Source: Candidatus Dojkabacteria bacterium (GTDB taxonomy: Bacteria; Patescibacteriota; Dojkabacteria; SC72). From it: a stretch of 64,000 nucleotides of DNA. A program made the translations under genes and the position numbers. Shown piece by piece: positions 1 through 64,000 of this stretch (positions are counted from its first letter, which is position 1; the number at the start of each line of letters is the position of its first letter). The stretch lies in the NCBI GenBank assembly GCA_012842045.1, contig DUTP01000001.1, forward strand, positions 28,534-92,533. The letters run 5' to 3'. The notes under the pieces are model-generated. The model did no database searches and was not told where the DNA came from. It worked only from the letters and a program-made list of their open reading frames with translations.

Positions 1-1
1 A

Positions 2-397
2 ATACTACTTGAAGCTTTAAATGAACCAAATACTATGTGGGAAGAAGCTAAGGAAAGAAGTCTTCTTGAATTAAGACAGTCTGTAAGACCGGAATTACTT
101 AACAGATTTGACGACATTATTGTCTTCGAGCCACACGATGCAAACAAGCTTAGTCAAATTGCTGTATTAGAGTTAAATACTTTAGCAAAAAGACTTGCAG
201 AAAAAGACATCACAATCAAATGGGCAGAACAGATACCTATGTTAATTGCTAGTAAATCAAATGTACCTGGAATGGGTGCAAGACCAATGAAAAGATATAT
301 ACAAGATAAGATAGAAGGGCAGATAGCAAAAGGAATTATAGAACAAGAGATAAAGCCTGGACAGGAAATCAATATTCCTGAAAGTTGGATTATATAA
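2..397 (+). CDS. Clp-family AAA+ chaperone/protease ATPase (ClpC/ClpB-type), C-terminal fragment; 5' end lies outside the window
   Basis: Open frame from nt 2 with no stop; the segment LLNRFDDIIVFEP matches the conserved D2 small-domain motif (RPEFLNRIDEIIVF) of Clp/Hsp100 ATPases. Confidence 0.65.
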   Translation: MLLEALNEPNTMWEEAKERSLLELRQSVRPELLNRFDDIIVFEPHDANKLSQIAVLELNTLAKRLAEKDITIKWAEQIPMLIASKSNVPGMGARPMKRYIQDKIEGQIAKGIIEQEIKPGQEINIPESWII

Positions 398-462
398 ATA
401 GAGATTGATAAATCTAAGAAAATTCAATATAATTGTCGAGTTAAGATATAGCATAAATAAAA

Positions 463-621
463 ATGGGTGCACTTCCAAAAAGAAGAATATCAAAAGCAAG
501 AAAAGGCAGAAGGAGATCACATAACGCATTAAAGCTTGAAGGTGTCTCAAAATGTCCTAAGTGTGGAGTACTAAAAAGGGCTCACTTTGAATGTAAAAAT
601 TGTGGTACTTATAAAAAATAA
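463..621 (+). CDS. rpmF: 50S ribosomal protein L32
   Basis: 52-aa [27 protein letters not shown]...CPKCG...CKNCG. It has the L32 N-terminal motif and a zinc-ribbon CxxC..CxxC. It is absent from the ORF track because it is under 60 aa. Confidence 0.85.
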
Positions 622-623
622 CA

Positions 624-1073
624 ATGAAGAAATCAACTGACCCTAGACATTTAGCAAGAGTATTAGCTCTACAAGAGCTTTTTACTAAATATTTTGCAGA
701 AGAAAGTCTTAAAACAGACCTAATTCCTCTCGAAGATCTTTTGGCGATTGATGATATTGAAGAATATGACAAAGAACTCTTTGAGAAGATTACAACAGGT
801 GTAGCAGAACAAGTCGAAGAAACTGACAAGATAATTGTTAAATATGCTCCACAATGGCCAATTAATCAAATGAAATTGGTAGACTTACAGATTTTAAGAA
901 TTGCCATCTTTGAAGGATTTATAGAAAAAATCACACCTCCAAAAGTTGCAATAGATGAAGCTATTGAAATAGCCAAAGAATTTGGAGGGCAGAGTAGTGG
1001 TAAATTTGTAAATGGAGTACTAGGTGCTATATATGAAGAAGAAAATAAAGAGAAAGGAGAAAAGACAGAATGA
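624..1073 (+). CDS. nusB: Transcription antitermination factor NusB
   Basis: [13 protein letters not shown] near the N-terminus and [13 protein letters not shown] ... [25 protein letters not shown] are typical NusB motifs. Confidence 0.8.
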
Positions 1074-1774
1074 AATATGAAGAAATAGAAAAAAAAATAG
1101 GAGTAAAGTTTAGTAATAAAGACCTACTTAAGAATGCTTTCACACATAGATCGTACCTTAATGAACATAAGGATGAGGAAATAGAAAACAATGAGAGGTT
1201 AGAATTTCTAGGAGATGCTGTCTTAGAATTAATAATCTCAGCAAATCTTTTCCATAATTATCCAGATAAAGCAGAAGGAGAGTTAACAAGTATAAGAGCA
1301 GCACTTGTTAGAACAGAGAGTATCGCTGAAGAGACAAAGAAACTTGGTCTAGGAGAATACTTAAGGATGTCCAAAGGAGAAGAAGAGAGTGGTGGAAAGG
1401 AAAAAACCTATCTATTAGCAAATCTATATGAAGCAATCATAGGAGCAATCTACTTAGAAGCTGGATATGAAGAATGTAGATCCTTCATAGATCGAACTCT
1501 TCTTAAAAAGATTAAGAGAATCATTAGAGAAGAGCTTTTTATCGACCCCAAGACAAGAGTACAGGAAATAATACAGGAAAAATTCAAGGTAACACCAACC
1601 TACGAAATAATCCAAGAAGAAGGTCCCGACCATGACAAGTCTTTTACTGTAGAAATTAGAAGAGGTAGAAAAGCAATCGCAACAGGAGTAGGGCAGAGTA
1701 AACAGAAAGCTGAAGAAGATGCAGCTAGGAATGCAATTGAAATACTTGAAGATGGAAGTAGAGATAATTCTTGA
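1070..1774 (+). CDS. rnc: Ribonuclease III
   Basis: RNase III signature [13 protein letters not shown] plus a C-terminal dsRBD (KxxLQE..Q.. pattern). ATGA start/stop overlap with nusB. Confidence 0.9.
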
Positions 1775-1807
1775 ATTATATAAGTTCTTTTGATAGAATT
1801 CAGTCCT

Positions 1808-2104
1808 ATGTTAAAAATAAGATTAAAAAGAGTAGGTAGAAAAAACGATCCATATTACAGAATTGTTGTTATGGAGAGTTCTCAACCTAGAGATGGCCGA
1901 ACAAAAGATGAGATTGGTATCTACAATCCACGACTTAACCAGTTTGAGGTGGATGTTGAAAAGGCAAAAACATGGTTAGAGAATGGAGCACAACCTTCTG
2001 ATACCGTTGCTCAATATTTTGTGAAAGCTGGCATACTCAAAGAGCTTAAAAGAGGCTCTACAAAGCCAAGCACAAAGAAAAAAGACAAAAAGCAAGAAGA
2101 GTAG
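1808..2104 (+). CDS. rpsP: 30S ribosomal protein S16
   Basis: MLKIRLKRVGRKNDPYYRIVV matches the S16 N-terminus. The track ORF begins at an upstream TTG (1790); the ATG at 1808 gives the canonical S16 start. Confidence 0.85.
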   Translation: MLKIRLKRVGRKNDPYYRIVVMESSQPRDGRTKDEIGIYNPRLNQFEVDVEKAKTWLENGAQPSDTVAQYFVKAGILKELKRGSTKPSTKKKDKKQEE

Positions 2105-2143
2105 TATAATATTTTATCTAAATAATATTTTACCTATACTAGA

Positions 2144-2452
2144 ATGAAAGAATTGCTCGAGCATATTGTTAAATCCATCGTCAATGAGCCTGAAAAGGTT
2201 ATTATTGAAGAGAAAGAGAGCGTTGATTTTCCAGGATTAACAATTTTGACCGTTGATGTCGCAGAAGGTGACAAAGGGGTTGTAATTGGAAGAAAAGGAA
2301 GAACAATCAACGCTATTAGAGACTTAATTACTATCCATGCTATTAGAATGGATAGAAGAGTTAGGGTACTCATCAAAGATGATGAAAAGAAAGAAAAAAC
2401 TGAGAAGGAAACAAACGTTGAAGATGATAGTATCTTCAATGATGAAATTTAG
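2144..2452 (+). CDS. KH-domain RNA-binding protein (YlqC/UPF0109 family)
   Basis: GxxG loop motif VIGRKGRTINAIRDL of type II KH domains. Conserved position immediately downstream of rpsP. Confidence 0.75.
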   Translation: MKELLEHIVKSIVNEPEKVIIEEKESVDFPGLTILTVDVAEGDKGVVIGRKGRTINAIRDLITIHAIRMDRRVRVLIKDDEKKEKTEKETNVEDDSIFNDEI

Positions 2453-2455
2453 TTA

Positions 2456-3187
2456 TTATAAATCAGTATCACCCGCTAGTCTAAGTGCTTTTTCTCTAAA
2501 GATACCAACCACATCAGAATAGTCCGTATACGCTTTAAAAGGTTTATACAGGTTAACTATTACATTTTCCTCTTCCAATATATAATATCCTGTTAGATTT
2601 AACTCTACTTCCCACCTATTATCACCTCTACTTTCAAGAGTAATATTCTCAGGAGAAACAATATACGGAGAGGAGGTATAAAAGCTATCTAAAAAAGATA
2701 ATACATCCTGTAACTTACCAGAGTATGCTAATGGTCCATTAACTCCTTTATATTTTGAATCCCCCTTAGAAGCAGAATCTTCACCACGCGGAGAAGTAAC
2801 ATTAACATCTCCCACTGATATGACTTCCGAAGAAAGATTCTTTTCATAAGCAAGTTCATCTATATAATAAAGGAAGTTAGATACCTTTAATGTTTTTGGT
2901 ATAACACTTTTTGCATCAGTCAGATCAGCCAACATAACACCTTCATCTATTCCATTCACAGCCTCTCTTAAAGATAACATTTGTTCCTGCTTCCTTTTAA
3001 TCTCTGTTAGTTCCGCCCTTAAATCAATGGCATTTCGCAACATAGGTATGAAAACAAAAATAGCTACAAATATTAATATAATAGCAACGATAATAGGTAC
3101 TATTAAATCCTTTACCTTAAGCTTCGTTCCCTTTATTTTCTCATCTATACCCTCTATTTCTCTACGGATATTACTCTGCTTTTCCAT
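2456..3187 (-). CDS. pilO: Type IV pilus assembly protein PilO-like (bitopic membrane protein)
   Basis: Short cytoplasmic N-terminus, single TM (IVPIIVAIILIFVAIFVFIPML), coiled coil, then a periplasmic domain. It lies directly downstream of the pilM and pilN-like genes. Confidence 0.55.
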   Translation of the reverse strand: MEKQSNIRREIEGIDEKIKGTKLKVKDLIVPIIVAIILIFVAIFVFIPMLRNAIDLRAELTEIKRKQEQMLSLREAVNGIDEGVMLADLTDAKSVIPKTLKVSNFLYYIDELAYEKNLSSEVISVGDVNVTSPRGEDSASKGDSKYKGVNGPLAYSGKLQDVLSFLDSFYTSSPYIVSPENITLESRGDNRWEVELNLTGYYILEEENVIVNLYKPFKAYTDYSDVVGIFREKALRLAGDTDL

Positions 3188-3921
3188 TAATTTTCAATAT
3201 TAATATTATCTCTTCCAACAGAATCTTTTCTCATTGTAACCCTAAATTCGAAGGAAGACTTTTCTTCTTCATTACTATCCAAGCCTTTAGAAACAGAATC
3301 TAAAACCACAGATTCAACCTTAGAATCTGTGGAAAGTAAATGCCAAAATTTTGCGACACATTCCAAGGTAGAACATTCTCCCTTAAAAAAAACAGAGGTG
3401 TCAGAGGTGAAAACAAAATTAGTTAACCTAGTATTACCATTTCTAATAGCAATAGAAGAGAAATGGTCAAAAATATCCTTGACAGAATACTGACTAGAGG
3501 AAATATCCTGGTATAAAAAGATTCTTCTTAACAGCTCTTCATTTGCTAATATTTTCTCACCTAGAACAGAAGCCTCTTCTTCATACTGTGTTAATTTCTT
3601 CTTCTCGTTCTCAACTTGCAACTTCGTAAGAGTAGAAAAAGCAACAACCACAAATGTAATCATTAAAAAGACCACAATACTAAGTATCGCTGTGAGATTT
3701 AACTTGCCCTTTTTCTCTTCCTTAGCAACTTCAGATTTTGTCATTATAGGGACAAGATTAATTCCATCTTCTGGAGTCAACATAGAAAAAGCTGCCTCCT
3801 TTTTCTCACTCTTCTTCTCTTCCTCTCTTATCTCTCTTTTTTCAGAAATCCTACCCAGTAAAGAAGGTCTCTTTTCTTCTTCTGTCTTATTCTGCTTTGT
3901 TGGAATCTTGGTATTAATCAT
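3187..3921 (-). CDS. pilN: Type IV pilus assembly protein PilN-like
   Basis: N-terminal GINLVP motif (INLLP-type PilM-binding peptide), single TM, coiled coil. Overlaps the pilM stop. Confidence 0.55.
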   Translation of the reverse strand: MINTKIPTKQNKTEEEKRPSLLGRISEKREIREEEKKSEKKEAAFSMLTPEDGINLVPIMTKSEVAKEEKKGKLNLTAILSIVVFLMITFVVVAFSTLTKLQVENEKKKLTQYEEEASVLGEKILANEELLRRIFLYQDISSSQYSVKDIFDHFSSIAIRNGNTRLTNFVFTSDTSVFFKGECSTLECVAKFWHLLSTDSKVESVVLDSVSKGLDSNEEEKSSFEFRVTMRKDSVGRDNINIEN

Positions 3922-4945
3922 CTCTTAAAGCTAAACCTATTGCTACAGAATAGGAAGGAGCTCCTTTTCTAGCAATATCTTCAAAATTTGCATCTATCTG
4001 AATATTATTCCATGGATTTGCTAAAGAAACATTTGCATTTAAACTCTTGGCTATATACTCACTGATACCAGGGAGAAGGGCACCATCACCACCTAAAATA
4101 TAGTCAGATGGTGATATCGAAAGAGTTCTGCTTTTATAGAATTCCATCCCCCTTCTTACTTCTACCAATATGGACTCTATTATTGGTGTTAGAACAGAGT
4201 AAATCTTACCCTCTAATACATTAGGTACCACACCATAATTTCGCTTAAACTCTTCCGCTCGCTGATTATCAAAATTAAACTTGTTAACAATAGCTTGTGT
4301 TAATGAATCAGAGCCAATTGCTATGCTTTGTGAGAAGACAAGATACCCATCTGCAAGAATACTCATATCTGTATTATTAGCTCCAAAATCTAACATAACA
4401 GCAGCCTTCTTACCAGTAGACCTATATATAGCTCTGCCCATAGCTAAAGACTCTGTTTCTATGGCTAAAAGATCTAATCCTGCCTCACTTGCTATCTTAA
4501 CGTAAATCTCAACAACCTTACTAGATGCTGCAACCACCAAAACTCTAGGGGCATTCCTCTCTGTGTTAAAACCTACTGGGATATAATCCATCATAACTTC
4601 ACTCAATGGTAGAGGAATGTACTGCTTAGCCTCATAATAGACTGCTTCTCTCATCTCCTCCTCTTTCACACCAGGTAACTCCAAGAACCTAGTAAAGACT
4701 GAAAATTCCGGTAATGCCATAACTACCTTAGAGTTTTTTATCCCAGATGCCTCATACAGCTTCTTTAAAGAATCTGCTAATCTCTTCTGGTCCGTTGGAT
4801 CTTCGCTATTTACAGCCCCCTTAGGTGTAGCCTGCGAACCTAAATTAACCAGTTTTGGATTCTTGGTTGAAATACCACTAAGTTCAACAGCCTTTACAGA
4901 GTGTGTACCAAAATCTATTCCAACATGATCGGGCAGTGTTGCCAT
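3914..4945 (-). CDS. pilM: Type IV pilus assembly ATPase-fold protein PilM (actin-like)
   Basis: N-terminal VGIDFGTHSVKAV actin/HSP70-fold phosphate-1 motif and the size (343 aa) are typical of PilM. It heads the pilMNO cluster. Confidence 0.75.
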   Translation of the reverse strand: MATLPDHVGIDFGTHSVKAVELSGISTKNPKLVNLGSQATPKGAVNSEDPTDQKRLADSLKKLYEASGIKNSKVVMALPEFSVFTRFLELPGVKEEEMREAVYYEAKQYIPLPLSEVMMDYIPVGFNTERNAPRVLVVAASSKVVEIYVKIASEAGLDLLAIETESLAMGRAIYRSTGKKAAVMLDFGANNTDMSILADGYLVFSQSIAIGSDSLTQAIVNKFNFDNQRAEEFKRNYGVVPNVLEGKIYSVLTPIIESILVEVRRGMEFYKSRTLSISPSDYILGGDGALLPGISEYIAKSLNANVSLANPWNNIQIDANFEDIARKGAPSYSVAIGLALRDD

Positions 4946-5014
4946 GTTTAGCCAATTTTTTAAATTTATTACTTCTAATCAATATATTAACAAAAAACAA
5001 AGAACTTTCAAATA

Positions 5015-5416
5015 TCAAAGAGACTCTCCTTCACCCAAGTATCTTTCTAACTCTTTTGCCAGGCCCTGATAATCTAAGTCTGCTTTCACTAAATATGAGG
5101 ATGCACCCAGATTAAAAGACTCTCTAATCACAGATTCACTCGTCATATTTGTAAGTATTATTACAGGAGCTTCTCCATACTTCACCTTATCAGCTCTCAT
5201 TGCTTTCAGAACCTCTAAACCATCCACACCAAGCATCATTAAATCTAAAAGAACTAAATCTATTTCTTTGTGACGTTTTCCTAACACATCAAGAGCTTGA
5301 TACCCATCAGAAACAGGTATAACATTGTACCCAGCTGTTTCGACAATCTCTTGATACGACTCCAAGAGTTCCTTCTCATCTTCAACTATTAAGACTGTTT
5401 TATCTGACTTTGCCAT
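5015..5416 (-). CDS. Single-domain response regulator (CheY-like receiver)
   Basis: Receiver-domain motifs: VLIVEDE acidic pocket, phospho-acceptor Asp in LVLLDLMM, a conserved T and K (SYLVKAD). ATG start at 5416 is preferred over the TTG at 5455 used by the ORF track. Confidence 0.75.
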   Translation of the reverse strand: MAKSDKTVLIVEDEKELLESYQEIVETAGYNVIPVSDGYQALDVLGKRHKEIDLVLLDLMMLGVDGLEVLKAMRADKVKYGEAPVIILTNMTSESVIRESFNLGASSYLVKADLDYQGLAKELERYLGEGESL

Positions 5417-5444
5417 ATTAACTTTATATATTAAATTTATATAT

Positions 5445-6179
5445 TTACCACTCAATACTCTCTGTTGTTATAATTGCTTGTCTATATATTTCCCTGTTAA
5501 TCGGAGCTCCTTTTGCAAAATACCAGTGTACTGGTTGAGCTACCATATCTACCTGTATTATCTTGTTTATAGCATCTTCTCCATGTATCCTATATTGAAA
5601 AGAAAAATCTTTTATATTTATAGCTTTAGAGTTTAATACCATTAAAGCATCATTATTCCCAAGATCTCCAAAACAACCCTTTGCCGTATAATCTTCTCTG
5701 TTCTTTGTAACCTTCAATATATATCCCATTAGTACATCTTGGCCTTCATCATCCTTCTTTTTCTCTACATCCCACGAAAGTCCTTTATAGTAAGCAATAC
5801 AGACCCAATTCTGAGAGCCTTGTGGTCTAAAATGTATTTCGTTACCGGACTGGTTAGGACCAACACTTTCCCACTCTTCAGATGAACTTTGAGAATGCAC
5901 CCTTCCTGTCCGTCTATTATATTTCCTTTCACCTTGACTGTTATATATACTAACATGCTCAGGGTTACTGCTTTTAATATTTCTTCTTAGTAGCTCCAAA
6001 ACAAATTCAGAATCGTTTCTGGCGGCTGTTTTATTTGTTGTTACAACAGATACTTTTATTAGTGTAGTTAAAACAAGTGCAACAATAACCATAATAAAGC
6101 CTACGATAAATGTTGTTATTATCATTTCCAGCAAACTAAACGCTTTATATTTTGTTTCTCTTTTATATATATTATTCAT
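5445..6179 (-). CDS. Prepilin-type N-terminal cleavage/methylation domain protein (minor pilin or pseudopilin)
   Basis: N-terminal class III signal KAFSLLEMI followed by a hydrophobic helix; the Glu at +5 is conserved. Confidence 0.65.
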   Translation of the reverse strand: MNNIYKRETKYKAFSLLEMIITTFIVGFIMVIVALVLTTLIKVSVVTTNKTAARNDSEFVLELLRRNIKSSNPEHVSIYNSQGERKYNRRTGRVHSQSSSEEWESVGPNQSGNEIHFRPQGSQNWVCIAYYKGLSWDVEKKKDDEGQDVLMGYILKVTKNREDYTAKGCFGDLGNNDALMVLNSKAINIKDFSFQYRIHGEDAINKIIQVDMVAQPVHWYFAKGAPINREIYRQAIITTESIEW

Positions 6180-6786
6180 CCTCTAAAGGTATTATTGTTT
6201 GATAAACATAATCTTTAACATTTCCTGACTTTGTTATTTTACCATCATAATTTAATTCTCCTACAACTATTTTAACTGATATATATTTCTCTCGAATACC
6301 AGAAATTCTTTCCATACATGCCAACCTAAAGAAGGGATATTGTTTATTAGTAACGTCTTTATCGTAATGCATCGTACAATGCCCCCTGTTTTGAACAGAA
6401 CCGTTTACAAAAGGATCTGTACAAGTATTAAATTCTACTGACTTAGCAAATTCGAACATTTGAGATTCTTGAGACTGGGTATCATTACTTTTGACTATTA
6501 CATAACATTTAGAGATATCTTTGAGAGAATCAGGAGATGGGAAGTAAGCAAGAGACCCTTCTCCAGAAAAACCTAATTCTTTTTGCTTCTCATACAACTC
6601 CTTGACTATATTACCACCCTCTACAGCAAACTGTGTGATTCTGTCAATCTTATCATTCTGCACAGCTTCTATTAACGCACTAGCTGCTATTCTCATTAAA
6701 ACAACAGAGCTAACACCTACAATGATAATAGATATTAATGCTTCTACAAAACCCAATGCATTGTATTTTTTGTTTTTTTCCTCCAT
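6172..6786 (-). CDS. Prepilin-type N-terminal cleavage/methylation domain protein (minor pilin or pseudopilin)
   Basis: N-terminal ALGFVEALISIIIVGV, a G-F(T/V)xxE motif with hydrophobic helix. Confidence 0.65.
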   Translation of the reverse strand: MEEKNKKYNALGFVEALISIIIVGVSSVVLMRIAASALIEAVQNDKIDRITQFAVEGGNIVKELYEKQKELGFSGEGSLAYFPSPDSLKDISKCYVIVKSNDTQSQESQMFEFAKSVEFNTCTDPFVNGSVQNRGHCTMHYDKDVTNKQYPFFRLACMERISGIREKYISVKIVVGELNYDGKITKSGNVKDYVYQTIIPLEDE

Positions 6787-6790
6787 TTAT

Positions 6791-7534
6791 TTAATTTGTA
6801 CTTATCTCCATCATTCCTGACATATGTTGGATAGTTAGACTTCTCACAACACCTCCTCTAAGGGGTTTAATAGTTATAACTAAGTCATATATTTCATCAG
6901 CGAGAGGTATATCGTCACCTATTGGCATATAATTTATTAATTCCCCATCTAAATTATAGAAGAATGCCTTACCTGTCACAGATTCAAAAAGAACATAACC
7001 CAACTCCTCACCTTTTATTTCCGTACTAGTTCTAGATTTTGTAGTTATTGAAATAACACTTCTTGGTGGTTTGAGGTCTAAATATTTTCTAGGGATATAG
7101 AGTCTTCTTTCTTCTAAGCTATAACAAGCATCCCCATTACCTTCCGTGTTTGGAAGGTTACGTTTGTTTGGTTCATATCTAGTATACCCAGGGACAGAAC
7201 CTGTTGTCCTACTATTGCCATACTCTGAGAAAGGAGAGCACCATTTAAAAACTCTATAAGCACCAGAACCACCATCTTCATTCATCTTAGTAAAATCAAT
7301 ACCTATACCGAACAACCAATTTTCTCCCTGTTTTCTATCTAGTAACATAGCATCTCTCTGTATTCTCCGAATATCTTGTTCCAATGAATTTATATATTCA
7401 TTAGTTCTCATAACAACCTGCATTTTTTGATATGACGCTAAAGACAAAGAACCTAGGATAATAAGCACACTAATAACTATTAACATCTCTATCAATGTGA
7501 AAGCCGTATACCTCTTCTCTTTAGGTGATACCAT
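6791..7534 (-). CDS. Prepilin-type N-terminal cleavage/methylation domain protein (minor pilin or pseudopilin)
   Basis: N-terminal TAFTLIEMLIVISVLIILG class III signal. Confidence 0.65.
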   Translation of the reverse strand: MVSPKEKRYTAFTLIEMLIVISVLIILGSLSLASYQKMQVVMRTNEYINSLEQDIRRIQRDAMLLDRKQGENWLFGIGIDFTKMNEDGGSGAYRVFKWCSPFSEYGNSRTTGSVPGYTRYEPNKRNLPNTEGNGDACYSLEERRLYIPRKYLDLKPPRSVISITTKSRTSTEIKGEELGYVLFESVTGKAFFYNLDGELINYMPIGDDIPLADEIYDLVITIKPLRGGVVRSLTIQHMSGMMEISTN

Positions 7535-7594
7535 AAGGACAGATTTCTAATTTACTACTTTCAATTTATCACAATTGGATAGTATTATCAATGA

Positions 7595-8344
7595 TTAGAA
7601 GAGTATTTTGGTTATTAAAAAATCCACAATTTTCTCACCATATACCACTGATATTACAAATGATACTGTAAAGCAAGGAACCATTGGTATTTTAACTCCC
7701 TTTAAGGTTTTCTTGTTAATAATGGCATAGAGTAAAGCGTAGAGTAGGGCTATGACTATCGAAAACCAAAACATTGAGAGAAAGCTTTTGTAATTCATAG
7801 ATATACCTAAGCCTACTAGTAGTAGTATATCTCCCATCCCAAAAGAGTTTTTCATAACAATCATTAAGACTAGAAGCATACCTACAATAGAAGCCATAGC
7901 TATGAGAGAGGCTGTATTTAGGTTAAAAAAGAGAAAGATTAAGAGAGTTAGAACAAGAAATATATGTGTTAATACTTTAGGTACACCTCTGTAAAGAATG
8001 TCATAGAAGGAGAGAACGAATAGAAAAAGGAAGAGTATCCAGTAGTAGAAAGGGATAGAGAAGAGATAGAAAAGAAGAAAGGTCGTACCTAGTAATAACT
8101 CAGAAAGAGGGTAGTATATGTTGACTTTGTCATCACATTTAGAACATCTTCCTTTGATAATAACATATCCCAGTATTGGTATTAGTTCGTACCATTTTAA
8201 TTTCTTCTTACATTTTTCACAGTAAGATGATTGAGTAAATATCTTTGGATATCTCACCTGTTTCTCAATTCTATATATTGTTGCATTGATATAGCTAGCT
8301 AGAGATGCACCTAAGAAGAATATACAGAGATATATTATTACCAT
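7595..8344 (-). CDS. pilD: Prepilin peptidase (A24 family, PilD/TadV-like) with N-terminal zinc-binding tetracysteine
   Basis: Polytopic membrane protein. Cys pairs CEKCKKK...CSKCD occupy the position of the PilD zinc finger. Embedded among the prepilin genes. Confidence 0.75.
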   Translation of the reverse strand: MVIIYLCIFFLGASLASYINATIYRIEKQVRYPKIFTQSSYCEKCKKKLKWYELIPILGYVIIKGRCSKCDDKVNIYYPLSELLLGTTFLLFYLFSIPFYYWILFLFLFVLSFYDILYRGVPKVLTHIFLVLTLLIFLFFNLNTASLIAMASIVGMLLVLMIVMKNSFGMGDILLLVGLGISMNYKSFLSMFWFSIVIALLYALLYAIINKKTLKGVKIPMVPCFTVSFVISVVYGEKIVDFLITKILF

Positions 8345-8419
8345 ATTCCATTATATCCATAGTTATTTAAAAGGGAAACCCCTCCGAAGAGGGGTTAAGA
8401 GTGACAAATTACTTTATAT

Positions 8420-9031
8420 CTATTCGTTTGGAGGTTGTACAGGATCAATTCCTTGCCCACCAGAAAAACTCTTTGTCTTTGAATTCCACTTTGAGGCACA
8501 AGTACCACTACCTAGATTAATTATTTTCCCATAAATAGAACTAGCATCTGCATTATACTCATACTTCTCTAATGATATAGCATTTGCCCCTGATGCAGTA
8601 TTAGCAGTACAAGCAGGCCCAATATTATTAAATCCATTACCTACACAAGCAACACCTTTCTTACCACTATCCCCAAAATTTCCTAATGTAACACATACAA
8701 TCACGGACTGATTCTGACCATCAACAAAGTAGTAATACGTAGCATCAGTACCACCCTTAAATGATCCCATATCTAAATATTTAATCAATTCTCCAGAAGA
8801 AGAAAGCATGTTCTCAAAGCTAGATCCCCCATCAGGAAACTTCAAATTATCAGTATAGTAAGCTTGCAAAGCCTGGTATAACTGTGTAGCACCATTCTTA
8901 TGAGAAATCTCATTTGCTCTATCAATAGCAAATCTACCTGCTGCTACACCTACCGCCATGAGAATAATTAAGATTCCCATAACAATAAGCATTTCAATCA
9001 ACGTAAATGCCTTATATGATTTTCTATTCAT
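8420..9031 (-). CDS. pilA: Type IV pilin (candidate major pilin)
   Basis: N-terminal KAFTLIEMLIVMGILIILMAVGVAAG class III signal plus hydrophobic alpha1 helix. 203 aa with C-terminal Cys residues. Last gene of the pilus operon, with its own putative promoter. Confidence 0.65.
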   Translation of the reverse strand: MNRKSYKAFTLIEMLIVMGILIILMAVGVAAGRFAIDRANEISHKNGATQLYQALQAYYTDNLKFPDGGSSFENMLSSSGELIKYLDMGSFKGGTDATYYYFVDGQNQSVIVCVTLGNFGDSGKKGVACVGNGFNNIGPACTANTASGANAISLEKYEYNADASSIYGKIINLGSGTCASKWNSKTKSFSGGQGIDPVQPPNE

Positions 9032-9053
9032 ATATTTTATATATAAATTTTAA

Positions 9054-9096
9054 TTTAACTAATTATAAATTACAAAACTTAACACCTTATGTCAAG
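9054..9096 (-). promoter_or_regulatory. Putative sigma70-type promoter upstream of the pilin gene (perfect TTGACA -35 box)
   Basis: Minus strand reads TTGACA, then 17 nt, then TAATTT, then a TATAAT-like run, about 40 nt upstream of the pilin ATG and immediately after the pilC stop. Confidence 0.3.
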
Positions 9097-9097
9097 A

Positions 9098-10306
9098 CTA
9101 ACCCATTACCTGAGATAACTGGAACATTGGCAGGTAAACAGATAGGGCTATAAAACCGACAGCCAAGCCCATTATCACTAAGAACATCGGTTCTAGGGCA
9201 GAGGACAGATTAGTCGTTGCATTATCAACTTCTTCCTTGTAGTAATCTGCAACCTTGTTCAAAACCGCATCCAACTCCCCTGTTTCTTCACCAACAGACA
9301 TCATACTACTCACGAGTAGGGGGAAGTATTCACTTCTAGCGATTGGAATTGCAATCGGACCTCCTTTTTCCACCTCTGTTCTTGCACTAAGAACTACATC
9401 CTTAAAAACAGTATTGTTTAAAGATTCCGCTGTTAACTCTAATGCTTTAATAATGGAGAGACCACTACTCAAAAGTAAGGCTAGAACTCTTGTGAACTGC
9501 GATAACTGTATTTTAGAAACAATATTTCCAAAAATAGGTATCTTTAACAATAGTTTATCCGTTGTTTTCCTACCTTGTTCTGTACTTCTGTAATACTTAA
9601 ACCCAACAAAGAGAAGTACTAAAACTAGAAGTATTCCCCACCAATATTTAATAAAGAAATCACTTAAAGACATTAGAGCTCTTGTCACCCAAGGTAACTC
9701 TGCATCAAAGTCATTATAAATATCTGACATAGCTGGTACTAAGATAAACATCATCATCAGAACAACAGCTATGATAACTAAAAGAATTATAGTAGGATAA
9801 ATCATAGCAGACCTAATTTTCCTATTTAGAGCATCTTTCTCCTCTAATTCTGTTGCTAATTTATCTAAAACAACATCCAAATTACCACTCTCTTCACCAG
9901 CTTCAATAAGATTGAGCGTAATACTATCAAAAACATCTTCTTGCTCTCTAAATGCAACAGACAAAGGCTTACCTGATTGTACAGAATCAAGAACACTCTT
10001 CAGAGTTCTTTGAAACATTTTATTACCTGACTGCTGAATCATTATCTCAAGAGATTTAGTTAGAGAAAGACCTGCTCCTATCATTGTCGCCATCTGTCTC
10101 ATAAACACAACTTTCTCCTTCATTGGAATACCTCCAATATTTATCTCTGCAAGCCTCTGCAAATCGAAAGAATTCTCTTTGACTGAAACAACCACCAGAC
10201 CTCGATCATGTAAGATATCTGCCACAGATAATTCATCTCTAGCCTCAATTTCTCCAGCAACTTCTTTTCCTGCCTTATCTCTAGCAGAATATTTAAACTT
10301 TTTCAT
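9098..10306 (-). CDS. pilC: Type IV pilus inner-membrane platform protein PilC (GspF family)
   Basis: 402 aa with two repeated GspF-type cytoplasmic domains and three TM segments. Sits between pilT and the pilin. Confidence 0.85.
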   Translation of the reverse strand: MKKFKYSARDKAGKEVAGEIEARDELSVADILHDRGLVVVSVKENSFDLQRLAEINIGGIPMKEKVVFMRQMATMIGAGLSLTKSLEIMIQQSGNKMFQRTLKSVLDSVQSGKPLSVAFREQEDVFDSITLNLIEAGEESGNLDVVLDKLATELEEKDALNRKIRSAMIYPTIILLVIIAVVLMMMFILVPAMSDIYNDFDAELPWVTRALMSLSDFFIKYWWGILLVLVLLFVGFKYYRSTEQGRKTTDKLLLKIPIFGNIVSKIQLSQFTRVLALLLSSGLSIIKALELTAESLNNTVFKDVVLSARTEVEKGGPIAIPIARSEYFPLLVSSMMSVGEETGELDAVLNKVADYYKEEVDNATTNLSSALEPMFLVIMGLAVGFIALSVYLPMFQLSQVMG

Positions 10307-10308
10307 TC

Positions 10309-11838
10309 TTAGGTTTTTAATAATCTTATAACCTCTTCCGGATGTACAGCATACTCTTGAGCTTTTTGTACAGATATCAAACCTTCCCTTACTAAACCTA
10401 CAAGTGATTTCTCTAAATACATCATGCCTACATCCGAACTTGTTCTGATTACATTATCAATCTGATATGTTTTACCCTCTCTAATAAGGTTCGAGATAGC
10501 AGAATTATTAAACATAACTTCCGAAACAGCTCTTCTACCACCTCTATCTAATGGTATTAATCTCTGAGCAATAACAACTTGTAAAATATTAGAAAGTTGA
10601 GACCTAACCTGTGGTTGTTGATTCTCTGGGAACACATCTATGACTCGATCGATTGTCTGAGAAGCATTGTTCGTATGTAGAGTGGCAAAGACCAAGTGAC
10701 CTGTTTCTGCTAGTGTAATAGCAGCTGCAATTGTTTCGTAGTCTCTCATTTCACCGACAAGAATAACATCAGGATCTTGCCTCATTGCACTTCTTAAAGC
10801 AACAGCCCAAGAGTTAGTATCATCATTCATCTCTCTTTGGTCAATCAATGCTTTCTTACCATCGAAGATATATTCAATTGGGTCTTCTATAGTAATAATA
10901 TGTTCAAATCTATTCCTATTAATATCTTCTAACATAGCAGCAAGTGTAGTACTTTTACCATGCCCCGTAGGACCTGTCACTAACACCAGACCTTGTTTTA
11001 ACTTTGTAATCTGATAATACACTTGAGGTAAAGATAATTCCTCAATGGTTTTAACTCTAGTAGGAATTAATCTAAAAGCCGCTGAGAGATTCTTCATAGA
11101 ATAGAAGGCATTAACTCGGAATCTACCTGTCTGATCTCCTTGGTGCGAATATGCAAAATCTATTTCCCTATTAACTTCTAGTAATTCCTTCTTATCATCA
11201 GGAACGATAGAAAGAATTAATTTTTCTGATTCCTCCGAAGAGAGAGGCTGTTCTCCAATATCAACAAGTTGACCATCAATCCTAATGACAGGAGGATATC
11301 CCACTGAAATATGTAAGTCGGATGCATTCCTTTTTATAACCTCCTCAAAAAGCACGCCCATTGTAAATGTTGTAGTCCCAATATCAACGACTGCATGACC
11401 ATCTCCCCCCTGTATCTTAGGAGAGAGAGGTTCGGAGAGATTATCTTCTTTTTTATCCCTCTTCATAGCCCTGACTACATGTTGCTCTGGCATAATCTTT
11501 TCAAGAGAATCACTCCAAACTTCCTGTTGAGACGGTTGCTGAACAGCAGGGGAAGTATCTAGATTAGGCAACGGTGTAACTTCCTGCACATATCCTGTCT
11601 GAGTCGCATTGGACTGAATTTCTGAAGTAGGGGGAGTATCTATTAATTCCCCAATGTTTTTTTTAAGTTCATCTAGTTTCTGCTGATCTATATAAGTGGA
11701 CGTACTATTGTCTGCAGCTGGAACTCCCGACTGGGTTGACGAAGTAGCAGGAGGAGTAACTTGTGATTGCTGATGAGAAAAATCAGAGTAACCAAACTGA
11801 ATACCAGCATCATTTTGATTTTGGGCAGTGTTTTGCAT
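10309..11838 (-). CDS. pilT: Twitching-motility/retraction ATPase PilT-like with a ~150-aa low-complexity N-terminal extension
   Basis: Walker A GPTGHGKSTT, Walker B/Asp box IITIEDPIEY, His box ATLHTNNA, and PilT-type core length. The N-terminus is rich in Q/S/T/P. Confidence 0.8.
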   Translation of the reverse strand: MQNTAQNQNDAGIQFGYSDFSHQQSQVTPPATSSTQSGVPAADNSTSTYIDQQKLDELKKNIGELIDTPPTSEIQSNATQTGYVQEVTPLPNLDTSPAVQQPSQQEVWSDSLEKIMPEQHVVRAMKRDKKEDNLSEPLSPKIQGGDGHAVVDIGTTTFTMGVLFEEVIKRNASDLHISVGYPPVIRIDGQLVDIGEQPLSSEESEKLILSIVPDDKKELLEVNREIDFAYSHQGDQTGRFRVNAFYSMKNLSAAFRLIPTRVKTIEELSLPQVYYQITKLKQGLVLVTGPTGHGKSTTLAAMLEDINRNRFEHIITIEDPIEYIFDGKKALIDQREMNDDTNSWAVALRSAMRQDPDVILVGEMRDYETIAAAITLAETGHLVFATLHTNNASQTIDRVIDVFPENQQPQVRSQLSNILQVVIAQRLIPLDRGGRRAVSEVMFNNSAISNLIREGKTYQIDNVIRTSSDVGMMYLEKSLVGLVREGLISVQKAQEYAVHPEEVIRLLKT

Positions 11839-11858
11839 GTTTTAATATACCAAAAAAT

Positions 11859-13679
11859 TTATTCTTTAGAAACCCTCAACACTTCTTCAAGTGTTGTAAT
11901 TCCTTCTAATGCCTTAAGATAACCATCTTGTATCATAGTTATCATCCCTTGTTCTATAGCTGCATTCCTAATGTCAGTATCCGTGACATCCTCCATTATC
12001 ATTCTACTAATCTTTTCAGTGATATCCAAAACTTCAAATATACCTGTCCTACCTGCATATCCTGTACCACCACAAAAATCACAGCCTTTACCCTTGTAGA
12101 GATACACAACTGGTACTCCATCTGGACCAACCTCTGGAGCTTTTAAAACAGTTGGTTCCGCTCCTTCTGCATTAGCAGAACTGTTCTTTGATGCAACTAA
12201 TTTATTTATATAAGCAATCAAGTCAAAACCATTAACGCTACCCATCACCTCATTAATATTCCTAAGTACCTCAGGAGTAACAGGATACGCTTCAATACAT
12301 TTCTTACAAATTCTTCTGGGCAACCTCTGTGCTGCCACAGTTCGAATAGTGGAAGCAAGCAGATAAGGTTCAATACCCATATCTACCAATCTTGGAATAG
12401 CAGCAGCTGCACTGTTCGTATGTAAAGTAGAGAGTACTAAGTGACCTGTTAGTGATGCCTGAACAGCAAGCTGAGCTGTCTCTCCGTCTCTAATTTCTCC
12501 AACCATTACAATATCAGGATCCTGTCTTAACACAGCTCTTAGAGCATTAGCAAAGGTAAGACCGACATCATCATTTATCTGTACCTGTGTAACACCAGGC
12601 ACTCTAATTTCGACAGGATTTTCCAATGATATAATATTAACCTTTGGATCATTAACCTTCATCAAAGAACATGCTAAGGTACGTGTCTTACCACTACCTG
12701 TTGGACCTGTAACCAAAACAATACCATTTGTCACAGAAAGTGCATCTACAAAAACCTTATAAGCATGACCTCTTAAACCCGTATCCTCTAAAGAGATATT
12801 TTCTGTGTCTGATTCTAACAATCTAAGCACAACCTTTTCACCATAAATCATCGGCATAATTGAGACTCTGACATCTATCTTACTTCCGTTCACCTGAATC
12901 TGGAACCTGTTATCTTGAGGGATTCTCTTCTCATCAATCTTCAGATTAGACATAATTTTAATTCTAGAAACAATCGCTGCACTAAGAGTTCTAGGCAATG
13001 TAAGTCTCTCTGTCATAACACCATTGATTCTAAACCTCACTCTAACCCTGTTTTCTAACACCTCTATATGGACATCTGATGATTTTGATTTTACAGCATA
13101 TTGAAGTATAGAATTAACAATTCTTGCAACAGGAGCAGAACCTATATCCCCAGAGAGTGCTTCTAAAGAATCGTCTGGACCAGCATCTAGTGTCGTCACT
13201 GGGATATTAGCATCCTCCAATGCATCTGCAACCTGAGCCCCCATCATGTCCCCAACTCTCCTATCTAATATCAACGATATGCTTGCTGGTGTTGAAATAT
13301 ACACCTGCACTCTTGTATCTTGTGGATACTTACTTTGAAGAGCCTGCGTTGCCTGAATATCGAAAGGATCTTCCATCGCAATCTTGACATATCCTTGCCC
13401 CCTCTCAAAAGGCACAGCCCTGTATCTCGACAGATTATCAATAGGGACCTCTGATAATACCCCTTCAGGAACAGTAATTGTTGAAAGGTCTATAAACGGG
13501 ATATTAAATATGGCAGATTTAGCTTTTGCCAAAACATCTTCATCAACCAGATTTAATTCTTTTATAATAACCTCTTCTGTTTTGTTACTCTTAGTCCTTT
13601 CTAACAGAACCTTCCTCACACCCTCACTATCGATAAGGTTGTTCTGCTGAAGATATTTAAGTAATGATGTCTGAGACAT
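11859..13679 (-). CDS. pilB: Type IV pilus assembly (extension) ATPase PilB (GspE family)
   Basis: GspE N-terminal domain, Walker A GPTGSGKT, His box LSTLHTN, C-terminal tetracysteine CKKC...CDFCGGTG zinc motif. Confidence 0.9.
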   Translation of the reverse strand: MSQTSLLKYLQQNNLIDSEGVRKVLLERTKSNKTEEVIIKELNLVDEDVLAKAKSAIFNIPFIDLSTITVPEGVLSEVPIDNLSRYRAVPFERGQGYVKIAMEDPFDIQATQALQSKYPQDTRVQVYISTPASISLILDRRVGDMMGAQVADALEDANIPVTTLDAGPDDSLEALSGDIGSAPVARIVNSILQYAVKSKSSDVHIEVLENRVRVRFRINGVMTERLTLPRTLSAAIVSRIKIMSNLKIDEKRIPQDNRFQIQVNGSKIDVRVSIMPMIYGEKVVLRLLESDTENISLEDTGLRGHAYKVFVDALSVTNGIVLVTGPTGSGKTRTLACSLMKVNDPKVNIISLENPVEIRVPGVTQVQINDDVGLTFANALRAVLRQDPDIVMVGEIRDGETAQLAVQASLTGHLVLSTLHTNSAAAAIPRLVDMGIEPYLLASTIRTVAAQRLPRRICKKCIEAYPVTPEVLRNINEVMGSVNGFDLIAYINKLVASKNSSANAEGAEPTVLKAPEVGPDGVPVVYLYKGKGCDFCGGTGYAGRTGIFEVLDITEKISRMIMEDVTDTDIRNAAIEQGMITMIQDGYLKALEGITTLEEVLRVSKE

Positions 13680-13797
13680 TACACTGGGCAGTATTCATAT
13701 TATCTCTTCCAGTTTAAGATAAAAAGGAATAATAGTCAACGAAGTTATATAACAAACTAGGTTCCATACTGTTCAGTAGTATGTGGTAAAATGAAAT

Positions 13798-14490
13798 ATG
13801 ACATATATTCTAGTTAACAAACAAGAAGACAGTAAAAAGGTTACTTTAAGGAAGTTTCTCAAGGAGATTTTTAAGAGAGAAATAACTTTAGAAGAACTCT
13901 ATACAAATCCAGATATTCATAATTTAGAGATTACTGACAAATTAAGCATAGGAATTGAAGATGTGAAAGATTTTCAAGCCAAACTAATTTACAAACCATT
14001 CCAAGAAGAAAAACAGGTTGGCATCATTCATTCTTCACAGAAACTTACTCATGAGGCACAGAACTCCCTTCTTAAAAGTCTAGAAGAGAGTGGAGACAAC
14101 ACAATATATATTCTCTGTGTTGACAATCAAAGAAATTTACTTCCAACAATCAGATCAAGGGCTAGAATTATCTATATCAAAAAACAAGAAAATAATGAAG
14201 AAGAGCAGGAGAGAGAAAAAGAGAAAGATTTTCTTAAAAAAGATTTAGTCGAACAATTTGAGATTGCCGAAAAAGCTTCTTCTAGTAGGGAGCTTTCCAT
14301 AGAGTTCATAAACACAATTGAAAAAATATTAAGAGAGGAGTTTGAAATTAAAATTAAAAATGGTAGTATTGAGGGTTCTAAAAAAATTCTAGAGGACTTG
14401 AAAGTAGTTGGCAAAAGTAGGGAGAAGATAGTCTCAAATTGTAATAGGAGATTGACTTTAGAAGCCATGGTTATGCAGTTAAGAATTTAA
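13798..14490 (+). CDS. holB: DNA polymerase III delta-prime-like clamp-loader subunit (minimal; lacks the P-loop region)
   Basis: Sensor and SRC-type motifs AQNSLLKSLEE and TIRSRARIIY typical of HolB/DnaX box VII-VIII. An HPD-like NPDIH is present. There is no Walker A segment at the N-terminus. Confidence 0.55.
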   Translation: MTYILVNKQEDSKKVTLRKFLKEIFKREITLEELYTNPDIHNLEITDKLSIGIEDVKDFQAKLIYKPFQEEKQVGIIHSSQKLTHEAQNSLLKSLEESGDNTIYILCVDNQRNLLPTIRSRARIIYIKKQENNEEEQEREKEKDFLKKDLVEQFEIAEKASSSRELSIEFINTIEKILREEFEIKIKNGSIEGSKKILEDLKVVGKSREKIVSNCNRRLTLEAMVMQLRI

Positions 14491-14515
14491 CTTTGTATGC
14501 TAAAAATGATATAAT
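14486..14515 (+). promoter_or_regulatory. Putative extended -10 promoter for gyrB
   Basis: TGaTATAAT extended -10 at 14507-14515, about 60 nt upstream of the gyrB ATG; the -35 is weak. Confidence 0.35.
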
Positions 14516-14565
14516 ATAGATAGACCAGTTCTCGGAATTGTAAAGGTTTAACTTACACTTTTTGA

Positions 14566-16485
<1,920 letters not shown>

Positions 16486-16501
16486 CTTTTATATTAAAAA
16501 C

Positions 16502-17050
16502 ATGAATACTGATCTACAAGAAAACATAAATGAGGCTAATGAACATCAAAACAAACCAGCTAGCTTCTACGATGTTGCAACTATGCTTAATCCAGAAGCA
16601 AAATATATTGCTCAAGATTCAGCATCTGGTAGTGCAAAAACAAATATAGAATTGGCTCTAACAAAAGCATTAGACGATAACGGGAAAGCAAGCAGAACAA
16701 TCGTAGACATATTAGATTTAGATGGAACTGAAATAGGAGCACTAATGAGGAAATGTGCAGGTTTACCTAGGAAAGATGAGGAAAAAGACGACTCTTTGGT
16801 ATACACAAGTGATAGAGAACCAGATAGACAAAGAACAATGTTTCTACTTTTTCACAACCATGATGAGAAGAATACATATCAATGTATAATGCTTAGGAAA
16901 AAACGAGAAAGACCTTGGGAAATAGACCCTCAAAATGTAATGTGGGAAGATATAGATATTAGTGTGGATGAGGAAACAGCAGAAGAATTAGATGCAGTTA
17001 TGTATGAATTGAAATCTAAGTTTAGGGATAATCTTTTAGCTTTAAATTAA
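16502..17050 (+). CDS. Hypothetical acidic protein encoded between gyrB and gyrA
   Basis: 182-aa ORF, no TM, no recognisable motif; compact spacing with gyrB (16 nt) and gyrA (21 nt) suggests co-transcription. Confidence 0.5.
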   Translation: MNTDLQENINEANEHQNKPASFYDVATMLNPEAKYIAQDSASGSAKTNIELALTKALDDNGKASRTIVDILDLDGTEIGALMRKCAGLPRKDEEKDDSLVYTSDREPDRQRTMFLLFHNHDEKNTYQCIMLRKKRERPWEIDPQNVMWEDIDISVDEETAEELDAVMYELKSKFRDNLLALN

Positions 17051-17071
17051 CAAGAGATTCTAGTTTTTAAA

Positions 17072-19813
17072 ATGGATGAAGATAAAAAAACAACACAAGA
17101 AAATATAGATACAGTAGAGCAGAACTCCACATACAATTCTGGAGAGATTACTAACAGATCAATCGTAGATGAAATGAAAGGTAACTACCTTGACTACTCT
17201 ATGTCCGTAATCGTCTCAAGAGCTCTACCAGAAGTAAAGGATGGGCTTAAGCCATCACAAAGAAGAATTCTTGTAGCTATCAATGATTTAGGCCTAACAC
17301 CTTCTTCTCATTACAGAAAATGTGCAAAAATTGCAGGAGATACATCAGGTAACTACCATCCACATGGTGAGGTTGTAATATATCCAACCTTAGTAAAAAT
17401 GGCTCAAGACTTCTCCATGAGATATCCATTAGTAGATGGACAAGGAAACTTTGGTTCCATTGATGGAGATGAAGCAGCAGCCATGAGATACACAGAGGCG
17501 AGAATGGGGAAGATTACACCAGAACTCATTAATGAGATAAACAAGGGAACGGTAACATTCATACCAAACTATGACGGCACAAGACTAGAACCAACAGTAT
17601 TACCTGCAGGTTTTCCAAATGTACTAGCAAATGGTGGAGATGGAATTGCAGTAGGTATGGCTACGAAGATACCTCCTCATAACCTAACAGAATTAATTAC
17701 TGCTTTACAAAAAATGATTTCCCTAGGTAACAAATGGGAAGGTAAAGCAGTATATGATGAATTAAGAAAACAGAAAGAAAAAGGTGAGAGAATCCCACAA
17801 TTACTTAATGCACAACCAGCTGATTACTTAGAAAACTACATAGATACAAAAGATGCTACCAACCAAGAGGTAATTGATACTCTAAGAGCAAAGATAGCAG
17901 AAGATGGAAATGTCCTCTATCCTGAATTTAAATCGGACATTACTCCAGAAGAGTTAGTTGAGATAATACCAGGACCTGACTTCCCAACAGGAGCAACAAT
18001 ATATGACAGAGAAGAAATCCTTAACACATATGCAACCGGTAGGGGAAGAATATTACAAAGAGCAAAAGCATCAATTGTAGAGGGCAAACAAGGAAAATAC
18101 CAAATCGTTATCACCGAAATACCTTTCCAAGTAAACAAAGCAAACCTCATTACAAAGATTGCTGACTTGGTAAAGGATAAAAAGATTAAAGGAATTTCCG
18201 ACATTATAGATGAATCCAATATCGAAGGAATGAGAGTTGTTGTATATCTCAAGAGAGATGCACAACCAAAGGCAGTTCTAAACAAGCTCTACAAATATAC
18301 AGAGATGCAAAAAGTCTTCAATGCCAATATGATTGCATTGGTTGACAAAGAGCCAAAGACATTACCACTTAAGAGATTCTTAGAACTCTTCCTTTCTTTC
18401 AGATTAGTAGTAACAATCAGAAGATTTGAATTTGATTTAGCACAAGCAAGATACAGATCTCATATCTTAGAAGGATTACTTAAAGCAATTGATATGCTTG
18501 ATGAGGTAATTGCTACAATTAGAGCTTCAAAAACACAAGAAACAGCAAAAACAAACTTAATGGATAAGTTTGATTTTACAGAAGTACAAGCCCAAGCAAT
18601 TTTGGATATGCAGTTAAGAAGATTAGCAGCACTTGAGAGAATGAAATTGCAGAACGAACAAAAAGAATTGAAAGAGAAGATTAAGGAATTAAATACTCTT
18701 CTTGAAGATCCAGAGAAGATGTTGGAAGTTGTAGATGCTGATCTTGAGATTATTAAAGAAAAGTTTGGAGATGAAAGAAGAACAAAGGTTGTAAAAGGTA
18801 AAGTTGATGAGATATCTGAAGAAGACATGATTGCTTCCGAAGATACTTTAGTAACAATTACCAACTCTGGATATGTAAAGAGATTAAATCCAAATACATA
18901 CAAAGCACAGAATAGGGGAGGCAAGGGTGTTTCAGGAGGAGAAACAAAAGAAGGAGATTTCATAGAACATGCTTTCTTGTGTAATACTCATGATGAACTA
19001 CTACTTTTCACAAACAAAGGTAAAGTATATACACTTCGAATATTTGAAATCCCTGATTTAGGTAGAACAGCAAAAGGCTTACCTATCGTTAATCTTGTAC
19101 AACTAGACCCCGATGAACTTATAACTTCAGTATTAACCAGAGATCCAAAGGGTAAGATTGCAGAAGGAAAGAGTACAGAAGAGGCTAAAGAGAAGGAAAT
19201 AGCAAGAGAGTACAAATATCTTTTGATGGCAACAGAGAATGGTGTTGTAAAGAAAACTGCACTCCCTGAGTTTAAGAAGATTAGAGCAAATGGTTTAGTA
19301 GCAATTAAGTTAGATGAAGGAGATCAATTGATAGGGGTTAAAGCTACAACAGGTGATGACCAAGCAATTATCCTCACAAGGGAAGGTAAGTCTGTGAGAT
19401 TTAAAGAAACAGATGTTAGACCTATGGGTAGAAGTACAAGAGGTGTAACAGGTATTAAGTTTAGAAGTAAAGAGGATAGGGTAGTAGGTATTGGAATTGT
19501 AGAGAGTGATGAACAGCAACTTCTAACTCTTTCGGAATATGGTTATGGTAAGATGACACCACTTAAAGAGTATGCAACTCAGAAGAGAGGTGGTACAGGT
19601 ATCTTCACATTTAGAGTAACACCAAAGACAGGTAATGTAGCTTGTGCAAGAATCTTAAGAGAAGAAGATGAAGAGATTGTTGTAATATCTGAGAAATCCA
19701 AGGTTATTAGAGCAGATCTTAAGGATGTGCCAAAGCTCAAGAGACAAACTTCAGGTGTAAAGATGATGAATATTGGAACTGGTGATAAAGTAGCAACAGT
19801 AGCTATACTCTAA
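17072..19813 (+). CDS. gyrA: DNA gyrase subunit A (with a ~75-aa insertion and an N-terminal extension)
   Basis: Active-site AAAMRYTEARM, QRRILVA, GPDFPTG motifs and C-terminal beta-pinwheel repeats. 913 aa. Confidence 0.95.
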   Translation: MDEDKKTTQENIDTVEQNSTYNSGEITNRSIVDEMKGNYLDYSMSVIVSRALPEVKDGLKPSQRRILVAINDLGLTPSSHYRKCAKIAGDTSGNYHPHGEVVIYPTLVKMAQDFSMRYPLVDGQGNFGSIDGDEAAAMRYTEARMGKITPELINEINKGTVTFIPNYDGTRLEPTVLPAGFPNVLANGGDGIAVGMATKIPPHNLTELITALQKMISLGNKWEGKAVYDELRKQKEKGERIPQLLNAQPADYLENYIDTKDATNQEVIDTLRAKIAEDGNVLYPEFKSDITPEELVEIIPGPDFPTGATIYDREEILNTYATGRGRILQRAKASIVEGKQGKYQIVITEIPFQVNKANLITKIADLVKDKKIKGISDIIDESNIEGMRVVVYLKRDAQPKAVLNKLYKYTEMQKVFNANMIALVDKEPKTLPLKRFLELFLSFRLVVTIRRFEFDLAQARYRSHILEGLLKAIDMLDEVIATIRASKTQETAKTNLMDKFDFTEVQAQAILDMQLRRLAALERMKLQNEQKELKEKIKELNTLLEDPEKMLEVVDADLEIIKEKFGDERRTKVVKGKVDEISEEDMIASEDTLVTITNSGYVKRLNPNTYKAQNRGGKGVSGGETKEGDFIEHAFLCNTHDELLLFTNKGKVYTLRIFEIPDLGRTAKGLPIVNLVQLDPDELITSVLTRDPKGKIAEGKSTEEAKEKEIAREYKYLLMATENGVVKKTALPEFKKIRANGLVAIKLDEGDQLIGVKATTGDDQAIILTREGKSVRFKETDVRPMGRSTRGVTGIKFRSKEDRVVGIGIVESDEQQLLTLSEYGYGKMTPLKEYATQKRGGTGIFTFRVTPKTGNVACARILREEDEEIVVISEKSKVIRADLKDVPKLKRQTSGVKMMNIGTGDKVATVAIL

Positions 19814-19825
19814 TAATCCAAAGTT

Positions 19826-20053
19826 TCAACAACTATTCATTCTAGTAATATTAAAATCCCTGTTATACTCATCCCCTGAGAGTTCTACAATATTCTTAGA
19901 GAGTTCCTCATAACTCATCCAACTATCATCAACTTTCTTTTTTACAGACTTCTTAACAATTTTCTCTAAATTCTTTATCTGTTTCTCATACTTTTCAAGC
20001 TCACAAGCTAAAAGTGTTGATATCATTACAAAATCTTCTTTTGATAGTGTCAT
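19826..20053 (-). CDS. Small hypothetical protein (75 aa)
   Basis: ATG at 20053 with an AGGT about 9 nt upstream; coiled-coil-like, no known motif. Confidence 0.35.
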   Translation of the reverse strand: MTLSKEDFVMISTLLACELEKYEKQIKNLEKIVKKSVKKKVDDSWMSYEELSKNIVELSGDEYNRDFNITRMNSC

Positions 20054-20180
20054 ATTTTTACCTACTTAATTTAATATCTATATTCTACATTGGCCTAAAA
20101 TATACTTCCTCACCTAGATAAGAATATAAAAAGCTTATATAATATCTTAACCCTAATATAAAAATATATATTGTAACCAT

Positions 20181-21029
20181 ATGATTTTTACCAATATTCT
20201 TAAAAAAATAATCATCTCAATATCACTTGCTCTTCTTTTTGGACAACAAGATATTGATTTAATTAAACAAAAAGAGATTAATCCTCCACAAGAGGAAGCC
20301 ACGGAAGCAGTTGCCGAAGAAGAAGAAAAAGAAGTTGAGATTGCTATAGAAGAAAAAAAAGAAGTCAGTACTCCACCCCAAAAAGCATCTAAACAGAAAG
20401 TAGAAACACAAAAGAATTGGTGGTCATATCCTACAGATATCAAGCCAACAAAAAGACATGGAGATGACCTATTAGTACTAGTAAACAAAGAATATGCTCT
20501 TTCTGCTGATTATGTTCCTGCAGATTTAGTTTCAGCTGCAAAATCAGGTATTAGAAAAGGAAATCAACATATGGTTAGAAATATAGTAATAGCTGATTTA
20601 ACAGAATTAGTTAAAGCAGCTAAAAATGATGGCATAGACCTTAGTATTAGGTCAGGATATAGGTCATATAGTACACAGGTTAGTACATATCAATATTGGC
20701 TTAGATATAACAATAATGTAGCAGATAATGCTGATAAAGTTTCTGCTAGAGCTGGACATAGTCAACACCAATTAGGTACAGCAATTGATTTTAGTACATC
20801 AGAAATACAGGATGGAATAGGGGGGAGATTTCATACAACAAAAGCGGCAAAGTGGTTAGAGGAGAATGCTTGGTGTTATGGTTTTGTAATATCATTTCCA
20901 CAAGGATATGAATCAGTAACTGGTTATAATTATGAGAGTTGGCATTATAGATATATTGGTAAAGATAATGCATTAGAGATGATTAATAGTGGAAAGATAT
21001 TAGAAGTATATCTTAGGGAGAAGAATTAA
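20181..21029 (+). CDS. D-alanyl-D-alanine carboxypeptidase, peptidase M15B (VanY-like), membrane or secreted
   Basis: N-terminal hydrophobic segment. M15 zinc-ligand motifs SGYRSYSTQ, HSQHQLGTAIDF and ESWHYRYIG. Confidence 0.8.
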   Translation: MIFTNILKKIIISISLALLFGQQDIDLIKQKEINPPQEEATEAVAEEEEKEVEIAIEEKKEVSTPPQKASKQKVETQKNWWSYPTDIKPTKRHGDDLLVLVNKEYALSADYVPADLVSAAKSGIRKGNQHMVRNIVIADLTELVKAAKNDGIDLSIRSGYRSYSTQVSTYQYWLRYNNNVADNADKVSARAGHSQHQLGTAIDFSTSEIQDGIGGRFHTTKAAKWLEENAWCYGFVISFPQGYESVTGYNYESWHYRYIGKDNALEMINSGKILEVYLREKN

Positions 21030-21100
21030 AAAGTAATTACATTTAAAATTTTTACCTTGTTTTTTCTACAAAAAGAGATATACTATTACTACAAGGATTC

Positions 21101-21140
21101 GGGGAGGCCCTTCGTAAGATCGACCTTCCCATTTTTTATC
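21101..21140 (+). terminator. Rho-independent terminator after the VanY-like gene (possibly bidirectional)
   Basis: GGGGAGG CCCTTCGTAAGATCGA CCTTCCC hairpin (7 bp, one G-U) followed by ATTTTTTATCTCTC. Confidence 0.55.
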
Positions 21141-21753
21141 TCTCACATATATACTTTTTTAATCTTAAGAAATCCATATATTCTTTATAGTACTTCTCTT
21201 TAATAACTCTAGCTGTTTTATTACGATGAGAATATATGATAAATTCCTTTTCTTTAATTTTGAAATATTTTAATAATATCTCAAAATCTCCATCACCAGA
21301 GAATAGGATAAAAGAAGAATATTCTTTTTCTAAACGCATCATGTCAAATGTTAAATCAACATCACAGTTAGCTTTGTATTTTACACCTCCTTCTTTTGTA
21401 CGAATTCTTTTAATCGGTTTAAGTCTTAATATATATCCAAATTCCTGTAATTTTCTAAAGAACTTAGCTCTTTTGAGGTATTTTAGTAAATAGGGTTTCT
21501 CTGTAGCTTTACCCATTTTGTAAAGATTTTCTAAATAACTTACCAACTTATCTATTGGAAATTGTGAAGTAGGATAACAGTCTAAATCATACCCTGACAC
21601 CTCAATTCCAGAGTAATAAAAAACTTTCTTAGCATTGTATCTCTGTTTTAGATGCTCAATTAGCTTCTTGTAATCAATTCTCCAATTTAAATCATTAGGA
21701 GTACCATAAAACATATTTGAAGCATCAATAAAAACATAACAAGGTTTGAGCAT
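21136..21753 (-). CDS. NYN-domain (LabA-like PIN-fold) protein
   Basis: VFIDASNMFYG ... YYSG core resembles NYN/LabA nuclease domains. ATG at 21753; the track ORF starts at a TTG at 21852. Confidence 0.45.
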   Translation of the reverse strand: MLKPCYVFIDASNMFYGTPNDLNWRIDYKKLIEHLKQRYNAKKVFYYSGIEVSGYDLDCYPTSQFPIDKLVSYLENLYKMGKATEKPYLLKYLKRAKFFRKLQEFGYILRLKPIKRIRTKEGGVKYKANCDVDLTFDMMRLEKEYSSFILFSGDGDFEILLKYFKIKEKEFIIYSHRNKTARVIKEKYYKEYMDFLRLKKYICER

Positions 21754-21896
21754 AATATATAGATAGTAGCATTTAATTATTAAATCCAGATTAACTTGGT
21801 GATATCCATTATTCGTAAGTAAATGCTTCCCCAAAAAGAGTTTCTTGTACAAGTTCTTCTTTTTTTTTGCTCAAAGTGTGATAAACTAAATCTAAG

Positions 21897-22544
21897 ATGA
21901 AGAAACAAACTGTTTTTCAAAAATTCAATAACATATATATAGCAATAGGGTTCTTCTTTCTTACTACTGCTCTAATAGCTATCATTATCCCAATATGGCC
22001 ATATTTGTGGTATAGAATCCATCCAGAAGAAACAAATAAAGAGACAGAAAAGATTATCAAAGAAGTTGTTCCTCCTAAAGTTGAAATAGAAGAGAAAAAA
22101 ACAGAATCTGTAAGATTAGATATTCCTCCATTAAATACATCACTTCCAGAAGGAAAGTTTGTAAAAATACCTAAAATCGAAGTTAACTCTCCAATATCTA
22201 CAAGTAAAAATTCTGATGAGGGATTAAAAAATGGTACATGGATTGTAAAAGAGTATGGGACACCAGAGCAACCAGATCTGCCAATTATCTTAGCCGCACA
22301 CAGATTCGGGTATTCTTCATGGAGCACGGAGAAGAGAAACAGGATATCTTACTACAATCTACCCAAGACAGGTGATGGAGATGAGATAACCATATATTGG
22401 AATCAGAGGGAATATAAGTACAAGATATATAAGTCAGAAGAGTCCACCTACATTACTGATTACACTGCAGACCTCATACTATATACATGTAAATTTTTCA
22501 ACTCCCCAATTAGAATATTCCGATATGCCCAAAGAATACCTTAA
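21897..22544 (+). CDS. Sortase-family transpeptidase (membrane-anchored)
   Basis: N-terminal TM. Catalytic His in ILAAHR, Cys in LILYTC, Arg in IRIFRY; the spacing matches the SrtA fold. Confidence 0.7.
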   Translation: MKKQTVFQKFNNIYIAIGFFFLTTALIAIIIPIWPYLWYRIHPEETNKETEKIIKEVVPPKVEIEEKKTESVRLDIPPLNTSLPEGKFVKIPKIEVNSPISTSKNSDEGLKNGTWIVKEYGTPEQPDLPIILAAHRFGYSSWSTEKRNRISYYNLPKTGDGDEITIYWNQREYKYKIYKSEESTYITDYTADLILYTCKFFNSPIRIFRYAQRIP

Positions 22545-22583
22545 TTTTCAAAGGTAGACATTAAAAGGTGCTGTCCCATAGTG

Positions 22584-22612
22584 TTGCATATTAGGGTGAA
22601 AGATGCTATAAT
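22584..22612 (+). promoter_or_regulatory. Near-consensus sigma70 promoter upstream of the mini sorting-signal protein
   Basis: TTGCAT, 17-nt spacer, TATAAT (22584-22589 and 22607-22612), about 35 nt upstream of the ATG at 22646. Confidence 0.5.
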
Positions 22613-22645
22613 AATCTTGCATTTAAATTAACTAGCCCTTTAAAT

Positions 22646-22891
22646 ATGAGGAAGTTATTTTCAGCAATCTTAGCTGTCATTATGCTCTCCTTAATAAATG
22701 CAGACATTGCACTAGCTAGTGGTGGTGGAAATCCATACGGTCCATATAATCCATATCCACCTCATGACCCACTACCAACAGGTTTTGGTGATACTAAAAC
22801 CTTCTACCTAGTAGCATTAGTAGCATTTACAGTAGGTATGATCATTTTAGCAATAGCTAAGAACCTTAAGGGCAAGCAGTCTGCTGCCTAA
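22646..22891 (+). CDS. 81-aa secreted Pro/Tyr-rich mini-protein with a C-terminal sortase-type tripartite sorting signal
   Basis: Signal peptide with ALA-S cleavage site, then a GGGNPYGPYNPYPPHDP core, LPTG motif, hydrophobic TM (FYLVALVAFTVGMIILAIA) and basic tail KNLKGK. Immediately downstream of the sortase gene. Confidence 0.6.
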   Translation: MRKLFSAILAVIMLSLINADIALASGGGNPYGPYNPYPPHDPLPTGFGDTKTFYLVALVAFTVGMIILAIAKNLKGKQSAA

Positions 22892-22968
22892 ATTGAGTAG
22901 ACTGCTCCCTTAGGAGCTTAAATGCAACTATTTCTATTTACATATTTAAAACAACTTTATCTATAAAA

Positions 22969-23730
22969 ATGAAACTTTCTTTGGTAATACCAACATACAA
23001 AAAACAAAGAGAAGTATTGGATCAGTTAGAAAGACTCTACGGTTTTCTTTCTAGAAAAAATCCAAATTTTGAACTCATCTTCGTAATCGATGGGTATGTT
23101 GATAATACTAAAGAAATTTTGGAGAAGTATATTAAAGAAAACAGATTAAAAAAGATTTCCATTATTGGTTACAAAGAAAATAGAGGTAAAGGATATGCTG
23201 TTAGATATGGTATGAAAAGAGCAAAAGGAGATGTCATTGGCTTCATTGACGCAGATACAGATATTCAGATTAGAACACTAGGATATGCTCTCAAAGCTCT
23301 TAAAGATGAATCTGTTATGGCTGTTGTACCTTCCAAATTACACAAAGATTCTAATATAGAGATGACTACCTTCAGAAAGATTCTTTCTGCAGGTCTCTTC
23401 TTAACAAACAAATTAATACTTTCATTACCTAAGAATGTAAGTGATGTAGGTTGTGGTCTTAAACTTTTTAGAAAAGAATTAGTAGAAAGAATACTTCCTA
23501 AATTAACAGTTGACAGATTTGCAATTGATTCAGAAATCTTAAATGAGATAGGAAAGATAGGGTACAAAGTAGCAGTAATTCCTTTCTTCTTAAACAAAAA
23601 CAGAAGTGAGAGTACATCAACTCATCTTAGAGAAACTCTTAGAATGTTAAAGGATATCTTACATATTGCTAAGGAAGACAAAATGGCATTTATCACAGGT
23701 ATTGAAATGAGGTTTTGGAAAGCTAATTAA
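22969..23730 (+). CDS. Family 2 glycosyltransferase (dolichol/polyprenol-phosphate sugar transferase-like)
   Basis: LVIPTYK, ELIFVIDGYVDNT, GKGYAV and DADTD (DxD) motifs of the GT2 GT-A fold. Confidence 0.75.
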   Translation: MKLSLVIPTYKKQREVLDQLERLYGFLSRKNPNFELIFVIDGYVDNTKEILEKYIKENRLKKISIIGYKENRGKGYAVRYGMKRAKGDVIGFIDADTDIQIRTLGYALKALKDESVMAVVPSKLHKDSNIEMTTFRKILSAGLFLTNKLILSLPKNVSDVGCGLKLFRKELVERILPKLTVDRFAIDSEILNEIGKIGYKVAVIPFFLNKNRSESTSTHLRETLRMLKDILHIAKEDKMAFITGIEMRFWKAN

Positions 23731-24733
23731 AACCTCCCTTAAAACTCTTTAAGAAATTACCATAATCTGCAAGAATATTCTTCTCTGCTGGACTACTTTC
23801 TACCACTATTGCAGGTATTCTCTCTCCTCTAAATTGCCTCACCTTAAGCCATTCTCCTATCTCTCTATTCACATCAAAATTATTCCCTAAAGGTAGATGC
23901 GTTCTAACCGTATCATCAGTATACTCCTTGCCACTCAAAGATAGAAAGAGAGGTAGATTGTTCTTCCCTTGTCTTTCTAAAGCTTCCATAATTCTAAACA
24001 TATCTTTGTATTCCTCTTTAGGTAATCCACCCATATCTAAATCAATACCAAACTTTAAGCTAGCATTTTTAGGATTATTTTTAATATTGTCATATATTGT
24101 CATAAAATCTACAAATGTACCATCTCCTATCTTTTTGTTTGGTTCAATAGCCCAGATTACATTCTTTCCTAATCCTTTCAATTTAACAGTCAACTGCCTT
24201 ATCTTCTTCATCTCTTCTTCAAATGATACTGTTTCAATACAGGTTCTTACCTTAACAACATCGTCTTTCATAGCCTGTACTGCTTCTAAAGTACTTCCAA
24301 TTTGATCTTCCTCTGAATGAGATTGGAGTAGGGCATATGCATACTCTTTCCCTAAAGCTACAGCCAATCCTAAACCTCTATAACCTTCACCCTTAACTCT
24401 TTGCATTTTTTCATTAAGAAATTGCTTGTTAAACTTAACAAGATAGGGGTAGTCTACAGAAGCTAAAAACCCTTGTATACCTGATGGATTTAATGAAGAT
24501 GCTAATACAGATACACCAAACTCTGCTTTGTCTCCTAAATGTTCTTGAGTGATTCTTTGTGCTTCTAGAGCATTTTCTACAACAATGTTTGTATATTTCT
24601 CTTTGTCTAGAGCAGATTGAACTAAACCTGCTACAGCCCCAATATTCCCTCCTTCTTGATTAGGATTACCTAGAGATACAGAACTTAATTGTATATCTAA
24701 TTTGTCTTCTTCAGAGTATGGCATTGTTTCCAT
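23723..24733 (-). CDS. Hypothetical protein (336 aa)
   Basis: Long ORF with coding-like composition but no motif I can assign. Overlaps the GT2 stop by 8 nt. Confidence 0.4.
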   Translation of the reverse strand: METMPYSEEDKLDIQLSSVSLGNPNQEGGNIGAVAGLVQSALDKEKYTNIVVENALEAQRITQEHLGDKAEFGVSVLASSLNPSGIQGFLASVDYPYLVKFNKQFLNEKMQRVKGEGYRGLGLAVALGKEYAYALLQSHSEEDQIGSTLEAVQAMKDDVVKVRTCIETVSFEEEMKKIRQLTVKLKGLGKNVIWAIEPNKKIGDGTFVDFMTIYDNIKNNPKNASLKFGIDLDMGGLPKEEYKDMFRIMEALERQGKNNLPLFLSLSGKEYTDDTVRTHLPLGNNFDVNREIGEWLKVRQFRGERIPAIVVESSPAEKNILADYGNFLKSFKGGFN

Positions 24734-24803
24734 AGTTTGAGTATATCATAGATGTTTTATAAAGATTGGAAGTTAATATACTTCCATTTGATATTCGTAC
24801 TAG

Positions 24804-24942
24804 CTTATAGTATAATACAGGCAGTTATATAACCTGCTCATTAACAAAAGATTAACTACTTCATATCAGCACTAAACTGTTGACTTTCAACCCAACCTAT
24901 AGTATAATATGTGTACAGTTAAATAGCCTGCTCTTTAAAATG
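24804..24942. repeat. Imperfect direct repeat (~47 bp x2, period 92 bp) in the intergenic region upstream of the 25229 gene
   Basis: cttatagtataatacaggcagttatataacctgctcattaacaaaag versus cctatagtataatatgtgtacagttaaatagcctgctctttaaaatg; each copy contains a TATAAT-like box. Confidence 0.5.
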
Positions 24943-25228
24943 TAAAAAGTTTTCCTAATAAAGATTCATAGAAGAGGTGTGTACCTTGTATGAGTTTTTA
25001 TTTAAAAACTCGAAGATCTTTAAAAATTTCTAAACAATATACATATGATTTTATCAGTATATGTTTAGATAAAATAGTGTGTGATGGAATAGAGATAGTA
25101 GGGTTTTTGTTTTTCTCCTTATTTTTGCATATTCAATTGGAATGCATAGTGTATCTAATTATTAACACATTGGGTATAGTGTGCATTCCATTTGGAATCA
25201 AAAATATTTTTATAAAGGAGAAAAACTC

Positions 25229-26197
25229 ATGAGTACCATAGTAACTCAAACTTTGCAAAATGCTAATATCGAAGCATTGAAAAATGCACTTGAGAAAGCA
25301 CGGGCTGATGCCAAGAACATCAGGGCGTCTCTTAAAGATGCCAAAACCAGACAGAATGATTTTGAAGTACAAATGTTCCAAACTGCTTTGGATGCTAAGG
25401 AGAAAGATATCAAAGATCTTGAAAAAACTCTTCAAGCATTTAAGGCAGCAGAAACAACAACACCAAAAGCCAGCCTGAAAACCAAACTACAAAAGATGGT
25501 TAGAAATATTAATTGGAAGACAGTTAAAAATTTCTTCCTCTTCTTGTTATTCTGTGGTGCTATTGCACTTGGAATTCATTGGTGGAAACAGGCGCAGGAA
25601 GCAAAAAGTACAAGCCAAGCTGCACTGGTGCAACAATGTGAGTCTAAAGGTGGTTCTTTCACTAATGGTATGTGTACCATCTATGAAAAAGCCGAACAAA
25701 CCGACATCAACAAAGATGGACAGACCACACAACAACAACCTAACACCAGTATCAACTCAGCAGGTACCAATCCTGAAGGTGCAAATGTCCAACCGGGACC
25801 TGTCGTTATTACGGTAACAAATCCCGATGACCCCAATAATCCTGAACAGAAAAAGATTAATTACGGCACATATGTTGCCAAATATAATCGCTACTCAGGT
25901 ATTTGGGATATTGCACTTGACGAGGACTATCTCGTGGGTGTTGCAGACAAAAACCTCGCAGATATAAAAAGAGAAGGCGCAATCATCACTTTCACCATGC
26001 CGGCCGATGGCTGGATCAATAACTCCGCTGGTTTATACCTCACTGTTGGTGGGGTAGAGTGGGACTTTGGCAACTATGCTGAAGGAGTAGATGGTATGAA
26101 AGTGGAGAATATGATTTCCAAAGGCACTCCAATAGTGATTGCTTACCAACCGAACAATATATCCGCAGGCTTTTCGCTAAAATTCAAAAACAACTAA
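25229..26197 (+). CDS. Type II (N-in) membrane protein with cytoplasmic coiled coil and an extracytoplasmic C-terminal module shared with the next gene
   Basis: AAGGAG SD 8 nt upstream of the ATG at 25229. Coiled coil, one TM (NFFLFLLFCGAIALGIHWW), Q/T/N/P-rich linker, then a conserved ~90-aa module. GC looks visibly higher than the neighbours. Confidence 0.65.
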   Translation: MSTIVTQTLQNANIEALKNALEKARADAKNIRASLKDAKTRQNDFEVQMFQTALDAKEKDIKDLEKTLQAFKAAETTTPKASLKTKLQKMVRNINWKTVKNFFLFLLFCGAIALGIHWWKQAQEAKSTSQAALVQQCESKGGSFTNGMCTIYEKAEQTDINKDGQTTQQQPNTSINSAGTNPEGANVQPGPVVITVTNPDDPNNPEQKKINYGTYVAKYNRYSGIWDIALDEDYLVGVADKNLADIKREGAIITFTMPADGWINNSAGLYLTVGGVEWDFGNYAEGVDGMKVENMISKGTPIVIAYQPNNISAGFSLKFKNN

Positions 26198-26213
26198 TGT
26201 CTACTCACCGTAA

Positions 26214-26251
26214 GGGTGGGGTAAGTGCTTCATAGCACAATAACCCCACCC
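26214..26251 (+). other. GC-rich nested stem-loop 17 nt downstream of the stop codon
   Basis: GGGTGGGGT aa[GTGCT tcat AGCAC]aataa ACCCCACCC: a 9-bp outer stem and 5-bp inner stem; there is no T tract after it. Confidence 0.4.
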
Positions 26252-26363
26252 CGAGGAGAGCCCATCACACACTAAAGTCTTCTAAGACTAATAGTCTTAC
26301 TGATGAGTCCATATATATAAATAATATATTGAGGACGAAAAGATAAAATAAAGAATAATTGTT

Positions 26364-26394
26364 AAAAGAGAGGATATATATCCTCTCTTTTTTT
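26364..26394 (+). terminator. Rho-independent terminator (symmetric, possibly bidirectional)
   Basis: AAGAGAGGATAT/ATATCCTCTCTT perfect 12-bp palindrome followed by TTTTTTTAT; A-run on the 5' side. Confidence 0.7.
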
Positions 26395-26551
26395 ATCTAA
26401 CACCTTGCTAGAACTATAATGCCTTGCTTAGGAACCCACACATATAACAAGGATGCTGGAAGTAAAAACAACTTTTTGACAACATTGACATTGTAAAAAC
26501 TCCTGTTATAGGGTATACTAAAGTATATTAATTTAATTAATATACAATAAT

Positions 26552-27580
26552 ATGGCAGAATTAAGTAGAAACGAAAAAATTGCCGGAGCAGTTATAGCTA
26601 CAACACTAGCAGGAACTGCATTCACAGGATGCGCAACAACAGGTATCAAATCAATTGAAGACTACGACAACGAAAAGAATGCTTTATCATTACAAATACC
26701 AACATCTCAACCAGAAGAAGACCCAAACGGTTTGCCACTTCCTACAATAGAAGCAGGAGAAAATAGCCCAGCAACACTAAAAATCTCTTTTGGAGCACTT
26801 GGGGATTTCGAAACACACCTAAACTACGATACGGGAATGTATCACTTAGGTCTCACCAAAGATTACAATGTCAAAGAAGGTACTAAGACACTAGAAGACC
26901 TTCAAAGAGACGGAGGTACAATTGGTCTAGAAGACATTCCTTTTGATATGGCTATCAATGTTAGCAGTGGAAGCGAAGGAAAGTTCTATGTGAACGATGA
27001 AGAGTGGGACTTAGGGAATCCTGCAGAGAGTAAAGATGGAGAGTTTGTGATAGAAGTAGGAAGCTCATTTCTAGCAGTATGGGAAGCAGGAGATGATGCT
27101 GCAGGATTAGAAATCATGATCTCACCAACTGGAAGTTTTGATGACTTTGATTATCCAGAAACCGTAAGACCCAATTATCAAACAGAAGAAGAACAGAGAG
27201 AATTCTCACCTTTAGGTTATGAAACAAATATACAAAAGCTAGGAACATACAAATGGGTTTATGATCCAATTCAAGAGATATTCATACTACAGATTGCAGA
27301 GAAGCATTTGGTAAAGAAAGGTGAAATGAATCTAGCAGACCTCAAGAGAGATGGTGGGAAATTTGTAATGTCATTCCCATGGGAGAGCAGACTAAATAGT
27401 ATTGTTGGTGAAGTTAGAATTGATGGGAAAGAAGTACTCAATGGAAATCCTGTATATGATGAGAATGGAAAAATGATAAACAAGGAGTACATTATTCCAG
27501 CAGATACTGTAATAGAAATCTTTTACAAACCAGACCCTAGTAATGGATTCCAAGTTGAGATAGATTGGCCAATGAAGTAA
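26552..27580 (+). CDS. Lipoprotein carrying two tandem copies of the module found in the preceding gene
   Basis: Signal peptide with lipobox AFTGC. Two repeats contain (T/N)L(E/A)DL(Q/K)RDGG ... (N/D)(D/G)(E/K)EW(D/L)LGNP motifs. Confidence 0.65.
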   Translation: MAELSRNEKIAGAVIATTLAGTAFTGCATTGIKSIEDYDNEKNALSLQIPTSQPEEDPNGLPLPTIEAGENSPATLKISFGALGDFETHLNYDTGMYHLGLTKDYNVKEGTKTLEDLQRDGGTIGLEDIPFDMAINVSSGSEGKFYVNDEEWDLGNPAESKDGEFVIEVGSSFLAVWEAGDDAAGLEIMISPTGSFDDFDYPETVRPNYQTEEEQREFSPLGYETNIQKLGTYKWVYDPIQEIFILQIAEKHLVKKGEMNLADLKRDGGKFVMSFPWESRLNSIVGEVRIDGKEVLNGNPVYDENGKMINKEYIIPADTVIEIFYKPDPSNGFQVEIDWPMK

Positions 27581-27585
27581 AGATA

Positions 27586-28413
27586 TTACTTTAATATCTT
27601 TCTAGAAAATTCAAACGCTTTCATAAAAAGAGTAGGGGGAAGAATACTAAGTATTCGAACTCCTACTTTTTGCATATTCCATATAACATATTCTCTAAAT
27701 GTAGGCTTAATATTTAAATTCTGTATAGCCCAATTCCTCATATCATTTGTTAATTTAAAATGTTCCACCATTTTAGACTGACTCTCTGTTTGAAAAGTCA
27801 TTCTGTATTTAAGTACAGTATCAGGTAAATTAGCAAATTCACCTTTTGTACTAAGTATGAGAAAAAGTTTTACATCTTCTACTTTCCACATATCTTCAGG
27901 ATAGAGACCTATCTCTTCTAATGTAGATTTTCTTAATGTAACAGCTGGATGTGCAAATGGTTGGAAGAGAAATCTGTTTTTCTTTAGGTCTTTATCATTC
28001 TGTGCATATTCCCTATGTCCAGTAATATTTGAATCTGCATCTATGATATCTATTTGACCACCTACAGCAACACAATTAGGATTACTTTCTAGATACTCAA
28101 CCTGTTTTTCAATTCTATCCGGATACATAATATCATCTGCATCCATTCTTGCTATGTATTTACCCTTAGATGCTCTTATGCCGATGTTAATGACATTACC
28201 TAAACCATTCTGTTTCTCTACTGGGAACACCTTTATCTTCTCTCCATATTCTTTTAGAATCTCTAAAGTACTATCCGTACTCTTGTCATCCACAACTATT
28301 ATTTCAATATTACTGTATGTCTGTGCAAGACAACTATCTATTGATTCTTTAATATATTTTTCGCCATTGTGAACAGGTATGACAATGGAAACAACAGCTT
28401 TATTTAAATCCAT
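27586..28413 (-). CDS. Family 2 glycosyltransferase
   Basis: VSIVIPVHNGEKYI, IIVVDDKSTD, DADDIMYPDRIE motifs (GT2 GT-A fold, DxD). Confidence 0.8.
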   Translation of the reverse strand: MDLNKAVVSIVIPVHNGEKYIKESIDSCLAQTYSNIEIIVVDDKSTDSTLEILKEYGEKIKVFPVEKQNGLGNVINIGIRASKGKYIARMDADDIMYPDRIEKQVEYLESNPNCVAVGGQIDIIDADSNITGHREYAQNDKDLKKNRFLFQPFAHPAVTLRKSTLEEIGLYPEDMWKVEDVKLFLILSTKGEFANLPDTVLKYRMTFQTESQSKMVEHFKLTNDMRNWAIQNLNIKPTFREYVIWNMQKVGVRILSILPPTLFMKAFEFSRKILK

Positions 28414-31400
28414 ACTTTCTTTGCTTTACAATTTTAACAATTAAGTATACAAACATAATGATAATTAGCAAATATCCGAAGTAGGAGAGTAGGTTAGGCC
28501 AATAGATGACTATTACAGAATCATACTCTTTACCCTCAGTATCCCAACCTTGTTTCCAACCTTTAATATCAACCCTATCCTCTTTCCCAAAGATTTTTAA
28601 TTGATCATCTTTCTTGGCTACAGCAAACCAATATTTAGATTTCGCTTGGGGTATAGAGATGAGAGTGTTTCTGGAAAGTTCTTGATCTTCTCCTAAGGTA
28701 TAGAGAGAACCATGCTCGTTTCTAGGAACAAGTTCAACCTCATGATATTCTCTTTCCACAGCTGCTTTGTAAACAGCATCATCCCAAACCTCTGGCTTTG
28801 GCATTACAACAAATTGCTTTAGTATATTTTCACTTAAATCCGCAAAACTAATACTATTGTAAGATGCATCCATTACACCTAAATCTTGCGCAGGTGAGAG
28901 GAATGTCTTTAGTACAGATTTTTCCTCATCAGTATAGAGAATATCATCAACCCAACATCTATCAGAGCCTTGGTATGTCAGACACAAAGAAGCGGGGATA
29001 TTTTTTAGATTCTCACCTTTCCAATACCAAAGATATTGATGGGCAGGAGTCGTTTGCAAAATATGTGCATACTGATTTACTCTCTGATTTTGCACTACTT
29101 GTTTCATTCCGTCTTCATATTTTGTGTTATGAGAAAGAGAACCATCTTCTGCTTTACTTGTTTCCCAAATAGCATTGTTGGTATCTTTGTTTGAGTAAAT
29201 ATAGCTATCATTCCCATACAAAACGGGCAATTCAACAAGGATGCTTCTTCTCTCACCGCCTAGCTCCAATACTTTCTGTTGGGTATCTATATATTCAGCA
29301 AACACTGGTGACTCTTGTATAGCTCCAGAGAGATTAATATCTATATTCCTAATATTTACCGATGCTTTTTCTGAGAGAGGATTGGATGCATATATTGTCA
29401 AAGAGAGGTCATCACTTCCTCTTAATGGTCTTGGTAATAATATGCTAATGTTACCATATCCAGAATCTGTACTAAAGAATTTCTCTCTGTTAACACATAT
29501 CCCTTCTTTAGCAGAGTAAAGACAGAAGCCAAAAGTTGTATTACTACTAGGCTCCCAGTTTACATCAATAGTACCAACATATGTAAGTCTTTTATCCAAC
29601 CTAATATTTACATACAAACAAGGTAATTCTGTAAAACCTTCTAACTTAAAACCTGATGCAATTGTTTCTTTTTTAACATCTGGTAATATGGCATATTCTC
29701 CTCCTGAACAATCTCCTGGCTGGGAGTGTGCCAACACATCAGTTAAAGGTTCCTCTCTCATAGAAGATGCTTTTACAAAAAATACAGAAGTTATCTCTCC
29801 AAACCTTGAAGTAAGAGAAACTCCTTCCGCCACTGAATTATCATCCAGTACATAACCATCTATAATGTAAAAGTTCTCTCCTTCATCATCTACCAGGAAC
29901 TCTTTATATGTATCATTAGTAATACCATTAAGTATTGGTAGTGCAGGAGACACTCTTATCCTATCTCCATATTTTTTAACATGTATTGGAGCATTATTAA
30001 TATCAGAATACGCAATATTTGAGTAGAGGTTTACTGGAATACCAGAATATTCTACCGATTGAGATAGATATCCATTTGTTAGGGACGGAGAAGATATTGG
30101 CAAATTCATCGGAACAATCCTTGGTTCCTGTTGTACATCACGAGTGAAAGATCCAACAGGCAAAGAATCTGATGTTCCTAGATATTCTACATATCGGACA
30201 TCTTTTTTATTAATCTTGTACAATGCAAGGAAGTCTTTCTCCCAGACAAGTTCTAAACCTTTAGCAATGTTCTCCATACTTTCCCAATTCAGAGCATGTC
30301 CATATCTCCCTTTCACAACACTCCTATCTACAAGAATATATCCAACATCATATTTCTGCATCTTCTCTAAGAACAACTCTCTGTCACCAGCATCAAATAC
30401 ATTCCTTATCTCCCACATAGCAACTTCGCCAACGTCAGACCCTATTGCCAAAGACATATCCATTACTGGATTGGGGATTATGTAGGAGATAAATTGGGAA
30501 CCAACAAAACCCCAATCATACTCCCTAAAATATCCGTTATTTGACGGTGGGGCGTAATATATTCTACTGTATGGGTCTGTCTTAAGAGCTTCTTTCAACT
30601 CAAAGTATTGTTCTGGGAGATTAACAGTAGCTCTTTGTGTAAAAAGGTATCCCCTAAAAAGATACTCTGAGTAGAAAAAGAGAGGGAGTACAACAATAGC
30701 TAAAGAAAAAAGAATAAATATATATCTCGAAACTTTTTTAAAGAAAGAGGCAAGGAAATTCAAAAGAAGAGCAAAACCAATGGTAGAGGTAAATGTTAAA
30801 ACAATTAGATATTGTTGGCCAACTTTAGATGATATCCATCTAAAAACCTGTTTAAATATACCCAAGTTTTCTTGAAGCCATATATATATTTCACCCAACG
30901 GAGGGTTTTGATTTTTCAGCAAGAAGAGCAAACCAAAAAGAAGAAGATAAAGGGGAAGTAAACTGTATTTTTTTTGAGCTATTATAAAAACCAATCCAAC
31001 CATAGAAAGGAAGAAGGGAAGAAGACCAACTACCTTGTAAAAATCATATTCCATATAGTCTGAAGATGGTGGAAAAATGTATGTATTGTTCTCAGGATTA
31101 TCCACCGTCCCCAGGAGCCTTGTATACAATCTTGCAGAATTTGGTAATGTCATCATCTCTTTCTCTAAATCAATAGTATTGGCTGTAATACTTCTGTTTG
31201 TGTAAGAGTCGATGATATTGCCACTCGTTGACATTGCATACTGACCGAATGGAAGTAACCAAAAGAGTTGTACTATTAAGAAGATACCAAGACCTTTCAG
31301 GATTCCTTTGAACCTTACTCTATGGTTCCAACCAAAATATATTAGGAATGCCGTTATTAAAACAATATTGACGAAAAACAGTGTACCTATTACCGCAGTT

Positions 31401-32008
31401 GATACAAAGAGAAGAGAAGCTATGAAAAGGAGGAGAGATTTACCATGAGAAGGATCTTTCATATACCAATAGCTTGTTAGAAGTACCAATGGAAGAAAAC
31501 CATACTGCGCTATATATGGCATCATGTTGAAATTAAATACCCATGCTGTCCATAGAGAAGAGAGATATATTAAACCAGCAAAGAAAAATATGTATCCTGA
31601 ACTTTTTGTATTCACTTTATCTCTCACAAGTTGGGATACTAGAGTTGCCATTGATAATGTACCTACACAAAGACAGAAGAGGGAGAAGAGTTGTGCCAAC
31701 AATTCATTTGGTAAAAACAAATCCGATATCCCAAAGAATATAGATCTAAATATATCCGCTTGTTCACTATCTGATGCAAAACCCAATACTCTGTAACTTC
31801 TCCATGCAGGAGATTCTAAATATCTCTGTACAGACATCCACGGGTTTAACTCAGGTGAATAGTTGTCATTAGATATTAGATGTTGTCCCCATCTAATAGA
31901 GAGGAAAGATATTAGTATCAAGAGAATAACTAATAATATCTGCCCATATCTTTGTCTGAATATGTACCAAAGTTTTTTAAGAAAACCTTTCATACTTAAA
32001 TATACCAA
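28400..32008 (-). CDS. 1202-aa polytopic membrane protein, probable GT-C-type glycosyltransferase (YfhO/AftD/ArnT-like) with a large extracytoplasmic domain and a C-terminal TM anchor
   Basis: About 450-aa N-terminal region with at least 12 predicted TM helices, then a ~700-aa hydrophilic domain, then a terminal TM (LLIIIMFVYLIVKIV). Flanked by GT2 genes. Confidence 0.45.
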   Translation of the reverse strand: MVYLSMKGFLKKLWYIFRQRYGQILLVILLILISFLSIRWGQHLISNDNYSPELNPWMSVQRYLESPAWRSYRVLGFASDSEQADIFRSIFFGISDLFLPNELLAQLFSLFCLCVGTLSMATLVSQLVRDKVNTKSSGYIFFFAGLIYLSSLWTAWVFNFNMMPYIAQYGFLPLVLLTSYWYMKDPSHGKSLLLFIASLLFVSTAVIGTLFFVNIVLITAFLIYFGWNHRVRFKGILKGLGIFLIVQLFWLLPFGQYAMSTSGNIIDSYTNRSITANTIDLEKEMMTLPNSARLYTRLLGTVDNPENNTYIFPPSSDYMEYDFYKVVGLLPFFLSMVGLVFIIAQKKYSLLPLYLLLFGLLFLLKNQNPPLGEIYIWLQENLGIFKQVFRWISSKVGQQYLIVLTFTSTIGFALLLNFLASFFKKVSRYIFILFSLAIVVLPLFFYSEYLFRGYLFTQRATVNLPEQYFELKEALKTDPYSRIYYAPPSNNGYFREYDWGFVGSQFISYIIPNPVMDMSLAIGSDVGEVAMWEIRNVFDAGDRELFLEKMQKYDVGYILVDRSVVKGRYGHALNWESMENIAKGLELVWEKDFLALYKINKKDVRYVEYLGTSDSLPVGSFTRDVQQEPRIVPMNLPISSPSLTNGYLSQSVEYSGIPVNLYSNIAYSDINNAPIHVKKYGDRIRVSPALPILNGITNDTYKEFLVDDEGENFYIIDGYVLDDNSVAEGVSLTSRFGEITSVFFVKASSMREEPLTDVLAHSQPGDCSGGEYAILPDVKKETIASGFKLEGFTELPCLYVNIRLDKRLTYVGTIDVNWEPSSNTTFGFCLYSAKEGICVNREKFFSTDSGYGNISILLPRPLRGSDDLSLTIYASNPLSEKASVNIRNIDINLSGAIQESPVFAEYIDTQQKVLELGGERRSILVELPVLYGNDSYIYSNKDTNNAIWETSKAEDGSLSHNTKYEDGMKQVVQNQRVNQYAHILQTTPAHQYLWYWKGENLKNIPASLCLTYQGSDRCWVDDILYTDEEKSVLKTFLSPAQDLGVMDASYNSISFADLSENILKQFVVMPKPEVWDDAVYKAAVEREYHEVELVPRNEHGSLYTLGEDQELSRNTLISIPQAKSKYWFAVAKKDDQLKIFGKEDRVDIKGWKQGWDTEGKEYDSVIVIYWPNLLSYFGYLLIIIMFVYLIVKIVKQRKYGFK

Positions 32009-32105
32009 ATTTATTTGACATAATCATCAAGAAGTACTAATCTGTATTAAAGAATCTGTCTACTTTAAGAGAAAGATTATGTATATAAAATATTAAACTG
32101 TCTAT

Positions 32106-34511
32106 ATGGGTATAGAAGACTTTGGAAGTTCTGATGTTTCCGTTGATATTCCAGACGTTCCAGTTGAAGTTCCTGTAACTCCTGTTAACAATACAGTTGA
32201 TGTGCCTACAGCTTCTACTGACACTCCAGTTGAAGTCCCAGGTGATACATCTACAACCCAGGGTGATATCTCAGAAAATCCTATCGAAAACAATATTAAT
32301 GTTCAGCCACAAACTGGTTTACAGAATGACAATGATGTTAGTAATATTAACAAGAGTCAAGATCCTGAATATATGCGGTACAGAACAGCATTGAATAGCG
32401 TAAGAAATGAAGACAGGACATTAATAGCAGAAGATAAAAGAAGAAGAGAAAGAGGAGACAGTGTTGCTACAATAATGGAGGATGAAGAAGCGAAGAGATA
32501 TGAGACAACTCTGGAACAAATGGATGGCAGACCAAACTTAACTACACTAGATCAATCACTAGCTAAGGATGATGCTGAAAGACAAAGCAAAGGAGATAGT
32601 GTTGCTACAATAATGGAAGATGAAGAAGCTAAGAGGTATGAAGCAACTCTTGAGCAAACTGTAAATAGACCACATATGAGTACTTTAGAGAGAAGTAAAA
32701 TGAGTAGTGAAACTCCAGTGATAGAAGACGATCAAACAAGAAGGTTACAAGAAACAATGGAAGAAACAGGACAAGAAATTCCAGAGCTTGGTACTGAAAA
32801 CATTGATAATCCAGAAGCTCTTCTGAATGAATCAAGACCTATTGCAGGCATAGACCCTGCCGAATTAAGTCGTAATCCATTCCATAAAAAAGAAGACTCT
32901 GAAACACCTATGCAAGGAGAACAATCAGCTGAAGGAAAACAACCAGCCGAAGAAGGACAACCAGCTGAGGGAGGACAACCAGCCGAAGAAGGACAACCAG
33001 CTGAGGGAGGACAACCAGCCGAAGAAGGACAACCAGCCGAAGGAGAACAACCAGCCGAAGGAGAACAACCAGCCGAAGGAGAACAACCAGCCGAAGGAGA
33101 ACAACCAGCTGAAGAAGAACAACCAGCTGAAGAAGAAGGAAAACCAAAAGAGGGTGAAGAAGAAACACCCGAAACTGAAATGAAACAAGATGCTACACTT
33201 GCAGAGATTGAAAAAAAGATGAAAGAATTTGAAAACATAATTAATCAATATAAACAACAATTGAAACAAGGAACACCTAAGACTCCTAGTACTCCTACAA
33301 AAGCACCAGACGCATCTGGAGGAAGAACACCAACAACCGGACAAGCAACTAGTGCCACTGGACAAAACACTGGACCAACACCAAGTATGACCGGACAAGC
33401 ATCTAGTACAACTGGTAGAACACCTGTTAAAACAGTCAGTAGCGAAGCTTCAGCAACAGCAACTCAATGGACTGAAGTACCGAAAGATATTAGGACAAGA
33501 ACCCCAGAGAATGAATTAAATGTAATAAATAGTAGAATAAAGGCTCTTGAAGACAAAGAAAAGAAAGAGCCATTAACATACGAAGAATATCTTGAATATA
33601 GAGAACTAAGACTACAAAGAGAAGGATTATCAAAAACCGCAGCTATTGAAGCAAAAGAGAAAGAAGAAAAGCATAAAAGAAAACTAAAGACCTGGTATAT
33701 AGTAGCTGGTTGTCTTGGCGGAGGTGCAGGACTATTTGGTGGCCAAGTTGCTGCAGCAGCAATAATAGGAGGAGGCGTAGTAGGAGCGGGTGCCTCTATC
33801 GTTGAATGGGTTGGCAAGAGAAAAGTAAAAAGCTTAACAGAACAATTGTCTAAAGCAAAAGGCGCTGAGAAAGCTGAATTAGAAAAGAAATTGAGTAAGT
33901 GGGAAAATGTTGTACAAGGTGCTAATGACACAAAGAAAGTAGTAGGCGTCTTCTTAGGTGCTGCAATTGGAGGTAAATTCTTAGGAAATCTCATCTTTGG
34001 ATCTGGTGGGTTAGGTGGAGCAATAGCGGGAAGCGGACTATTTGCAAAAGGATCAAGTGAAATTGAAAATTTAAGCCATAATACTGAAGGAACCGATGGC
34101 CCTGATATGCAACCTAATAACCCCACAACCACTGGGGTTGGCGGAGGCAAAGAAACAATAACAGCAGATGTAGATATTGGATTAGGTGGGGGAGATGCTC
34201 CCACTATTGAAGCAGGGTTTAATAGCGGAATGTTCGAAACTGGTATTGACCCTCAAACAGCTAAGAACCTTTTTGGTTGGGAAGGAACTAATTTCATACT
34301 AGGCGAAGCTGGTGGAGAACACGGTAGAATCCAAAAGACCTTCTTCGAAAGTATGAAAGCAGCATTAGGTGGAGGGCCAGAAGCGGAAGCAGCAATGAAA
34401 GGAGTCGATGCAGCAAGACAATATGACGGATTGCTTAAAGATGCTCTAAATGGAGCTGACCCAGTAGTAGCAGGACAAAATGCTGCAGCACGTCTTCAAC
34501 CACAACCATAA
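32106..34511 (+). CDS. 801-aa acidic low-complexity repeat protein with C-terminal glycine-zipper transmembrane hairpins
   Basis: ATG at 32106. Internal 15-bp (QPAEG)n tandem array, a duplicated RGDSVATIMEDEEAKRYE(T/A)TLEQ module, a T/P/S-rich linker, two Gly-zipper hydrophobic segments (GGGAGLFGGQVAAAAIIGGGVVGAGA and GAAIGGKFLGNLIFGSGGLGGAIAGSG). Confidence 0.6.
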   Translation: MGIEDFGSSDVSVDIPDVPVEVPVTPVNNTVDVPTASTDTPVEVPGDTSTTQGDISENPIENNINVQPQTGLQNDNDVSNINKSQDPEYMRYRTALNSVRNEDRTLIAEDKRRRERGDSVATIMEDEEAKRYETTLEQMDGRPNLTTLDQSLAKDDAERQSKGDSVATIMEDEEAKRYEATLEQTVNRPHMSTLERSKMSSETPVIEDDQTRRLQETMEETGQEIPELGTENIDNPEALLNESRPIAGIDPAELSRNPFHKKEDSETPMQGEQSAEGKQPAEEGQPAEGGQPAEEGQPAEGGQPAEEGQPAEGEQPAEGEQPAEGEQPAEGEQPAEEEQPAEEEGKPKEGEEETPETEMKQDATLAEIEKKMKEFENIINQYKQQLKQGTPKTPSTPTKAPDASGGRTPTTGQATSATGQNTGPTPSMTGQASSTTGRTPVKTVSSEASATATQWTEVPKDIRTRTPENELNVINSRIKALEDKEKKEPLTYEEYLEYRELRLQREGLSKTAAIEAKEKEEKHKRKLKTWYIVAGCLGGGAGLFGGQVAAAAIIGGGVVGAGASIVEWVGKRKVKSLTEQLSKAKGAEKAELEKKLSKWENVVQGANDTKKVVGVFLGAAIGGKFLGNLIFGSGGLGGAIAGSGLFAKGSSEIENLSHNTEGTDGPDMQPNNPTTTGVGGGKETITADVDIGLGGGDAPTIEAGFNSGMFETGIDPQTAKNLFGWEGTNFILGEAGGEHGRIQKTFFESMKAALGGGPEAEAAMKGVDAARQYDGLLKDALNGADPVVAGQNAAARLQPQP
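32931..33140 (+). repeat. In-frame 15-bp tandem repeat (~14 copies) encoding (Q-P-A-E-G/E)n
   Basis: caaccagc(c/t)ga(a/g)g(g/a)ag(g/a)a repeated head to tail; a coding repeat inside the 801-aa ORF. Confidence 0.85.
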
Positions 34512-34538
34512 AAATAATTAATATAAATTAATACTGCC

Positions 34539-35018
34539 ATGGATATCAGACAACAAATAGAAGGAGTTAAACAAGACCTTCTCTCAGAAGGCCTAATGAA
34601 AGAAAAACTCAATGAATTAGAAGGTCTTGCTGCTGAAGAAGCTATAGAACAAGCCCTACAGGATTTGCAAGAGAAAGACATTGCTACAATAGAAGCACTA
34701 GAACAAAGCTTAGTCATGCAACCAAAATCACTAGAAGAAGCAGAAAAAAACATCCAACTGATTTTTGATACTGCATATGGTGAACAATCAGAAACAATGA
34801 GACAACAAATGTTATATACATACCTTAGTAATGTACTTGCAAATATACGAAACAGTAAAGACCTTCTCGCAAGATACCAAGCTGGAGATCCAACCGCTAT
34901 AGCTGTAATTGAAAGTAACAAGAATAACCCTGAGGTTGAAGAACTTCTTCAATATATGGAAGATGCCGACAGAACATCAGAAGACACTCCTCCAACTGAA
35001 GAGAAAGACAAGGAATAA
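34539..35018 (+). CDS. Hypothetical acidic helical protein (159 aa)
   Basis: ORF 27 nt downstream of the repeat protein. E/Q/L-rich, no TM. Confidence 0.45.
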   Translation: MDIRQQIEGVKQDLLSEGLMKEKLNELEGLAAEEAIEQALQDLQEKDIATIEALEQSLVMQPKSLEEAEKNIQLIFDTAYGEQSETMRQQMLYTYLSNVLANIRNSKDLLARYQAGDPTAIAVIESNKNNPEVEELLQYMEDADRTSEDTPPTEEKDKE

Positions 35019-35024
35019 TGTTGA

Positions 35025-36326
35025 TTACTTTAATGGATGGTATTGTCTTACTGTATCCTCAGCGAATTTTTCACTAGCATGAACATATTTTGTTGTCGTA
35101 TTTAAGCTAGAGTGACCTAAAAGTATCTGTAAAGCCGCTGGGCTAGCACCTTTCTCAGCCATATATGTAGCAAAACCATGCCTCAAACTGTGAGCAGAAG
35201 TCTTCATTTGAATACCCAACTTCCTCCTATATTCCGCTATCTTTTCCTGAAAATAGTTTGTAGAAATCCTAGAACCTTTCTTTCCATACCTTCCACCAGA
35301 GAAAGGAATGAAGAGAGCAGGGGAGTCAAACTTTTTCAAATAACCAGTTTCTCTATACTTCTCAACTATTTTTATATACTTCAACTCATCATCAAACATC
35401 TCAAGATTTAACATAGATGACTCCTCTTCATCTCCACTACCAGATGTTTCACGCTCAGGGGTGAAACTTTTTATCTCTTTCTGTTGCTCCTCATCAGTAA
35501 AAGCATAATTAAGCCTTACTTTTAGGTAGTTATTCAACCATCTAAGACTTCTCGGTGTCATATATACAGACCTTTCTTTTCTTCCTTTACCTAAAATATA
35601 CATATGACCCTCAGTATTAATCTGATCCAAATCAAGACCAATTAATTCAGAAATCCTCATACCAGTAGCAAAAAGCATCTCTAACATACACCTATTTCTC
35701 AATGCAACTTTCTCATCTTTCTCAAACTCCATGGGAGATTCAATCAATCTAATCATCTCTTCCATCGGAGGAATCTTCTTCATACGCTTCTCAGCCTTCA
35801 TCATTCCAATTGCATCAGGTGGTAACGGTATCTCCAAGTCCCATTCAATTCTAAATTTCAAAAATGACCTCAAAGCAGACAACATTCTATTTATACTATT
35901 CGGATCCAAACCATCAGAACTCTTAGATGAGCGAACTGAGCTTCCAAGACTCCCGTAGACCTTCTTGTAGATATCAGAGAGAAATCCACTCTCAAAACCA
36001 GGTGTGTTCATACCACCCAAATCTTTCGAAGACCTCAGAGAGCCTCCTAGAGCCTCGCCCTTGCTTAATGTTGTTATATCAACATCTTTTACATATTCAT
36101 CCCTTATTTTATCCAAATCTTTAATATGTTCACCAGCAACTAGATACCCTTTGTATGCACTAATGTCCTTTTTAGTAACTTTCATAAAATCTACATCTCT
36201 AAAGTGTAGAAACACAGCAAAGATAGAAAGGTCTCGAGCATAGTTAACAATGGTCTGGGGACTGTAATTGTTGTTCTGTAAATCAATCAAGAAGTCATCC
36301 TGATCATTTAGTTTTGGTATCTCCAT
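35025..36326 (-). CDS. Tyrosine recombinase (phage-integrase family; XerC/XerD-like with a low-complexity insertion)
   Basis: C-terminal catalytic motifs HSLRHGFATYM ... LLGHSSLNTTTKYVH (R-H-R-Y family). N-terminal SAM-like core-binding domain. 433 aa because of an S-rich insert. Confidence 0.8.
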   Translation of the reverse strand: MEIPKLNDQDDFLIDLQNNNYSPQTIVNYARDLSIFAVFLHFRDVDFMKVTKKDISAYKGYLVAGEHIKDLDKIRDEYVKDVDITTLSKGEALGGSLRSSKDLGGMNTPGFESGFLSDIYKKVYGSLGSSVRSSKSSDGLDPNSINRMLSALRSFLKFRIEWDLEIPLPPDAIGMMKAEKRMKKIPPMEEMIRLIESPMEFEKDEKVALRNRCMLEMLFATGMRISELIGLDLDQINTEGHMYILGKGRKERSVYMTPRSLRWLNNYLKVRLNYAFTDEEQQKEIKSFTPERETSGSGDEEESSMLNLEMFDDELKYIKIVEKYRETGYLKKFDSPALFIPFSGGRYGKKGSRISTNYFQEKIAEYRRKLGIQMKTSAHSLRHGFATYMAEKGASPAALQILLGHSSLNTTTKYVHASEKFAEDTVRQYHPLK

Positions 36327-36362
36327 ACTTTATCTTACTACAAAAATTAAAATAGAGAAATT

Positions 36363-36756
36363 GGAGTAGGGGGCTGTTTTTTTGAATTCCTGGAAAAAGA
36401 AAAAAGAATGAGAAAAATAGAAGAAGGAACAAGAAAGAACAGATAAGGATGAGGAATATGATATGTTGAATGTTTAAATAATTAAGCATTGTAAGTACTT
36501 TCTTGATTTTAAATATACAGAACCGCACATAATGGCGATTATACTCGGTTACATATTCTAGAATTGTAACATCTTTTCTAAGAGAGTGGTACCCTGATGA
36601 TGGACATTGATTGAATCTTAAATCTTCCCAAATCTTTTATTTAATCTCTACCTATTATAATACCCAAGTTAATAATATTATTAGCAGAAACTTGTCCACA
36701 CTGATTACTATAGGATATTGAACACTATAGGTTTCACTGGTGGCACCCCCTACTCC
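36363..36756. repeat. 11-bp GC-rich perfect inverted repeat pair (GGAGTAGGGGG / CCCCCTACTCC) bracketing a ~370-bp AT-rich noncoding segment
   Basis: Copies at 36363-36373 and 36746-36756. A T7 run follows the first copy. No ORF in between; an internal direct repeat actatagg x2. Confidence 0.6.
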
Positions 36757-36773
36757 CCTATGCTACAGCACAC

Positions 36774-37586
36774 CTATATATTCAAAATGAATATTAACAC
36801 TGAAGAAAGTATTAGAAAGAAAATATATAACCAAAAACTTTTAACATAACCCTCCGATATCTTCTCATGGGTTACAACATTAACACAGAGAAAGTACCCT
36901 ACTACTGGTGCAAAAGACAAAATCTCATGCATATTGCCAACAAATATTACTGCAACAAGCAAAACAGCCATTATTAATGTTGTTACAAAGCTCTTTCTTA
37001 ATAATTCTTTACCTTCAAGATCAATGTTAATATAGTGAAGAGAAACTATTAGGAAAAATGCTAATAATACCGCAGGAAGAGATATATAGACTGGAAGACC
37101 ACTTGCAATAAGGCTAAAGGTAAGAAAATAAATCATAAATATTGATGAAAGATATGAAATTGTCCTACCAACTTGTGCAAGAGGTATAGGTTTAAACTGA
37201 TTTACATTCAAAACATTAACCATCAAGAAAACAAAGTAATTAGCAAAAAAGACTGCTATCATAAGGAATAGTAATATAAATGCTTCATATATCCTACTGA
37301 ATTTTTGAAAGAAGAAGAACTCTACAAACAGGTATTCAGAGAGGATAAAAAGAGAGGCTTGGAATATATACAGAAAAGATTTCTTCTTTACCTGAAAGTT
37401 AAGTGCCCAAAGAAGACCTACGAAAGTAACTCCAAAATATGCAAGAGAATTAACAAATATTCTCCAAACAGGATATGTTTCTCTAGATACAATTTTGAAG
37501 ATAAAGATAGGTAGAGCAACTAATGCCGCTAATAGCAACAGTTTTCCTCTCTTTTCACTATCTACATTACCCTCTTCCCTTCTCAT
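36774..37586 (-). CDS. Hypothetical polytopic integral membrane protein (270 aa)
   Basis: 8-9 predicted TM helices; no assignable motif. Confidence 0.5.
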   Translation of the reverse strand: MRREEGNVDSEKRGKLLLLAALVALPIFIFKIVSRETYPVWRIFVNSLAYFGVTFVGLLWALNFQVKKKSFLYIFQASLFILSEYLFVEFFFFQKFSRIYEAFILLFLMIAVFFANYFVFLMVNVLNVNQFKPIPLAQVGRTISYLSSIFMIYFLTFSLIASGLPVYISLPAVLLAFFLIVSLHYINIDLEGKELLRKSFVTTLIMAVLLVAVIFVGNMHEILSFAPVVGYFLCVNVVTHEKISEGYVKSFWLYIFFLILSSVLIFILNI

Positions 37587-38604
37587 TTTCTAATGATTCT
37601 AAATATTTTAATCCTTTCTGTGTAAGGACTCTACCCCTACTCGTTCGTTTGATAAAACCACATTTCATAAGGTATGGTTCATATACATCTGCAACTGTAT
37701 TCTCATCTTCCGAAATTGATGCTGCAAGAGTAGAAAGACCAACAGGTCCTCCTGCAAAATGCTCTAGCATTGTCTTTAATATTATCCTATCTATCCTCTC
37801 AAGCCCCTGTTTATCAGTACCTAATAGCTTTAATGTATTCTTTACTACATCTTTTGTAATCTTGTCATCACCATGACTTTGTGCATAGTCTCTACACCTT
37901 CTCAAAAGCCTCAACCCTACTCTAGCAGTACCTCTTGAAGCTTCAGAAAGAGCTTTTACAGCATCCTTCTCTATCTCTAAGTCCCACAGTCTACATGCTC
38001 TTTCAAGTATCTCTACAAGGTCACTTTCTGAGAAGAAATCTAATCTCTGTATTAACCCAAACCTATCTCTCATAGGGGAACTAATCTTCCCTATCTGTGT
38101 AGTAGCACCAATTAGTGTAAATGGCTCTAAATTAAGCCTAATCGTCTTAGCTGTTGGACCTTTACCCATGACAATATCCAACATTCTGTCTTCCATAGCA
38201 GGATACAAAATCTCCTCTACCACCTTCGATAATCTATGTATTTCATCAATGAAAAGTACATCATTAGCTTTCAAACCAGTTAATATTGCAGCTAAATCAC
38301 CCTGTCGTTCAATGGCTGGACCTGACGTAACCTTGATGTTAGCCCCTATTTCATTTGCAATAGCAACAGCAAATGTAGTCTTACCAAGCCCTGGAGGACC
38401 ATAGAAGAGAATATGATCGATAACTTCCTTTCTCCTTCTAGCAGATTTGATCATAATTTTTAAGGTTTCTTTCTCTGTAACTCTACCGATAATTTCATCC
38501 AATTTACTTGGTCTAATTCCTTCCTCATATTGTCCACTATTCTTGTTATCAGAGGATTTCTGTACCTGAGTACTTTTCTTTTTCTCTTTACTTGATTCTA
38601 TCAT
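37567..38604 (-). CDS. ruvB: Holliday junction branch-migration helicase RuvB
   Basis: Walker A GPPGLGKTT, Walker B LFIDEIHRL, sensor and RuvB C-terminal winged helix. Confidence 0.9.
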   Translation of the reverse strand: MIESSKEKKKSTQVQKSSDNKNSGQYEEGIRPSKLDEIIGRVTEKETLKIMIKSARRRKEVIDHILFYGPPGLGKTTFAVAIANEIGANIKVTSGPAIERQGDLAAILTGLKANDVLFIDEIHRLSKVVEEILYPAMEDRMLDIVMGKGPTAKTIRLNLEPFTLIGATTQIGKISSPMRDRFGLIQRLDFFSESDLVEILERACRLWDLEIEKDAVKALSEASRGTARVGLRLLRRCRDYAQSHGDDKITKDVVKNTLKLLGTDKQGLERIDRIILKTMLEHFAGGPVGLSTLAASISEDENTVADVYEPYLMKCGFIKRTSRGRVLTQKGLKYLESLENEKGRG

Positions 38605-39188
38605 TACTCTTTGATTACTTTCTTAATTAATTCACCAATATCAATATCTTTTTCCTTAAGTAGTATCTTTTCTGCTAGTTCTGCTTTTTCTTTAATTGCT
38701 TTTGAATCAAAACCTAATGCTTTTAGAGCATCTTTAAGATCTTTTAGTATTAAACTATCTTCTGTAGATTCTTTTGTTAAATCAATGATACCTCTTAATT
38801 CAATAATAACCTTTTGAGCTCTCTTCATACCTAAACCTGGTGTTTTACTAAGACTTTTTGCATCACCCTCCTCTATTATCATCTCTAATTCTTTTCTAGA
38901 ATATGTTGAGAGTATTGCCATACCTATCTTAGGTCCTACACCTGATACTTGGATTAACTGTTCAAAGAATTCTCTCTCTTCTTCTGTTTGAAAACCGTAT
39001 AGTGCTTGGGTGTCTTCTCTTACATGAAAATGAGTAAAAAGTGAGTACTCTTCTCCTAGCCTAGGTGTTAGATATGTTGATGGAATACATATTTTGTAAC
39101 CTACTCCACCACTTGTGAGAATATCAATATATGATTCTTTAGCAGTAGTAGTTTTATTTTGAACTTCTCCCTTTATGAAAGATATCAT
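38604..39188 (-). CDS. ruvA: Holliday junction DNA-binding protein RuvA
   Basis: MISFIKGE N-terminus, GVGYKI OB domain, helix-hairpin-helix VSGVGPKIGMAIL. ATG at 39188; the track ORF uses an upstream TTG. Confidence 0.8.
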   Translation of the reverse strand: MISFIKGEVQNKTTTAKESYIDILTSGGVGYKICIPSTYLTPRLGEEYSLFTHFHVREDTQALYGFQTEEEREFFEQLIQVSGVGPKIGMAILSTYSRKELEMIIEEGDAKSLSKTPGLGMKRAQKVIIELRGIIDLTKESTEDSLILKDLKDALKALGFDSKAIKEKAELAEKILLKEKDIDIGELIKKVIKE

Positions 39189-39207
39189 ATCTATATTATA
39201 TACTATT

Positions 39208-39696
39208 TTACTCAATATTCCTCCTAACAAGCACTTCTGTTGTTATAGCAATAGCAATGGCATCTGCAGCATCATCTGGTTTAGGTAACTCATCCATACT
39301 ACATAGCATCTTTACAGCTTCTTGTACCTGCTTTTTATTAGCTTTACCATATCCTGTTACAGTACTCTTTACTTGTAATGGTGTCATTTCAGAAAGAGGT
39401 AAGTTAGATTGTTCCAAAGCTAACAAAACTACACCCCTAGCCTCACCTACTGATATTGCTGTTTTTTGATTATTGTAAAAAAGAAGTGTTTCCATACCAG
39501 CATACTCTGGTTTATACTTCTTTACTAACTCTAATACATCTTGATATATCTCACATAGTCTTTCTGATACAGTAAGACCTTTTTTAGTAGTAATACAACC
39601 ATAGTCTATTACATGAGGTTTTGAATCATCATCAAACTCTACAACAGACCAACCTGTTGTAGCTAATCCTGGATCTATACCTATTATTCTAAGCAT
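39208..39696 (-). CDS. ruvC: Crossover junction endodeoxyribonuclease RuvC
   Basis: IIGIDPGLATTGW N-terminus with the catalytic Asp; RNase H-like fold motifs. Confidence 0.85.
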   Translation of the reverse strand: MLRIIGIDPGLATTGWSVVEFDDDSKPHVIDYGCITTKKGLTVSERLCEIYQDVLELVKKYKPEYAGMETLLFYNNQKTAISVGEARGVVLLALEQSNLPLSEMTPLQVKSTVTGYGKANKKQVQEAVKMLCSMDELPKPDDAADAIAIAITTEVLVRRNIE

Positions 39697-39808
39697 ATAT
39701 ATCCATTATACTATACTCTTGAAAAGAAAAATTTTACTTACCAAACAAACAATAAGTGTTCTGAGAACAACTAGAATTTATTGAATTGGAATATAAACAA
39801 AAAAGGTT

Positions 39809-40435
39809 TTAATGGGTTATGGAGTTGAGAATAGCCTTGATGGCTTTCTCTGTTTTTTTGCAAACTTCTCCATATCTAAGGTTTGATACTGGTAATACCG
39901 AGACATTTACGGTATTTCCCGTAAAGGCAAAGTATAATTCTTTTCCAAATATTTCGACCATTTTTTGACCCAAAGGTGTCAAGTCTTTCTCTAGTATCGA
40001 ATAATCTGGATAGTACTCGTCTTCTTCTGGGAAAAAATACGGAGAGATAGAAGTAAAAATCTCTGTTTCTTCTATATCTACATTTATAGACACCTCTATA
40101 CCAGCTATAGAGCTGTCTATTTCGACTCGAATTGAGTCTGTCAGTGCTGACATAGCAATGAAAGTCTCATTGCGTAAGTCTTCTAATTCCCCATCTGGTA
40201 CAAATGAGAGATAGTTTATACCTTCTTGCTCTCGCAAAAGGTACGTCGAATTCTTGATCATTTCTTCCAGTCCCAATTCTTTAATTTTTTGAGGGAACAA
40301 CCCTTCAAAGGTTAAGACACCAGAAGATATAGAAGCTAACGAACTCCTTACAAATACTTTGGGTATATTGGGGGCTACTTTTGCAACTCCCCTTATCATG
40401 TTTGTGAACTGTACAAGTTCTTCTAGATCTTTCAT
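39809..40435 (-). CDS. Hypothetical protein (208 aa) between ruvC and yebC
   Basis: Acidic, no TM, no motif assigned. Confidence 0.4.
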   Translation of the reverse strand: MKDLEELVQFTNMIRGVAKVAPNIPKVFVRSSLASISSGVLTFEGLFPQKIKELGLEEMIKNSTYLLREQEGINYLSFVPDGELEDLRNETFIAMSALTDSIRVEIDSSIAGIEVSINVDIEETEIFTSISPYFFPEEDEYYPDYSILEKDLTPLGQKMVEIFGKELYFAFTGNTVNVSVLPVSNLRYGEVCKKTEKAIKAILNSITH

Positions 40436-40679
40436 AATTTCTCCTTGCCTCTCGGCGAACTTTCACAGAATTAAGTTAACTCATTCTGTGTTTAATCTTG
40501 ATTGCACTCTTGTGCTTAATACAATCCTAAATATATACATTAAGAATCATATTAAGCACAAAAGGTATCAAACAGGAGAAATAAATTTAAAAACCTTTGT
40601 TGTTAATGAGCAGTATATCTAACATACTAAGATATTAGATATCTACTTACATTATACTACACTATAGGGTTGTTTGCAA

Positions 40680-41459
40680 CTACTCTAAATCACTCCAAAC
40701 ATTTTGTACATCATCACTCTCTTCAAACTTCTCAATTGCACTCTCTATCTTCTCTCTTTCTTCTTTAGTAACATCTTTCAAAACATTAGCTTCCTTTATT
40801 AACTCAGCCTCATTAAGAACATACCCTAACTTGTTAATACCATCTCTAACAGAACCAAAACTATCATACTCTATATATACAGCTAAACCTTTCTTACCAT
40901 CTTCCTCATACTCATGAATATCTAAAACACCAGGTAAATCCATAATATTAAGTTCTACCTCCTCAGGATCATCTTCTACAAAAACATCTGGTTCTCCATA
41001 CTTCTCAGTCTCTTCCATATGACCACAGAATATTTCAAAATATCCTTTTGTATTAAAATTCCAAGAAACAGAACCAGTATCACCCATTGTCCCACCTACT
41101 TCTTCAAATATCTGTCTAATCTCAGCCACTGTCCTATTCTTGTTATCTGTCAAAACATCTATAACTAACTGAACACCATGAGGACCAAATCCTTCATATG
41201 TAATCTCTTCTATGATAACTCCATCACTACCCTCCCCTGTACCTTTTTTAATTGCTTTATCAATATTATCATTCGAGAAACCAATAGCTTTAGCTTTATC
41301 AATATACAATCTTAATGTAGGATTCATAGTTGGATCACCACCACCTTGTTTAGCTGCATGAGTTATCTGTACAGATACTTTAGAGAAAGATTTACCCTTC
41401 TTAGCATCATTAATAGCTTTTTTATGTTTAATTGTATCCCATTTAGAATGTCCTGACAT
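40680..41459 (-). CDS. yebC: YebC/PmpR-family probable transcriptional regulatory protein
   Basis: MSGHSKWDTIKHKK N-terminus and family-typical length; conserved position upstream of ruvCAB. Confidence 0.85.
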   Translation of the reverse strand: MSGHSKWDTIKHKKAINDAKKGKSFSKVSVQITHAAKQGGGDPTMNPTLRLYIDKAKAIGFSNDNIDKAIKKGTGEGSDGVIIEEITYEGFGPHGVQLVIDVLTDNKNRTVAEIRQIFEEVGGTMGDTGSVSWNFNTKGYFEIFCGHMEETEKYGEPDVFVEDDPEEVELNIMDLPGVLDIHEYEEDGKKGLAVYIEYDSFGSVRDGINKLGYVLNEAELIKEANVLKDVTKEEREKIESAIEKFEESDDVQNVWSDLE

Positions 41460-41523
41460 ATACTAGAAATGTTATATTAATAACATTATTCTAACACAAA
41501 GGATATGGTTTGAAAAGAAAACC

Positions 41524-44058
41524 TTACTCACTCTTCTTCAGTGTACCTACTTTCTTCTTACTCTTAGGTTTCAAATCTTTCTCTTCCTTATAATCTTTTT
41601 TAGATTCTTTTACAGGTTCTTTTTCTTCAGTAGTATCCTCTTTCTTCTTCATATTACTCCTATTCCCCTTCTCACTATATGTCTGATTACTCCACTTCAT
41701 AATCTTCTCCTCTATCTCCTCTCTTGGCATACCATATATCTCTCTAGAATGTAATACAATCTCATCTCTAAGATTGTACTTCTCAAATCTAATAGGTAAA
41801 GACTTAGCACTAAACGGTACAGAAGTCATACCATCAATACAAAGCTTAATATACATGGCATATGCATCCAAAGAAACAAGGTCATCAGAAGAAACAACAG
41901 GAGCAAATTCCTTCTCTAAAATACTAGCATCAGCCTGACTAACAACAAAAGAACCAAGAGTACCGACATTACCAAATATAGCTTGTCTAACAGTAAGAGG
42001 TAATTGATCAATATATTGATTAGTCATAGTTAGATTAAGTTTGTACTTCCTAGCTTCTGAAAGAATCTTAGCAAAAGAATCTGTAGCAAAGTTCTGAAAC
42101 TCATCAACATACAAGTAAAAATCAGTCCTTTGTTCTTCAGGTATATCTACCCTCTCCATAGCTGTAGCTTGAAGTCTTGTAATTATCATTCCTCCTAGAA
42201 GAGATGCAGTCTCCTCACCTAGTCTCCCTTGTGCAAGATTAACAAGAAGAATCTTCCTGTTATCCATTATCTCCCTTAAATCAATTGTTGACTTAACCTG
42301 ACCAATTATATTCCTAGTAACAGCAGAAGAGATAAATCTACCAACCTTATTCTGTATTGGAGAAATAGCTTCTGCAAGTAACCTGTTGTTTTGAGACATC
42401 TGTGTAAACTCTTCTTCCCAGAACTTGTAAAGAATTGGATCGTTTACCTGTTTTAATATAAATTTCCTGAAATTCTTGTCTGTTAACATTCTAATCACTG
42501 CAAGAAGAGTTGTACCCTGAGCCTCCATTACAGTAGCTACAGTGTTAGTAAGAATGTATTGTAACCTAGGTCCCCAAGAATCACCAAACTGTTTCTTAAA
42601 CACCTCTACAACCCCATCAGCAATCAAATCTCTCTGTGACTTATCCTTCAATTCCAAAAGATTAAAACCAACAGGATGATCAACATCTGTAGGGTTAAAA
42701 TACACGACATCATCTACCCTATTTGGTGGAATATATGAAAGAAGTTCCTCCACTGTATCACCGTGAGGATCAACAAAACATGCACCATCACCAGCTAAAA
42801 CGTCTGAGATAAACATGTTTTTAAACAGCGTAGACTTACCTGTACCTGTCTTACCTAGCAAATAGAAGTGTCGCACCCTATCTCTTCTCTTAATACCAAA
42901 TTGCACTTTCATATCTCTGTAATCTGTCCGACCGAAAACTGTAACATCCTCCTCCCCTTCAATAGGTAAATCCATAGGAGGTTCTAACTTCCTAGCCCTA
43001 CTCCATGCAATATTGGGTGTTTCTACAGAAATATTAGGCAGATGATACAACGATGCAAGTTCTTCAATATTAAGAATATCAACATCTTCATCCAACTCCC
43101 TCTTTACATACATAGAGTACAGTTCCTGACCTTCTTTTGAAGGTGGAGCATAGATAAAGTTGTTTAGATGGGCTGTTGTAAACTGCTTAAAACTAGCAAC
43201 AACATCTCTTAATAACTGCTCAGATCTAAACTGATCTGCGGCCTTTGTTACAACCCTAACCTGAAATTCAAAACCAACCTTCAACATCTTCAACTCTATC
43301 TCTCTTAACTCTTCATCCTGCCCAGGTAACAACTTAACTATCTCTTTTTCAGCTGACTTACCCGAAGAATCTGTACTAAGAGCATCTCCGATTCCACCAG
43401 CAATCTTAGATACAACCTCACCAAAAGATGGTCCACCTATACTTTTACCCTCTTTTACTGCCGTAATATATTCTTTTGATTTCTCTTGCCAGAAATTTGA
43501 GACAGGTCTTACCACTATCTGCAACCAAACCTTCTCACCAATATTTAACTCAGACATCGCTCCAGTTATTGCAGCTAATGGGTCAACCTCAAAACTTCTA
43601 AATGTCTTAATTGGAAAAATGGAATCCTTCTCCATCTCTATCTCTCCTACTGTAACAAAGCTATTCGCTTCACTTCCCTCCTTTGTATAGTCCTGAACAT
43701 ACTCAATCTCAGCGTTAGGATACTGTGCATAAATCTGTCCTTCGATAAAACGACAAAGATGCTCAGGAGCTACAACAAAAAATCTAATACCTTCTGTTTC
43801 GGTAGATATAATCTCAAAACTAACAACATCAGCACACCTCTTATTCGCACCTAAAATACCATGAATAGATGCAAACATCTGTTCAGCAGCCAGAGCTGCC
43901 TTCTCATTCTCTCTTGGAACAAGAATTTGCATAACTAAAGGATTTCTAACACTATTGAACACAACCTCTTCTTCAGGCTTCTTTCTGAAAATAAAGATGA
44001 CAATCCCAACAAGGATTAAAATTAAAAATATTATAATAACCATTATGACAGTTTCCAT
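41524..44058 (-). CDS. Membrane-anchored T4SS-family AAA-like ATPase (VirB4/VirD4-TraG/DUF87 superfamily)
   Basis: One N-terminal TM, ~380-aa unknown domain, Walker A LGKTGTGKST, Walker B YLYVDEFQNF, C-terminal arginine-finger-like ARKYKLNLTMTNQYIDQL resembling TraG-D_C. Confidence 0.5.
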   Translation of the reverse strand: METVIMVIIIFLILILVGIVIFIFRKKPEEEVVFNSVRNPLVMQILVPRENEKAALAAEQMFASIHGILGANKRCADVVSFEIISTETEGIRFFVVAPEHLCRFIEGQIYAQYPNAEIEYVQDYTKEGSEANSFVTVGEIEMEKDSIFPIKTFRSFEVDPLAAITGAMSELNIGEKVWLQIVVRPVSNFWQEKSKEYITAVKEGKSIGGPSFGEVVSKIAGGIGDALSTDSSGKSAEKEIVKLLPGQDEELREIELKMLKVGFEFQVRVVTKAADQFRSEQLLRDVVASFKQFTTAHLNNFIYAPPSKEGQELYSMYVKRELDEDVDILNIEELASLYHLPNISVETPNIAWSRARKLEPPMDLPIEGEEDVTVFGRTDYRDMKVQFGIKRRDRVRHFYLLGKTGTGKSTLFKNMFISDVLAGDGACFVDPHGDTVEELLSYIPPNRVDDVVYFNPTDVDHPVGFNLLELKDKSQRDLIADGVVEVFKKQFGDSWGPRLQYILTNTVATVMEAQGTTLLAVIRMLTDKNFRKFILKQVNDPILYKFWEEEFTQMSQNNRLLAEAISPIQNKVGRFISSAVTRNIIGQVKSTIDLREIMDNRKILLVNLAQGRLGEETASLLGGMIITRLQATAMERVDIPEEQRTDFYLYVDEFQNFATDSFAKILSEARKYKLNLTMTNQYIDQLPLTVRQAIFGNVGTLGSFVVSQADASILEKEFAPVVSSDDLVSLDAYAMYIKLCIDGMTSVPFSAKSLPIRFEKYNLRDEIVLHSREIYGMPREEIEEKIMKWSNQTYSEKGNRSNMKKKEDTTEEKEPVKESKKDYKEEKDLKPKSKKKVGTLKKSE

Positions 44059-44101
44059 TCTCCTAAAATTCTAGAGTAAAATCCTGTATTTATCAAATAA
44101 T

Positions 44102-45250
44102 TTAAAAAGAATACATGGAAGATATATTCTCGCCTAAAATGACCACAATATCACCTGTTGTCATAAAATCAGGTCTACCTTCTACAATTTCAAATTCTAC
44201 AGGTATAACGTCAGAAACAATATCATAAGCATTTTTAAAACTCTCCTTATCAGGAACAAAAAGTGTTGTCTTAGTATACATGTTAGGAGCATTCTCATAC
44301 CTCACTACATCACAACCAGAGTTTGTAATCTTTCTCCCAAAAGAATATGCAACCCCAGTCAGACCACTACCATTGTATACTTCAACCCTAACTCTCTCAT
44401 TCTCAAGATTTCTATCTAAAACATTAGCTAGTAGCTTATTCAAATCCTTATCATACTCCTTGCTATCCAAAACCTTTATATCCTCACCTGTCAAAAGTTC
44501 ACCATCTTTTAGATATTTCTGATCAGAAAAATCTATTACTTCCCTTCTGTAACCCTTCTTTCCTGATTTTAAAGACTCTAACGCAAGCCTTGTTGTATAA
44601 AAAGGAATATTTGAATATATCTTCTTATCCAAATCATCTAACTCTCTAATTGAGAAAAACATCTTTTTGAAAGAAATAGCATTAGCAATCTCTTCAACAC
44701 CATTTACTCCAGCAAAAACACCCTCTTTATGACCAACAAAACCTTTTACAATATTTGTAGCATCAGATGATATATAGATGTACTTCTCACTCTTAAATCC
44801 CAACAACTGATTAATTTGCCAAATAGCATATTCCACACCCCTCCCACTCTCCAAAAAGTCACCAGCATATCTGAAAGATGAGACAGGTATTTCATTTCCA
44901 AACTTCTCCTCCAAACCAGCATAGTAAACATCTCCTGGTAAATATATTAATAACTCATTCTTTTTACTCTTGTTCTCTAAATATGCATAAACACTCACTA
45001 TCTTACTCCTATCCCCATCCTTTTCTTCAACAATAATCAATGTTTTTTCCAAATCACTAGAAACTTTAGAAAAAAGATTTAAGTTTGAATCTTCACCTGT
45101 ACTCACATCTACTGTTTTGAGTGTAAATACAGAAAGTAGAAAGTATCCTAGATATACAACAAAAGTAATAGATAGTAACCAGAGCAAATATTTACCTAAC
45201 GGTACTCTTTTCTTCTCTTTCTTTTTGTTCTCTTTTCTTTTTCTGGGCAT
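44102..45250 (-). CDS. LytR-CpsA-Psr (LCP)-like envelope protein with C-terminal LytR_C domain
   Basis: Basic N-terminus and TM. C-terminal RVRVEVYNGSGLTGVA...TLFV matches the LytR_C fold motif; the central region is weakly LCP-like. Confidence 0.45.
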   Translation of the reverse strand: MPRKRKENKKKEKKRVPLGKYLLWLLSITFVVYLGYFLLSVFTLKTVDVSTGEDSNLNLFSKVSSDLEKTLIIVEEKDGDRSKIVSVYAYLENKSKKNELLIYLPGDVYYAGLEEKFGNEIPVSSFRYAGDFLESGRGVEYAIWQINQLLGFKSEKYIYISSDATNIVKGFVGHKEGVFAGVNGVEEIANAISFKKMFFSIRELDDLDKKIYSNIPFYTTRLALESLKSGKKGYRREVIDFSDQKYLKDGELLTGEDIKVLDSKEYDKDLNKLLANVLDRNLENERVRVEVYNGSGLTGVAYSFGRKITNSGCDVVRYENAPNMYTKTTLFVPDKESFKNAYDIVSDVIPVEFEIVEGRPDFMTTGDIVVILGENISSMYSF

Positions 45251-45266
45251 GTTTAAAGTTTTTATT

Positions 45267-46259
45267 TTAGCAAAGCTTAAAGGTCATTCTCTCTCTATCA
45301 GGATTTTCTAAAGATAGTAATATTGATTCTAATTCTATCTTATCAGGAATACCTCCCTGACCATACTTAGTAGAATAGAGGGTATCTCCTAAAATATTTA
45401 ATCCTAAATATTCCAAAGTTGCTCTAATTTGATGCATCCTACCTGTTTCGATTTTAATTAAAAGCTCTTCTTTACTCAAAGGTTTGATATAGCTAACAGC
45501 TAATTTACCATTACCAAATGATCTTTTCAAAGGAGAAAAAAACATTTTCATCCTATTCCTATTACTCCTTTGTATATATCCTTCTACTCTTGCCCAAGAT
45601 TTATCACAAACAAAATTATTCTCCTCTAATTTCGCAACTTCATCCTTTAGACTAATATTTTTACTCACTAAAAGCTCACTTAATACTGCAGGGAAAACCT
45701 TACCTTCCACTTTAGCTCTGTAAAGTTTTTCCACCTTATGAGTTTCAAATTGTTTTTGAAAAAACTGTTGTGATTCCAATGTTTTAGCAAAAAGGATTAA
45801 TCCTGAAACCCCTTTATCCAACCTATGTACAACACCTCCTCTTTTAATATTCTTACAATATTCTTCTTTGTTTTGTAGATACCAAACCACATAATTTGAA
45901 AGAGTGTTCTCACTGTTCCCAGAACCTGGATGTACAACAACTCCAGCTTTTTTGTTTAGAACTATACAATACTTATCCTCAAAAACAATATCTAGAACAC
46001 CCTCTTGTGGTAGTATTCTAGTCTCAGAAATTTCTTTCTCCATATATTCAAGTAATAGTTTCTTTGATATATCTACCCTATCACCCTCTTTTAACTTAAG
46101 AGAAGGTTTAGCATCCTTATCATTTACTTTTACCAGATTATCCCAATATTTATGAAGAGCAGACCTTGTTAACGCTTTGAAACCTTCTGATTGGAGATAG
46201 GAGAGGACAAAAACATCTGCTCTCTTTCCAACATGTTCTTGAGATACTACAACTTCCAT
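45267..46259 (-). CDS. rluD: 23S rRNA pseudouridine synthase, RluA/RluD family (S4 domain + catalytic domain)
   Basis: S4 domain at the N-terminus, catalytic HRLDKGVSGLILFAKT motif. Confidence 0.8.
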   Translation of the reverse strand: MEVVVSQEHVGKRADVFVLSYLQSEGFKALTRSALHKYWDNLVKVNDKDAKPSLKLKEGDRVDISKKLLLEYMEKEISETRILPQEGVLDIVFEDKYCIVLNKKAGVVVHPGSGNSENTLSNYVVWYLQNKEEYCKNIKRGGVVHRLDKGVSGLILFAKTLESQQFFQKQFETHKVEKLYRAKVEGKVFPAVLSELLVSKNISLKDEVAKLEENNFVCDKSWARVEGYIQRSNRNRMKMFFSPLKRSFGNGKLAVSYIKPLSKEELLIKIETGRMHQIRATLEYLGLNILGDTLYSTKYGQGGIPDKIELESILLSLENPDRERMTFKLC

Positions 46260-46265
46260 ACATTA

Positions 46266-47105
46266 TTAATTTAATCTTACTGGCTTACTAACTTCAGGAA
46301 GCGATACTTGCCTTACAGAAGAGACTGTTTTAATTGTAACATTCCCCTCTTTCCTAGAACTAATTATGTAAGCTATTATCCCTGCAACATACCAAATACT
46401 TAGTATTACAAAACCTATGGTTGTTAATGTTGTAAGAGAAAGAGAAATATAGACATACCCAATTACAAAAAGTGCTACAATTGCAAATAGTATGTACAAA
46501 ATTCTACTTACCTCTTCTTTCTTACTGCCTAGATATACTTTAAGAATTATCGCCTGAAGTATTATAAATACAATAAAAGGTATTAATATTATCCATCCTT
46601 GTTTAAGCCAAAGATTGTTTCCACTCTGTATTCCAACAAAAAAGTAAGAGAGTCCCATCATTACCCAGTTTGAAAGATATATTGGAGGAAAAAGGTCTCC
46701 CCATTTCCACTTCTTTAGGAAAAGAACAGACACCGTTTGCATCAAAATTATCCCTAAAAAGGTAAACAGAATATCTAACTGACCATCCCAAATTTTAAGA
46801 AGTTTCCAAGGCAATAGTCTAAAGAGATATACATCATCCCCATATCTCTCATACGGTAACCAATACCAAGGGAGAGAAGAATATTCACTACTCCAACTAG
46901 ATACTACATATACTAATCTACCAACTAAAATACCGATTATTACAGAGATGAAAAATATATCAAAGACAGAAGAATTGTTTTTTCTACTCCTAGACGCTTC
47001 CTTCCAAAAAACAAAAAGACCCAAAAGAAAAATCAATACCAAACCCAAAAATGGGTTAAGTGTAGAAATGAAACCTTTTACAGCATTAATTATATTTGCA
47101 AACAT
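46266..47105 (-). CDS. Hypothetical polytopic membrane protein (279 aa)
   Basis: 7-8 TM helices, W/Y-rich loops; no Lgt signature. Confidence 0.45.
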   Translation of the reverse strand: MFANIINAVKGFISTLNPFLGLVLIFLLGLFVFWKEASRSRKNNSSVFDIFFISVIIGILVGRLVYVVSSWSSEYSSLPWYWLPYERYGDDVYLFRLLPWKLLKIWDGQLDILFTFLGIILMQTVSVLFLKKWKWGDLFPPIYLSNWVMMGLSYFFVGIQSGNNLWLKQGWIILIPFIVFIILQAIILKVYLGSKKEEVSRILYILFAIVALFVIGYVYISLSLTTLTTIGFVILSIWYVAGIIAYIISSRKEGNVTIKTVSSVRQVSLPEVSKPVRLN

Positions 47106-47140
47106 ATGTAATTAAATGATAACACAAAAGAAGAAATATC

Positions 47141-47887
47141 TTATCCCCTCCTTTTATGTTTTTTCTTTTTCCTTTTTTTCTTAGGTTGGGATACTTCTTT
47201 TACCTCACTCTCTTCTTCTGTATCTTTATCTTTTACTTCTTTATCCTCTTTCTTTTTAAAAACTTTTTCATAAAGAGAGATCAACTTATCACCTAACTCA
47301 ACAGCTATTCCTTTTCTCTCAGAATATCTTACTTTCTTAGATTCAACAACTTCTGTTGCTTCATCTTTGGATGCTTGGATATGTTCTTGCATAACTTCCC
47401 TAGAAGGTGCTTCCTCTTCTATTTTCTTTACTCTCTTGTGCATTTCATTACCACAGGATGGACAATATTTATATTTCTTATCCATTTCAACTTCACAAAC
47501 AGAGCATTTAATCTTAAGTCTTAGTCTACAATCTGGACAGAATGTAAAACCCGGATAGAGTTGTGCTCCACATCTTGGACAGTCACCTAGTTCTGCAGTT
47601 TCATATTTGAGATATCTTCTTTCTAAATCTGCCCAATATATTTCTTCTATTGTTTGGCTAGGTCTGATTAGTAGATATATTATTAAACCAGGCACAAAAA
47701 GTACTGCTGTCAAAAGGACATATGCTATCCTAACCCCTTTATTTGTAATCCTATCCCCAGAATCCAACCAAACCCAGTACAAAACCACCAACCAGAATGC
47801 AAGTAGTGCAACACCAAACAGAGACCAGACAAAACCAAAATTTATCTTAGTCACACCATCTAGAAAATCTAAAATTGCTTTTTCCAT
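47141..47887 (-). CDS. Membrane protein with double zinc-ribbon and Lys-rich C-terminal tail
   Basis: Two TM helices, then CPRCG...CPDC and CSVCE...CPSCG zinc-ribbon pairs; KKKRKKKKHKRRG tail. Confidence 0.5.
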   Translation of the reverse strand: MEKAILDFLDGVTKINFGFVWSLFGVALLAFWLVVLYWVWLDSGDRITNKGVRIAYVLLTAVLFVPGLIIYLLIRPSQTIEEIYWADLERRYLKYETAELGDCPRCGAQLYPGFTFCPDCRLRLKIKCSVCEVEMDKKYKYCPSCGNEMHKRVKKIEEEAPSREVMQEHIQASKDEATEVVESKKVRYSERKGIAVELGDKLISLYEKVFKKKEDKEVKDKDTEEESEVKEVSQPKKKRKKKKHKRRG

Positions 47888-47906
47888 AATATTTCTACTT
47901 ATTTTA

Positions 47907-47993
47907 TGGTGGTCGAGGAGGGAATCGAACCCTCATGCTATTGCTAGCACGGGATTTTGAGTCCCGCGTGTCTGCCAGTTCCACCACTCGACC
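47907..47993 (-). tRNA. tRNA-Leu (anticodon CAA), type II with long variable arm; CCA encoded
   Basis: Manual fold: acceptor GGTCGAG/CTCGACC, anticodon stem CGGGA/TCCCG with loop CTCAAAA, variable stem GCTA/TAGC, T-arm GAGGG-TTCGATT-CCCTC. Confidence 0.85.
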
Positions 47994-48036
47994 GTTGTTG
48001 CATTATACTAAGAAAACATGTCTTTGGGAAGATTTC

Positions 48037-49356
48037 TTACTTTTTAGCCCTATACAAATTTCTGAAGCTAGCGATTTCAGGAATAAATGCTAACTTAATA
48101 TCTCCAGTTGGACCATTTCTATGTTTTGCTACAATAAGGTCACCTGTTCCCTTGTTTTCCGTTTCAGGATTCCATGTTTCTTCTCTATCGATGAACATAA
48201 CAACATCAGCATCCTGTTCTATAGAGCCAGATTCTCTAAGATCTGAAAGTTGTGGTCTCCTACTCTGTCTCTGTTCAATAGCTCTTGAAAGCTGAGATAG
48301 AGCAACAACTGGAACATCTAATTCTTTTGCGATATTCTTTAAACCTTGTGATATCTCTCCAACTTCCAACGTCCTACTCTCCCTATTATTACCCTGCATA
48401 AGCTGAAGATAGTCAACAAAAATAATGTCTACATTACTCTCAAGAGCTAATCTTCTTGCTTTTGTTCTAAGAGAGTTAATATGTTGTCCTGCTTGATCAT
48501 CAATATATATATTTGCATCACCTAATTCTCCCATTGTACTAGCTAATTTCATAAACTTCTTCTCAGTTAATCTACCTGTCCTAATCTCCCAGAAAGGTAT
48601 ACCAGATTGCATACCTAAAAACCTTTCCATAATCTGTGTCTTAGACATTTCCAGTGAGAAAAATGCAACTGTTTTCTTTTCAACCAATGCTGCATGTCTC
48701 ATCATATCCAAAGCTAATGCTGTTTTACCTACAGAAGGTCTTGCAGCTAAGATAATTAAGTCTGATTTCTGGAAACCACCTAGAAGTTCATCTAAATCTT
48801 TAAAGCCAGTAGATACTCCTAAATATGATTCATCCTTATCTGCTCTCTCAGCTCTCTCATATGCTTCTTTCAAAAGGTCTTTGATATGCACAAAATTAAC
48901 CTTTGTACCTGTTTGTGCGACATCAAAAATTTCCTTCTCTGACTTATCTATTACTTCATCAATTGGTTTGTCCTCATCAAAAGCAATCTCCTTAATATGA
49001 CCTGCAGCAGCTATCAATCCTCTTCTTACCGCACTCTCTTTAATTATCTCTGCATACTCTTCCGCATGTGTAGATGTAGCAATGGTAGTCATTAATTCTG
49101 CCACATAACTTGCACCTCCTGCTGCTGTTAGTTTCTTCTGTTTCTTTAATTTGTCAACAACTGTCACCAAGTCTACAGGTAGAGCATTGTTGAAGAGATC
49201 CATTATGGCTGAATATATGATTACATGTTTGGCATCATAGAAATGCCCTGGTAGAAGCCAAGAGGATACTGTAATAATGGCATCTTTATCCATCAACATA
49301 CATCCTAAGAGTGATTTCTCAACATCTATATTTTGTGGTGGTAGCTTATCTTTCAT
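48037..49356 (-). CDS. dnaB: Replicative DNA helicase DnaB
   Basis: N-terminal EKSLLGCML domain, Walker A ARPSVGKTALALD, RecA-fold motifs. Confidence 0.9.
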   Translation of the reverse strand: MKDKLPPQNIDVEKSLLGCMLMDKDAIITVSSWLLPGHFYDAKHVIIYSAIMDLFNNALPVDLVTVVDKLKKQKKLTAAGGASYVAELMTTIATSTHAEEYAEIIKESAVRRGLIAAAGHIKEIAFDEDKPIDEVIDKSEKEIFDVAQTGTKVNFVHIKDLLKEAYERAERADKDESYLGVSTGFKDLDELLGGFQKSDLIILAARPSVGKTALALDMMRHAALVEKKTVAFFSLEMSKTQIMERFLGMQSGIPFWEIRTGRLTEKKFMKLASTMGELGDANIYIDDQAGQHINSLRTKARRLALESNVDIIFVDYLQLMQGNNRESRTLEVGEISQGLKNIAKELDVPVVALSQLSRAIEQRQSRRPQLSDLRESGSIEQDADVVMFIDREETWNPETENKGTGDLIVAKHRNGPTGDIKLAFIPEIASFRNLYRAKK

Positions 49357-49365
49357 TTTCTCTTT

Positions 49366-50016
49366 TTATTTAAGAAATACTACTTCAACACTCTTTCCCT
49401 CCTCCTCCACTCTTCTTCTTGCAAGATTCACAAACCCTTCATCACTCACATTTGTATATCCAAAATATTTAATAAATTCCTCTCTACTTTTAAGTCCTGT
49501 ATTATCCTTCTTTTCTCCTTTGTATGCACAAGGTATTAACACAGCAGGGTCTACATTTGAAATTATCTTATCAAGCTTGTCATAGTCAAGATATTCTTCA
49601 CCATTTCCAACAGGTACAATCAAAGCATCAACATCACCCAAATTTTTAACAGAATCAGGATCAAAATCTTTTCTAACAATTCCCATATACAAAGTCCTTA
49701 AGTTTTTCTCATCTATTATGTAAAAGTCTTCATCTAAACCTCTTCTTATCATTACACCACCTACCTCATACTCTCCGGGAGTATGAATCTCTATTATCTC
49801 ACCTCTCTTTCCAGGAACAACCTTCCCATCAAGAGAATGTTTCTTTAAGATACTCTCTCCATTCATAGGAGTATCATATTCTGTAAACAGAACAACATCT
49901 GCTTCTGTTTTGGGAAAACTTGCACCCGATTCCTTGAGTAAAAGTGGATCAGTGATGATAGAAAGTTCATTTGAAGTGATTAGGAATGTTGTCCAGCCAA
50001 TTTTTTTAATCTTCAT
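49366..50016 (-). CDS. MBL-fold (UPF0173-like) protein lacking the canonical HxHxDH motif
   Basis: IKKIGWTTFLIT ... IITDP ... ADVVLFTEYD parallels the metallo-beta-lactamase fold N-terminus, but the His ligands are replaced. Confidence 0.35.
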   Translation of the reverse strand: MKIKKIGWTTFLITSNELSIITDPLLLKESGASFPKTEADVVLFTEYDTPMNGESILKKHSLDGKVVPGKRGEIIEIHTPGEYEVGGVMIRRGLDEDFYIIDEKNLRTLYMGIVRKDFDPDSVKNLGDVDALIVPVGNGEEYLDYDKLDKIISNVDPAVLIPCAYKGEKKDNTGLKSREEFIKYFGYTNVSDEGFVNLARRRVEEEGKSVEVVFLK

Positions 50017-50087
50017 ACTAGTATGACTAAAATAAATACAGGTATTACTAAGTATACCAAATTTCCATGGGCAGTTTTAGAATATTT

Positions 50088-50306
50088 TTACTTCATTCCA
50101 AGAGTCTCTTTGATATCTTCTAACATAGATTCCTTCATCTGTTGTTTAACCAACTCTATCTTGAGACTTTCTAAAGAAGATATACATGCTTGAAGTTGAG
50201 TCATTACCCTAGTATCACTATCACCCTTAACTATCATATTCTTAACACCACTCACCTGCCCTTCAACTCTCTTAATTCTATTCTGTATTTTTACTGGGTA
50301 TTTCAT
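50088..50306 (-). CDS. CsoR/RcnR/FrmR-family (DUF156) transcriptional repressor-like protein
   Basis: RIKRVEGQVSGVKNMI ... QLQACISSL matches the family core (RL+RIEGQVRG), though the usual Cys/His ligand set is not obvious. Confidence 0.5.
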   Translation of the reverse strand: MKYPVKIQNRIKRVEGQVSGVKNMIVKGDSDTRVMTQLQACISSLESLKIELVKQQMKESMLEDIKETLGMK

Positions 50307-50396
50307 AATAGTAAAGTTTAATCTAAACCCAATGGAACTGTCAAATAAAAAGAGAGGTCTTTCAACCTCTCTCTCAATTCCAAATCAACCTATCTA

Positions 50397-50738
50397 CTAA
50401 TCATTAGAAGCATAAGGAAGTAAAGCCATATACCTAGCTCTTTTTACAGCTAACTTAACCTGTCTTTGATGCTTATGACATACTCCAGACTTCTCTGTAG
50501 AAATCATTTTACCCTTAACTGAGGTAAACTTCTTTAACTGGTAAACATCTTTGTACGTAACTTCTTTAACTCCAGATTCACAAAGAGGACACTTTAAGTT
50601 TTGAATAATTCTTCTCTTTCTTCTGGGTTTCTTCTTCTGCATAGTATAACCATCTTCCTCTGTTATACTCTTGTCATCATAAACATCATTTAAAGAAACT
50701 GTATTTTCCATTTCTTTATCTTTTACTTCCTCTGACAT
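50397..50738 (-). CDS. rpsR: 30S ribosomal protein S18 (with N-terminal extension)
   Basis: YKDVYQLKKF..S..GKMIS ... QRQVKLAVKRARYMALLPY S18 signature. rpsF-ssb-rpsR arrangement. Confidence 0.85.
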   Translation of the reverse strand: MSEEVKDKEMENTVSLNDVYDDKSITEEDGYTMQKKKPRRKRRIIQNLKCPLCESGVKEVTYKDVYQLKKFTSVKGKMISTEKSGVCHKHQRQVKLAVKRARYMALLPYASND

Positions 50739-50757
50739 TCCTTAAATAGTAACTAAA

Positions 50758-51237
50758 TTAAAATGGTAAATCCTCTTCTAAAGGATCCTGGTCTTCCTGT
50801 TCTTCTACTTCTTCTTCCTTATCCTCTTTTTTAGACTTCTTCTCTACTTTCTCGTCTTCCTTAGGAGCTTCGCTGTCATCTATTCCTGCTCCCTGCTTTC
50901 CCTTACTGTCTAAAAGAATCATATCCTCAACTCTAATCTCTGTTTTATATCTTGTAGAACCATCCTCTGCTTCCCAAGACCTAGTATTCAAAGAACCTTC
51001 GACATATACCTTCATACCTTTTGCAAGTAACTGCTGACAAATCTCAGCCATCTTATTCCATGCAACTAAGTTGTGGAATTCTGCTAACTCTTTTGTCTCT
51101 CCCTCTTCATCCTTCCATGACTTGTTTGTAGCCATGCCGAATGTCACAACTGGGACACCAGAGTTTGTATACCTCATCTCTGGGTCTCTTGTTAGATTCC
51201 CTATTAAGGTAACCTTATTTAACGATCTTACCGCCAT
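50758..51237 (-). CDS. ssb: Single-stranded DNA-binding protein
   Basis: OB-fold N-terminus LNKVTLIGNLTRDPEMRYT and acidic C-terminal tail ending EEDLPF. Confidence 0.9.
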   Translation of the reverse strand: MAVRSLNKVTLIGNLTRDPEMRYTNSGVPVVTFGMATNKSWKDEEGETKELAEFHNLVAWNKMAEICQQLLAKGMKVYVEGSLNTRSWEAEDGSTRYKTEIRVEDMILLDSKGKQGAGIDDSEAPKEDEKVEKKSKKEDKEEEVEEQEDQDPLEEDLPF

Positions 51238-51297
51238 ATGTTTAAAAATAATAATTTAACTTACCTATAACTATACCTTACAATTATTAAATCTAGA

Positions 51298-51642
51298 TTA
51301 AATCTCAATTTCTTTCTTCTTTATACTTTTCCTTACCTTACCAGCATTTTCCAACTTAATTACCATAAATTTCAAAACTTCTTGCTTCAATTGCATAGTC
51401 CTCTTGATTTCTGCAATATATTCTGGACCTATCTTAAAGTCATAAATTATGTAATAACCTTCATTATGACCTTTGATAGGATATGCTAGATATCTTTTTC
51501 CCCAAACATCAGCATCTAAAACCTCTCCTCCAGATTCTTGAACAAATGCTACAAACTCTTTGTGCAACTTCTTTCTCAAATCATCAGGTAACAAAGGCTT
51601 AAGAGCCAACATCATCTCGTAATCGTTCAATTCTTTACTCAC
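51298..51642 (-). CDS. rpsF: 30S ribosomal protein S6
   Basis: YEMMLALKP N-terminus and S6 fold length; heads the rpsF-ssb-rpsR cluster. Confidence 0.85.
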   Translation of the reverse strand: MSKELNDYEMMLALKPLLPDDLRKKLHKEFVAFVQESGGEVLDADVWGKRYLAYPIKGHNEGYYIIYDFKIGPEYIAEIKRTMQLKQEVLKFMVIKLENAGKVRKSIKKKEIEI

Positions 51643-51721
51643 CTTTCATAATATTTATTAAATTAACACTGAAGGATTTTAGCAGAAAATATAAAAGAAG
51701 ACAACAGGATAGCATTACCTA

Positions 51722-52825
51722 TTAATTAGCCAGTACTAGCATATAATCACCATCTTCAATAATATGCTCTTTCCCTACGTTCTTTACAATCCCCTTCTCC
51801 TTGGCTTCTGCCCAACCACCAGCATCAATCATATCATCCACATTCACGATATCTGCCGTTATAAAACCATGTTCTAAATCTGTATGGATAGCACCAGCAG
51901 CTTCCTTAGCAGTAGCACCTCTCTGTATACACCAAGCATTACATTCTTTCTGTGAACCAGTATAGAAAGTCAAAAGATCTAATGTGTCATAAGCAGCTTT
52001 AATAACATCATCCACGAGACTAGGTTTTTCATCTAACATACTCACATACTCCTCAATCTCTTTATCTGACATATTAGCCATCTCTCCTATAAACTTAACA
52101 TCCACTATCAAAACCCTATCACCTGTCTTCTCCTCTAATTCCTTTTTCCACTCCTCCACCTTCTCTCTTGCAATACCTTCCTTGTAATTAAGGATAAATA
52201 TTCTCTTTTTGTTTGTAAGAAGGAAAAGGTCATAAATAATCTCCTGTTCTTCTTCTTTCAACTTCATATCAATAACTGGGATACCCTCATTAAGAGCATT
52301 CATCACTTTCTCTAAAACTGTATACTCCTTAACCCCTTTCTCATCTCCAACCCTCTTTAATTTCTCCACAGTATGTAACCTCTTCTCTACACTCTCAATA
52401 TCTTTTAATATCAATTCTGATTGTACTATCTCAAAGTCTTCTACCGGATTAATCCTTTCATACACATGAACTATATTTGAACTTTCAAAAGCTCTAAGAA
52501 CATACATAATGACATCAACCTCTCTAATATGAGAGAGGAATTGATTCCCTAATCCCTCTCCCTTAGATGCTCCCTGTACAAGACCTGCAATATCTACAAA
52601 TGTCATAGCAGATGGTACAACCTTTTCAGCCTTAAAATGCTCAGCCATTCTCTTAAGTCTCTCATCTGGAATTTCTACTACTCCCACATTCTTATCTATC
52701 GTACAGAAAGGGAAGTTAGCAGCAGGAACACTTAGTTTTGTAATTGCATTAAAAATTGTAGACTTCCCAACATTTGGTAATCCTACAACTCCTAATGATA
52801 GTGAATGAGATCGTTTAATTGACAT
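51722..52825 (-). CDS. ychF: Ribosome-binding ATPase YchF (Obg-family P-loop NTPase with TGS domain)
   Basis: GVVGLPNVGKSTIFNA G1 motif, NFPFCTID G2 motif, coiled-coil insert and C-terminal TGS domain. Confidence 0.85.
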   Translation of the reverse strand: MSIKRSHSLSLGVVGLPNVGKSTIFNAITKLSVPAANFPFCTIDKNVGVVEIPDERLKRMAEHFKAEKVVPSAMTFVDIAGLVQGASKGEGLGNQFLSHIREVDVIMYVLRAFESSNIVHVYERINPVEDFEIVQSELILKDIESVEKRLHTVEKLKRVGDEKGVKEYTVLEKVMNALNEGIPVIDMKLKEEEQEIIYDLFLLTNKKRIFILNYKEGIAREKVEEWKKELEEKTGDRVLIVDVKFIGEMANMSDKEIEEYVSMLDEKPSLVDDVIKAAYDTLDLLTFYTGSQKECNAWCIQRGATAKEAAGAIHTDLEHGFITADIVNVDDMIDAGGWAEAKEKGIVKNVGKEHIIEDGDYMLVLAN

Positions 52826-53034
52826 AGTCTGAATTATACCACATTCAATAAGGTTACCTTGAGCATTTAATTGTGTGTAGAAAGAACTATCTCTGTTTTT
52901 TAAAGAATATTTAACATACTATGAGTAAACTAAAAACCTCTAATACATTAAATATCTATACGAAAAAGGTTATAGTTCTTTCTAACACTCCTTTTTTGCT
53001 CAAGGTAACCTCATTGTGATAATATGGTATTCAT

Positions 53035-54867
53035 ATGAACCCAAAAACCACAACAAAAATAGCCACAGTAATCCTAACCACAATATCACTACTCCTACTA
53101 CCAAAACTTGTATATGCACAGAAACAGGCCGACTTTATCATCAACACCTACACAAAAATTCACTACACAACAGGACAGGATTTTGTAACTGTTGTAAGCA
53201 ATTATGAGAAGAAAGTTGAGAACGGTACTTTCTACTTAACAAAAGAAGGAGAAAAAGTCTTCCATATTCCAGATTTAGAAAAGGATATTGATAATATTGA
53301 GAAAGAGAGAAAATTTAAACAAGACAACTTAACTGTAACAGATATGAATAAAAACCCCATTAAGTACAGTGTTGAACAACTGACTCTTGGACAAGGAATG
53401 TACGTACATGTCCCTCATTACAGAGAAACAACAAAATCAATGCCCTACTCTATTATTATGACATATAAAACACATGACAATATCATTAAAGCTGGAAGAT
53501 TAGTAACATTAATTGGATCCGCTATACCAGAAAACACTCAAAAAGAAAAAGATGATATTAAAAGTGGTACAACTACCTCGTTGAACTACTATTTCTCCTT
53601 TGTTGTAGATGAGAACATACCCACATTAGCAAAAGCATATCCTAAATTTACCAAAAAGAAAGAAGACAACTTAACATATTACAATTTTAGTACAGAAGAG
53701 AGAAAGTCTGCCTCACCGACACTAGAATTTGGGACTGATGTGATATATCGCTTTGAGTTAGAGTATAAAACTCCCAAGACAGATTCTTTCATACCTGAGG
53801 AATATGCAGGACTGTTTAAAGCCCTTTCTACAAATATATACGAGATGTCTTTACCAAGAGAATATTCAGAAACCAATCAAGAAGTATGGATCGATACTAT
53901 ATCTCCTACACCAAAAAATATCTTTCGGAATAGAGAAGGAAATGTAATAGCTTCATTTGAGGTACCATCAAATAAAGAAGATATAATCAAAGTATCAGGA
54001 TACATTCGACAGAGTAAGCAACCATACACAGTAAACCATCTAGAGAAACTAAATATTGATTTTAAAGAATATTTAGAAAAAATTGGTCAAGACAAAGGGA
54101 ATATTAAATATTTAACTTCTACTAAGTATTGGGAAATAGGAGACCCTTTTATACAAGACGCTGCAGCATCACTACTCAAAGGAAAGAAAACTCTGTTTGA
54201 GGTGGTAGATGCTAATTATGAATATGTCAACGAGAAATTAACATATGATGAAGAGAAGGCAAATTCAGAAAATACTAGAATTGGTGCGGTCAATGCACTT
54301 GCTGGTGGTGCTTCTGTCTGTATGGAGTATGCAGATTCTATGATTGCTTTGCTAAGAGCACAGGGAATACCTGCTAGAGCAGCTTTAGGATATGCCAATA
54401 TTATGGATACAGAGAGAGTACAAGTGAGACATCAGTGGGTACAGATTTGGATCCCTGACCATGGTTGGTTTAGCATTGATCCAACATTTGAGAGTAAGAA
54501 TAGAAAGATGGGACAAATGATTGACAGAGTTCTTTGGGAGACATTTTACGATGATTCCCTCTCTAATATAAGTATTTTTTCCATAAATGATGAGGATAGC
54601 TTCTCTGAAGACAATTACAAGGTAGAAATCTTTGCTGTTGATAATATGTCTGGTGGAAATATGAAAAAATATAATGAGATAATCCCAGAAACAAATATTG
54701 ATGATGAAGCAAGATATAATATGGTCACTAAATCTAATTCTTTCTTAAAAACCACCGTATTAGGAAGAGCTTTACTAGTCACAGCCCCTGTAATAGTACT
54801 AATTATCTTTATGACTATTCTAATTGCTCTAATTAAGAAAGTTATTAGAAGAGAAAAAAAGAAATAG
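53035..54867 (+). CDS. Secreted, membrane-anchored transglutaminase-like cysteine-protease-domain protein
   Basis: Signal peptide. Cys-His-Asp triad context GASVCMEYADSMIALLRAQGIPAR ... RHQWVQIWIP ... SIDPT. C-terminal TM and basic tail. Confidence 0.7.
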   Translation: MNPKTTTKIATVILTTISLLLLPKLVYAQKQADFIINTYTKIHYTTGQDFVTVVSNYEKKVENGTFYLTKEGEKVFHIPDLEKDIDNIEKERKFKQDNLTVTDMNKNPIKYSVEQLTLGQGMYVHVPHYRETTKSMPYSIIMTYKTHDNIIKAGRLVTLIGSAIPENTQKEKDDIKSGTTTSLNYYFSFVVDENIPTLAKAYPKFTKKKEDNLTYYNFSTEERKSASPTLEFGTDVIYRFELEYKTPKTDSFIPEEYAGLFKALSTNIYEMSLPREYSETNQEVWIDTISPTPKNIFRNREGNVIASFEVPSNKEDIIKVSGYIRQSKQPYTVNHLEKLNIDFKEYLEKIGQDKGNIKYLTSTKYWEIGDPFIQDAAASLLKGKKTLFEVVDANYEYVNEKLTYDEEKANSENTRIGAVNALAGGASVCMEYADSMIALLRAQGIPARAALGYANIMDTERVQVRHQWVQIWIPDHGWFSIDPTFESKNRKMGQMIDRVLWETFYDDSLSNISIFSINDEDSFSEDNYKVEIFAVDNMSGGNMKKYNEIIPETNIDDEARYNMVTKSNSFLKTTVLGRALLVTAPVIVLIIFMTILIALIKKVIRREKKK

Positions 54868-54872
54868 TTTTC

Positions 54873-56384
54873 CTACTTAAATCGATAAAGCTTGTCAACA
54901 TTGAACATTCTCTTACCATTCTCAAGTCTATTCTCTGTTTGTGCATATATAGTTATAAGAGGTTCTCCTTTCTTAACACTCTCTCCTGGCATCTTATGAA
55001 CTCGAATACCAGCAGCTTTTACTTTTGGATTACCTAAAACCCTAGCAATACTCACCAGAGTCACATTATCTATAGTTGCAACAACTCCATCCCTATCTGA
55101 AAGCATGTCAGCACTAAGCCCAGCATCCTTTATCTCTGTAGAATGAATCTCTCTTGTAGCACCTTGTGCAAATGCTATCTCCCAAAACTTCTTTAATGCC
55201 TGCTTACTGTCAAGAATGCTTCGAGCAAACTTTTTACCCTGCCCCTTACCTGTTTTACCTGTCTGTTCAAACAACATACCTGCCATATCAAGAATAACCT
55301 TCTCTAATTCTATACACCTGTTCTCTGCCCTCTCTAATATTCTCAACGCTTCCCTTATCTCTGCATTCGGACCTATACTCCTCCCATCAGGACCCTTAAC
55401 CAATCTCCTTATCGTTTCACACTTAATACCAAATTTTTGGAAAAGTTTCCTGAATTCTCTATCTAACATAGATACATCATCAGGATTTTCAACTTTAGAA
55501 CCTTTGCCATATGGGAGATCTATTAATATATGAGTTATACCCATAGAGATTTTCTTGGCAACAATACTCACTAAAACCTTTTGGAATTCTTGAATTCTAA
55601 GAGACCTTTCTACATTGATAATAACATCATCCGCTGGAGAAAGTTGCAATGATCCTCCCCAGAACATACATCCTCCTGTTTTCTTCACGGTTTCATAAAC
55701 CTTATCCTTTGTTAAAGCCACAGGCATCACAACTTCTAAAATATCTGTTGTTCCTGCTGGTGAGGTAATAGCTCTAGTTGAAGTATTTGGAACAATCAAA
55801 CCTCCCGAGACTAGAATAGGGATCAATGTTGGGGTAATAGCTTTTCCTGCGACACCACCAATAGAGTGCTTATCAGCAACAATCTCTTCTCCTTCCCTGA
55901 TATTCTTGAAATCCATAGAGTCTCCTGATTCGGCCATACCCTTTGTCATCCAGTAAATTTCTTCTTCATTAAACCCTGGATTGAAGAAAGTCGAAACAAA
56001 GAAAGCAACTTCCGTTTCCCTAAGCTTCCTACTCCCTATATCTTTCATAATATTCTCAAGATCTTCCTTAGCAAGAGGTTGCCCTAGAAGCTTTTTACTT
56101 ATAGCTTCCAAAGACTGACTGACTTGAGGAATATCAATAAAGATAGAGGCTTCATCAGGAATATGATACTCATCCCAAAGTTCTTCAAACAGCCCTATCT
56201 CTCCTTCTTGAACCTTCGTTAATGTCTCCAGTACCGTTGCATACAACTCCAGTTCCCCATAACCAACCAAAACATTCTCTCCCTCCTTAACCCCTATTCT
56301 CTCAGCATCTTTTCTGTGCAAAATTACATTAAAATCATTATCTTGTCCTATATCCAAATTTTTCCCTTTTAAGTAGAGTGCCAT
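54873..56384 (-). CDS. AMP phosphorylase (archaeal-type DeoA homologue, thymidine phosphorylase family II)
   Basis: 503 aa with N-terminal extension. HSIGGVAGKAIT, SSRAITSPAGTTD and WGGSLQLSPADD motifs align with characterised AMP phosphorylases rather than 440-aa thymidine phosphorylases. Confidence 0.8.
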   Translation of the reverse strand: MALYLKGKNLDIGQDNDFNVILHRKDAERIGVKEGENVLVGYGELELYATVLETLTKVQEGEIGLFEELWDEYHIPDEASIFIDIPQVSQSLEAISKKLLGQPLAKEDLENIMKDIGSRKLRETEVAFFVSTFFNPGFNEEEIYWMTKGMAESGDSMDFKNIREGEEIVADKHSIGGVAGKAITPTLIPILVSGGLIVPNTSTRAITSPAGTTDILEVVMPVALTKDKVYETVKKTGGCMFWGGSLQLSPADDVIINVERSLRIQEFQKVLVSIVAKKISMGITHILIDLPYGKGSKVENPDDVSMLDREFRKLFQKFGIKCETIRRLVKGPDGRSIGPNAEIREALRILERAENRCIELEKVILDMAGMLFEQTGKTGKGQGKKFARSILDSKQALKKFWEIAFAQGATREIHSTEIKDAGLSADMLSDRDGVVATIDNVTLVSIARVLGNPKVKAAGIRVHKMPGESVKKGEPLITIYAQTENRLENGKRMFNVDKLYRFK

Positions 56385-56400
56385 ATTAAAAACACTAATA

Positions 56401-57360
56401 TTATTTAATTACCATATTATCAAAAATCCAAGGGTATTTCTCCTTAACTAAATCTCTAATATTATTAGGGGAAACCATACCAAATTCTGTCAAGTATCCT
56501 GTTATCAATACAGAGTCAACAATCTCAAATGCTGGATTATACATATGCAAACCTTTAGGAGCATCTTCCCAAAGTTCTTTATCCTCCCTAACTTCAATCT
56601 TCACAGTATCTAGAAACGAGGTTGGGTCAATCTTCAACAAAGGGGTTACAACATAGAGAGACTTACCTGCATAGTATGATGCCATTGCTATTCCCCAACT
56701 CCCTATCTTGTTAATCGTATGACCCTCGGCAGTAATCTGGTCACATCCAATGAAAACAGCATCTATTTTTACACTACCTCTACCAATTATGAAAGATTCC
56801 GCTGCACTATCTGCAATAAAAGTTGTCTTAACACCTGCTTCTAACATACTTTTAGCTGTCTTTCGACCTTGATATCTTGGTCTAGTTTCTGTGCATACGA
56901 CTTCAAAATCAGGATCTCCTTTCCCTATAATTTTCATAACCGCAACAGCAGTTGAAGAATGACAGTGCGTAAACATCTTATCTATATATGTAAGATTTTT
57001 TGCATTTTGAGCAATCAAATCTTTTTTAGTAGATGCTATCAGCTCTAAGTACTCATCACACAACGCTATCAACTCTTGTTTCATGACCGAAAGTTCTGGT
57101 AAAACAGGAAATCTCTCTTTAAAAAAATGAAGAATATATGTTACACCATTTCTTGCAAGTGGTTCATTATCTCTAGCAAGGGCTAACTCCCATCCAACCC
57201 TACTCAATTCAGAGAAAAGCTCATCTTTGTCTGTTTCCTCAGTTTTTTCAAGATAGATTTTCATACCTTCAAAAGTTGAAATAGCTACATTAGTAGCACC
57301 TTGAATGTTCAACTTTTGTATATCATCAAAAATCTTTTTTACTTCAGGATACTCCTTCAT
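56401..57360 (-). CDS. Ribose-1,5-bisphosphate isomerase (eIF-2B alpha/beta/delta-like, e2b2 family)
   Basis: eIF-2B-like fold motifs (GATNVAIS, CHSSTA, TETRPRYQGR, IGCDQITAEG). Adjacent to the AMP phosphorylase. Confidence 0.75.
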   Translation of the reverse strand: MKEYPEVKKIFDDIQKLNIQGATNVAISTFEGMKIYLEKTEETDKDELFSELSRVGWELALARDNEPLARNGVTYILHFFKERFPVLPELSVMKQELIALCDEYLELIASTKKDLIAQNAKNLTYIDKMFTHCHSSTAVAVMKIIGKGDPDFEVVCTETRPRYQGRKTAKSMLEAGVKTTFIADSAAESFIIGRGSVKIDAVFIGCDQITAEGHTINKIGSWGIAMASYYAGKSLYVVTPLLKIDPTSFLDTVKIEVREDKELWEDAPKGLHMYNPAFEIVDSVLITGYLTEFGMVSPNNIRDLVKEKYPWIFDNMVIK

Positions 57361-57373
57361 AGGTATTGCAAAA

Positions 57374-58777
57374 TTAATCTAATTTAACACTCTCCATATA
57401 CTCAGGTATATATATTTCATTATTAAACTCCTGCCTAAGATTCTCTGCAAAAGCATCTATTATCTCACTATCTCCATGCACCAAAAAAATCTTTCTAGGT
57501 GTATGCCCAAAACTCCTTAACCAATACCTGAGATCTCTTTGATCTCCATGTCCAGAAAAACCATTCAGTGTATATAATTTTGCATTGTTTTGATATTCCT
57601 GTCCATGTATTTTTACTGTCTTCTCTCCATCCACTATTCTTCTACCTAAAGTACCAGCAACTTGATAGCCAACAATCACAAGATGTGTCTTTGGATCTTC
57701 TATATTATTTTTTAGATGATGAAGTATCCTACCTCCTGTACACATTCCACTTCCTGCAATTATGACAACACCTTGTTTAGATACTAACCTCCTAGATTCC
57801 TCTGTACTTTCAATTTTTCTAAAACCAGGAAAATCAAAAGGGTCATCCCCTTTCTCTATTAACCTCTTCGCATCTGTATCATAGAAATCTGGATACTGTC
57901 TAAATATTTCTGTAGCTTTAACAGCCATAGGACTGTCTAAATATACTGGCATATTTTCTAATAGTTTCTTTTCAACAAACAGATTTAACTCATAGAGAAG
58001 CTCCTGAGTCCTCTCAATTGCAAAAGATGGGATCAGAACATTACCTTGTACTTTTTGAGCGCTATGCAGAGCTTCTAATAGCTCTAGAACTGTCTCATTT
58101 CTATCCTTGTGATATCTATTTCCATATGTAGACTCACAGATGACATAGTCTGCCTCTCTTATCAGATCTGGGTCTCTTACAATTCTAGCACCAGGCTGCC
58201 CTAAGTCTCCTGAGAAAACCAATTTTCTCAATCTATCTGCTTCATTTTTAGCCCAAACTTCAAAGATAGAAGACCCTAAGATATGACCAGCATCTCTCAT
58301 TCTTACTTCTAGAGTATCTTGAGAAAGATTTACAGAAGTATTGTATGGATATACTTCAAAATACTTCATTGTTTCTTCGACATCTTGTTCTGTAAAAAGG
58401 GGCTTCTGAACACCTTCATCAGAGGAGCTCTTTTTTGCTTGTGCCATCCATCTCTTACTCTCCTCCTCTTGAAGTTTAGCGGAATCTAAAAGTATTATCT
58501 TTGTTAAATCCCTGGTAGGTTGTGTTGATATTATTCTCCCTTTAAAACCCTGCTTGACTAACAAAGGTAATCTCCCACAGTGATCAAAATGTGCATGAGT
58601 AAGAAGGACAAAATCTATATCAGCAGGATTAAAAGGAAAAGGATCATAGTTTTTTTCCTCTATCTCTTCTGCACCTTGAAAAGCACCACAATCTACTAAG
58701 AACTTGAATCTACCTGTATCTACCAAAAAACAGGAACCTGTTACTGTTTTTGTTGCTCCAAGGAACTGTATTGTCAT
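57374..58777 (-). CDS. Metallo-beta-lactamase/beta-CASP family RNA-processing nuclease (RNase J/CPSF-like)
   Basis: HxHxDH motif LLTHAHFDHCG, beta-CASP motifs and C-terminal RMMBL-like region. Confidence 0.75.
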   Translation of the reverse strand: MTIQFLGATKTVTGSCFLVDTGRFKFLVDCGAFQGAEEIEEKNYDPFPFNPADIDFVLLTHAHFDHCGRLPLLVKQGFKGRIISTQPTRDLTKIILLDSAKLQEEESKRWMAQAKKSSSDEGVQKPLFTEQDVEETMKYFEVYPYNTSVNLSQDTLEVRMRDAGHILGSSIFEVWAKNEADRLRKLVFSGDLGQPGARIVRDPDLIREADYVICESTYGNRYHKDRNETVLELLEALHSAQKVQGNVLIPSFAIERTQELLYELNLFVEKKLLENMPVYLDSPMAVKATEIFRQYPDFYDTDAKRLIEKGDDPFDFPGFRKIESTEESRRLVSKQGVVIIAGSGMCTGGRILHHLKNNIEDPKTHLVIVGYQVAGTLGRRIVDGEKTVKIHGQEYQNNAKLYTLNGFSGHGDQRDLRYWLRSFGHTPRKIFLVHGDSEIIDAFAENLRQEFNNEIYIPEYMESVKLD

Positions 58778-58845
58778 ACGGGCAGATTAGAATATCAAAT
58801 ATTACTTACTGTAATATAATACTACAGTCAAAAGGGTAAGTAAAA

Positions 58846-59274
58846 TTATTTCCCTGTAGAACCAAAACCACCTTCTCCTCTCTCTGTTTCTTCCAGCTCA
58901 TCAGCAACTTCAAGATTATCTTTAAGTGAGAGACATGGAACAACAACTATTTGAGCAAATCTTTCAGTATCGGTTAAGACAATACCACTCTTTGATGTAT
59001 TTATCACCTGAGCAATCACTTCACCTCTGTAATCACTATCTATCACTCCAACAGAGTTTTTTAACATGAGACCTTTCTTACCAAAAGAAGACCTAACAAA
59101 GAGTAGACCAACATATCCTTTAGGTATTTCTAAGTACACTCCAGTATGTATCTCTGCACTCTCATTCGGTTTTACTACAATATCTTTCTCTGTCTTTACT
59201 TTCAAATCTGCTCCAGCTGAAAACTCTGTTTTTACTTCTGGCAGATATTTTTGATTATCTACTTTAATTTTCAT
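58846..59274 (-). CDS. dut: dUTP diphosphatase
   Basis: dUTPase motifs SAGADL, GVIDSDYRGEV and C-terminal Gly-rich P-loop-like tail. Confidence 0.85.
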   Translation of the reverse strand: MKIKVDNQKYLPEVKTEFSAGADLKVKTEKDIVVKPNESAEIHTGVYLEIPKGYVGLLFVRSSFGKKGLMLKNSVGVIDSDYRGEVIAQVINTSKSGIVLTDTERFAQIVVVPCLSLKDNLEVADELEETERGEGGFGSTGK

Positions 59275-60700
59275 TCTTCTCTTTATTTAACTTAATTGCT
59301 AGTTCTTCCAACTTTTCTCTTGTATTCATCAATGGATCTTCCACTACAATATCCAAAAGTTCTCTCAAAATTTCTCCCATCTTAGGACCTTTCTTAACAC
59401 CTATTTTTTCTAGTTGTTCACCGTTGATTTTTAAATCTGATATTTTTAATGCCATATCCTGCTTTCTTACTTCTGCTATTCTTTGTTGTAAGAGAGTAAC
59501 TTCATCTGGTTTGAATGAGCTATATGGGTTTGATTGTGCATCAGCCATTCTTAATTTGAAAAGATCTTCAATGTTCTCCTCTCCTACTCTTTGTATGAAT
59601 CGTCTTACCGCAGAATCAGACCATTGGTGAAGCTCCACATTCTCAATTTCTTCTTCTGTCATCTCTTCCTTTTTATGTGGATAGTGGAACATATGATTTT
59701 CAATTAGTTTTCTTACTCTCAGTATTTCATTCTTAGGGAACTTCATTCTTTTCATAATTTCTTCTGCCATATCAGCACCCATTCTGTCATGACCATAGAA
59801 GTGTCCATTTCCCATATCTGTTCTAGGTTTTGCAATGTCATGAAGTAATGCAGCTAACTTAACACTATCATGAGCTACATCACATGTTCTCAATGCATGT
59901 TCATAGACATCATGAGCATGAAAGAGTTTCTGTTCTACACCTACTCCCTCTAACAATTCAGGTAGAAAGATAGAGAGAAGACCTGTCCCCCTCATTAACT
60001 CAATGCCTACAGATGGTTTAGGAGAATTAAGTAGCATTTTCATAAATTCATCCCTTATTCTCTCCATGGATATTGATTGTGCAACAGCATTAGCTTCTTT
60101 GATTGCATTAAATGTATCCTCCTCTATATCAAAACCTAATTGAGAAGCCATTCTACAAGCCTTAAAAGACCTCAAACCATCCTCTTTAAACCTCTCTATT
60201 GGAGTACCTACTGCCCTAACCAACTTCCTTTTAATATCCCCTACACCATCAAAAGGATCATAGATTGTAACTTGCTTCTGTTCTTTACCATCATCAAGAT
60301 TAATCTTAGAAAGATCTATTGCCATGGCATTAAAAGTAAAATCTCTCCTTCCCAAATCCTTATCTATCTCGTCTACAAACTCAACTGAACTAGGCCATCT
60401 TCCATCAATATACCCAGCTTCACTTCTAAATGTTGTAACCTCTACCTCATATGTCTCACCATGTTCATCTTGCACAAGAACTATCACTGTACCAAACTTT
60501 GCACCAGTAGAAACAGACCTTGGAAACATATTAAGCATCTCATCAGGTAGAGCATTTGTTGCCAAATCATAATCATGAGGAGTTTTTTTCAAAACAATAT
60601 CTCTAACTGCACCACCAACAAGATATGCTTCAAAACCTTCCTTTAACAGAATTCTTGCTACCTTTTGTACATAATTTGGTAAAAATATTTCTACTTCCAT
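59264..60700 (-). CDS. cca: CCA-adding tRNA nucleotidyltransferase (class II polymerase-beta family with HD domain)
   Basis: GGAVRD nucleotidyltransferase motif with the DxD pair; HD-domain motif HDIAKP. ATG at 60700 preceded by AAGAGGG; the track ORF starts further upstream. Confidence 0.8.
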   Translation of the reverse strand: MEVEIFLPNYVQKVARILLKEGFEAYLVGGAVRDIVLKKTPHDYDLATNALPDEMLNMFPRSVSTGAKFGTVIVLVQDEHGETYEVEVTTFRSEAGYIDGRWPSSVEFVDEIDKDLGRRDFTFNAMAIDLSKINLDDGKEQKQVTIYDPFDGVGDIKRKLVRAVGTPIERFKEDGLRSFKACRMASQLGFDIEEDTFNAIKEANAVAQSISMERIRDEFMKMLLNSPKPSVGIELMRGTGLLSIFLPELLEGVGVEQKLFHAHDVYEHALRTCDVAHDSVKLAALLHDIAKPRTDMGNGHFYGHDRMGADMAEEIMKRMKFPKNEILRVRKLIENHMFHYPHKKEEMTEEEIENVELHQWSDSAVRRFIQRVGEENIEDLFKLRMADAQSNPYSSFKPDEVTLLQQRIAEVRKQDMALKISDLKINGEQLEKIGVKKGPKMGEILRELLDIVVEDPLMNTREKLEELAIKLNKEKNEN

Positions 60701-61946
60701 ATACCCTCTTTTTAAATCTTTTTCTAAGAACAGAATACCAGAGAAATATATCAACAACAAGGAGTAAGAGTGTTGGGTAAATTAAATATGTATTATCAAT
60801 CCCTGTTTTTGGTAACTCTTTCAAAGATGAACTTATACCTAAAATCTTTTTATCCTCATCCAAAATATTAACCTGTTCACTCTCTTCTTCTACTTCTGGA
60901 GACAACTCCTCCACATTACTGTTATCCCCCTCTTCTACTAACATAACTGGTGAAGAAGTCATTTTAAAAGGAATCCTCTCAATACAGAAAGCTTCTTTAG
61001 GTTCAGCTAACATCCAACCAGAAACCAGCCCACCATCCATTCTTGCAGAAAACACAGAAACAGAATCAACATTAAAATTGTAACTAAAGTTATTACCAAA
61101 AACAGAACATCTCTTTGAAGAATCAGGAACCTCTACAGTAAAAGAACCAAATGTACCATCCTCTTCAATATTTTCTTTAGGAAGGTAGTATATGAAATTA
61201 GCATCTTCCTGTGGTTCTAAAGAAGCGACACCAAAAAAATCCTTATGTTTAAGATACACACGATTTAATTTATCAGAGCCAACATTTCTAAGTCTAACAG
61301 AAACTTGATAACTATCACCTTCTTCTTGTGCAAAAGCATCTATTAGATAAATTGGATTTTTGATATGTAATTTATCTAGATGCTTTTTTCCATGATGAGT
61401 ATACTCAACATTACCAACACCTGAATACCTGCGTAGAACACCATTTCTAATTACTGTTTGTCCCATATTTAACAAATCAAGAGAATTTAAATCTCCTTCT
61501 CCATTCTCAAATGATGCAAAATCAGTAAAAAAAGATTCTTCTACTGGTTCATTTCTAGTATATGCAACATCAACTTCGGGAATGAAAACTGTATGACCTG
61601 TTTGGTTGGAGTAAAAGTAGGTAACATCAACTACAGACCCAGGAGGCACAGCGACATATGTTCCATCTGTCCCTTTTCTAAAAGGATAACCTGGTTCTTT
61701 GAGCATCCATAAATCCCAATGCACCTGACCTGTCATACTCCCAACTACATTAGCTAAATCATACTCTATTCCACCATGACTACTTGAAGATTCGGGAAGT
61801 GATAAGGAATCGATACTGTAAGCTATTGTTGAGTAAAACAAGTTCTGCTCATTATCACCACTATTAGTAAAACCATCCGCCAACACCGATGTTGTAAAAA
61901 AGCAAAATACTAGAAAAGGAATTATAAATAAAAGAAGTTTTTTCAT
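60630..61946 (-). CDS. Cell-surface protein with signal peptide and C-terminal LPXTG (LPKTG) sortase sorting signal
   Basis: N-terminal signal peptide; C-terminal LPKTG, then a hydrophobic segment and RKRFKKR basic tail. Confidence 0.65.
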   Translation of the reverse strand: MKKLLLFIIPFLVFCFFTTSVLADGFTNSGDNEQNLFYSTIAYSIDSLSLPESSSSHGGIEYDLANVVGSMTGQVHWDLWMLKEPGYPFRKGTDGTYVAVPPGSVVDVTYFYSNQTGHTVFIPEVDVAYTRNEPVEESFFTDFASFENGEGDLNSLDLLNMGQTVIRNGVLRRYSGVGNVEYTHHGKKHLDKLHIKNPIYLIDAFAQEEGDSYQVSVRLRNVGSDKLNRVYLKHKDFFGVASLEPQEDANFIYYLPKENIEEDGTFGSFTVEVPDSSKRCSVFGNNFSYNFNVDSVSVFSARMDGGLVSGWMLAEPKEAFCIERIPFKMTSSPVMLVEEGDNSNVEELSPEVEEESEQVNILDEDKKILGISSSLKELPKTGIDNTYLIYPTLLLLVVDIFLWYSVLRKRFKKRVYGSRNIFTKLCTKGSKNSVKGRF

Positions 61947-62015
61947 ACATACCCTTACTAAATTTAAATAGTAAAGATATGGTACACCAAGGAGATTAAA
62001 TCGAGATTAACTCAA

Positions 62016-63659
62016 TTATGAATTTTCTACAGAGATATCTTCTTTTCTAACTTTCTCTGTAATGTAGAAGTTCCTCTTAAACTTACCCTTGCCCAACATC
62101 ATCTCTGTAATTGCTTGTACATGAGGTATCAAATTGAATGTTAACATATTCACAGAGAGTAGAAATGTCTCTAAAATATCTAAAATATTTCTCCATATAC
62201 TCCAATCTTTAGGGATAGGCGTTATCTTTCTCCTTGCCCTAACAGTCCACATATTTACAATCATGGCAAATGTCAAAAAGTAACTGATAATTCTAGGAAG
62301 ATTGTATGGGAAAATTGTATGTTTGTAATCAGGATTGAGAACTGATATCAAAAAGCCACCAAAGGTAAGAACAACTACAACTGTAAAAAGCCACATCTGT
62401 TCTGTCACCGCTTTAAACATCTGTGTTCTTTTAAACAATGATATGCCACTTCCTCTTCTTAGAATAACGGAAAGCATAATTGGGAATGGTATCTTACCCC
62501 AACCCCATCTGTACTGCTGTTTGTAGAATGAGACATGTGTACTCACAAAATCCTTATTCTCAACTGCATCACTATATGTTGGAGTATATACTTCGAAACT
62601 TTTAAAAGTACCTTTACTCCTTACCATAGTATTCCAGTAAAATGCAGTATCATCATTTGGTATCTCTGGATCCCAATACTCCATCTCTTTGAGAGTATTT
62701 AAATTGACAATATATGAGGAGAAAGTATCTTTCGTATAGAATTCTTCCCCAGTAAACAATGATTTCACCGTTTTCTCCACCACCCAAGTGTATGCTGTCG
62801 CCATGGTTGTCATATTGGAGGAATTTCTAATCAATGATGGTACATTCCAAATATTATTATTAAACGTATGTATAGCTGATGTGAAAAATGCATACTCCGG
62901 ATTCTCAACTGTCATATACCTATACGTTATAGCGGAGAGATACTTCTCATGAGGTCTTAAATCTGAATCACATGTAATCAGTAGGTAGTCCCTTAAATTC
63001 TTACCCTCCTTTTCTAGTTTCTCTACAAAATGTCTAGTTGCATAGTTAATGTTAGCTCCTTTAACTCCAGCTATTTCACCAGGAATACCTGCAGGGTGAA
63101 TATAATATTGCATACTTCCAAATTTATCACCATATTTCTTCTTTAACTTTTTGAAATTTTCAATTTGAAGATCCTGTTTTTTCTCTTCAATAGCCATTAC
63201 AACATCAATTTTTTTAGCACCAATATCACTCTTTGACCAAGCTTCAAAAGATGGGTCTAGAATATTGTACTCTTCACCATATACAGGGCAGAGATAAATA
63301 TATCTTAAGTCTTCAACCCTGTCATCATTCAACTCCTCTACTTTTTTGACCCAATCTGTTTCTATAGCTTTTTCCATCCTTTTTACAGCTATATTAACCC
63401 CAACTGTAAATCTAATTGCTCTAAAGAACCAATATGCTACTATAAAGGCCATATAGATAACATATGCTGTTGTCAGTCTAAATACTGCAAAAATTATAGG
63501 AAGAAGTAGAAGTGTCCAGAGAAGAAAGCCTGGAATAATTTCAAATATTCTTCTTTGCCAATATGGTAAATCTTTAGGGAAACCTTCAAACCTGTCCTTT
63601 GGCCTATATGTTTTATGATTTAAATCCTTATCCTTTTTAGTTTCAGAATTCTTTTTCAT
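62016..63659 (-). CDS. Processive family-2 glycosyltransferase (cellulose/chitin/hyaluronan synthase-like) integral membrane protein
   Basis: Multiple TM helices flanking a cytoplasmic GT-A domain with a DSD (D,D) motif and the QQYRWGWG (QxxRW) processivity motif. The track ORF N-terminus is mistranslated tRNA; ATG at 63659. Confidence 0.6.
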   Translation of the reverse strand: MKKNSETKKDKDLNHKTYRPKDRFEGFPKDLPYWQRRIFEIIPGFLLWTLLLLPIIFAVFRLTTAYVIYMAFIVAYWFFRAIRFTVGVNIAVKRMEKAIETDWVKKVEELNDDRVEDLRYIYLCPVYGEEYNILDPSFEAWSKSDIGAKKIDVVMAIEEKKQDLQIENFKKLKKKYGDKFGSMQYYIHPAGIPGEIAGVKGANINYATRHFVEKLEKEGKNLRDYLLITCDSDLRPHEKYLSAITYRYMTVENPEYAFFTSAIHTFNNNIWNVPSLIRNSSNMTTMATAYTWVVEKTVKSLFTGEEFYTKDTFSSYIVNLNTLKEMEYWDPEIPNDDTAFYWNTMVRSKGTFKSFEVYTPTYSDAVENKDFVSTHVSFYKQQYRWGWGKIPFPIMLSVILRRGSGISLFKRTQMFKAVTEQMWLFTVVVVLTFGGFLISVLNPDYKHTIFPYNLPRIISYFLTFAMIVNMWTVRARRKITPIPKDWSIWRNILDILETFLLSVNMLTFNLIPHVQAITEMMLGKGKFKRNFYITEKVRKEDISVENS

Positions 63660-63677
63660 AATTACATCATTATACAA

Positions 63678-63764
63678 CGGAGAGAGTGGGATTCGAACCC
63701 ACGGTACAGAAGACTGTACAACGGTTTTCAAGACCGTCTCTTTCGACCACTCAGACATCTCTCC
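63678..63764 (-). tRNA. tRNA-Ser (anticodon UGA), type II with long variable arm; CCA not encoded
   Basis: Manual fold: acceptor GGAGAGA/TCTCTCC+G, anticodon stem ACGGT/ACCGT with loop CTTGAAA, variable stem GTACAG/CTGTAC, T-arm GTGGG-TTCGAAT-CCCAC. Confidence 0.85.
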
Positions 63765-63809
63765 AATGCCGATAATTATACCATATTAACAAGAACAATT
63801 ATGAAAAAG

Positions 63810-64000
63810 TTAGGATGTAAACATCTTTCTTACAATCTCTTCTAAGGACATATCAGGAGTCTTTGCTATTAACTCTTGAAGCTCTCCATCGTAAAGAATT
63901 TTACCGTTATCGATAATAATAACTCTCTTACATACTCCCCTAATATCCTCCATATTATGGCTTGTAAGAATGATTGTTGAGTCATATTCCTTGTGATAAT
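63810..64000 (-). CDS. ABC transporter ATP-binding protein, C-terminal fragment; 5' end outside the window
   Basis: Minus-strand frame reads ...ILTSHNMEDIRGVCKRVIIIDNGKILYDGELQEL... (H-loop and C-terminal region of an ABC ATPase), ending at a TAA at 63810-63812. Confidence 0.6.
   Translation of the reverse strand, partial: YHKEYDSTIILTSHNMEDIRGVCKRVIIIDNGKILYDGELQELIAKTPDMSLEEIVRKMFTS

What the first reader, a model, noticed from the sequence alone, without database searches (positions are those of the whole stretch)
16502..17050. Unknown 182-aa acidic ORF inserted inside the gyrB-gyrA operon
gyrB and gyrA are usually adjacent or separate. Here a tightly spaced ORF sits between them, 16 nt after gyrB and 21 nt before gyrA.
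- It has no TM and no recognisable domain, including no pentapeptide repeats or YacG zinc finger.
- Co-transcription with gyrase suggests a gyrase-associated factor, inhibitor or protector, or a selfish insertion.
Basis: partly seen in the sequence, partly recalled or inferred. Interest (0 to 1): 0.5.

Follow-up and report, generated by a model that had tools for sequence, protein, structure and literature searches.

The report
Fast-evolving orphan gene inside gyrase operon
A real 182-residue acidic protein gene of unknown function sits between the two DNA gyrase genes of an uncultivated Dojkabacteria bacterium; it belongs to an undescribed, very fast-evolving family found only in that slot, and strains with almost identical gyrase genes carry versions too different to align.

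Summary
ORF 16502-17050 lies 16 nt after gyrB and 21 nt before gyrA. Its codon usage is clearly coding. It matches nothing in Pfam, NCBIfam, PHROGs, PADLOC or PDB sequences, and its AlphaFold2 model has no fold match.

The gene is not an isolated insertion. In a Candidatus Dojkabacteria subclade, 17 distinct related loci carry one same-strand ORF of 128-182 aa starting 16-20 nt after gyrB. These ORFs form four sequence types (A-D). Profile comparisons, a collinear alignment and matching predicted secondary-structure order suggest one hyperdivergent family. All members are acidic and soluble.

Within a type the gene is under relaxed purifying selection (dN/dS about 0.2-0.3; dN about 9 times that of gyrB). 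Between strains the types are shuffled. One relative has 97% identical gyrB and gyrA DNA but a slot ORF that cannot be aligned. Several lineages have lost the gene cleanly. Sister lineages and other phyla hold unrelated genes in the same slot.

The function is not shown. My best guess, at low confidence, is a dispensable gyrase-linked acidic modulator or protector. An operon passenger unrelated to gyrase is nearly as likely. No mobile-element or diversity-generating retroelement (DGR) signature was found.

The parts
14487..14515 (+). Promoter-like site upstream of gyrB (TTAACT, 17 nt, TATAAT, preceded by TG)
   Evidence: This is a consensus match only. The number of such sites in the region (20) equals the shuffle expectation (22.8), so the evidence is weak.
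14575..16485 (+). gyrB, DNA gyrase subunit B (636 aa)
   Evidence: Pfam HATPase_c, DNA_gyraseB, Toprim and DNA_gyraseB_C.
16486..16501 (+). 16-nt AT-rich spacer between the gyrB stop and the ORF start (CTTTTATATTAAAAAC)
   Evidence: In 17 related loci the spacer is 16-20 nt and AT-rich. TTTTTTACATTAATAA is shared by a type A locus (L003) and a type B locus (L010), and type B L013 differs from it at one base.
16502..17050 (+). ORF X, 182 aa. It is the type A member of an orphan family confined to the gyrB-gyrA slot.
16565..16756 (+). X residues 22-85: predicted N-terminal helical bundle of five helices
   Evidence: AlphaFold2 on an 11-sequence alignment. Block-mean pLDDT is 71-86 for residues 21-90; overall mean pLDDT is 72.3 and pTM 0.68.
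16781..16825 (+). X residues 94-108: low-confidence, charged linker. It is variable in length across the family and nearly absent in type B.
   Evidence: pLDDT below 50; family alignment.
16832..17044 (+). X residues 111-181: predicted beta-hairpin, short helix and long C-terminal helix. The C-terminal helix begins with the only motif shared by most members of all four types (E-T-x-x-x-L).
17051..17071 (+). 21-nt spacer between the ORF stop and the gyrA start
   Evidence: Where gyrA directly follows the slot ORF in relatives, the spacer is 3-18 nt.
17072..19813 (+). gyrA, DNA gyrase subunit A (913 aa)
   Evidence: Pfam DNA_topoisoIV and DNA_gyraseA_C. Best PDB matches are GyrA chains, E = 6e-152.

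Best explanation
ORF X is a genuine protein-coding gene of an undescribed, lineage-restricted family. The family arose in, and has stayed in, the gap between gyrB and gyrA in a subclade of Candidatus Dojkabacteria.

Shown:
- The gene is coding and sits in the gyrBA gene cluster with no terminator-like site.
- Its relatives are found only at this position.
- The family evolves very fast under relaxed purifying selection.
- It is dispensable, having been lost several times.
- Its divergent types are reshuffled relative to the gyrase genes.
- The protein is predicted to be a soluble, acidic, two-domain protein: a helical bundle, a flexible linker, then a beta-hairpin and a long helix.

Inferred:
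- The reshuffling happens by homologous recombination that uses the conserved gyrB and gyrA sequences as anchors.
- Because X is made from the same transcript as both gyrase subunits, I take it to be a non-essential gyrase-linked factor.
- What the family conserves is net negative charge and architecture, not sequence. X would therefore most likely act through charge or shape complementarity with a DNA-binding surface of gyrase. One example is the basic DNA-wrapping C-terminal domain of GyrA, which here ends without an acidic tail. X would then tune gyrase activity or shield it from gyrase-directed poisons.
- The divergent types would then reflect weak sequence constraint, strain-level conflict, or both.
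For: Coding and real:
- Codon log-odds are in-frame only.
- dN/dS is 0.19-0.29 in within-type pairs, against 0.02-0.04 for gyrB.
- The AlphaFold2 model has mean pLDDT 72 and pTM 0.68.
- The identical protein occurs on at least 15 contigs from different samples.

Position:
- 17 distinct related loci carry one same-strand ORF 16-20 nt after gyrB.
- Every database homologue whose contig was fetched lies between gyrB and gyrA.
- Family profiles hit only slot ORFs among 4,238 ORFs of all fetched loci.
- Only 4 proteins among 1.84 billion representatives match X at E <= 1e-3.

One family:
- hhalign scores were A-D 36.0 and B-D 39.7, against column-shuffle nulls of about 11 +/- 2. A-C scored 24.3, above all 100 shuffles.
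- HMMER found cross-type hits: B to L082 at 7e-8, D to L010 at 3e-4, A to L004 at 3e-3.
- The family alignment is collinear.
- Types A and C give the same order of predicted secondary-structure elements.

Co-expression: no + strand terminator-like site lies within 13600-20300.

Charge: all 27 members have pI 4.35-5.62 and net charge -5 to -18.

Reshuffling:
- Window versus L001 DNA identity is 91-100% per 100 nt (mostly 95-100%) through gyrB and gyrA. It falls to 23-63% (with gaps) in the 100-nt blocks between the end of gyrB and the start of gyrA.
- For that pair, gyrB dS is 0.11 and gyrA dS is 0.15-0.17.
- Type C is nested among type A lineages in the gyrB tree.
- The window and L177 show 0 differences over 16292-17591, against 1-9 per 100 nt in most of the rest of gyrB and gyrA.
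Against: - No direct evidence of any contact with gyrase; the link rests on gene position only.
- That position is partly protected by selection on the gyrBA operon itself, so conserved synteny is weaker evidence than usual.
- Slot proteins with 26% identity (no better than a forced alignment) sit next to GyrB and GyrA that are 99.5% and 99.2% identical in protein, so there is no co-variation.
- The gene was lost in about 4-5 lineages with no change in GyrA or GyrB length.
- Unrelated cargo fills the same gap in basal Dojkabacteria and in other phyla.
- The pI of 4.6 is only in the lowest tenth of proteins in this window.
Confidence: 0.38

Rival explanations
1. Operon passenger. X is a functional accessory protein with no role in gyrase. 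It merely uses a constitutively expressed essential operon for expression. Its highly divergent, recombining types reflect strain-level conflict or recognition, for example an orphan immunity, decoy or anti-phage function, maintained by balancing or diversifying selection.
For: - The same gap holds unrelated genes elsewhere: GH3 plus DUF4013 in L015 and L016, a Phd/PIN toxin-antitoxin pair in L140, and an outer-membrane-barrel-like ORF in L111.
- The gene is dispensable.
- Very different types pair with near-identical gyrases.
- The neighbourhood is a recombination mosaic. An AbiE toxin-antitoxin pair is inserted just after gyrA in some strains, and the pilus genes are highly divergent at dS about 1.
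Against: - No hit in PADLOC or PHROGs, and no viral relatives.
- No partner toxin or effector gene lies next to it.
- The family is never found outside the gyrB-gyrA gap in the fetched loci or among the homologues whose contigs were looked up. That is odd for a generic passenger.
- dN/dS is below 1 overall.
Confidence: 0.35
2. Spacer ORF. What matters is translation of an ORF between gyrB and gyrA, for example to set the GyrB:GyrA ratio through coupling. The encoded protein has little or no function of its own, which would explain the extreme divergence.
For: - Spacings on both sides are tight and conserved: 16-20 nt upstream and 3-21 nt downstream.
- Sequence conservation across types is very poor.
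- Clean deletions are tolerated.
Against: - Within-type dN/dS of 0.19-0.29 shows selection on the protein sequence.
- Types A and C are predicted to fold with the same architecture.
- Length and net negative charge are conserved.
- The X allele is identical at the DNA level in strains whose gyrB and gyrA differ by about 2%. That identity lies inside a 1.3-kb tract with no differences at all.
Confidence: 0.08
3. Selfish mobile cassette. X would be a free-standing homing-endonuclease-like or otherwise self-mobilising gene that targets the gyrB-gyrA junction, or a target of a diversity-generating retroelement.
For: - Presence/absence polymorphism with precise boundaries between two highly conserved genes.
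- Different types occupy the same site.
- An identical cassette occurs in diverged flanks.
- A 17-nt imperfect inverted repeat brackets X in the window (12/14, 0 of 200 controls).
Against: - No nuclease, integrase, transposase or reverse-transcriptase domain in X or its neighbours.
- The protein is acidic, unlike DNA-cleaving homing enzymes (my knowledge).
- The inverted repeat is absent in the 13 other loci tested.
- No template-like repeat of X exists anywhere in the 64-kb window.
- The allele is stable across at least 15 contigs.
- Identity tracts of the same kind occur elsewhere in the region, so ordinary homologous recombination suffices.
Confidence: 0.05

Closest known systems
Small chromosomal gyrase regulators and protectors: YacG, GyrI/SbmC, and pentapeptide-repeat proteins MfpA/Qnr/McbG/AlbG (named from my own knowledge)
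   Same: They are small, soluble proteins thought or shown to act on gyrase. MfpA and Qnr are acidic DNA mimics. X is likewise small, soluble and acidic, and is co-located with gyrase.
   Different: - No sequence match and no fold match.
- X has no zinc finger (only 2 Cys) and no pentapeptide repeats. Its model is alpha/beta, not a beta-helix.
- To my knowledge none of the known factors is encoded between gyrB and gyrA or shows highly divergent allelic types.
- Any interaction of X with gyrase is untested.
Acidic C-terminal tail of E. coli GyrA, a cis-acting regulator of DNA wrapping (Tretter and Berger 2012, recalled from memory)
   Same: It is a negatively charged element of low sequence conservation that modulates the basic GyrA C-terminal domain. 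The GyrA in this window ends directly after its last C-terminal-domain repeat (…GDKVATVAIL) without such a tail. X could supply negative charge in trans.
   Different: X is a separate, predicted folded protein rather than a disordered tail. This is an analogy only and nothing was tested.
DNA-mimic proteins such as Neisseria DMP12 and DMP19 (PMC3643605, PMC3384305) and phage Ocr
   Same: [quoted passage not shown] Their sequences are poorly conserved, and charge distribution is what matters.
   Different: X is only moderately acidic (pI 4.6, net charge -15 over 182 aa). Its surface charge pattern could not be examined, and there is no fold match.
Hypervariable allelic cassettes flanked by conserved genes, such as free-standing homing-endonuclease genes between conserved phage genes, or pherotype and immunity loci (my knowledge)
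   Same: - Sharp boundaries at the conserved flanks.
- Mutually unalignable versions at one site.
- Presence/absence polymorphism.
- Exchange by recombination in the flanks.
   Different: There is no nuclease or other mobility domain, no partner toxin or signal gene, no viral relatives, and no conserved flanking repeats.
Other cargo found here between gyrB and gyrA: GH3 plus DUF4013 (L015, L016), Phd/PIN (L140), outer-membrane-barrel-like ORF (L111)
   Same: They occupy the same intergenic slot, on the same strand, inside the gyrBA gene pair.
   Different: These proteins are unrelated to X and have recognisable domains. X's family has none.

Membership tests
Pentapeptide-repeat gyrase protectors (Qnr, MfpA, McbG, AlbG) | Tandem A(D/N)LXX pentapeptide repeats (Pfam Pentapeptide families) that form a right-handed beta-helix | tested here: not met
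YacG | Protein of about 60 aa with a four-cysteine zinc finger that binds GyrB | tested here: not met
   X has 182 aa and only 2 Cys. Most family members have 0-1 Cys. No Pfam or NCBIfam hit.
GyrI/SbmC | GyrI-like small-molecule-binding domain (SHS2 fold) | tested here: not met
Gyrase-poisoning toxins and their antitoxins (CcdB/CcdA, ParE/ParD) | CcdB or RelE/ParE fold, with an adjacent cognate partner gene | tested here: not met
   No family or fold match. The only neighbours are gyrB and gyrA.
DNA-mimic proteins (a functional class) | Surface array of carboxylates that mimics the DNA phosphate backbone; binds a DNA-binding protein | tested here: inconclusive
   Net negative charge is conserved in all 27 members, at -5 to -18, but it is only moderately extreme for this genome.
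Free-standing homing endonuclease genes | GIY-YIG, HNH, LAGLIDADG, His-Cys box or PD-(D/E)xK nuclease domain | tested here: not met
   No Pfam, NCBIfam or PHROGs hit for any of the four types.
Free-standing homing endonuclease genes | Sporadic presence between conserved genes, with co-conversion of the flanks | tested here: inconclusive
   The gene is sporadically present, and a zero-difference tract is centred on the slot in the window versus L177. Similar identity tracts occur elsewhere in the region.
Diversity-generating retroelement target genes | Variable repeat in the gene, a nearby template repeat, and a reverse transcriptase | tested here: not met
   No repeat of the slot DNA longer than 13 nt exact (27 nt at 81%) in the 64-kb window. 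The allele is identical on at least 15 contigs. Differences between types span the whole gene.
Known anti-phage defence or phage protein families | Match to a PADLOC or PHROGs profile, or a relative on viral contigs | tested here: not met
   PADLOC gave no hit for X or for types B and C, and one insignificant hit for L082 at E 0.61. PHROGs gave only E >= 0.029. No relatives in IMG/VR. BFVD fold search found nothing at E <= 1e-3.
The slot family itself (types A-D, defined here) | Single same-strand ORF of 128-182 aa starting 16-20 nt after the gyrB stop and ending just before gyrA | tested here: met
   Window: 16 nt and 21 nt spacers. Relatives.
The slot family itself (types A-D, defined here) | Detectable homology among the types | tested here: met
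   A-D, B-D and A-C hhalign scores lie above all 100 column shuffles, and A-B is above 99 of 100. HMMER finds cross-type hits for A-D and B-D. Type C is linked only weakly, by hhalign at 24.3, by position and by the same order of secondary-structure elements.

The most novel reading that the evidence does not exclude
The slot encodes a new class of gyrase partner specific to these ultra-small bacteria. It would be a trans-acting acidic protein that either sets gyrase activity or shields gyrase from gyrase-directed toxins or phage factors. It would be kept as a few very old, mutually unalignable alleles within one recombining population by balancing selection. This would make it an intracellular 'serotype-like' polymorphism wired into an essential enzyme's operon.
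Probability: 0.18. Interest if true: 0.75.

Novelty: new variant of a known kind. Interest (0 to 1): 0.45.

Why it matters
Gyrase is an essential enzyme and a major antibiotic target. Few proteins that regulate or protect it are known, and to my knowledge none is encoded between its two subunit genes. If X binds gyrase, it would be a new kind of partner, found in a poorly understood group of bacteria with very small genomes. It would also be testable in vitro with recombinant proteins.

Whatever its function, the locus is a clean example of deeply divergent versions of one gene being exchanged between strains through recombination in flanking essential genes. That is useful for studying recombination and balancing selection in uncultivated populations.

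If X is only a passenger, the finding is of limited interest: one more orphan accessory gene.

Tried and rejected
Searches that found nothing:
- Pfam, NCBIfam, PHROGs and PADLOC for X and for representatives of types B, C and D.
- PDB sequence searches with X alone and with the type A and type B profiles.
- IMG/VR scan with the type A profile: no relatives.
- Literature searches for a gene between gyrB and gyrA, and for Dojkabacteria plus gyrase: nothing relevant.

Ideas tested and rejected:
- Paralogue elsewhere in the window, or origin from a piece of GyrA or GyrB: no hit.
- Diversity-generating retroelement or template repeat: none.
- Conserved flanking inverted repeats as a site-specific recombination signal: present only in the window, not in 13 other loci.
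- 'The slot is specially swept': identical slot DNA in strains with 2-13% divergent gyrB looked striking. Difference profiles then showed the whole region is a patchwork of identical and divergent tracts, so I do not claim a slot-specific sweep.

Not done:
- A complex prediction of X with GyrA or GyrB.
- A superposition of the type A and type C models.

Full report
**1. Is the observation right?** Yes.
- The ORF list gives gyrB at 14575-16485, a 182-aa ORF at 16502-17050 and gyrA at 17072-19813, all on the + strand. The spacers are 16 and 21 nt.
- The flanking genes carry the full Pfam domain sets of GyrB and GyrA. The best solved relatives of the GyrA N-terminal half are GyrA chains at E = 6e-152.
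- X has pI 4.59, net charge -15, no hydrophobic segment and two cysteines.
- Nothing matches in Pfam (best DUF5457, E 0.11), NCBIfam or PDB sequences.
- The ORF is not a chance reading frame. Its in-frame codon log-odds (0.413) equals that of the 31 long genes of the window (0.380 +/- 0.098). The other five frames score -0.31 to -1.23, and 182 stop-free codons have probability about 1.5e-6 at this composition.
- Its GC content does not differ from its neighbours.

**2. Where does it occur?**
- The identical protein is annotated as a hypothetical protein of a Candidatus Dojkabacteria bacterium.
- An exhaustive HMMER scan of 1.84 billion representative proteins found only four proteins at E <= 1e-3, all 173-182 aa. 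A profile search of the 5.8-billion-protein set found nine clusters.
- I fetched contigs for six of these: P0001, P0004, P0007, P0011, P0012 and P0013. In every one the gene lies between gyrB and gyrA, 17-18 nt after gyrB.
- X itself, with the identical amino-acid sequence, is on at least 15 contigs from different samples.

**3. What do relatives have in the slot?** I fetched gyrB loci from species-representative genomes and gyrA loci from metagenomes.
- In the Dojkabacteria clade (GyrB 75-100% identical to the window's), 17 distinct loci have one same-strand ORF of 128-182 aa. It starts 16-20 nt after the gyrB stop and ends just before gyrA.
- About a dozen loci have gyrB and gyrA directly adjacent.
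- The two most basal loci hold a GH3 hydrolase plus another gene instead.
- By BLASTP the slot ORFs fall into four types:
  - Type A includes the window, L002, L003 and L005, at about 175 aa.
  - Type B has nine loci, at about 130-140 aa.
  - Type C is L001 and L081, at about 170 aa.
  - Type D is L004 and L082, at about 157 aa.

**4. Are the types one family?** Probably.
- Profile-profile scores were A-D 36.0 and B-D 39.7, against column-shuffle nulls of 11.6 +/- 2.0 and 11.1 +/- 1.8. A-C scored 24.3, against a null maximum of 19.7 in 100 shuffles. A-B scored 19.7, reached by 1 of 100 shuffles. Reversed controls score near the null.
- Among 4,238 ORFs of all fetched loci, the type profiles hit only slot ORFs. 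They cross types in several cases: B to L082 at 7e-8, D to L010 at 3e-4, A to L004 at 3e-3.
- A joint alignment is collinear. It shows two conserved helices, a variable linker, two beta-strands and a C-terminal helix that opens with E-T-x-x-x-L in most members of all four types.
- The AT-rich spacer TTTTTTACATTAATAA after gyrB is shared by a type A locus (L003) and a type B locus (L010), with type B L013 differing at one base. This points to common descent in place.
- AlphaFold2 predicts the same order of elements for both types modelled. That order is an N-terminal helical bundle, a low-confidence linker of about 15 residues, a beta-hairpin or sheet, a short helix and a long C-terminal helix.
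  - Type A: 11 sequences, pLDDT 72.3, pTM 0.68.
  - Type C: only 2 sequences, pLDDT 63.4, pTM 0.64.
- I could not superpose the models, so the fold identity of A and C is an inference. Type C remains the weakest link.
- All 27 members are acidic, with pI 4.35-5.62 and net charge -5 to -18, and none has a membrane segment.

**5. How does it evolve?**
- Within a type the gene is under relaxed purifying selection. For L003 versus L161, slot dN is 0.169, dS 0.64 and dN/dS 0.26. gyrB in the same pair has dN 0.019 and dN/dS 0.023. For L005 versus L167, slot dN/dS is 0.21.
- Slot divergence does not track gyrase divergence. GyrB identities of 96.7, 95.9, 94.0 and 99.5% go with slot identities of 72, 28, 35 and 26% respectively.
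- The extreme case is the window versus L001.
  - DNA identity per 100 nt is 91-100% (mostly 95-100%) through gyrB and gyrA.
  - It drops to 23-63% (with gaps) in the 100-nt blocks between the end of gyrB and the start of gyrA.
  - gyrB dS is 0.11 and gyrA dS is 0.15-0.17.
  - The two slot ORFs (types A and C) do not find each other by BLASTP, at E 0.9.
  - In-place mutation cannot produce this, so the slot or its flanks were exchanged by recombination.
- In a GyrB neighbour-joining tree, type C is nested among type A lineages. Type B sits on three branches and is plausibly ancestral. Empty slots are scattered, implying about 4-5 losses (the tree is a quick NJ tree, so these counts are approximate).
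- The converse pattern also occurs. Identical slot DNA is found in strains whose gyrB differs by 2-6% (window versus L177; L170 versus L171), and 98.4%-identical slot DNA where gyrB differs by 13% (L001 versus L174).
- Difference profiles explain this. The whole region is a patchwork of identical tracts and imported divergent patches. The window versus L177 has 0 differences over 16292-17591. L170 versus L171 has a 10-19% patch in the 5' half of gyrB.
- I therefore claim exchange of slot types by ordinary homologous recombination anchored in gyrB and gyrA. I do not claim a slot-specific sweep.
- The genome collection holds one genome per species, and the window's own genome is not among the hits. 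The window and L001 may therefore be conspecific, which would make A and C alleles within one species. This is an inference I could not test.

**6. What is it not?**
- No pentapeptide repeats, zinc finger or GyrI-like domain.
- No toxin or antitoxin fold, and no nuclease, integrase or reverse transcriptase.
- No relatives on viral contigs.
- No paralogue in the window and no similarity to GyrA or GyrB.
- No template-like repeat.
- A 17-nt imperfect inverted repeat brackets X in the window, but it is not found in 13 other loci.

**7. How does it most likely work?** The function is not shown by anything here.

For a link to gyrase:
- The family is known only from inside the gyrBA gene pair.
- It has tight, conserved spacing and no terminator-like site between the genes, so it should be made with both subunits.
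- What is conserved is negative charge and architecture rather than sequence. That would suit a charge-based interaction with a DNA-binding surface. One candidate is the basic C-terminal domain of GyrA, which here lacks an acidic tail (sequence; the E. coli tail analogy is from my own knowledge).

Against a link to gyrase:
- The gene is dispensable.
- Very different types pair with nearly identical gyrases.
- The position is protected by selection on the operon itself.
- The same gap carries unrelated cargo in basal Dojkabacteria and in other phyla, including a Phd/PIN toxin-antitoxin pair.

I put a gyrase-linked modulator or protector at about 0.38. An unrelated passenger with a strain-level conflict function is at about 0.35, a spacer ORF at about 0.08 and a selfish or DGR element at about 0.05.

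**8. Novelty and verdict.**
- The protein family is undescribed, and its gene position is unusual.
- The evolutionary pattern, divergent cassettes exchanged through conserved flanks, is a known kind of phenomenon.
- Without evidence for a gyrase interaction, this is a well-characterised orphan rather than a new system. Interest is moderate.

Noticed in passing
L001:10249-11701; L164:8359-9805; L170:8395-9841; window junction about 19818-19832: Some strains carry an AbiEi-like gene plus an AbiEii toxin gene (PF08843) inserted directly after gyrA. The window lacks this 1.5-kb insertion. The gap downstream of gyrA is therefore a second variable spot.
   Followed up: partly
window 17072-19813 (GyrA residues about 96-109): The quinolone-resistance-determining region reads YHPHGEVVIYPTLV, against S. 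aureus YHPHGDSSIYEAMV. Ser84 is replaced by Val and Glu88 by Pro. Both residues that anchor the quinolone water-metal bridge are therefore absent, and intrinsic insensitivity is expected (alignment; interpretation from my own knowledge).
   Followed up: partly
window about 17708-17929 (GyrA residues 213-286): GyrA has an insertion of about 74 aa relative to S. aureus GyrA (residues 194-200) within the N-terminal breakage-reunion domain. The similar GyrA lengths (909-939 aa) suggest it is shared by the Dojkabacteria loci, with or without the slot gene.
   Followed up: no
L077:5001-8222: gyrB of one relative encodes 1073 aa because of an intein (PF14890) inserted in the Toprim region.
   Followed up: partly
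L140:3229-3995; L111:3151-3918; L116:279-878; L015:6920-8715; L016:6973-8950: Other lineages also carry genes between gyrB and gyrA. A high-GC bacterium has a Phd antitoxin plus PIN toxin pair. L111 has an ORF with a sub-threshold outer-membrane-barrel hit, and L116 has a similar-looking ORF with no Pfam hit. Basal Dojkabacteria have a GH3 hydrolase plus DUF4013 or an unknown ORF.
   Followed up: partly
L002:7466-8251: One relative has a second orphan ORF (261 aa) between its slot ORF and gyrA. It overlaps the gyrA start by 14 nt and has no Pfam, PHROGs or PADLOC hit.
   Followed up: partly
window 10309-13679 versus L001: The type IV pilus/secretion ATPase genes upstream are far more diverged between the window and L001 (dS about 1.0-1.16) than holB (0.22), gyrB (0.11), gyrA (0.15) or the small gene downstream (0.04). 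The region is a recombination mosaic.
   Followed up: partly
window 16491-16507 and 17057-17073: An imperfect 17-nt inverted repeat (82% complementary) brackets ORF X. It stands out against 200 random controls in the window but is not found in 13 other loci, so it is probably not a family feature.
   Followed up: yes
window 63677-63765 (-) and 62016-63758 (-): A tRNA-Ser(tga) gene overlaps the 5' end of a mechanically listed 580-aa ORF. The true start of that gene is presumably further downstream.
   Followed up: no

Follow-up and report, generated by a model that had tools for sequence, protein, structure and literature searches.

In this report, we describe a sortase gene of Candidatus Dojkabacteria that is followed by a small gene for an 81-aa protein, and we propose that the small gene provides this sortase with a genetically linked mini-substrate of its own. 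We place the probability of this reading, in which the sortase would cleave the mini-protein, at roughly 0.55. The small open reading frame (mini-ORF) is a genuine, strongly conserved and selected coding gene, and the features on which the argument depends are collected in Table 1; "the window" denotes the whole stretch of DNA that was analysed, 64,000 nucleotides in length. A preliminary description of this DNA had called the pairing of a sortase with a mini-peptide an undescribed system, and our searches agree with this view: no Pfam or NCBIfam family covers the mini-protein, and we found no paper on the sortase substrates of CPR bacteria or describing such a protein. Membership of a known family was dismissed, as neither the window mini-protein nor seven distant members gave a significant match in the two collections, the best E-values (0.005-0.5) being meaningless.

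Table 1. Coordinates of the features discussed, numbered from the first nucleotide of the window
Feature	Position	Strand	Description
VanY/LdcB-type D-Ala carboxypeptidase	20181..21029	+	Pfam PF02557, E=1e-36; syntenic context
Sortase	21897..22544	+	215 aa, membrane-anchored; Pfam PF04203; N-terminal helix 2-41, low-confidence linker 57-71, catalytic domain about 87-214
Mini-gene promoter	22575..22612	+	Conserved CCCATAGTGT at 22575-22584; TTGCAT at 22584-22589; 17-nt spacer; TATAAT at 22607-22612
5' leader arm TTGCATTTAA	22617..22626	+	About the predicted transcript start; complementary to 22918-22927
Mini-ORF	22646..22891	+	81 aa plus stop; signal peptide, short Pro/Tyr/His-rich peptide, sorting-signal-like C-terminus
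Predicted Sec signal peptide	22646..22717	+	Residues 1-24; MRK, 14-residue hydrophobic run, A-L-A then S
Predicted final peptide SGGGNPYGPYNPYPPHDPLPT	22718..22780	+	Residues 25-45, 21 aa
Extended motif P-Y-P-P-H-D-P-L-P-T-G-F	22751..22786	+	Residues 36-47; proposed scissile bond T45-G46
Hydrophobic membrane-spanning stretch and basic tail	22802..22888	+	Residues 53-71 (stretch) and 72-81 (tail, KNLKGKQSAA)
GC-rich hairpin GCTCC-CTTA-GGAGC	22904..22917	+	12 nt past the mini-ORF stop
3' trailer arm TTAAATGCAA	22918..22927	+	Reverse complement of the leader arm 22617-22626
GT2 glycosyltransferase	22969..23730	+	Polyprenyl-phosphate sugar synthase type; Pfam PF00535, E=7.6e-24; context
LPKTG protein	60630..61946	-	438 aa, secreted; canonical LPKTG, hydrophobic stretch, RKRFKKR tail

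A conserved pair of genes

The first gene of the pair encodes a member of the sortase family, as had been claimed. The protein matches PF04203 over residues 89-212 (E=6.4e-11; 42.5 bits against a cutoff of 26.6), conforms to the eight-stranded beta-barrel sortase fold and carries the triad H135 (AAHRF), C198 (LILYTCK) and R206 (RIFRYA), which is invariant in 26 and in 75 homologues; transpeptidase activity is predicted. Identity to solved sortases is 15-23%, none of the NCBIfam models for classes A, B, C, D, E and F fits the window enzyme, and no single class stands out as its best structural counterpart.

The start of the mini-ORF lies 101 nt from the sortase stop, in agreement with the distance of about 100 nt given previously. 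We regard the ORF as a real gene because homologues exist (n=25, identity 63-94%), because dN/dS is below 0.5 (0.13-0.46 overall, that is, purifying selection) and because synteny is kept; a chance frame in an intergenic region, the outcome against which the preliminary description had cautioned, is ruled out on the same three grounds. When a full-length profile was run against 1.84 billion representatives, the family comprised 48 clusters at 50% identity, with every member 43-96 aa in length. Selection acts most strongly on the mature peptide and motif (pN/pS 0.12). It is weaker in the signal peptide (dN/dS 0.50) and also in the hydrophobic stretch and its tail (0.33), as expected if these last two parts serve only as a generic retention signal.

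Loss of the adjacency in relatives had been named beforehand as a refuting outcome, and the idea survives this check: of 72 informative species-level loci, 62 retain the mini-gene downstream of the sortase gene and in the same orientation, and five further loci have a Cys-containing look-alike. It is directly adjacent to the sortase gene in 39 loci and lies next to it or at most 2.5 kb downstream across Dojkabacteria. The pair is also found in Chisholmbacteria and in Microgenomates relatives, and searches begun from divergent mini-proteins lead back to a sortase. One locus (L066) has a masked run of N exactly at the position expected for the mini-gene, and its seeming absence there is thus uninformative; of four representatives that are among the most distant, three lie on contigs of 515-601 bp that offer no context. 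Two sortase paralogues are present in the MAG PWIP01, one with a mini-gene (L076) and one without (L075).

The wider neighbourhood is shared as well. In Dojkabacteria the gene order is VanY-sortase-mini-GT2 or sortase-VanY-mini-GT2, with the GT2 gene directly 3' of the mini-gene in most loci; the NCBIfam matches of the GT2 protein, to the ArnC, PpgS and AglJ types, are all sub-threshold. Within this phylum the mini-gene is linked at least as tightly to the downstream GT2 gene as to the sortase gene, which counts against the substrate reading. The mini-protein could accordingly be viewed as a small bitopic or hairpin membrane protein that works with the GT2 or VanY protein of the envelope cluster, for instance in polyprenyl-sugar-dependent glycosylation, where it could be a subunit or an acceptor. 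Nothing more than a common role in the envelope and the conserved gene order beside gyrA would then place it close to the sortase. The GT2 gene indeed follows the mini-gene even where VanY separates the latter from the sortase; at locus L092 the mini-gene abuts the GT2 gene while the sortase gene is divergent, on the opposite strand; and the whole block is syntenic, so that part of the adjacency is due to common descent. However, the linkage with the sortase holds where both VanY and GT2 are absent (L070, L071, L076 and L094-L096), and in the Microgenomates look-alikes (L079 and L081-L085) the small gene again lies 3' of a sortase gene. We consider a role with GT2 or VanY to be the least probable of the explanations weighed here.

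The window holds a second, putative sortase substrate, the LPKTG protein, whose canonical motif had been recognized previously and whose gene we place on the minus strand as a correction. This protein has no Pfam domain, and no sortase gene adjoins it. Rfam and tRNA scans of the window returned two tRNAs only, distant from the locus.

Anatomy of the mini-protein and its proposed processing

The mini-protein begins with a predicted signal peptide, for which the ALA-S cleavage site proposed in the preliminary description was recovered by a rule-based call. Among 107 distinct family members, Ala occupies position -1 in 103 and Val or Ala position -3 in 86, while the hydrophobic core of the signal peptide varies. 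The part that would remain after both cleavages, described before as a core of about 20 residues, is 21 aa in the window; across the family its median length is 19 aa (range 10-40), and its composition is rich in Pro (23%), Tyr (13%) and Gly (11%).

The family register of the motif is P-Y-x-P-H-x-P-[VIL]-[PD]-T-G-[FLI]. In the logo of the 107 members, Thr is invariant (107), Pro at -3 (106) and His at -5 (103) are nearly so, and Gly at +1 is found in 84; position -2 is V, I, L or E, and position -1 is Pro in 55, Asp in 43 and Glu in 4. From this register, the window pentapeptide is P-L-P-T-G with Pro as its x, and the former reading, an LPTG-F that lacks the x, was set in the wrong register. 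The tripartite sorting signal proposed on that basis thus keeps its hydrophobic stretch and its KNLKGK tail, and its motif has to be re-registered to PLPTG. The spacing is that of a sorting signal, in which a hydrophobic stretch begins within about 10 residues of the motif and a positive tail follows: 6-8 residues lie between PLPTG and the stretch in the window, and across the family mostly 5-7 residues separate Thr from the stretch.

Several observations count against the substrate reading. Pro is missing from position -2 of the motif, which does not conform to L-P-x-T-G, and neither PF00746 nor any NCBIfam sorting-signal or anchor model matches the mini-protein. Gly does not follow Thr in 23 of 107 members, which have Phe, Ser, Ala or Asp there, and one whole sub-clade reads PVDT-F. 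In addition, conservation extends past the pentapeptide for at least six residues upstream, with His at -5 and Pro-Tyr at -9/-8. This is more than a sortase usually needs for recognition and could reflect a different function of the mini-protein.

Our preferred model, in which the mini-protein is the substrate of the adjacent sortase, would proceed as follows. The 81-aa precursor would be expressed from its own conserved promoter and exported by Sec, signal peptidase I would cleave it after Ala24, and the C-terminal hydrophobic stretch and basic tail would retain it in the membrane. The juxtamembrane motif PY-x-PH-x-P-[VIL]-x-T-G would thereby be offered to the neighbouring membrane-anchored sortase, Cys198 of which would attack the Thr45-Gly46 bond within PYPPHDPLPTGFGD. 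The acyl-enzyme would then hand the Pro/Tyr/His-rich peptide of about 21 residues, SGGGNPYGPYNPYPPHDPLPT, to an amine, most probably on a peptidoglycan precursor, so that many copies of a very short peptide would become covalently attached to the wall. We also looked for large cargo carrying the same signal. No large protein with the signal occurs in 682 kb of related loci. A profile of the C-terminal signal alone, used in a word-indexed search of 5.8 billion proteins, retrieved only proteins of 56-84 aa among 921 candidates; the sensitivity of such a search for short, low-complexity signals is limited.

The fate of the cleaved peptide may differ from simple wall decoration, and three variants of such a model can be envisaged. 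Water or a soluble amine may resolve the acyl-enzyme, so that some 20 residues are set free as a peptide; the amine at the N-terminus of the peptide itself (x-Gly-...) may attack, giving head-to-tail oligomers or a cyclic peptide; or the N-terminus of the wall-linked peptide may accept LPxTG proteins, such as the LPKTG protein encoded in the same window. Sortases can use N-terminal amines as nucleophiles, and Gly stands at position +2 after the predicted signal-peptidase cut in 66 of the 107 members (SGGG in the window). Lys occurs in the mature part of only 40 members, and a pilin-type Lys nucleophile is therefore not conserved, which again favours these variants. Against them, the mature part begins with Asp, Ser or Ala and not with Gly, and sequence alone does not separate the free, cyclic and acceptor fates from anchoring to the wall; we know of no natural cyclic or head-to-tail peptide made by a sortase. 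We judge cleavage with such an alternative outcome to be unlikely.

Promoter and RNA features of the mini-gene

A near-consensus TTGCAT-17-TATAAT promoter had been reported upstream of the mini-gene. Both elements are present at this spacing, and the description as near-consensus is apt for the -10 element only, since TTGCAT agrees with TTGACA at three of six bases; for this reason a generic promoter scan omitted the site. The number of promoter-like sites in the region is not above that in shuffles, and we take the promoter as real because it is conserved across loci: the TATAAT box is invariant across loci, and almost every Dojkabacteria locus has it at a fixed distance of some 33-36 nt from the ATG, even where the upstream gene is VanY, while the spacer varies. 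The mini-gene may be highly expressed, as had been suggested. The element CCYATAGTRT occurs four times in the window, in each case in an intergenic region, against 0.53 expected; within the window it also stands before further promoter-like sites between genes, and in distant loci before the promoter of the next gene. Given this wider occurrence, CCCATAGT is probably not a regulator site specific to the mini-gene and seems to be an element that these organisms use at promoters in general.

The transcript of the mini-gene is predicted to begin near 22619-22620 and to finish near 22917-22930. The 5' leader and 3' trailer of the mini-gene are complementary and covarying. When their pairing was compared across loci, 85.7% of cells were paired, against at most 42% when the arms were slid; double changes of the types GC to AU and CG to UA, in either direction, are seen, and the covariation score was reached by 0 of 500 shuffles. 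The GC-rich hairpin between the stop codon and the trailer arm is found 3' of the mini-gene in most loci, with the compensatory stems GCCCC/GGGGC and GCGCC/GGCGT. As there is no T-run behind it, it was not called an intrinsic terminator, and the trailer folds with a z of only -1.35; a leader hairpin hiding the start codon is likewise unsupported (folding z=-0.42). Covarying complementarity between the two ends of so small an mRNA is a separate lead in RNA biology.

These features can be joined into one broader reading, which we consider quite improbable as a whole: the sortase subfamily would mainly process a single gene-encoded peptide of about 20 residues, an adaptor synthesised on ribosomes that would be held covalently on CPR peptidoglycan as a structural element of the wall and be highly expressed from a self-contained mRNA of about 300 nt with paired 5' and 3' ends. 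The peptide could then carry a glycan made via the adjacent polyprenyl-phosphate GT2, or its x-Gly N-terminus could be a surrogate cross-bridge that accepts LPxTG proteins.

Significance and comparison with known systems

Sortases are near-ubiquitous in Microgenomates-type CPR bacteria (PMC6744442). None of these organisms has been cultured; the mini-protein is a candidate for the cargo that their sortases attach, and its sequence supplies a concrete peptide that could be synthesised to test a CPR sortase in vitro. A conserved and probably abundant substrate of about 20 residues would, to our knowledge, be the smallest natural sortase cargo. The pair also suggests that the CPR envelope, through which these episymbionts meet their hosts, has a component that went unrecognised, and the proposed new recognition motif PY-x-PH-x-P-[VIL]-x-T-G could help orthogonal sortase ligation.

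The closest small partner of a sortase described so far with a non-substrate role is the sortase-associated factor SafA of Actinobacteria, a protein of 52 aa whose gene lies downstream of srtA; it lacks a signal peptide, spans the membrane once (N-in/C-out) and carries an FPW motif (PMC9282373). In both cases the gene immediately 3' of a sortase encodes a small membrane protein whose exoplasmic motif beside the membrane is conserved, and the linkage is kept across a phylum. The mini-protein may be a SafA-like membrane partner, which would remain uncleaved and act by binding to the sortase, so as to control how stable or active the enzyme is or where it is located. SafA shields its sortase from signal peptidase (PMC9282373), and the sequence P-x-x-P-Y-x-W-Y-R, which is invariant in the sortase homologue alignments where the enzyme's own membrane helix exits, could serve as a contact site. 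However, the two proteins share no sequence similarity: unlike SafA, with its one transmembrane segment, the mini-protein has two hydrophobic segments, the first ending in a cleavable-looking V/A-x-A site, and FPW is absent from its alignments. Its C-terminus, with Thr-Gly, a hydrophobic stretch and basic residues, has a make-up typical of sorting signals, and that stretch is under weaker selection than the motif. A SafA-like role is therefore doubtful in our view; if true, it would mean that sortase-modulating mini-proteins reach beyond Actinobacteria.

As a putative substrate, the mini-protein is best compared with the Gram-positive LPXTG paradigm and the class A-F sortases. The LPXTG order of parts recurs in the mini-protein, where a predicted signal peptide comes first and a pentapeptide with T-G as its last residues leads to a hydrophobic stretch and then a basic tail; in both systems the enzyme is a membrane-anchored Cys transpeptidase with the His/Cys/Arg triad and the same fold. 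The mini-family differs in its P-[VIL]-[PD]-T-G signal, where Pro stands at -3 instead of -2 and is preceded by a conserved His at -5 and Pro-Tyr at -9/-8, in a cargo of 10-40 residues only, and in an enzyme that fits no class model. The pilin signals (E/Q/V)(V/P)PTG of Streptococcus pyogenes, a proven motif that the class B pilus sortase Spy0129 cuts between T and G (PMC3019223), share with it the form x-hydrophobic-P-T-G, with Pro directly before Thr, and the window PLPTG has the same shape. In the mini-family, by contrast, Pro at -1 is present in only about half of the members and Asp in 40%, so x-(V/P)-P-T-G is not conserved family-wide. NCBIfam, which has a related QVPTGV-class signal, gives no match for the mini-protein. 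The S. pyogenes substrates are folded pilins with a Lys acceptor, whereas the pair described here has neither a class B enzyme nor a pilin Lys. Short LPXTG-type substrates are also known from the Enterococcus EF2685/EF0750 family (NCBIfam NF053819, profile length 105), which has a canonical LPXTG and a mature part several-fold longer; its match to the mini-protein is not significant (E=0.18).

Genetic pairing of one processing enzyme with one target has precedents. A marine-proteobacterial sortase adjoins its single vWFA target, and the exosortase XrtJ adjoins a PExPT-CTERM protein of roughly 57 aa. The former has a large cargo and the latter belongs to another enzyme superfamily, and the mini-family shows no homology to the PExPT-CTERM model TIGR04200 (a meaningless match at E=0.43). 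The likeness lies in the arrangement: like the XrtJ target, the mini-protein consists of little beyond a predicted signal peptide and a putative sorting signal, and it is encoded beside the one enzyme that we propose processes it.

The sortase and the small gene beside it

The G+C content of the window is 35%. The 215-aa product of the sortase gene matched Pfam Sortase above threshold, and its His135, Cys198 and Arg206 never vary among homologues (49-100% identity), whether 26 or 75 of them are aligned; in the AlphaFold2 model (mean pLDDT 88), a long helix at the N-terminus (residues 2-41) is joined to a beta-barrel by a disordered linker. NCBIfam sortase class models gave 20-23 bits against cutoffs of 140-165, so that none was passed, and PDB sequence searches with the protein returned no significant match. 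Thus, the gene encodes a genuine, intact sortase of a lineage outside the named classes. Two invariant segments of the enzyme, the substrate-like tetrapeptide L-P-E-G just ahead of the catalytic domain and P-x-x-P-Y-x-W-Y-R where the membrane helix exits, may serve as a lid or pseudo-substrate and a partner contact. At a related locus (L047, 345-1862), the sortase match belongs to one uninterrupted frame of some 500 codons, which also covers the usual VanY position and may reflect either a gene fusion or a frameshift introduced by sequencing.

The mini-ORF is a real gene under selection. It has 25 homologues of 73-81 aa (63-94% identity), besides a 49-aa fragment and a 108-aa entry with an N-terminal extension, and the close homologues share N35-P-Y, P39-H and P42-L-P-T-G-F-G and vary in the signal-peptide region. 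Pairwise Nei-Gojobori dN/dS against 14 relatives was 0.13-0.46 (dS up to 1.6); by region, the pN/pS ratio was lowest over the mature peptide and motif (0.12), intermediate over the hydrophobic stretch and tail (0.33) and highest over the signal peptide (0.50). A mini-family profile search of 1.84 billion representatives returned 48 clusters, all 43-96 aa long.

Coordinates of the features discussed, in window positions
Feature	Positions	Strand	Remark
gyrA	17072-19813		first gene in the order
75-aa ORF		-	between gyrA and VanY
VanY/LdcB-type carboxypeptidase	20181-21029
NYN-domain gene	21136-21852	-
Sortase	21897-22544
Sortase P-x-x-P-Y-x-W-Y-R	21990-22016		residues 32-40
Sortase L-P-E-G	22143-22154		residues 83-86
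CCYATAGTRT	22575-22584	+
TTGCATTTAA	22617-22626		predicted transcript start
Mini-ORF	22646-22891	+
GC hairpin	22904-22917		12 nt beyond stop codon
TTAAATGCAA	22918-22927		directly 3' of hairpin
GT2 glycosyltransferase	22969-23730
CCYATAGTRT	24896-24905	+
CCYATAGTRT	36722-36731	-
CCYATAGTRT	40659-40668	-
Transglutaminase-like protein (PF01841)	53035-54867	+
CCA-adding enzyme ORF	59264-60760		listed TTG start
LPKTG protein ORF, overlapping region	60630-60760	-

Linkage to the sortase across genomes

The pairing proposed in the preliminary description recurs phylum-wide. Sortase relatives, one genome per species, gave 80 loci from 90% down to 37% identity, including Chisholmbacteria, Microgenomates and Woesebacteria records, around which the mini-gene was sought in all six frames with the mini-family profile. 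It lay within 300 nt downstream on the same strand at 39 loci and 0.3-2.5 kb downstream at 23, with VanY nearly always between; five loci had a look-alike by architecture only, eight had too little downstream sequence to judge and five lacked the mini-gene despite at least 2 kb of it. Among these last five, the relevant spot is masked by Ns in one (L066), and at two (L074 and L075) the sortase is a paralogue, differing at its N-terminus and set in other genomic surroundings. Because L075 and L076 share one MAG (PWIP01), that organism at least has two sortases, one mini-linked and adjoining gyrA, the other lacking a mini-gene. The gene of the paralogue (L072, L074, L075) has GT2/GT4 genes on one side and that of a 410-aa multi-pass membrane protein on the other, and no mini-gene.

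A main rival to a sortase partnership is that the mini-protein serves GT2 or VanY instead; at L092 the mini-gene indeed abuts GT2, and the sortase lies about 1 kb off on the opposite strand. At three loci reached from divergent mini-proteins (L094-L096), however, the order is gyrA-sortase-mini with neither VanY nor GT2 nearby. Together with the locus survey, these loci make the sortase the most persistent neighbour of the mini-gene, GT2 being tight only within Dojkabacteria.

In each of the five look-alikes, all from Microgenomates, a signal peptide is followed by a segment that is Gly-rich or has Cys-x-Cys, then by H-x-x-V-[DE]-[TA]-G, a hydrophobic stretch and a Y[KR]xxY[KR]xYI[LF]G tail. 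The mini-proteins encoded after Microgenomates and Chisholmbacteria sortases (L079, L081-L085, L070) thus form a type akin to the mini-family but separate from it, with two Cys (C-x(6-10)-C-G), the H-x-x-V-[DE]-[TA]-G motif and that tail; Pfam and NCBIfam lack this type too. The Chisholmbacteria protein (L070, ...CTPFYGGGVVCGAHTPVDTGF...) bridges the two types.

The promoter and putatively pairing transcript ends

The near-consensus promoter first described ahead of the mini-gene held for TATAAT, which stands unchanged about 33-36 nt ahead of the ATG at essentially every Dojkabacteria locus, but not for TTGCAT, which agrees with the -35 consensus at three of six bases. In a generic promoter scan the site was not listed, and promoter-like sites were no commoner in this region than in shuffles; phylogenetic footprinting was decisive. 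TATAAT is preceded, at 16-18 nt, by -35 sequences of TTG or TAGAC type along with a conserved CCCATAGTRT, the spacer and farther-upstream sequence vary, and the element is there whether the upstream gene is sortase or VanY; the mini-gene therefore has a promoter of its own. The window contains four copies of CCYATAGTRT, always intergenic, against 0.53 expected by chance. It stands directly ahead of TTGAC-type -35 boxes in related loci and, since in distant loci it is found before the -35 of the following gene as well, is probably a general, lineage-specific upstream promoter element. The mini-gene lacks a Shine-Dalgarno sequence.

The predicted transcript opens with TTGCATTTAA, to which TTAAATGCAA is an exact reverse complement. 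In the 9-bp helix, 85.7% of cells pair over 31 distinct loci, against at most 42% with the partner slid; at two positions both partners have changed (GC 26, AU 3; CG 24, UA 4, GC 1), and the covariation score was reached by 0 of 500 shuffles. Compensatory changes also occur in the stem of the GC hairpin. These patterns suggest that the mRNA, about 300 nt long, is self-contained and that its ends pair; alternatively, the complementary stretches could be an inverted pair of operator sites flanking the mini-gene.

The proposed sorting signal and known systems

Over 107 distinct members, numbered from an invariant Thr (107), the motif has P at -9 (80), Y at -8 (79), P at -6 (70), H at -5 (103), P at -3 (106), V, I, L or E at -2, P (55) or D (43) at -1, G at +1 (84; otherwise S, A, F or D), F, L or I at +2 and D at +4 (61). 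The earlier reading of LPTG without x was therefore mis-registered, P-L-P-T-G being the LPxTG-equivalent pentapeptide; its peculiarity is that Pro sits at -3, not -2, and that His and Pro-Tyr are conserved upstream. The anatomy is substrate-like: at the predicted signal-peptidase site, -1 is Ala in 103/107 and -3 is Val or Ala in 86/107, and the hydrophobic stretch starts mostly 5-7 residues past Thr. The peptide from that site to Thr would have 10-40 residues (median 19; 21 in the window), with 23% Pro, 13% Tyr and 11% Gly.

The mini-family signal was met only on mini-proteins. A profile of the last 46 residues alone, built from 40 diverse members, matched 45 proteins at E<=10 among 921 candidates, all of 56-84 aa and every one with a source name called hypothetical, and no large protein bearing the signal occurs in 682 kb of related loci. 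The window also encodes a 438-aa LPKTG protein, whose ORF runs about 30 residues beyond the basic tail; as it overlaps the CCA-adding enzyme ORF by about 130 nt, the start listed for the latter probably lies too far upstream. A secreted transglutaminase-like protein of 610 aa has a C-terminal hydrophobic stretch and KKVIRREKKK tail, with no recognisable x-T-G motif ahead of the stretch.

The best-supported reading, at slightly better than even odds, pairs the sortase with a linked mini-substrate of its own. We infer export, a signal-peptidase cut, cleavage at T45|G46, transfer to an acceptor and abundance. Lys is found in only 40/107 members and a pilin-type acceptor is therefore not conserved; a second main rival is that the sortase cleaves the mini-protein but the peptide meets a different fate. 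The third is a non-substrate partner resembling SafA, a 52-aa sortase-associated factor of Actinobacteria, itself a small membrane protein encoded downstream of srtA (PMC9282373), a role to be weighed against the substrate-like anatomy.

The near-ubiquity of sortases in Microgenomates has been noted (PMC6744442). Searches of Pfam, NCBIfam and the accessible literature turned up no description of the small partner or its motif. The class B pilus sortase of S. pyogenes cuts (E/Q/V)(V/P)PTG signals between T and G (PMC3019223), which the P-L-P-T-G of the window resembles; the mini-family overall falls outside that consensus, however, and the Dojkabacteria enzyme is not class-B-like. One sorting enzyme with one adjacent target, even a tiny one, has precedents in other systems.

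Follow-up and report, generated by a model that had tools for sequence, protein, structure and literature searches.

Among the known systems closest to the locus described here are those that encode hypervariable surface determinants: capsule and O-antigen loci, pilins and the surface-protein "metagenomic islands", all of which change by recombination between conserved flanks. They have in common with it a fixed slot, sharp breakpoints in identity at conserved flanking genes, old, stable and very divergent alleles set in near-identical backbones, and neighboring envelope genes that are themselves mosaic. The cassette considered here departs from them in its variable unit: where they vary a cluster for glycan synthesis, or an adhesin that is secreted or anchored by sortase, it varies a single orphan membrane protein and its cytoplasmic partner. 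It differs too in the predicted cytoplasmic location of the largest of its variable parts.

Two other groups resemble it in the build of the protein. Colicins and alpha-pore-forming toxins of the ClyA/XaxA type also combine a disordered N-terminus, long helices, an uncharged hairpin of about 40 residues and a small downstream gene. The target protein has no similarity to them in sequence or fold, however, its gene occupies a chromosomal core locus and not a plasmid or toxin island, and the downstream protein differs from those of colicin and alpha-pore-forming systems in being soluble and not co-varying with the variable C-terminal domain. Chlamydial Inc proteins have a bilobed hydrophobic domain in common but little similarity in sequence (PMC3656976, PMC3290821). 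The target family shares with them a bilobed hydrophobic hairpin of about 40 residues with coiled-coil or disordered flanks, sparse conservation outside the hydrophobic domain and quick evolution (PMC3656976, PMC3290821). Unlike them, it has a third transmembrane (TM) helix, a C-terminal domain, a conserved motif in its predicted cytoplasmic loop and a small gene as its obligatory partner, and while Incs are delivered by type III secretion into the membrane of the host vacuole, no secretion system is evident at the target locus.

The target gene occurs once in the window, by which is meant the whole stretch of 64,000 nucleotides that was analyzed. The features of the locus, with the grounds for each, are these:

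32009..32105, no strand: divergent intergenic region of 97 nt, shared with an operon for a 1202-aa membrane protein and GT2 (ORFs, L001 comparison)
32106..34511, plus strand: target gene, 801-aa membrane protein (ORF, composition and charge, 46 homologous clusters, single copy in window)
32106..32360, plus strand: aa 1-85, acidic N-terminus rich in V/P/T/D/N, predicted disordered (composition, pLDDT <50)
32453..32689, plus strand: duplicated helical module GDSVATIMEDEEAKRYE(T/A)TLEQ (repeat comparison; helices in model)
32914..33137, plus strand: in-frame tandem array with an 18-nt unit, (QPAEGE/QPAEEG/QPAEGG)n, predicted disordered (TRF)
33174..33503, plus strand: helix at aa 357-388, then a disordered T/P/S/G-rich stretch at aa 389-466 (composition, repeats, model)
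33504..33689, plus strand: aa 467-528, start of the core, two conserved pre-membrane helices with a basic juxtamembrane end, KEKEEKHKRKLK (model, alignments)
33690..33803, plus strand: aa 529-566, uncharged Gly/Ala-rich block of 38 residues, predicted helical hairpin (composition, alignment, family statistics)
33804..33935, plus strand: aa 567-610, basic amphipathic loop, predicted cytoplasmic (alignments, charge, pLDDT >90)
33936..34049, plus strand: aa 611-648, second hydrophobic block, TM helix 3 (alignment, family statistics)
34050..34220, plus strand: aa 649-705, low-complexity linker rich in G/S/T/N/P, predicted extracellular (pLDDT <50, composition)
34221..34508, plus strand: aa 706-801, compact alpha-helical C-terminal domain, "type B" (AlphaFold model)
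34539..35018, plus strand: small acidic partner ORF, 159 aa, pI 4.2 (ORF, synteny, co-variation)
35025..36326, minus strand: tyrosine recombinase of the Xer type, conserved, transcribed towards the cassette and forming a flank outside it (Pfam, synteny, L001 comparison)

The 801-aa frame had been picked out by a sequence-only reading, and it is a real gene. The core of its protein is conserved in 46 clusters, which make up the family found by an exhaustive HMMER search of 1.84 billion protein representatives. Nearly all the features described in the ORF are present as well, and they are far above chance: the repeats score highly, and wherever two alleles can be aligned dN stays under dS. The gene is constrained, with a dN 3-6 times higher than in its flanks; every alignable pair of target alleles has a saturated dS, so the comparison yields no dN/dS in the proper sense.

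The family is uncharacterised and apparently restricted to Candidatus Dojkabacteria, uncultivated ultra-small bacteria of the CPR. No description of it was found in the literature. Neither the target nor the small ORF could be placed in a family by Pfam, NCBIfam, PHROG or PADLOC, and searches of PDB sequences with both proteins, by single sequence and by profile, gave nothing below E=0.09. The exact target protein is absent from the records, and its exact peptide words found no relative in GTDB genomes, IMG/VR or JGI metagenomes; none of the viral contigs of IMG/VR carries a relative. Word-indexed searches with the full-length protein and with its C-terminal part produced candidate lists swamped by low-complexity words, and the profile version produced one protein only. 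Some family members, moreover, are located on contigs of only about 2 kb. The family was recovered only by exhaustive profile search combined with synteny.

The protein is acidic (pI 4.55, net charge -60 over the 801 residues), and AlphaFold assigns pLDDT <50 to 451 of the 801, with confident structure at aa 467-621 and 715-800 and low values elsewhere, which bears out the view of it as an acidic, largely disordered, membrane-inserting protein of the envelope type. It lacks a signal peptide, as had been noted, its hydrophobic segments beginning only at aa 527. The N-terminus has the V/P/T/D-rich composition that was claimed for it (with N also abundant) and carries short DVPVEVP-type repeats at 32133-32239. 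The duplicated module, likewise confirmed, consists of copies at 32453-32551 and 32591-32689 that are 138 nt apart and 78% identical in nucleotides. AlphaFold places helices over it at aa 87-134 and 146-186, and the module recurs in family member P0035 (63% identity, E=8e-22). The array of QPAEG/E repeats is in frame, as first described, but not the 15-nt unit in about 14 copies then given: TRF finds an 18-nt, hexapeptide period in 12.4 copies (89% matches, score 315), with pLDDT about 35. Terminator-like hits within the array, from promoter and terminator scans, were set aside as artefacts of the repeats. The sequence-only reading had predicted that the array would differ in length between strains, as in a contingency locus. 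No second instance of the window allele turned up in any collection searched; two other alleles, each sampled twice, are identical in length. Beyond the array, the coiled-coil segment of the sequence-only reading corresponds to long helices in the model at aa 357-388 and 467-540, and its T/P/S/G-rich linker to aa 389-466, where there is an imperfect 46-nt internal repeat (33316-33415).

Across the family the N-terminal part ranges from 200 to 670 aa. It is the least conserved region (8-21% identity), its modules are swapped and shuffled among members, and 49 of 63 members have internal repeats of their own. The C-terminal domain varies too: in other alleles, non-homologous domains take the place of type B. 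The two ends of the protein are interchangeable modules, mutually unrelated, and what the whole family has in common is a core of only about 185 aa. The core opens with a pair of helices and a basic juxtamembrane stretch; next come the hairpin, rich in Gly and Ala, and a loop that is basic and amphipathic, and last a TM helix, in which a GxxxG motif is invariant.

The pre-membrane helices (aa 467-528) are modelled with pLDDT 90-98, and family-wide the 20 residues ahead of the hairpin have a net charge of +2.1. The block that follows is probably a helical hairpin, either two TM helices or a re-entrant structure, to judge from its two confident helices and the low pLDDT of the turn between them (539-557); G535 and G538 are nearly invariant among 45 sequences. 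The loop has the family motif RIxxL...EEKxKLEKRIxxWxK; over 48 members it is about 49 aa long with a mean net charge of +5.9, and in the window protein its net charge is +4. In TM3, G618xxxG622 is the family's sole invariant or near-invariant pair of residues (45 sequences). Two Gly-zipper hairpins had been proposed here. There are indeed two hydrophobic blocks rich in Gly and Ala, one at aa 527-571 and one at aa 609-648, and GxxxG packing motifs are present in the TM helices, while no curated Gly-zipper family model is among the Pfam hits of the window protein or the 45 members. The second hairpin is the less likely of the two. In 48 members the uncharged residues of block 1 number 29-44, with a median of 38, which fits a hairpin; for block 2 the median is 22, which fits a single TM helix. 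The second block is unusually long in the window protein, which has an extra Gly-rich extension there. One hairpin plus one TM helix is the more likely membrane part, judging from the segment lengths, and the target is probably a lineage-specific, three-pass protein of the cytoplasmic membrane of Candidatus Dojkabacteria. The tail after block 2 is about neutral in the same 48 members.

At its end the protein is rich in glycine, as claimed (24 Gly within aa 673-801), and aa 706-801 are modelled as a compact helical domain with pLDDT 90.5 and the type B motif GWxGxN...GGxxGxxQxxFF. No structural relative of this domain was found.

The neighbors named by the sequence-only reading, a small acidic ORF and a tyrosine recombinase, are both present. 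The small ORF begins 27 nt downstream of the target gene on the same strand. Its products form one homologous family whatever the C-terminal type of the target, and they are uniformly acidic (pI 4.05-4.7, net charge -18). The two genes are paired at 36 loci, with no exception wherever the contig covers the site, and in every member whose context could be seen they occupy the same chromosomal slot, between Xer and a membrane protein of about 1200 aa. Envelope-related genes lie nearby: VanY, a sortase and two GT2s. Xer always adjoins RuvABC, and its identity to the Xer of the nearest relative is 97%. In genomes of about 0.65 Mb, the target is near-universal and single-copy at its fixed chromosomal locus, surrounded by genes for housekeeping and the envelope, in most Dojkabacteria loci examined. 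The pair is absent from this locus in four Dojkabacteria (L015, L017, L019, L067) and so is not strictly essential.

Against this fixed background the alleles differ greatly. Compared with L001 by blastn, the flanks are 85% and 95% identical and the small ORF 66%, with no similarity across 32012-34507; the left edge of the stretch lacking nucleotide similarity falls within 32009-32105, and the Xer stop codon forms the right-hand recombination boundary. Measured against the closest relative, dS is 0.05-0.26 in the flanks and about 2.5, saturated, in the small ORF. Among genomes whose Xer proteins are at least 96% identical there are four alleles less than 40% identical to one another, and even the conserved TM core is merely 20-31% identical between near-identical backbones. 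The best matches of the window allele come from genomes with Xer identity of about 75%. Between close relatives, the unit that varies is the entire target gene. Divergence of the small ORF tracks that of the target's TM core (rho 0.63) and not that of its C-terminal domain (rho 0.06); the core tracks Xer weakly (rho 0.18). A saturated dS in the cassette, within flanks of such low dS, requires the import of old alleles. Hypermutation was considered and rejected, since alleles sampled again are identical (L025 and L096, L002 and L063, 100% in both cases). Site-specific exchange by Xer, suggested by the breakpoint at its stop codon, was rejected as well, there being no conserved site at that position. 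The alleles thus appear to be old and stable, and to be exchanged by homologous recombination. Such a pattern is expected of a strain-specific recognition protein, not of a toxin.

I propose, with somewhat less confidence than an even chance would warrant, that the target is a strain-specific determinant of recognition at the envelope or surface, with a cytoplasmic partner that varies along with it. The N-terminus would lie in the cytoplasm, the chain would pass through the hairpin to the cytoplasmic loop and then through TM3, and the linker and helical head would be outside the cell. The acidic product of the small ORF would bind the basic cytoplasmic core of the target. Entire alleles would be swapped by homologous recombination in the conserved flanks, and frequency-dependent selection on the exposed head would maintain their diversity. 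The head might serve as a phage receptor or decoy, or as a protein of contact with the presumed host cell of an episymbiont. Host, phages and an episymbiotic way of life are assumed for Dojkabacteria from general knowledge of the CPR.

The recognition role is putative: it would follow from allele exchange together with diversity-keeping selection on an exposed head, rather than from homology or experiment. The placement of the C-terminus outside the cell is predicted from charge statistics and segment lengths only, and if TM3 does not cross the membrane then the protein faces the cytoplasm throughout and the argument from surface selection fails. The most variable region, moreover, is the N-terminal part, predicted to be cytoplasmic, which selection from outside is by itself insufficient to explain; its variability needs either hitch-hiking with the exchange of whole alleles or relaxed constraint on disordered sequence. 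That the small ORF diverges without tracking the C-terminal domain also counts against the proposal, as does the absence of the pair from some Dojkabacteria.

The alternative that survives best, though I think it doubtful, is a membrane-tethered scaffold or organizer in the cytoplasm, serving for example envelope biogenesis, division or chromosome handling, whose disordered acidic N-terminus recruits partners. Variability would then reflect weak constraint on disordered sequence and ordinary recombination instead of selection on surface epitopes, and high variability is also known from the disordered linkers of ZipA, FtsK and similar bitopic proteins of division. A scaffold would suit the predicted cytoplasmic location of aa 1-528, the bulk of the protein and its most variable part, the soluble, acidic and presumably cytoplasmic partner, the fixed position between envelope genes and Xer/RuvABC, and the overall purifying selection on the gene. 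Relaxed constraint, however, raises dN and not dS. Nor does it account for a TM core that has diverged so far between near-identical backbones, or for the exchange of a folded C-terminal domain between unrelated types, and the loss of the pair from some lineages is unexpected for a housekeeping scaffold.

Very unlikely, in my estimation, is an exported effector that inserts its bilobed hairpin into the membrane of another cell, in the manner of a chlamydial Inc protein or a type III translocator, with the small ORF as its dedicated chaperone. Block 1, at its median of 38 residues in 48 members, is in keeping with the bilobed hydrophobic domain of about 40-60 residues that defines Incs, the flanks are coiled-coil or disordered, and a signal peptide is absent; the adjacent acidic (pI 4.2) helical ORF co-varies with the target as secretion chaperones do, allele turnover is as fast as is typical of factors that interact with a host, and one family member weakly matches Pfam IncD (E=6.8e-4). 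That match is sub-threshold and confined to the single member, though, and no secretion system genes, type III genes included, were seen among the window ORFs examined. The N-terminus has no conservation that might serve as a secretion signal, and the charges of the loop and juxtamembrane stretch fit normal insertion into the membrane of the producing cell.

The sequence-only reading had favored a pore-forming or membrane-inserting toxin, and a membrane-permeabilising toxin or abortive-infection effector, with the small ORF as immunity protein or antitoxin, now seems highly improbable. Gly/Ala-rich hairpins do recall the hydrophobic ones found in colicin-type and alpha-pore-forming toxins and in 2-TM defence effectors, a two-gene cassette with strong turnover between strains would be in character, and single members gave sub-threshold hits to XaxA (E=0.47), the LydA holin (E=3e-4) and SLATT_1 (E=7e-3). 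All of these hits lie on the TM hairpin and stem from composition. No significant match to a toxin, holin or glycine-zipper family and no structural match emerged from Pfam, NCBIfam, PADLOC, PHROGs, PDB sequences or fold libraries. Among models of pore-forming domains the best in Pfam was Stonustoxin_helical (E=0.33), with no consistent hit in 45 members; the best NCBIfam hit, alpha-xenorhabdolysin A (E=0.47), scored 9.7 bits against a cut-off of 125. Foldseek with the full model, whose overall confidence is low, found nothing in the PDB at E<1, and the defence models of PADLOC matched neither the target, the small ORF, the neighbors nor the L001 alleles. In polymorphic toxins the C-terminal domain varies, as it does here, but the N-terminus is a conserved trafficking domain, whereas that of the target is the region least conserved. 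Cognate immunity proteins co-vary with the C-terminal domain; the small ORF, a single family, follows the TM core instead. A fixed, near-universal gene in such small genomes also speaks against a toxin.

Two named families were rejected individually. A holin (LydA/Holin-X) would be a protein of <150 aa that matches its model significantly and belongs to a phage lysis cassette; the target is chromosomal and 801 aa long, with 19.4 bits against a cut-off of 28.4 in single members and no PHROG hits. Mycobacterial Rv2743c/PspM (PF25587) resembles the target in its hairpin of two Gly/Ala-rich helices and in the basic juxtamembrane stretch ahead of it. Weak hits to it, over just this part, appear in 2 of 45 members and not in the window protein; that of P0002 reaches 23.3 bits against a cut-off of 27.7 and covers the TM hairpin only, a stretch that matches the holin model equally well. 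The rest of the architecture is unrelated, and no pspA-like gene was found beside the locus.

That a mobile element, integrative or Xer-exploiting and inserted by the adjoining tyrosine recombinase, carries the cassette as its cargo is barely credible despite the abutting recombinase, the breakpoint exactly at its stop codon and the extra ORFs that L001, L059 and L060 have between Xer and the small ORF, since this Xer, conserved and syntenic with RuvABC in all relatives, is a housekeeping gene, neither a conserved site nor an inverted or direct repeat is present past its stop codon, no tRNA gene is adjacent, no relatives occur on viral contigs, the extra ORFs are duplicated parts of the cassette itself, and the pair sits at the same place in most lineages examined.

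Returning to a determinant of surface recognition, a more specific form of it, which I consider unlikely, is that the cassette is the host-range module of Dojkabacteria episymbionts, governing specificity of attachment, and an undescribed type of recognition protein specific to the CPR. Some structure on the partner cell would be the target of the exchangeable head outside the membrane, and the conserved three-helix anchor and acidic partner would couple binding to the cytoplasm by way of the long disordered scaffold. If so, recombinational swapping of entire alleles would switch or broaden the host.

The CPR, or Patescibacteria, account for much of bacterial diversity, and the majority are presumed to spend their lives attached to other cells. 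To my knowledge, almost nothing is known of what determines the partner to which they attach or the phages that infect them. The locus described here offers a concrete candidate for either specificity, and one that is easily located by its fixed slot beside Xer/RuvABC: a single orphan membrane protein with an exchangeable, presumably outer domain, whose old, stable alleles move between near-identical genomes. It may serve as a strain marker in metagenomes, its alleles might be correlated with co-occurring hosts or phages, and its proposed role could be put to the test in enrichment cultures.

The most informative result of the analysis is how the gene of the 801-aa protein behaves in populations. 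The features concerned lie in the window as follows.

26552-27580, plus strand: 342-aa protein with a lipobox-like N-terminus (…AFTGC)
28400-32008, minus strand: orphan 1202-aa polytopic protein
32106-34511, plus strand: the 801-aa protein
32453-32551 and 32591-32689: copies of its duplicated module
32914-33137: its tandem array
aa 527-571 and 609-648: its Gly/Ala-rich hydrophobic blocks
34539-35018, plus strand: small ORF (159 aa)
35025-36326, minus strand: tyrosine recombinase Xer (433 aa)
36774-37586, minus strand: orphan 270-aa multi-TM protein

Compared by blastn with L001, the closest relative considered, the window shows 85% identity over 27954-32011 and 95% over 35023-39697, no detected nucleotide similarity over 32012-34507, and 66% identity in the small ORF. 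Synonymous divergence (dS) is 0.05 in the 270-aa protein, 0.16-0.26 in RuvA, Xer, RuvC and RuvB, and about 2.5, which is saturated, in the small ORF. It is not possible for accelerated evolution of a protein in place to raise dS; the cassette made up of the 801-aa gene and the small ORF must therefore consist of alleles that diverged long ago and were brought in by recombination. Genomes whose Xer is at least 96% identical to that of the window carry four alleles (those of the window, of L001, of L083, and one common to L025 and L096) with less than 40% mutual identity, and the window allele finds its best matches in genomes whose Xer is only about 75% identical. Since L001 and L025 each represent a species in GTDB, these are very close sister lineages rather than strictly one species. 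Hypermutation is excluded: each of the two alleles that occur in two independent records is 100% identical in both, L025 and L096 agreeing over 300 aa, L002 and L063 over 555 aa. In pairs with vertically inherited alleles (L003/L005, L011/L008), dN of the gene exceeds dN of the flanks by a factor of 3-6 yet remains below dS; the gene is functional and constrained. The right breakpoint is the Xer stop codon. No conserved site was found beyond it, which disfavors site-specific exchange mediated by Xer and indicates homologous recombination within the conserved flanks.

The organism is a Candidatus Dojkabacteria (WS6, Patescibacteria/CPR), whose RuvB shares 99% identity with the one encoded on the 645-kb contig JAGPFQ010000001.1, the next matches being dozens of Dojkabacteria MAGs. 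To the left of the 801-aa gene lie envelope genes (VanY, a sortase, two GT2s and, divergently oriented, the 1202-aa protein), and to the right Xer, the 270-aa protein, RuvB, RuvA, RuvC and YebC. The 1202-aa protein has no match in Pfam, NCBIfam, PADLOC or PDB sequences. It is 87% identical to its L001 counterpart with a dS of 0.83, unusually divergent against 0.05-0.26 in the other flanks, and nucleotide identity is lowest (77-81%) at 28.85-30.05 kb; it may belong to the same variable envelope locus. The 270-aa protein comes in two allelic classes, 99% identical in L001 and 64-66% in L025 and L083, where dS is saturated, despite Xer being 96-98% identical in all three. Its gene looks like a second recombination mosaic nearby. 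Xer itself is far above the typical size of XerC/D, and its match to the Pfam catalytic domain runs over aa 198-418 against a model of 172 positions, implying large low-complexity insertions, their length conserved across Dojkabacteria. The 342-aa protein is internally duplicated (residues 55-170 and 200-342 both align to one region of L003); no family assignment was obtained for it.

The gene had been described from sequence alone, and most of that description stands: an ORF without signal peptide (no hydrophobic stretch begins before aa 527), an acidic N-terminus rich in V/D/N/T/P, a duplicated module (78% nucleotide identity), a T/P/S/G-rich stretch, a Gly-rich C-terminal part, and as neighbors a small acidic ORF (pI 4.2, 27 nt downstream) and, convergent with it, the tyrosine recombinase. 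The tandem array is real, with a period of 18 nt instead of the supposed 15 (TRF score 315; 12.4 copies, 89% matches), encoding the hexapeptide QPAEGE/QPAEEG/QPAEGG. Variation of its repeat number between strains is a prediction of that description; the collections searched contain no other copy of the window allele. There are indeed two Gly/Ala-rich hydrophobic blocks, but family-wide statistics indicate a hairpin followed by a lone TM helix where two hairpins had been supposed. Three long ORFs (86-168 aa) at 32732-33398 on the minus strand and eight terminator-like hairpins on that strand inside the array are by-products of the repeat, neither genes nor terminators. No recognizable Shine-Dalgarno sequence precedes the gene (32009-32105) or the small ORF (34512-34538).

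The protein has no significant match in Pfam, NCBIfam, PHROGs, PADLOC or PDB sequences. Weak matches to holins, Rv2743c/PspM, IncD and SLATT are all sub-threshold, each seen in single members and located on the TM hairpin. Word-indexed searches were of no use, as their candidate lists filled up with low-complexity words. An exhaustive phmmer search of 1.84 billion representatives with aa 470-801 gave 46 clusters at E<=1e-3 (best E=3.6e-25, 36% identity). Clusters at 90% identity hold 1-3 sequences apiece, named in every source only 'hypothetical protein'. Extraction guided by synteny added members at the matching position in 16 reference genomes and two ENA contigs, and anchoring on Xer 17 more metagenome loci. 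The family was found in no non-Dojkabacteria locus fetched. It is missing from a few Dojkabacteria lineages, where other charged, low-complexity ORFs fill the slot. Downstream of Xer in L015 (13725-17123), L017 (13640-15189) and L019 (13687-14631) stand unrelated charged, P/T-rich or coiled-coil ORFs, one of them encoding 1132 aa that include a hydrophobic, Gly/Ala-rich block of 50 aa. The slot seems to be a place for variable proteins in general. Two very short contigs, L061 (2165 nt) and L062 (2621 nt), end just beyond the family gene, consistent with assembly breakage at a strain-variable locus.

Full-length members begin with about 200-670 aa free of hydrophobic segments, followed family-wide by a basic stretch, KRERKxK. 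Then come an uncharged Gly/Ala-rich block (median 38 aa, with a central Thr-Pro in one subfamily), a loop of about 49 aa (net charge +5.9, RIxxL...EEKxKLEKRIxxWxK), a second block (median 22 aa, GxxxGxxxG...FMGGxGL), a low-complexity linker and a domain of 100-130 aa. Only G535, G538, G618 and G622 are invariant or nearly so in the 45-sequence alignment. With that alignment, AlphaFold places helices 467-540 and 556-621 and the C-terminal domain above pLDDT 90, and 451 residues below 50, including 1-85, the array, 390-458 and 620-708. When aa 695-801 are modelled separately, they form a compact helical domain (pLDDT 90.5, pTM 0.82). Foldseek found no structural match in PDB (E<1) to the full model, whose overall confidence is low, nor did a structural relative of the C-terminal domain emerge. 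The positive-inside rule, applied to the basic loop and the basic stretch next to the membrane, would put both this loop and the N-terminal part on the cytoplasmic side, with linker and C-terminal domain predicted outside.

The ends of the protein are what vary. N-terminal parts are essentially unrelated (8-21% identity) and consist of shuffled modules, the window's duplicated module recurring at 63% identity in another member, P0035; 49 of 63 members have internal repeats of their own, with unrelated units. Of the several types of C-terminal domain, type B, present in the window, shows no detectable homology to type A, the most common one (hhalign probability 1.9%).

The small ORFs form a single family (motifs AYG and KDLxxRYQAGDPTA), uniformly acidic (pI 4.05-4.7, net charge about -18), for which no known relatives were found. 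One stands beside every family member wherever the contig permits. Their divergence follows that of the TM core (rho 0.63), less so that of Xer (0.40), and does not track the C-terminal domain (0.06). Parts of the cassette undergo local duplication: L001 has, between small ORF and Xer, a truncated second member of 348 aa (13579-14625, minus), and L059 (7004-7770, plus) and L065 (7819-8582, minus) each have two tandem small ORFs.

We propose, with a confidence somewhat short of even, that the protein is a strain-specific envelope determinant. A conserved three-helix membrane anchor, whose invariant small-residue motifs probably serve oligomerization, would display outside the cell a head that can be exchanged and carry a long disordered cytoplasmic scaffold, with the acidic partner presumably docking on the basic core. 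Recombination would exchange whole alleles, kept diverse by frequency-dependent selection through phages or partner-cell recognition. The main rival, unlikely but to be taken seriously, is that the protein serves as a cytoplasmic scaffold tethered to the membrane and that its variability is incidental. Against this speak the saturated dS and the exchange of folded C-terminal domains. In its hydrophobic hairpin the protein is similar to chlamydial Inc proteins with their bilobed domain (PMC3656976, PMC3290821), but it does not belong with them. An exported Inc-like effector with its chaperone is improbable. A toxin or defense effector is slightly more improbable still, and mobile-element cargo very improbable.

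Closest in mode are the hypervariable surface-determinant loci of many bacteria, likewise exchanged between conserved flanks, though the protein belongs neither to these nor to any curated family. This is a new orphan family and architecture evolving in an already known mode. Recent work shows that hosts react to Patescibacteria epibionts by remodeling their own surfaces (PMC13622651), an observation that, while silent on the protein itself, makes a surface arms race plausible.

Follow-up and report, generated by a model that had tools for sequence, protein, structure and literature searches.

Bacteria of the Candidate Phyla Radiation are uncultured, and the picture of their chromosome handling has largely been inferred from gene lists. 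In E. coli and B. subtilis, FtsK/SpoIIIE translocases are oriented by the polar words KOPS (GGGNAGGG) and SRS (GAGAAGGG), respectively, and the chromosome dimer-resolution site (dif) of E. coli reads GGTGCGCATAA-TGTATA-TTATGTTAAAT. Prediction of KOPS has been based on over-representation, a density of at least one copy per 40 kb and a skew of 90% or more in the region around dif, and the SRS of B. subtilis was analysed in the same study as GAGNAGGG (PMC3384302). In archaeal dif, 11-bp inverted repeats enclose a 6-bp spacer (PMC2958812), and it has been proposed that a dif located beside the recombinase gene may typify Xer systems with a single recombinase (XerS/difSL and XerH/difH; PMC5357621).

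The locus described here was found in a 64-kb stretch of DNA from a Dojkabacteria bacterium (hereafter the window; features in Table 1). The first-pass annotation had drawn attention to an exact inverted repeat of GC-rich 11-mers upstream of a tyrosine recombinase gene, and both the positions and the complementarity of the arms were confirmed (GGAGTAGGGGG and its exact reverse complement CCCCCTACTCC, with 372 nt between them). Its other descriptive points were reproduced as well: the segment is bounded on one side by the recombinase start (36326, - strand) and on the other by the stop (36774) of a 270-aa membrane-protein ORF, no convincing ORF was found between the arms, a run of seven Ts follows the first 11-mer, and the internal direct repeat ACTATAGG is present in two copies (36707-36714 and 36724-36731). 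Allowing at most one mismatch, the 11-mer matched the window six times where 0.37 matches were expected, a count reached by none of 100 shuffles. Two features had been absent from that annotation: the arms are copies of an over-represented, strictly polar octamer of the whole genome, GAGTAGGG, and a near-invariant 28-bp palindrome lies between them. The inverted repeat is real and biologically meaningful, and is best read as the converging, innermost pair of KOPS/SRS-type motifs around a dif-like site beside xer.

Table 1. Features of the candidate dif region and copies of the polar octamer, in window coordinates
Feature	Position	Strand	Remarks
GAGTAGGG copy	1686-1693	+	Points towards palindrome
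GAGTAGGG copy	7742-7749	+	Non-coding strand of a - strand gene
GAGTAGGG copy	9314-9321	+	Non-coding strand of a - strand gene
GAGTAGGG copy	24326-24333	+	Non-coding strand of a - strand gene
GAGTAGGG copy	27630-27637	+	Non-coding strand of a - strand gene
XerC/XerD-like tyrosine recombinase	35025-36326	-	433 aa; insertions relative to XerC/D
Left arm of inverted repeat	36363-36373	+	Holds GAGTAGGG at 36364-36371; innermost KOPS-like motif on the xer side; points right, to the palindrome
Purine tract	36386-36465	+	81% purine; between left motif and core; pyrimidine-rich on the xer-sense strand
Candidate dif core, 11-6-11 imperfect palindrome	36522-36549	.	Arms and variable centre; in window letters ACCGCACATAA (36522-36532), TGGCGA (36533-36538), TTATACTCGGT (36539-36549)
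Conserved ruv-side flank of core	36563-36731	-	TGTTACAAT (36563-36571); DnaA-box-like TGTGGACAA (36692-36700); two CCTATAGT repeats
CCTATAGT repeats in ruv-side flank	36707-36714 and 36724-36731	-	
Right arm of inverted repeat	36746-36756	-	GAGTAGGG at 36748-36755; innermost KOPS-like motif on the ruv side; points left, to the palindrome
Membrane-protein ORF	36774-37586	-	270 aa; followed by ruvB, ruvA and ruvC on the same strand
GAGTAGGG copy	37635-37642	-	Points towards palindrome; within ruvB, position kept in ~20 species
GAGTAGGG copy	37915-37922	-	Part of window count
GAGTAGGG copy	42996-43003	-	Part of window count
GAGTAGGG copy	53443-53450	-	Non-coding strand of the sole + strand gene on that side
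GAGTAGGG copy	57198-57205	-	Part of window count

The octamer occurs 12 times in the window, that is, once per 5.3 kb, compared with 0.97 +/- 0.96 copies expected from order-2 Markov simulations (maximum 4 in 300). All 12 copies point to the palindrome and the strand switch is perfect, with six + copies at or left of 36364 and six - copies at or right of 36748. Shorter and more degenerate forms behaved alike in the window: GAGTAGG and AGTAGGG were found at 18:0 and 15:0, respectively, and 19 of the 21 members of the whole GAGNAGGG family were in the 'towards' orientation. Across 63 xer-oriented sequences, the sense:antisense ratio of GAGTAGGG outside the element was 46:0 upstream, where some counts are inflated by orthologous positions (for example, one ruvB site common to ~20 species), and 0:50 downstream, where the copies are scattered; the downstream and window counts are free of such inflation. 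In the same 63 sequences AGTAGGGG pointed towards rather than away from the locus at 78:1, and the polarity counts for 7-mers agreed. An unbiased scan of all 8-mers placed GAGTAGGG among the top words, with 100% polarity (95-100% when its overlapping neighbours are taken along). Moreover, the extended consensus of the free copies, AGAGTAGGG(G), is the sequence of both 11-mer arms, and one copy of this type is fixed on each side of the palindrome core, at ~170 and ~215 bp, in ~63 species; the left arm in particular is kept at a fixed offset in the 63 sequences.

The polarity of the octamer is independent of gene orientation. In the downstream set of 50 copies, 25 sit opposite the coding strand of a gene, 12 are on the coding strand itself and 13 are intergenic, so the polarity is not a coding-strand effect, and on the xer-downstream side it runs opposite to third-position GC skew. 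In density (1 per 5.3 kb), in skew (100%) and in its reversal at the palindrome, GAGTAGGG exceeds the published criteria for KOPS. By analogy with KOPS and SRS, it is very probably a guide word of this kind, which FtsK would recognize. A second strongly polar word, AGTAAAGA, was also noticed in the window flanks (16:1 towards the locus as the 8-mer; 31:5 for GTAAAGA).

The palindrome between the arms reads ACCGAGTATAA-TCGCCA-TTATGTGCGGT on the xer-sense strand, and its general form is ACCGAGTATAA-N6-TTATRTGCGGT. In the 63 sequences, the first arm (ACCGAGTATAA) is identical in 56 and TTATATGCGGT is found in 43, while the central hexamer takes 13 forms. Its inner ends are dif-like (TATAA/TTATA), and it is located about 225-270 bp upstream of the XerC/D-like gene; in the window 196 bp separate the core from the start codon of xer, and its placement is similar in the 63 sequences. 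No second such palindrome was found in 1.08 Mb of loci. Conserved arms, a variable centre and TATAA/TTATA inner ends together fit Xer sites, and in the non-coding DNA on either side of the palindrome, purine skew and GC skew switch sign about this point. This 28-bp palindrome is probably dif, at which Xer would bind and cleave. The suggestion in the first-pass annotation of a dif- or att-like pair of recombinase sites thus held in one part, in that a dif-like site is present, and failed in the other, as the 11-mers are copies of the polar word that bracket this site.

A scan of viral contigs for the core returned seven matches, about the number roughly expected by chance. Three of the contigs from IMG/VR (L090, at 3146-3165, L092 and L094) carry ACCGAGTATAA-TTAGTC-TTATATGGAGT between two ORFs, with one arm identical to that of the Dojkabacteria core and the other matching it at 9 of 11 positions; the 479-aa ORF downstream of this site we take to be a putative terminase. 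The similarity may be due to chance, or the site may be a phage site that borrows the host Xer.

The recombinase scored best against the XerC and XerD models, plus an XerD structure, and its homologues are annotated as Candidatus Dojkabacteria, a lineage of the Candidate Phyla Radiation, where orthologues are 57-99% identical and 433-470 aa long, with insertions. Nine loci retrieved by exact protein-sequence look-up share one order: ruvC-ruvA-ruvB-membrane protein, a gap of ~370-480 nt, and xer. A scan of one genome per species extended these to 79 loci, of which ~63 have the same blocks in the gap at near-fixed offsets from the xer start codon: GTAGGGG (~-450), TGTGGAYAA (~-400), TGTTAYRAT (~-260), ACCGAGTATAAT (~-240) and CCCCTAC (~-60). 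The element is therefore single-copy, ancient and syntenic, occupying a fixed slot in all Dojkabacteria loci that were compared. A sister lineage (L065, L066 and L086), whose Xer is 50-55% identical, has only ~60 nt upstream of xer, with none of the gap blocks, and within +/-10 kb neither the element nor the palindrome was found there. This lineage served as a negative control: polarity does not flip at its xer, and in L066 AGTAGGG was 7:0 on one strand on both sides of the gene; thus the flip in polarity goes with the element and not with the xer gene.

Two further observations concern the surroundings of xer. In three metagenome-assembled genomes (L063/L087, L056/L088 and L083/L085) the contig breaks inside xer, with overlapping C-terminal fragments on two contigs, of which strain variation or a repeat may be the cause. 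Immediately downstream of xer in the window is an 801-aa ORF (32106-34511, +) with repeated EGQPAEG units and Gly-rich low-complexity runs; it had no Pfam match, and the corresponding region varies between species.

Whether the locus is the replication terminus was approached through gene orientation and skew. In each of the 22 Dojkabacteria loci whose 10-kb flanks are complete, genes converge on the element: those upstream are 100% co-oriented, and most of those downstream are opposite. Third-position GC skew does not invert: to either side of the locus (1-36000 and 36800-64000) it is the - strand of the window that is G-rich, and in 24 loci that have complete 10-kb flanks the replication component of this skew, as estimated, passes from ~+0.19 to ~+0.07, with its sign unchanged within 10 kb. 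A terminus defined by skew would thus lie >36 kb away. In published surveys, shift-points of skew are correlated with dif, if loosely, and not coincident with it, and a tolerance of 5% of the genome has been used (PMC3025954); in a genome of ~0.7 Mb this amounts to ~36 kb, so that the mismatch is a caveat rather than a refutation. Genes and polar motifs converge at the locus, which may be the replication terminus. A replication origin was considered and rejected: the element has a single conserved TGTGGAYAA, the polar motifs run towards each other instead of apart, and the genes on either side face the locus. Elsewhere in the window, gyrB and gyrA (14575-19813, +) are located 17-22 kb from the putative dif and adjoin a block of opposite, divergent orientation (10309-13679, -) that includes two genes for type II/IV secretion ATPases. 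The divergence of gene orientation at ~13.7 kb is not accompanied by a flip of the polar motif. No ftsK gene was found in the 64-kb window.

Taken together, we consider it likely that the locus is a dif region bracketed by its innermost KOPS-like motifs. When replication leaves a chromosome dimer, two dif regions would be trapped at the septum, where septal FtsK would load on the DNA and, by analogy with KOPS in E. coli and SRS in B. subtilis, read GAGTAGGG via its gamma domain. It would then pump DNA towards dif from either side, to the point at which the motif reverses. Xer would occupy the palindrome with one protomer per 11-bp arm, the outlying 11-mers themselves not being bound by the recombinase, and FtsK on meeting the bound Xer would activate strand exchange across the 6-bp centre. 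The fixed pair of GAGTAGGG copies ~170 and ~215 bp from the core would provide a minimal zone of correct polarity right up to dif.

A different account of the ~390-430-nt interval is that its xer-sense (window -) strand encodes a structured non-coding RNA particular to the lineage, with the 11-mers as its closing helix, as the first-pass annotation had proposed for an RNA of ~390 nt, and the palindrome as an internal hairpin. The long-range pairing of the 11-mers does hold in 93% of cells across the 63 sequences (43-64% in slid controls), its covariation of 0.135 exceeds that of shuffles (0.101; 0 of 500 reach 0.135), and its non-Watson-Crick pairs on the xer-sense strand comprise 55 G.U and 7 A.C. 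However, both strands of this 'stem' are copies of a genome-wide polar word, and because the arms are two copies of one degenerate motif, complementarity, shared variants and apparent covariation all follow. The length of the interval is roughly constant and the order of its blocks is kept across the class, and two local hairpins fold better in sense than in antisense in 44 and 52 of the 63 sequences, respectively; yet the folding z-score of the window favours antisense (-3.0 versus -1.5), and swapping hairpin halves between species did not weaken folding (-8.39 kcal/mol self versus -8.59 kcal/mol swapped for the mid hairpin, -4.13 versus -4.10 kcal/mol for the post-palindrome hairpin). Several hairpins seem by eye to covary, but in the swaps G-rich and pyrimidine-rich halves paired equally well between species. 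RNAalifold on the 63 sequences returned invariant pairs only, with a covariation term of -0.6 kcal/mol, and a scan of column pairs for covariation was dominated by conserved AU-rich blocks. The palindrome combines invariant arms with a variable loop, the opposite of the usual pattern of RNA hairpins. Neither Rfam cmscan (gathering and E-value thresholds) nor ARAGORN matched the element, be it in the window or at the loci of 10 other species, and tmRNA, RNase P RNA, 6S, SRP and group I/II introns, whose universal motifs were absent by inspection, were rejected. A literature search on Dojkabacteria non-coding RNAs or RNA-guided tyrosine recombinases found nothing. With both swap tests negative, the RNA families empty and the stem covariation explained by motif copies, the closing-stem proposal was not borne out, and a structured RNA is distinctly unlikely.

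The remaining explanations concern the octamer, the interval and the repeat. GAGTAGGG fits the GRGNAGGG family of KOPS and SRS, and is not known to match any Chi sequence. Were it nevertheless a Chi-like hotspot (RecBCD/AddAB-type) or a compositional leading-strand word, the pair in the element would mark only a replichore boundary. Chi sites are likewise over-represented and skewed to the leading strand (PMC3384302), but the skew is 100% beside the putative dif, skew in that region being the key criterion for KOPS, a copy fixed on each side ~170-215 bp from the palindrome in ~63 species suggests a role tied to the site, and a compositional word is hard to reconcile with a polarity that does not follow third-position GC skew on the xer-downstream side; we regard this explanation as quite improbable. 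That the interval is ordinary intergenic DNA, made up of the terminator of the membrane-protein operon and the promoter or 5' UTR of xer, with the inverted repeat incidental, would agree with its position, flanked by the stop codon of one gene and the start codon of another on one strand, and with -10-like TAAGAT/TAATAT sequences seen by eye 6-9 nt before the xer ATG in several species, of which TAAGAT a few bases before the ATG hints at a leaderless xer mRNA. Against it, a sigma-70-type scan of 36150-37000 found no promoter-like site (4.4 +/- 2.1 in shuffles), a gap of 400 bp, invariant blocks included, persists among proteins of only ~60% identity in genomes of 0.6-0.8 Mb, the sister lineage expresses xer from an intergenic gap of ~60 nt, and the repeat arms mark where a genome-wide polar word changes strand, all of which makes the ordinary-DNA explanation very improbable. 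The first-pass annotation had further offered the 11-mers as terminal inverted repeats of a MITE-like insertion, as an exact 11-bp inverted repeat bracketing an AT-rich non-coding segment would allow. The window has one copy of the element, and ~0.9 Mb of flanking DNA from relatives contains none of its internal blocks. At least 63 sequences, each from a different Dojkabacteria species, carry it at one syntenic position, and no empty site was found among Dojkabacteria; being single-copy, ancient and syntenic, it is not a MITE, and that origin has practically no chance of being right.

The reading of the locus as dif with its innermost guide motifs leaves part of the element aside: a simple dif/KOPS model gives no role to ~200 bp of strongly conserved flank. 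The blocks of the ruv-side flank (CCYRTAGT, TGTGGAYAA and TGTTAYRAT) belong to the element alone and do not recur as words across the genome. Alignment of the 63 elements showed two to three tandem CCYRTAGT units at a spacing of 17 nt, followed by the near-invariant, DnaA-box-like TGTGGAYAA; variants of the repeat (CCTGTAG and CCCATAG) often switch together within one species. On the other side of the core, the composition of the purine tract is kept in all species and its sequence is not; in the window the tract includes GAAGAAG, the guide word of L. lactis. It is conceivable, if rather unlikely, that the whole ~400-bp block is one Dojkabacteria-specific unit, in either of two forms: an accessory-sequence-dependent Xer site, in which the CCYRTAGT repeats and TGTGGAYAA would be bound by the extra domains of the long Xer or by a partner protein and impose directionality, or a transcribed structured RNA spanning dif that would take part in recombination or regulate it. 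This ~400-bp architecture is the part of the locus most likely to hold something new.

The system as such is a familiar bacterial one, and its guide word and dif are, on a narrow literature check (on Dojkabacteria non-coding RNAs), apparently described here for the first time in Dojkabacteria. For one class of the Candidate Phyla Radiation the locus offers a concrete picture, consisting of a candidate dif, a candidate FtsK guide word (GAGTAGGG) and an xer-dif module. The octamer may serve as a composition-independent aid for orienting replichores, locating the terminus and checking Dojkabacteria metagenome assemblies. It would also extend the GRGNAGGG family of guide motifs beyond Proteobacteria and Firmicutes, and the fixed innermost motif pair plus the conserved flank suggest constraints around dif that have been unseen in model organisms.

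Compared with known systems, the candidate core shares with E. coli dif its length of 28 bp, its 11-bp arms and 6-bp centre, and its inner ATAA/TTAT ends, and matches it at ~13-14 of 28 positions (in our own alignment). The same level is reported for the dif of archaeal XerA, which, compared by layout, also has two nearly symmetric arms. The Dojkabacteria core differs from canonical dif in that its outer arms (ACCGAG/GCGGT) and C-rich centre are lineage-specific and no skew inversion was seen at the site. As with the accessory sequences of the plasmid Xer sites cer and psi, conserved DNA (~200 bp) flanks the core on one side, here beside the better-conserved arm, a resemblance of position only; the Dojkabacteria site differs from them in being chromosomal, in having KOPS-like flanks and in lacking recognisable PepA, ArgR or ArcA sites.

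As in XerS/difSL of streptococci and lactococci and XerH/difH of Helicobacter and Campylobacter, the site adjoins the recombinase gene, whose product is longer than XerC/D. In contrast to those systems, the Dojkabacteria protein scores best against XerC/XerD models and not XerS or XerH, and its site is located 225-270 bp upstream of xer inside a conserved block of ~400 bp; moreover, difSL is 31 bp long with an 11-bp centre, whereas the Dojkabacteria site is 11-6-11 with near-palindromic arms. In common with KOPS and SRS, the word is an over-represented, strongly strand-skewed, G-rich octamer of the form GRGNAGGG, which is directed at the putative dif along both chromosome arms and reverses there. 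GAGTAGGG departs from them in its fourth base, T, in its skew of 100%, in a density above the published 1 per 10-13 kb, and in the copy fixed on each side, ~170-215 bp from the core, in every Dojkabacteria species examined.
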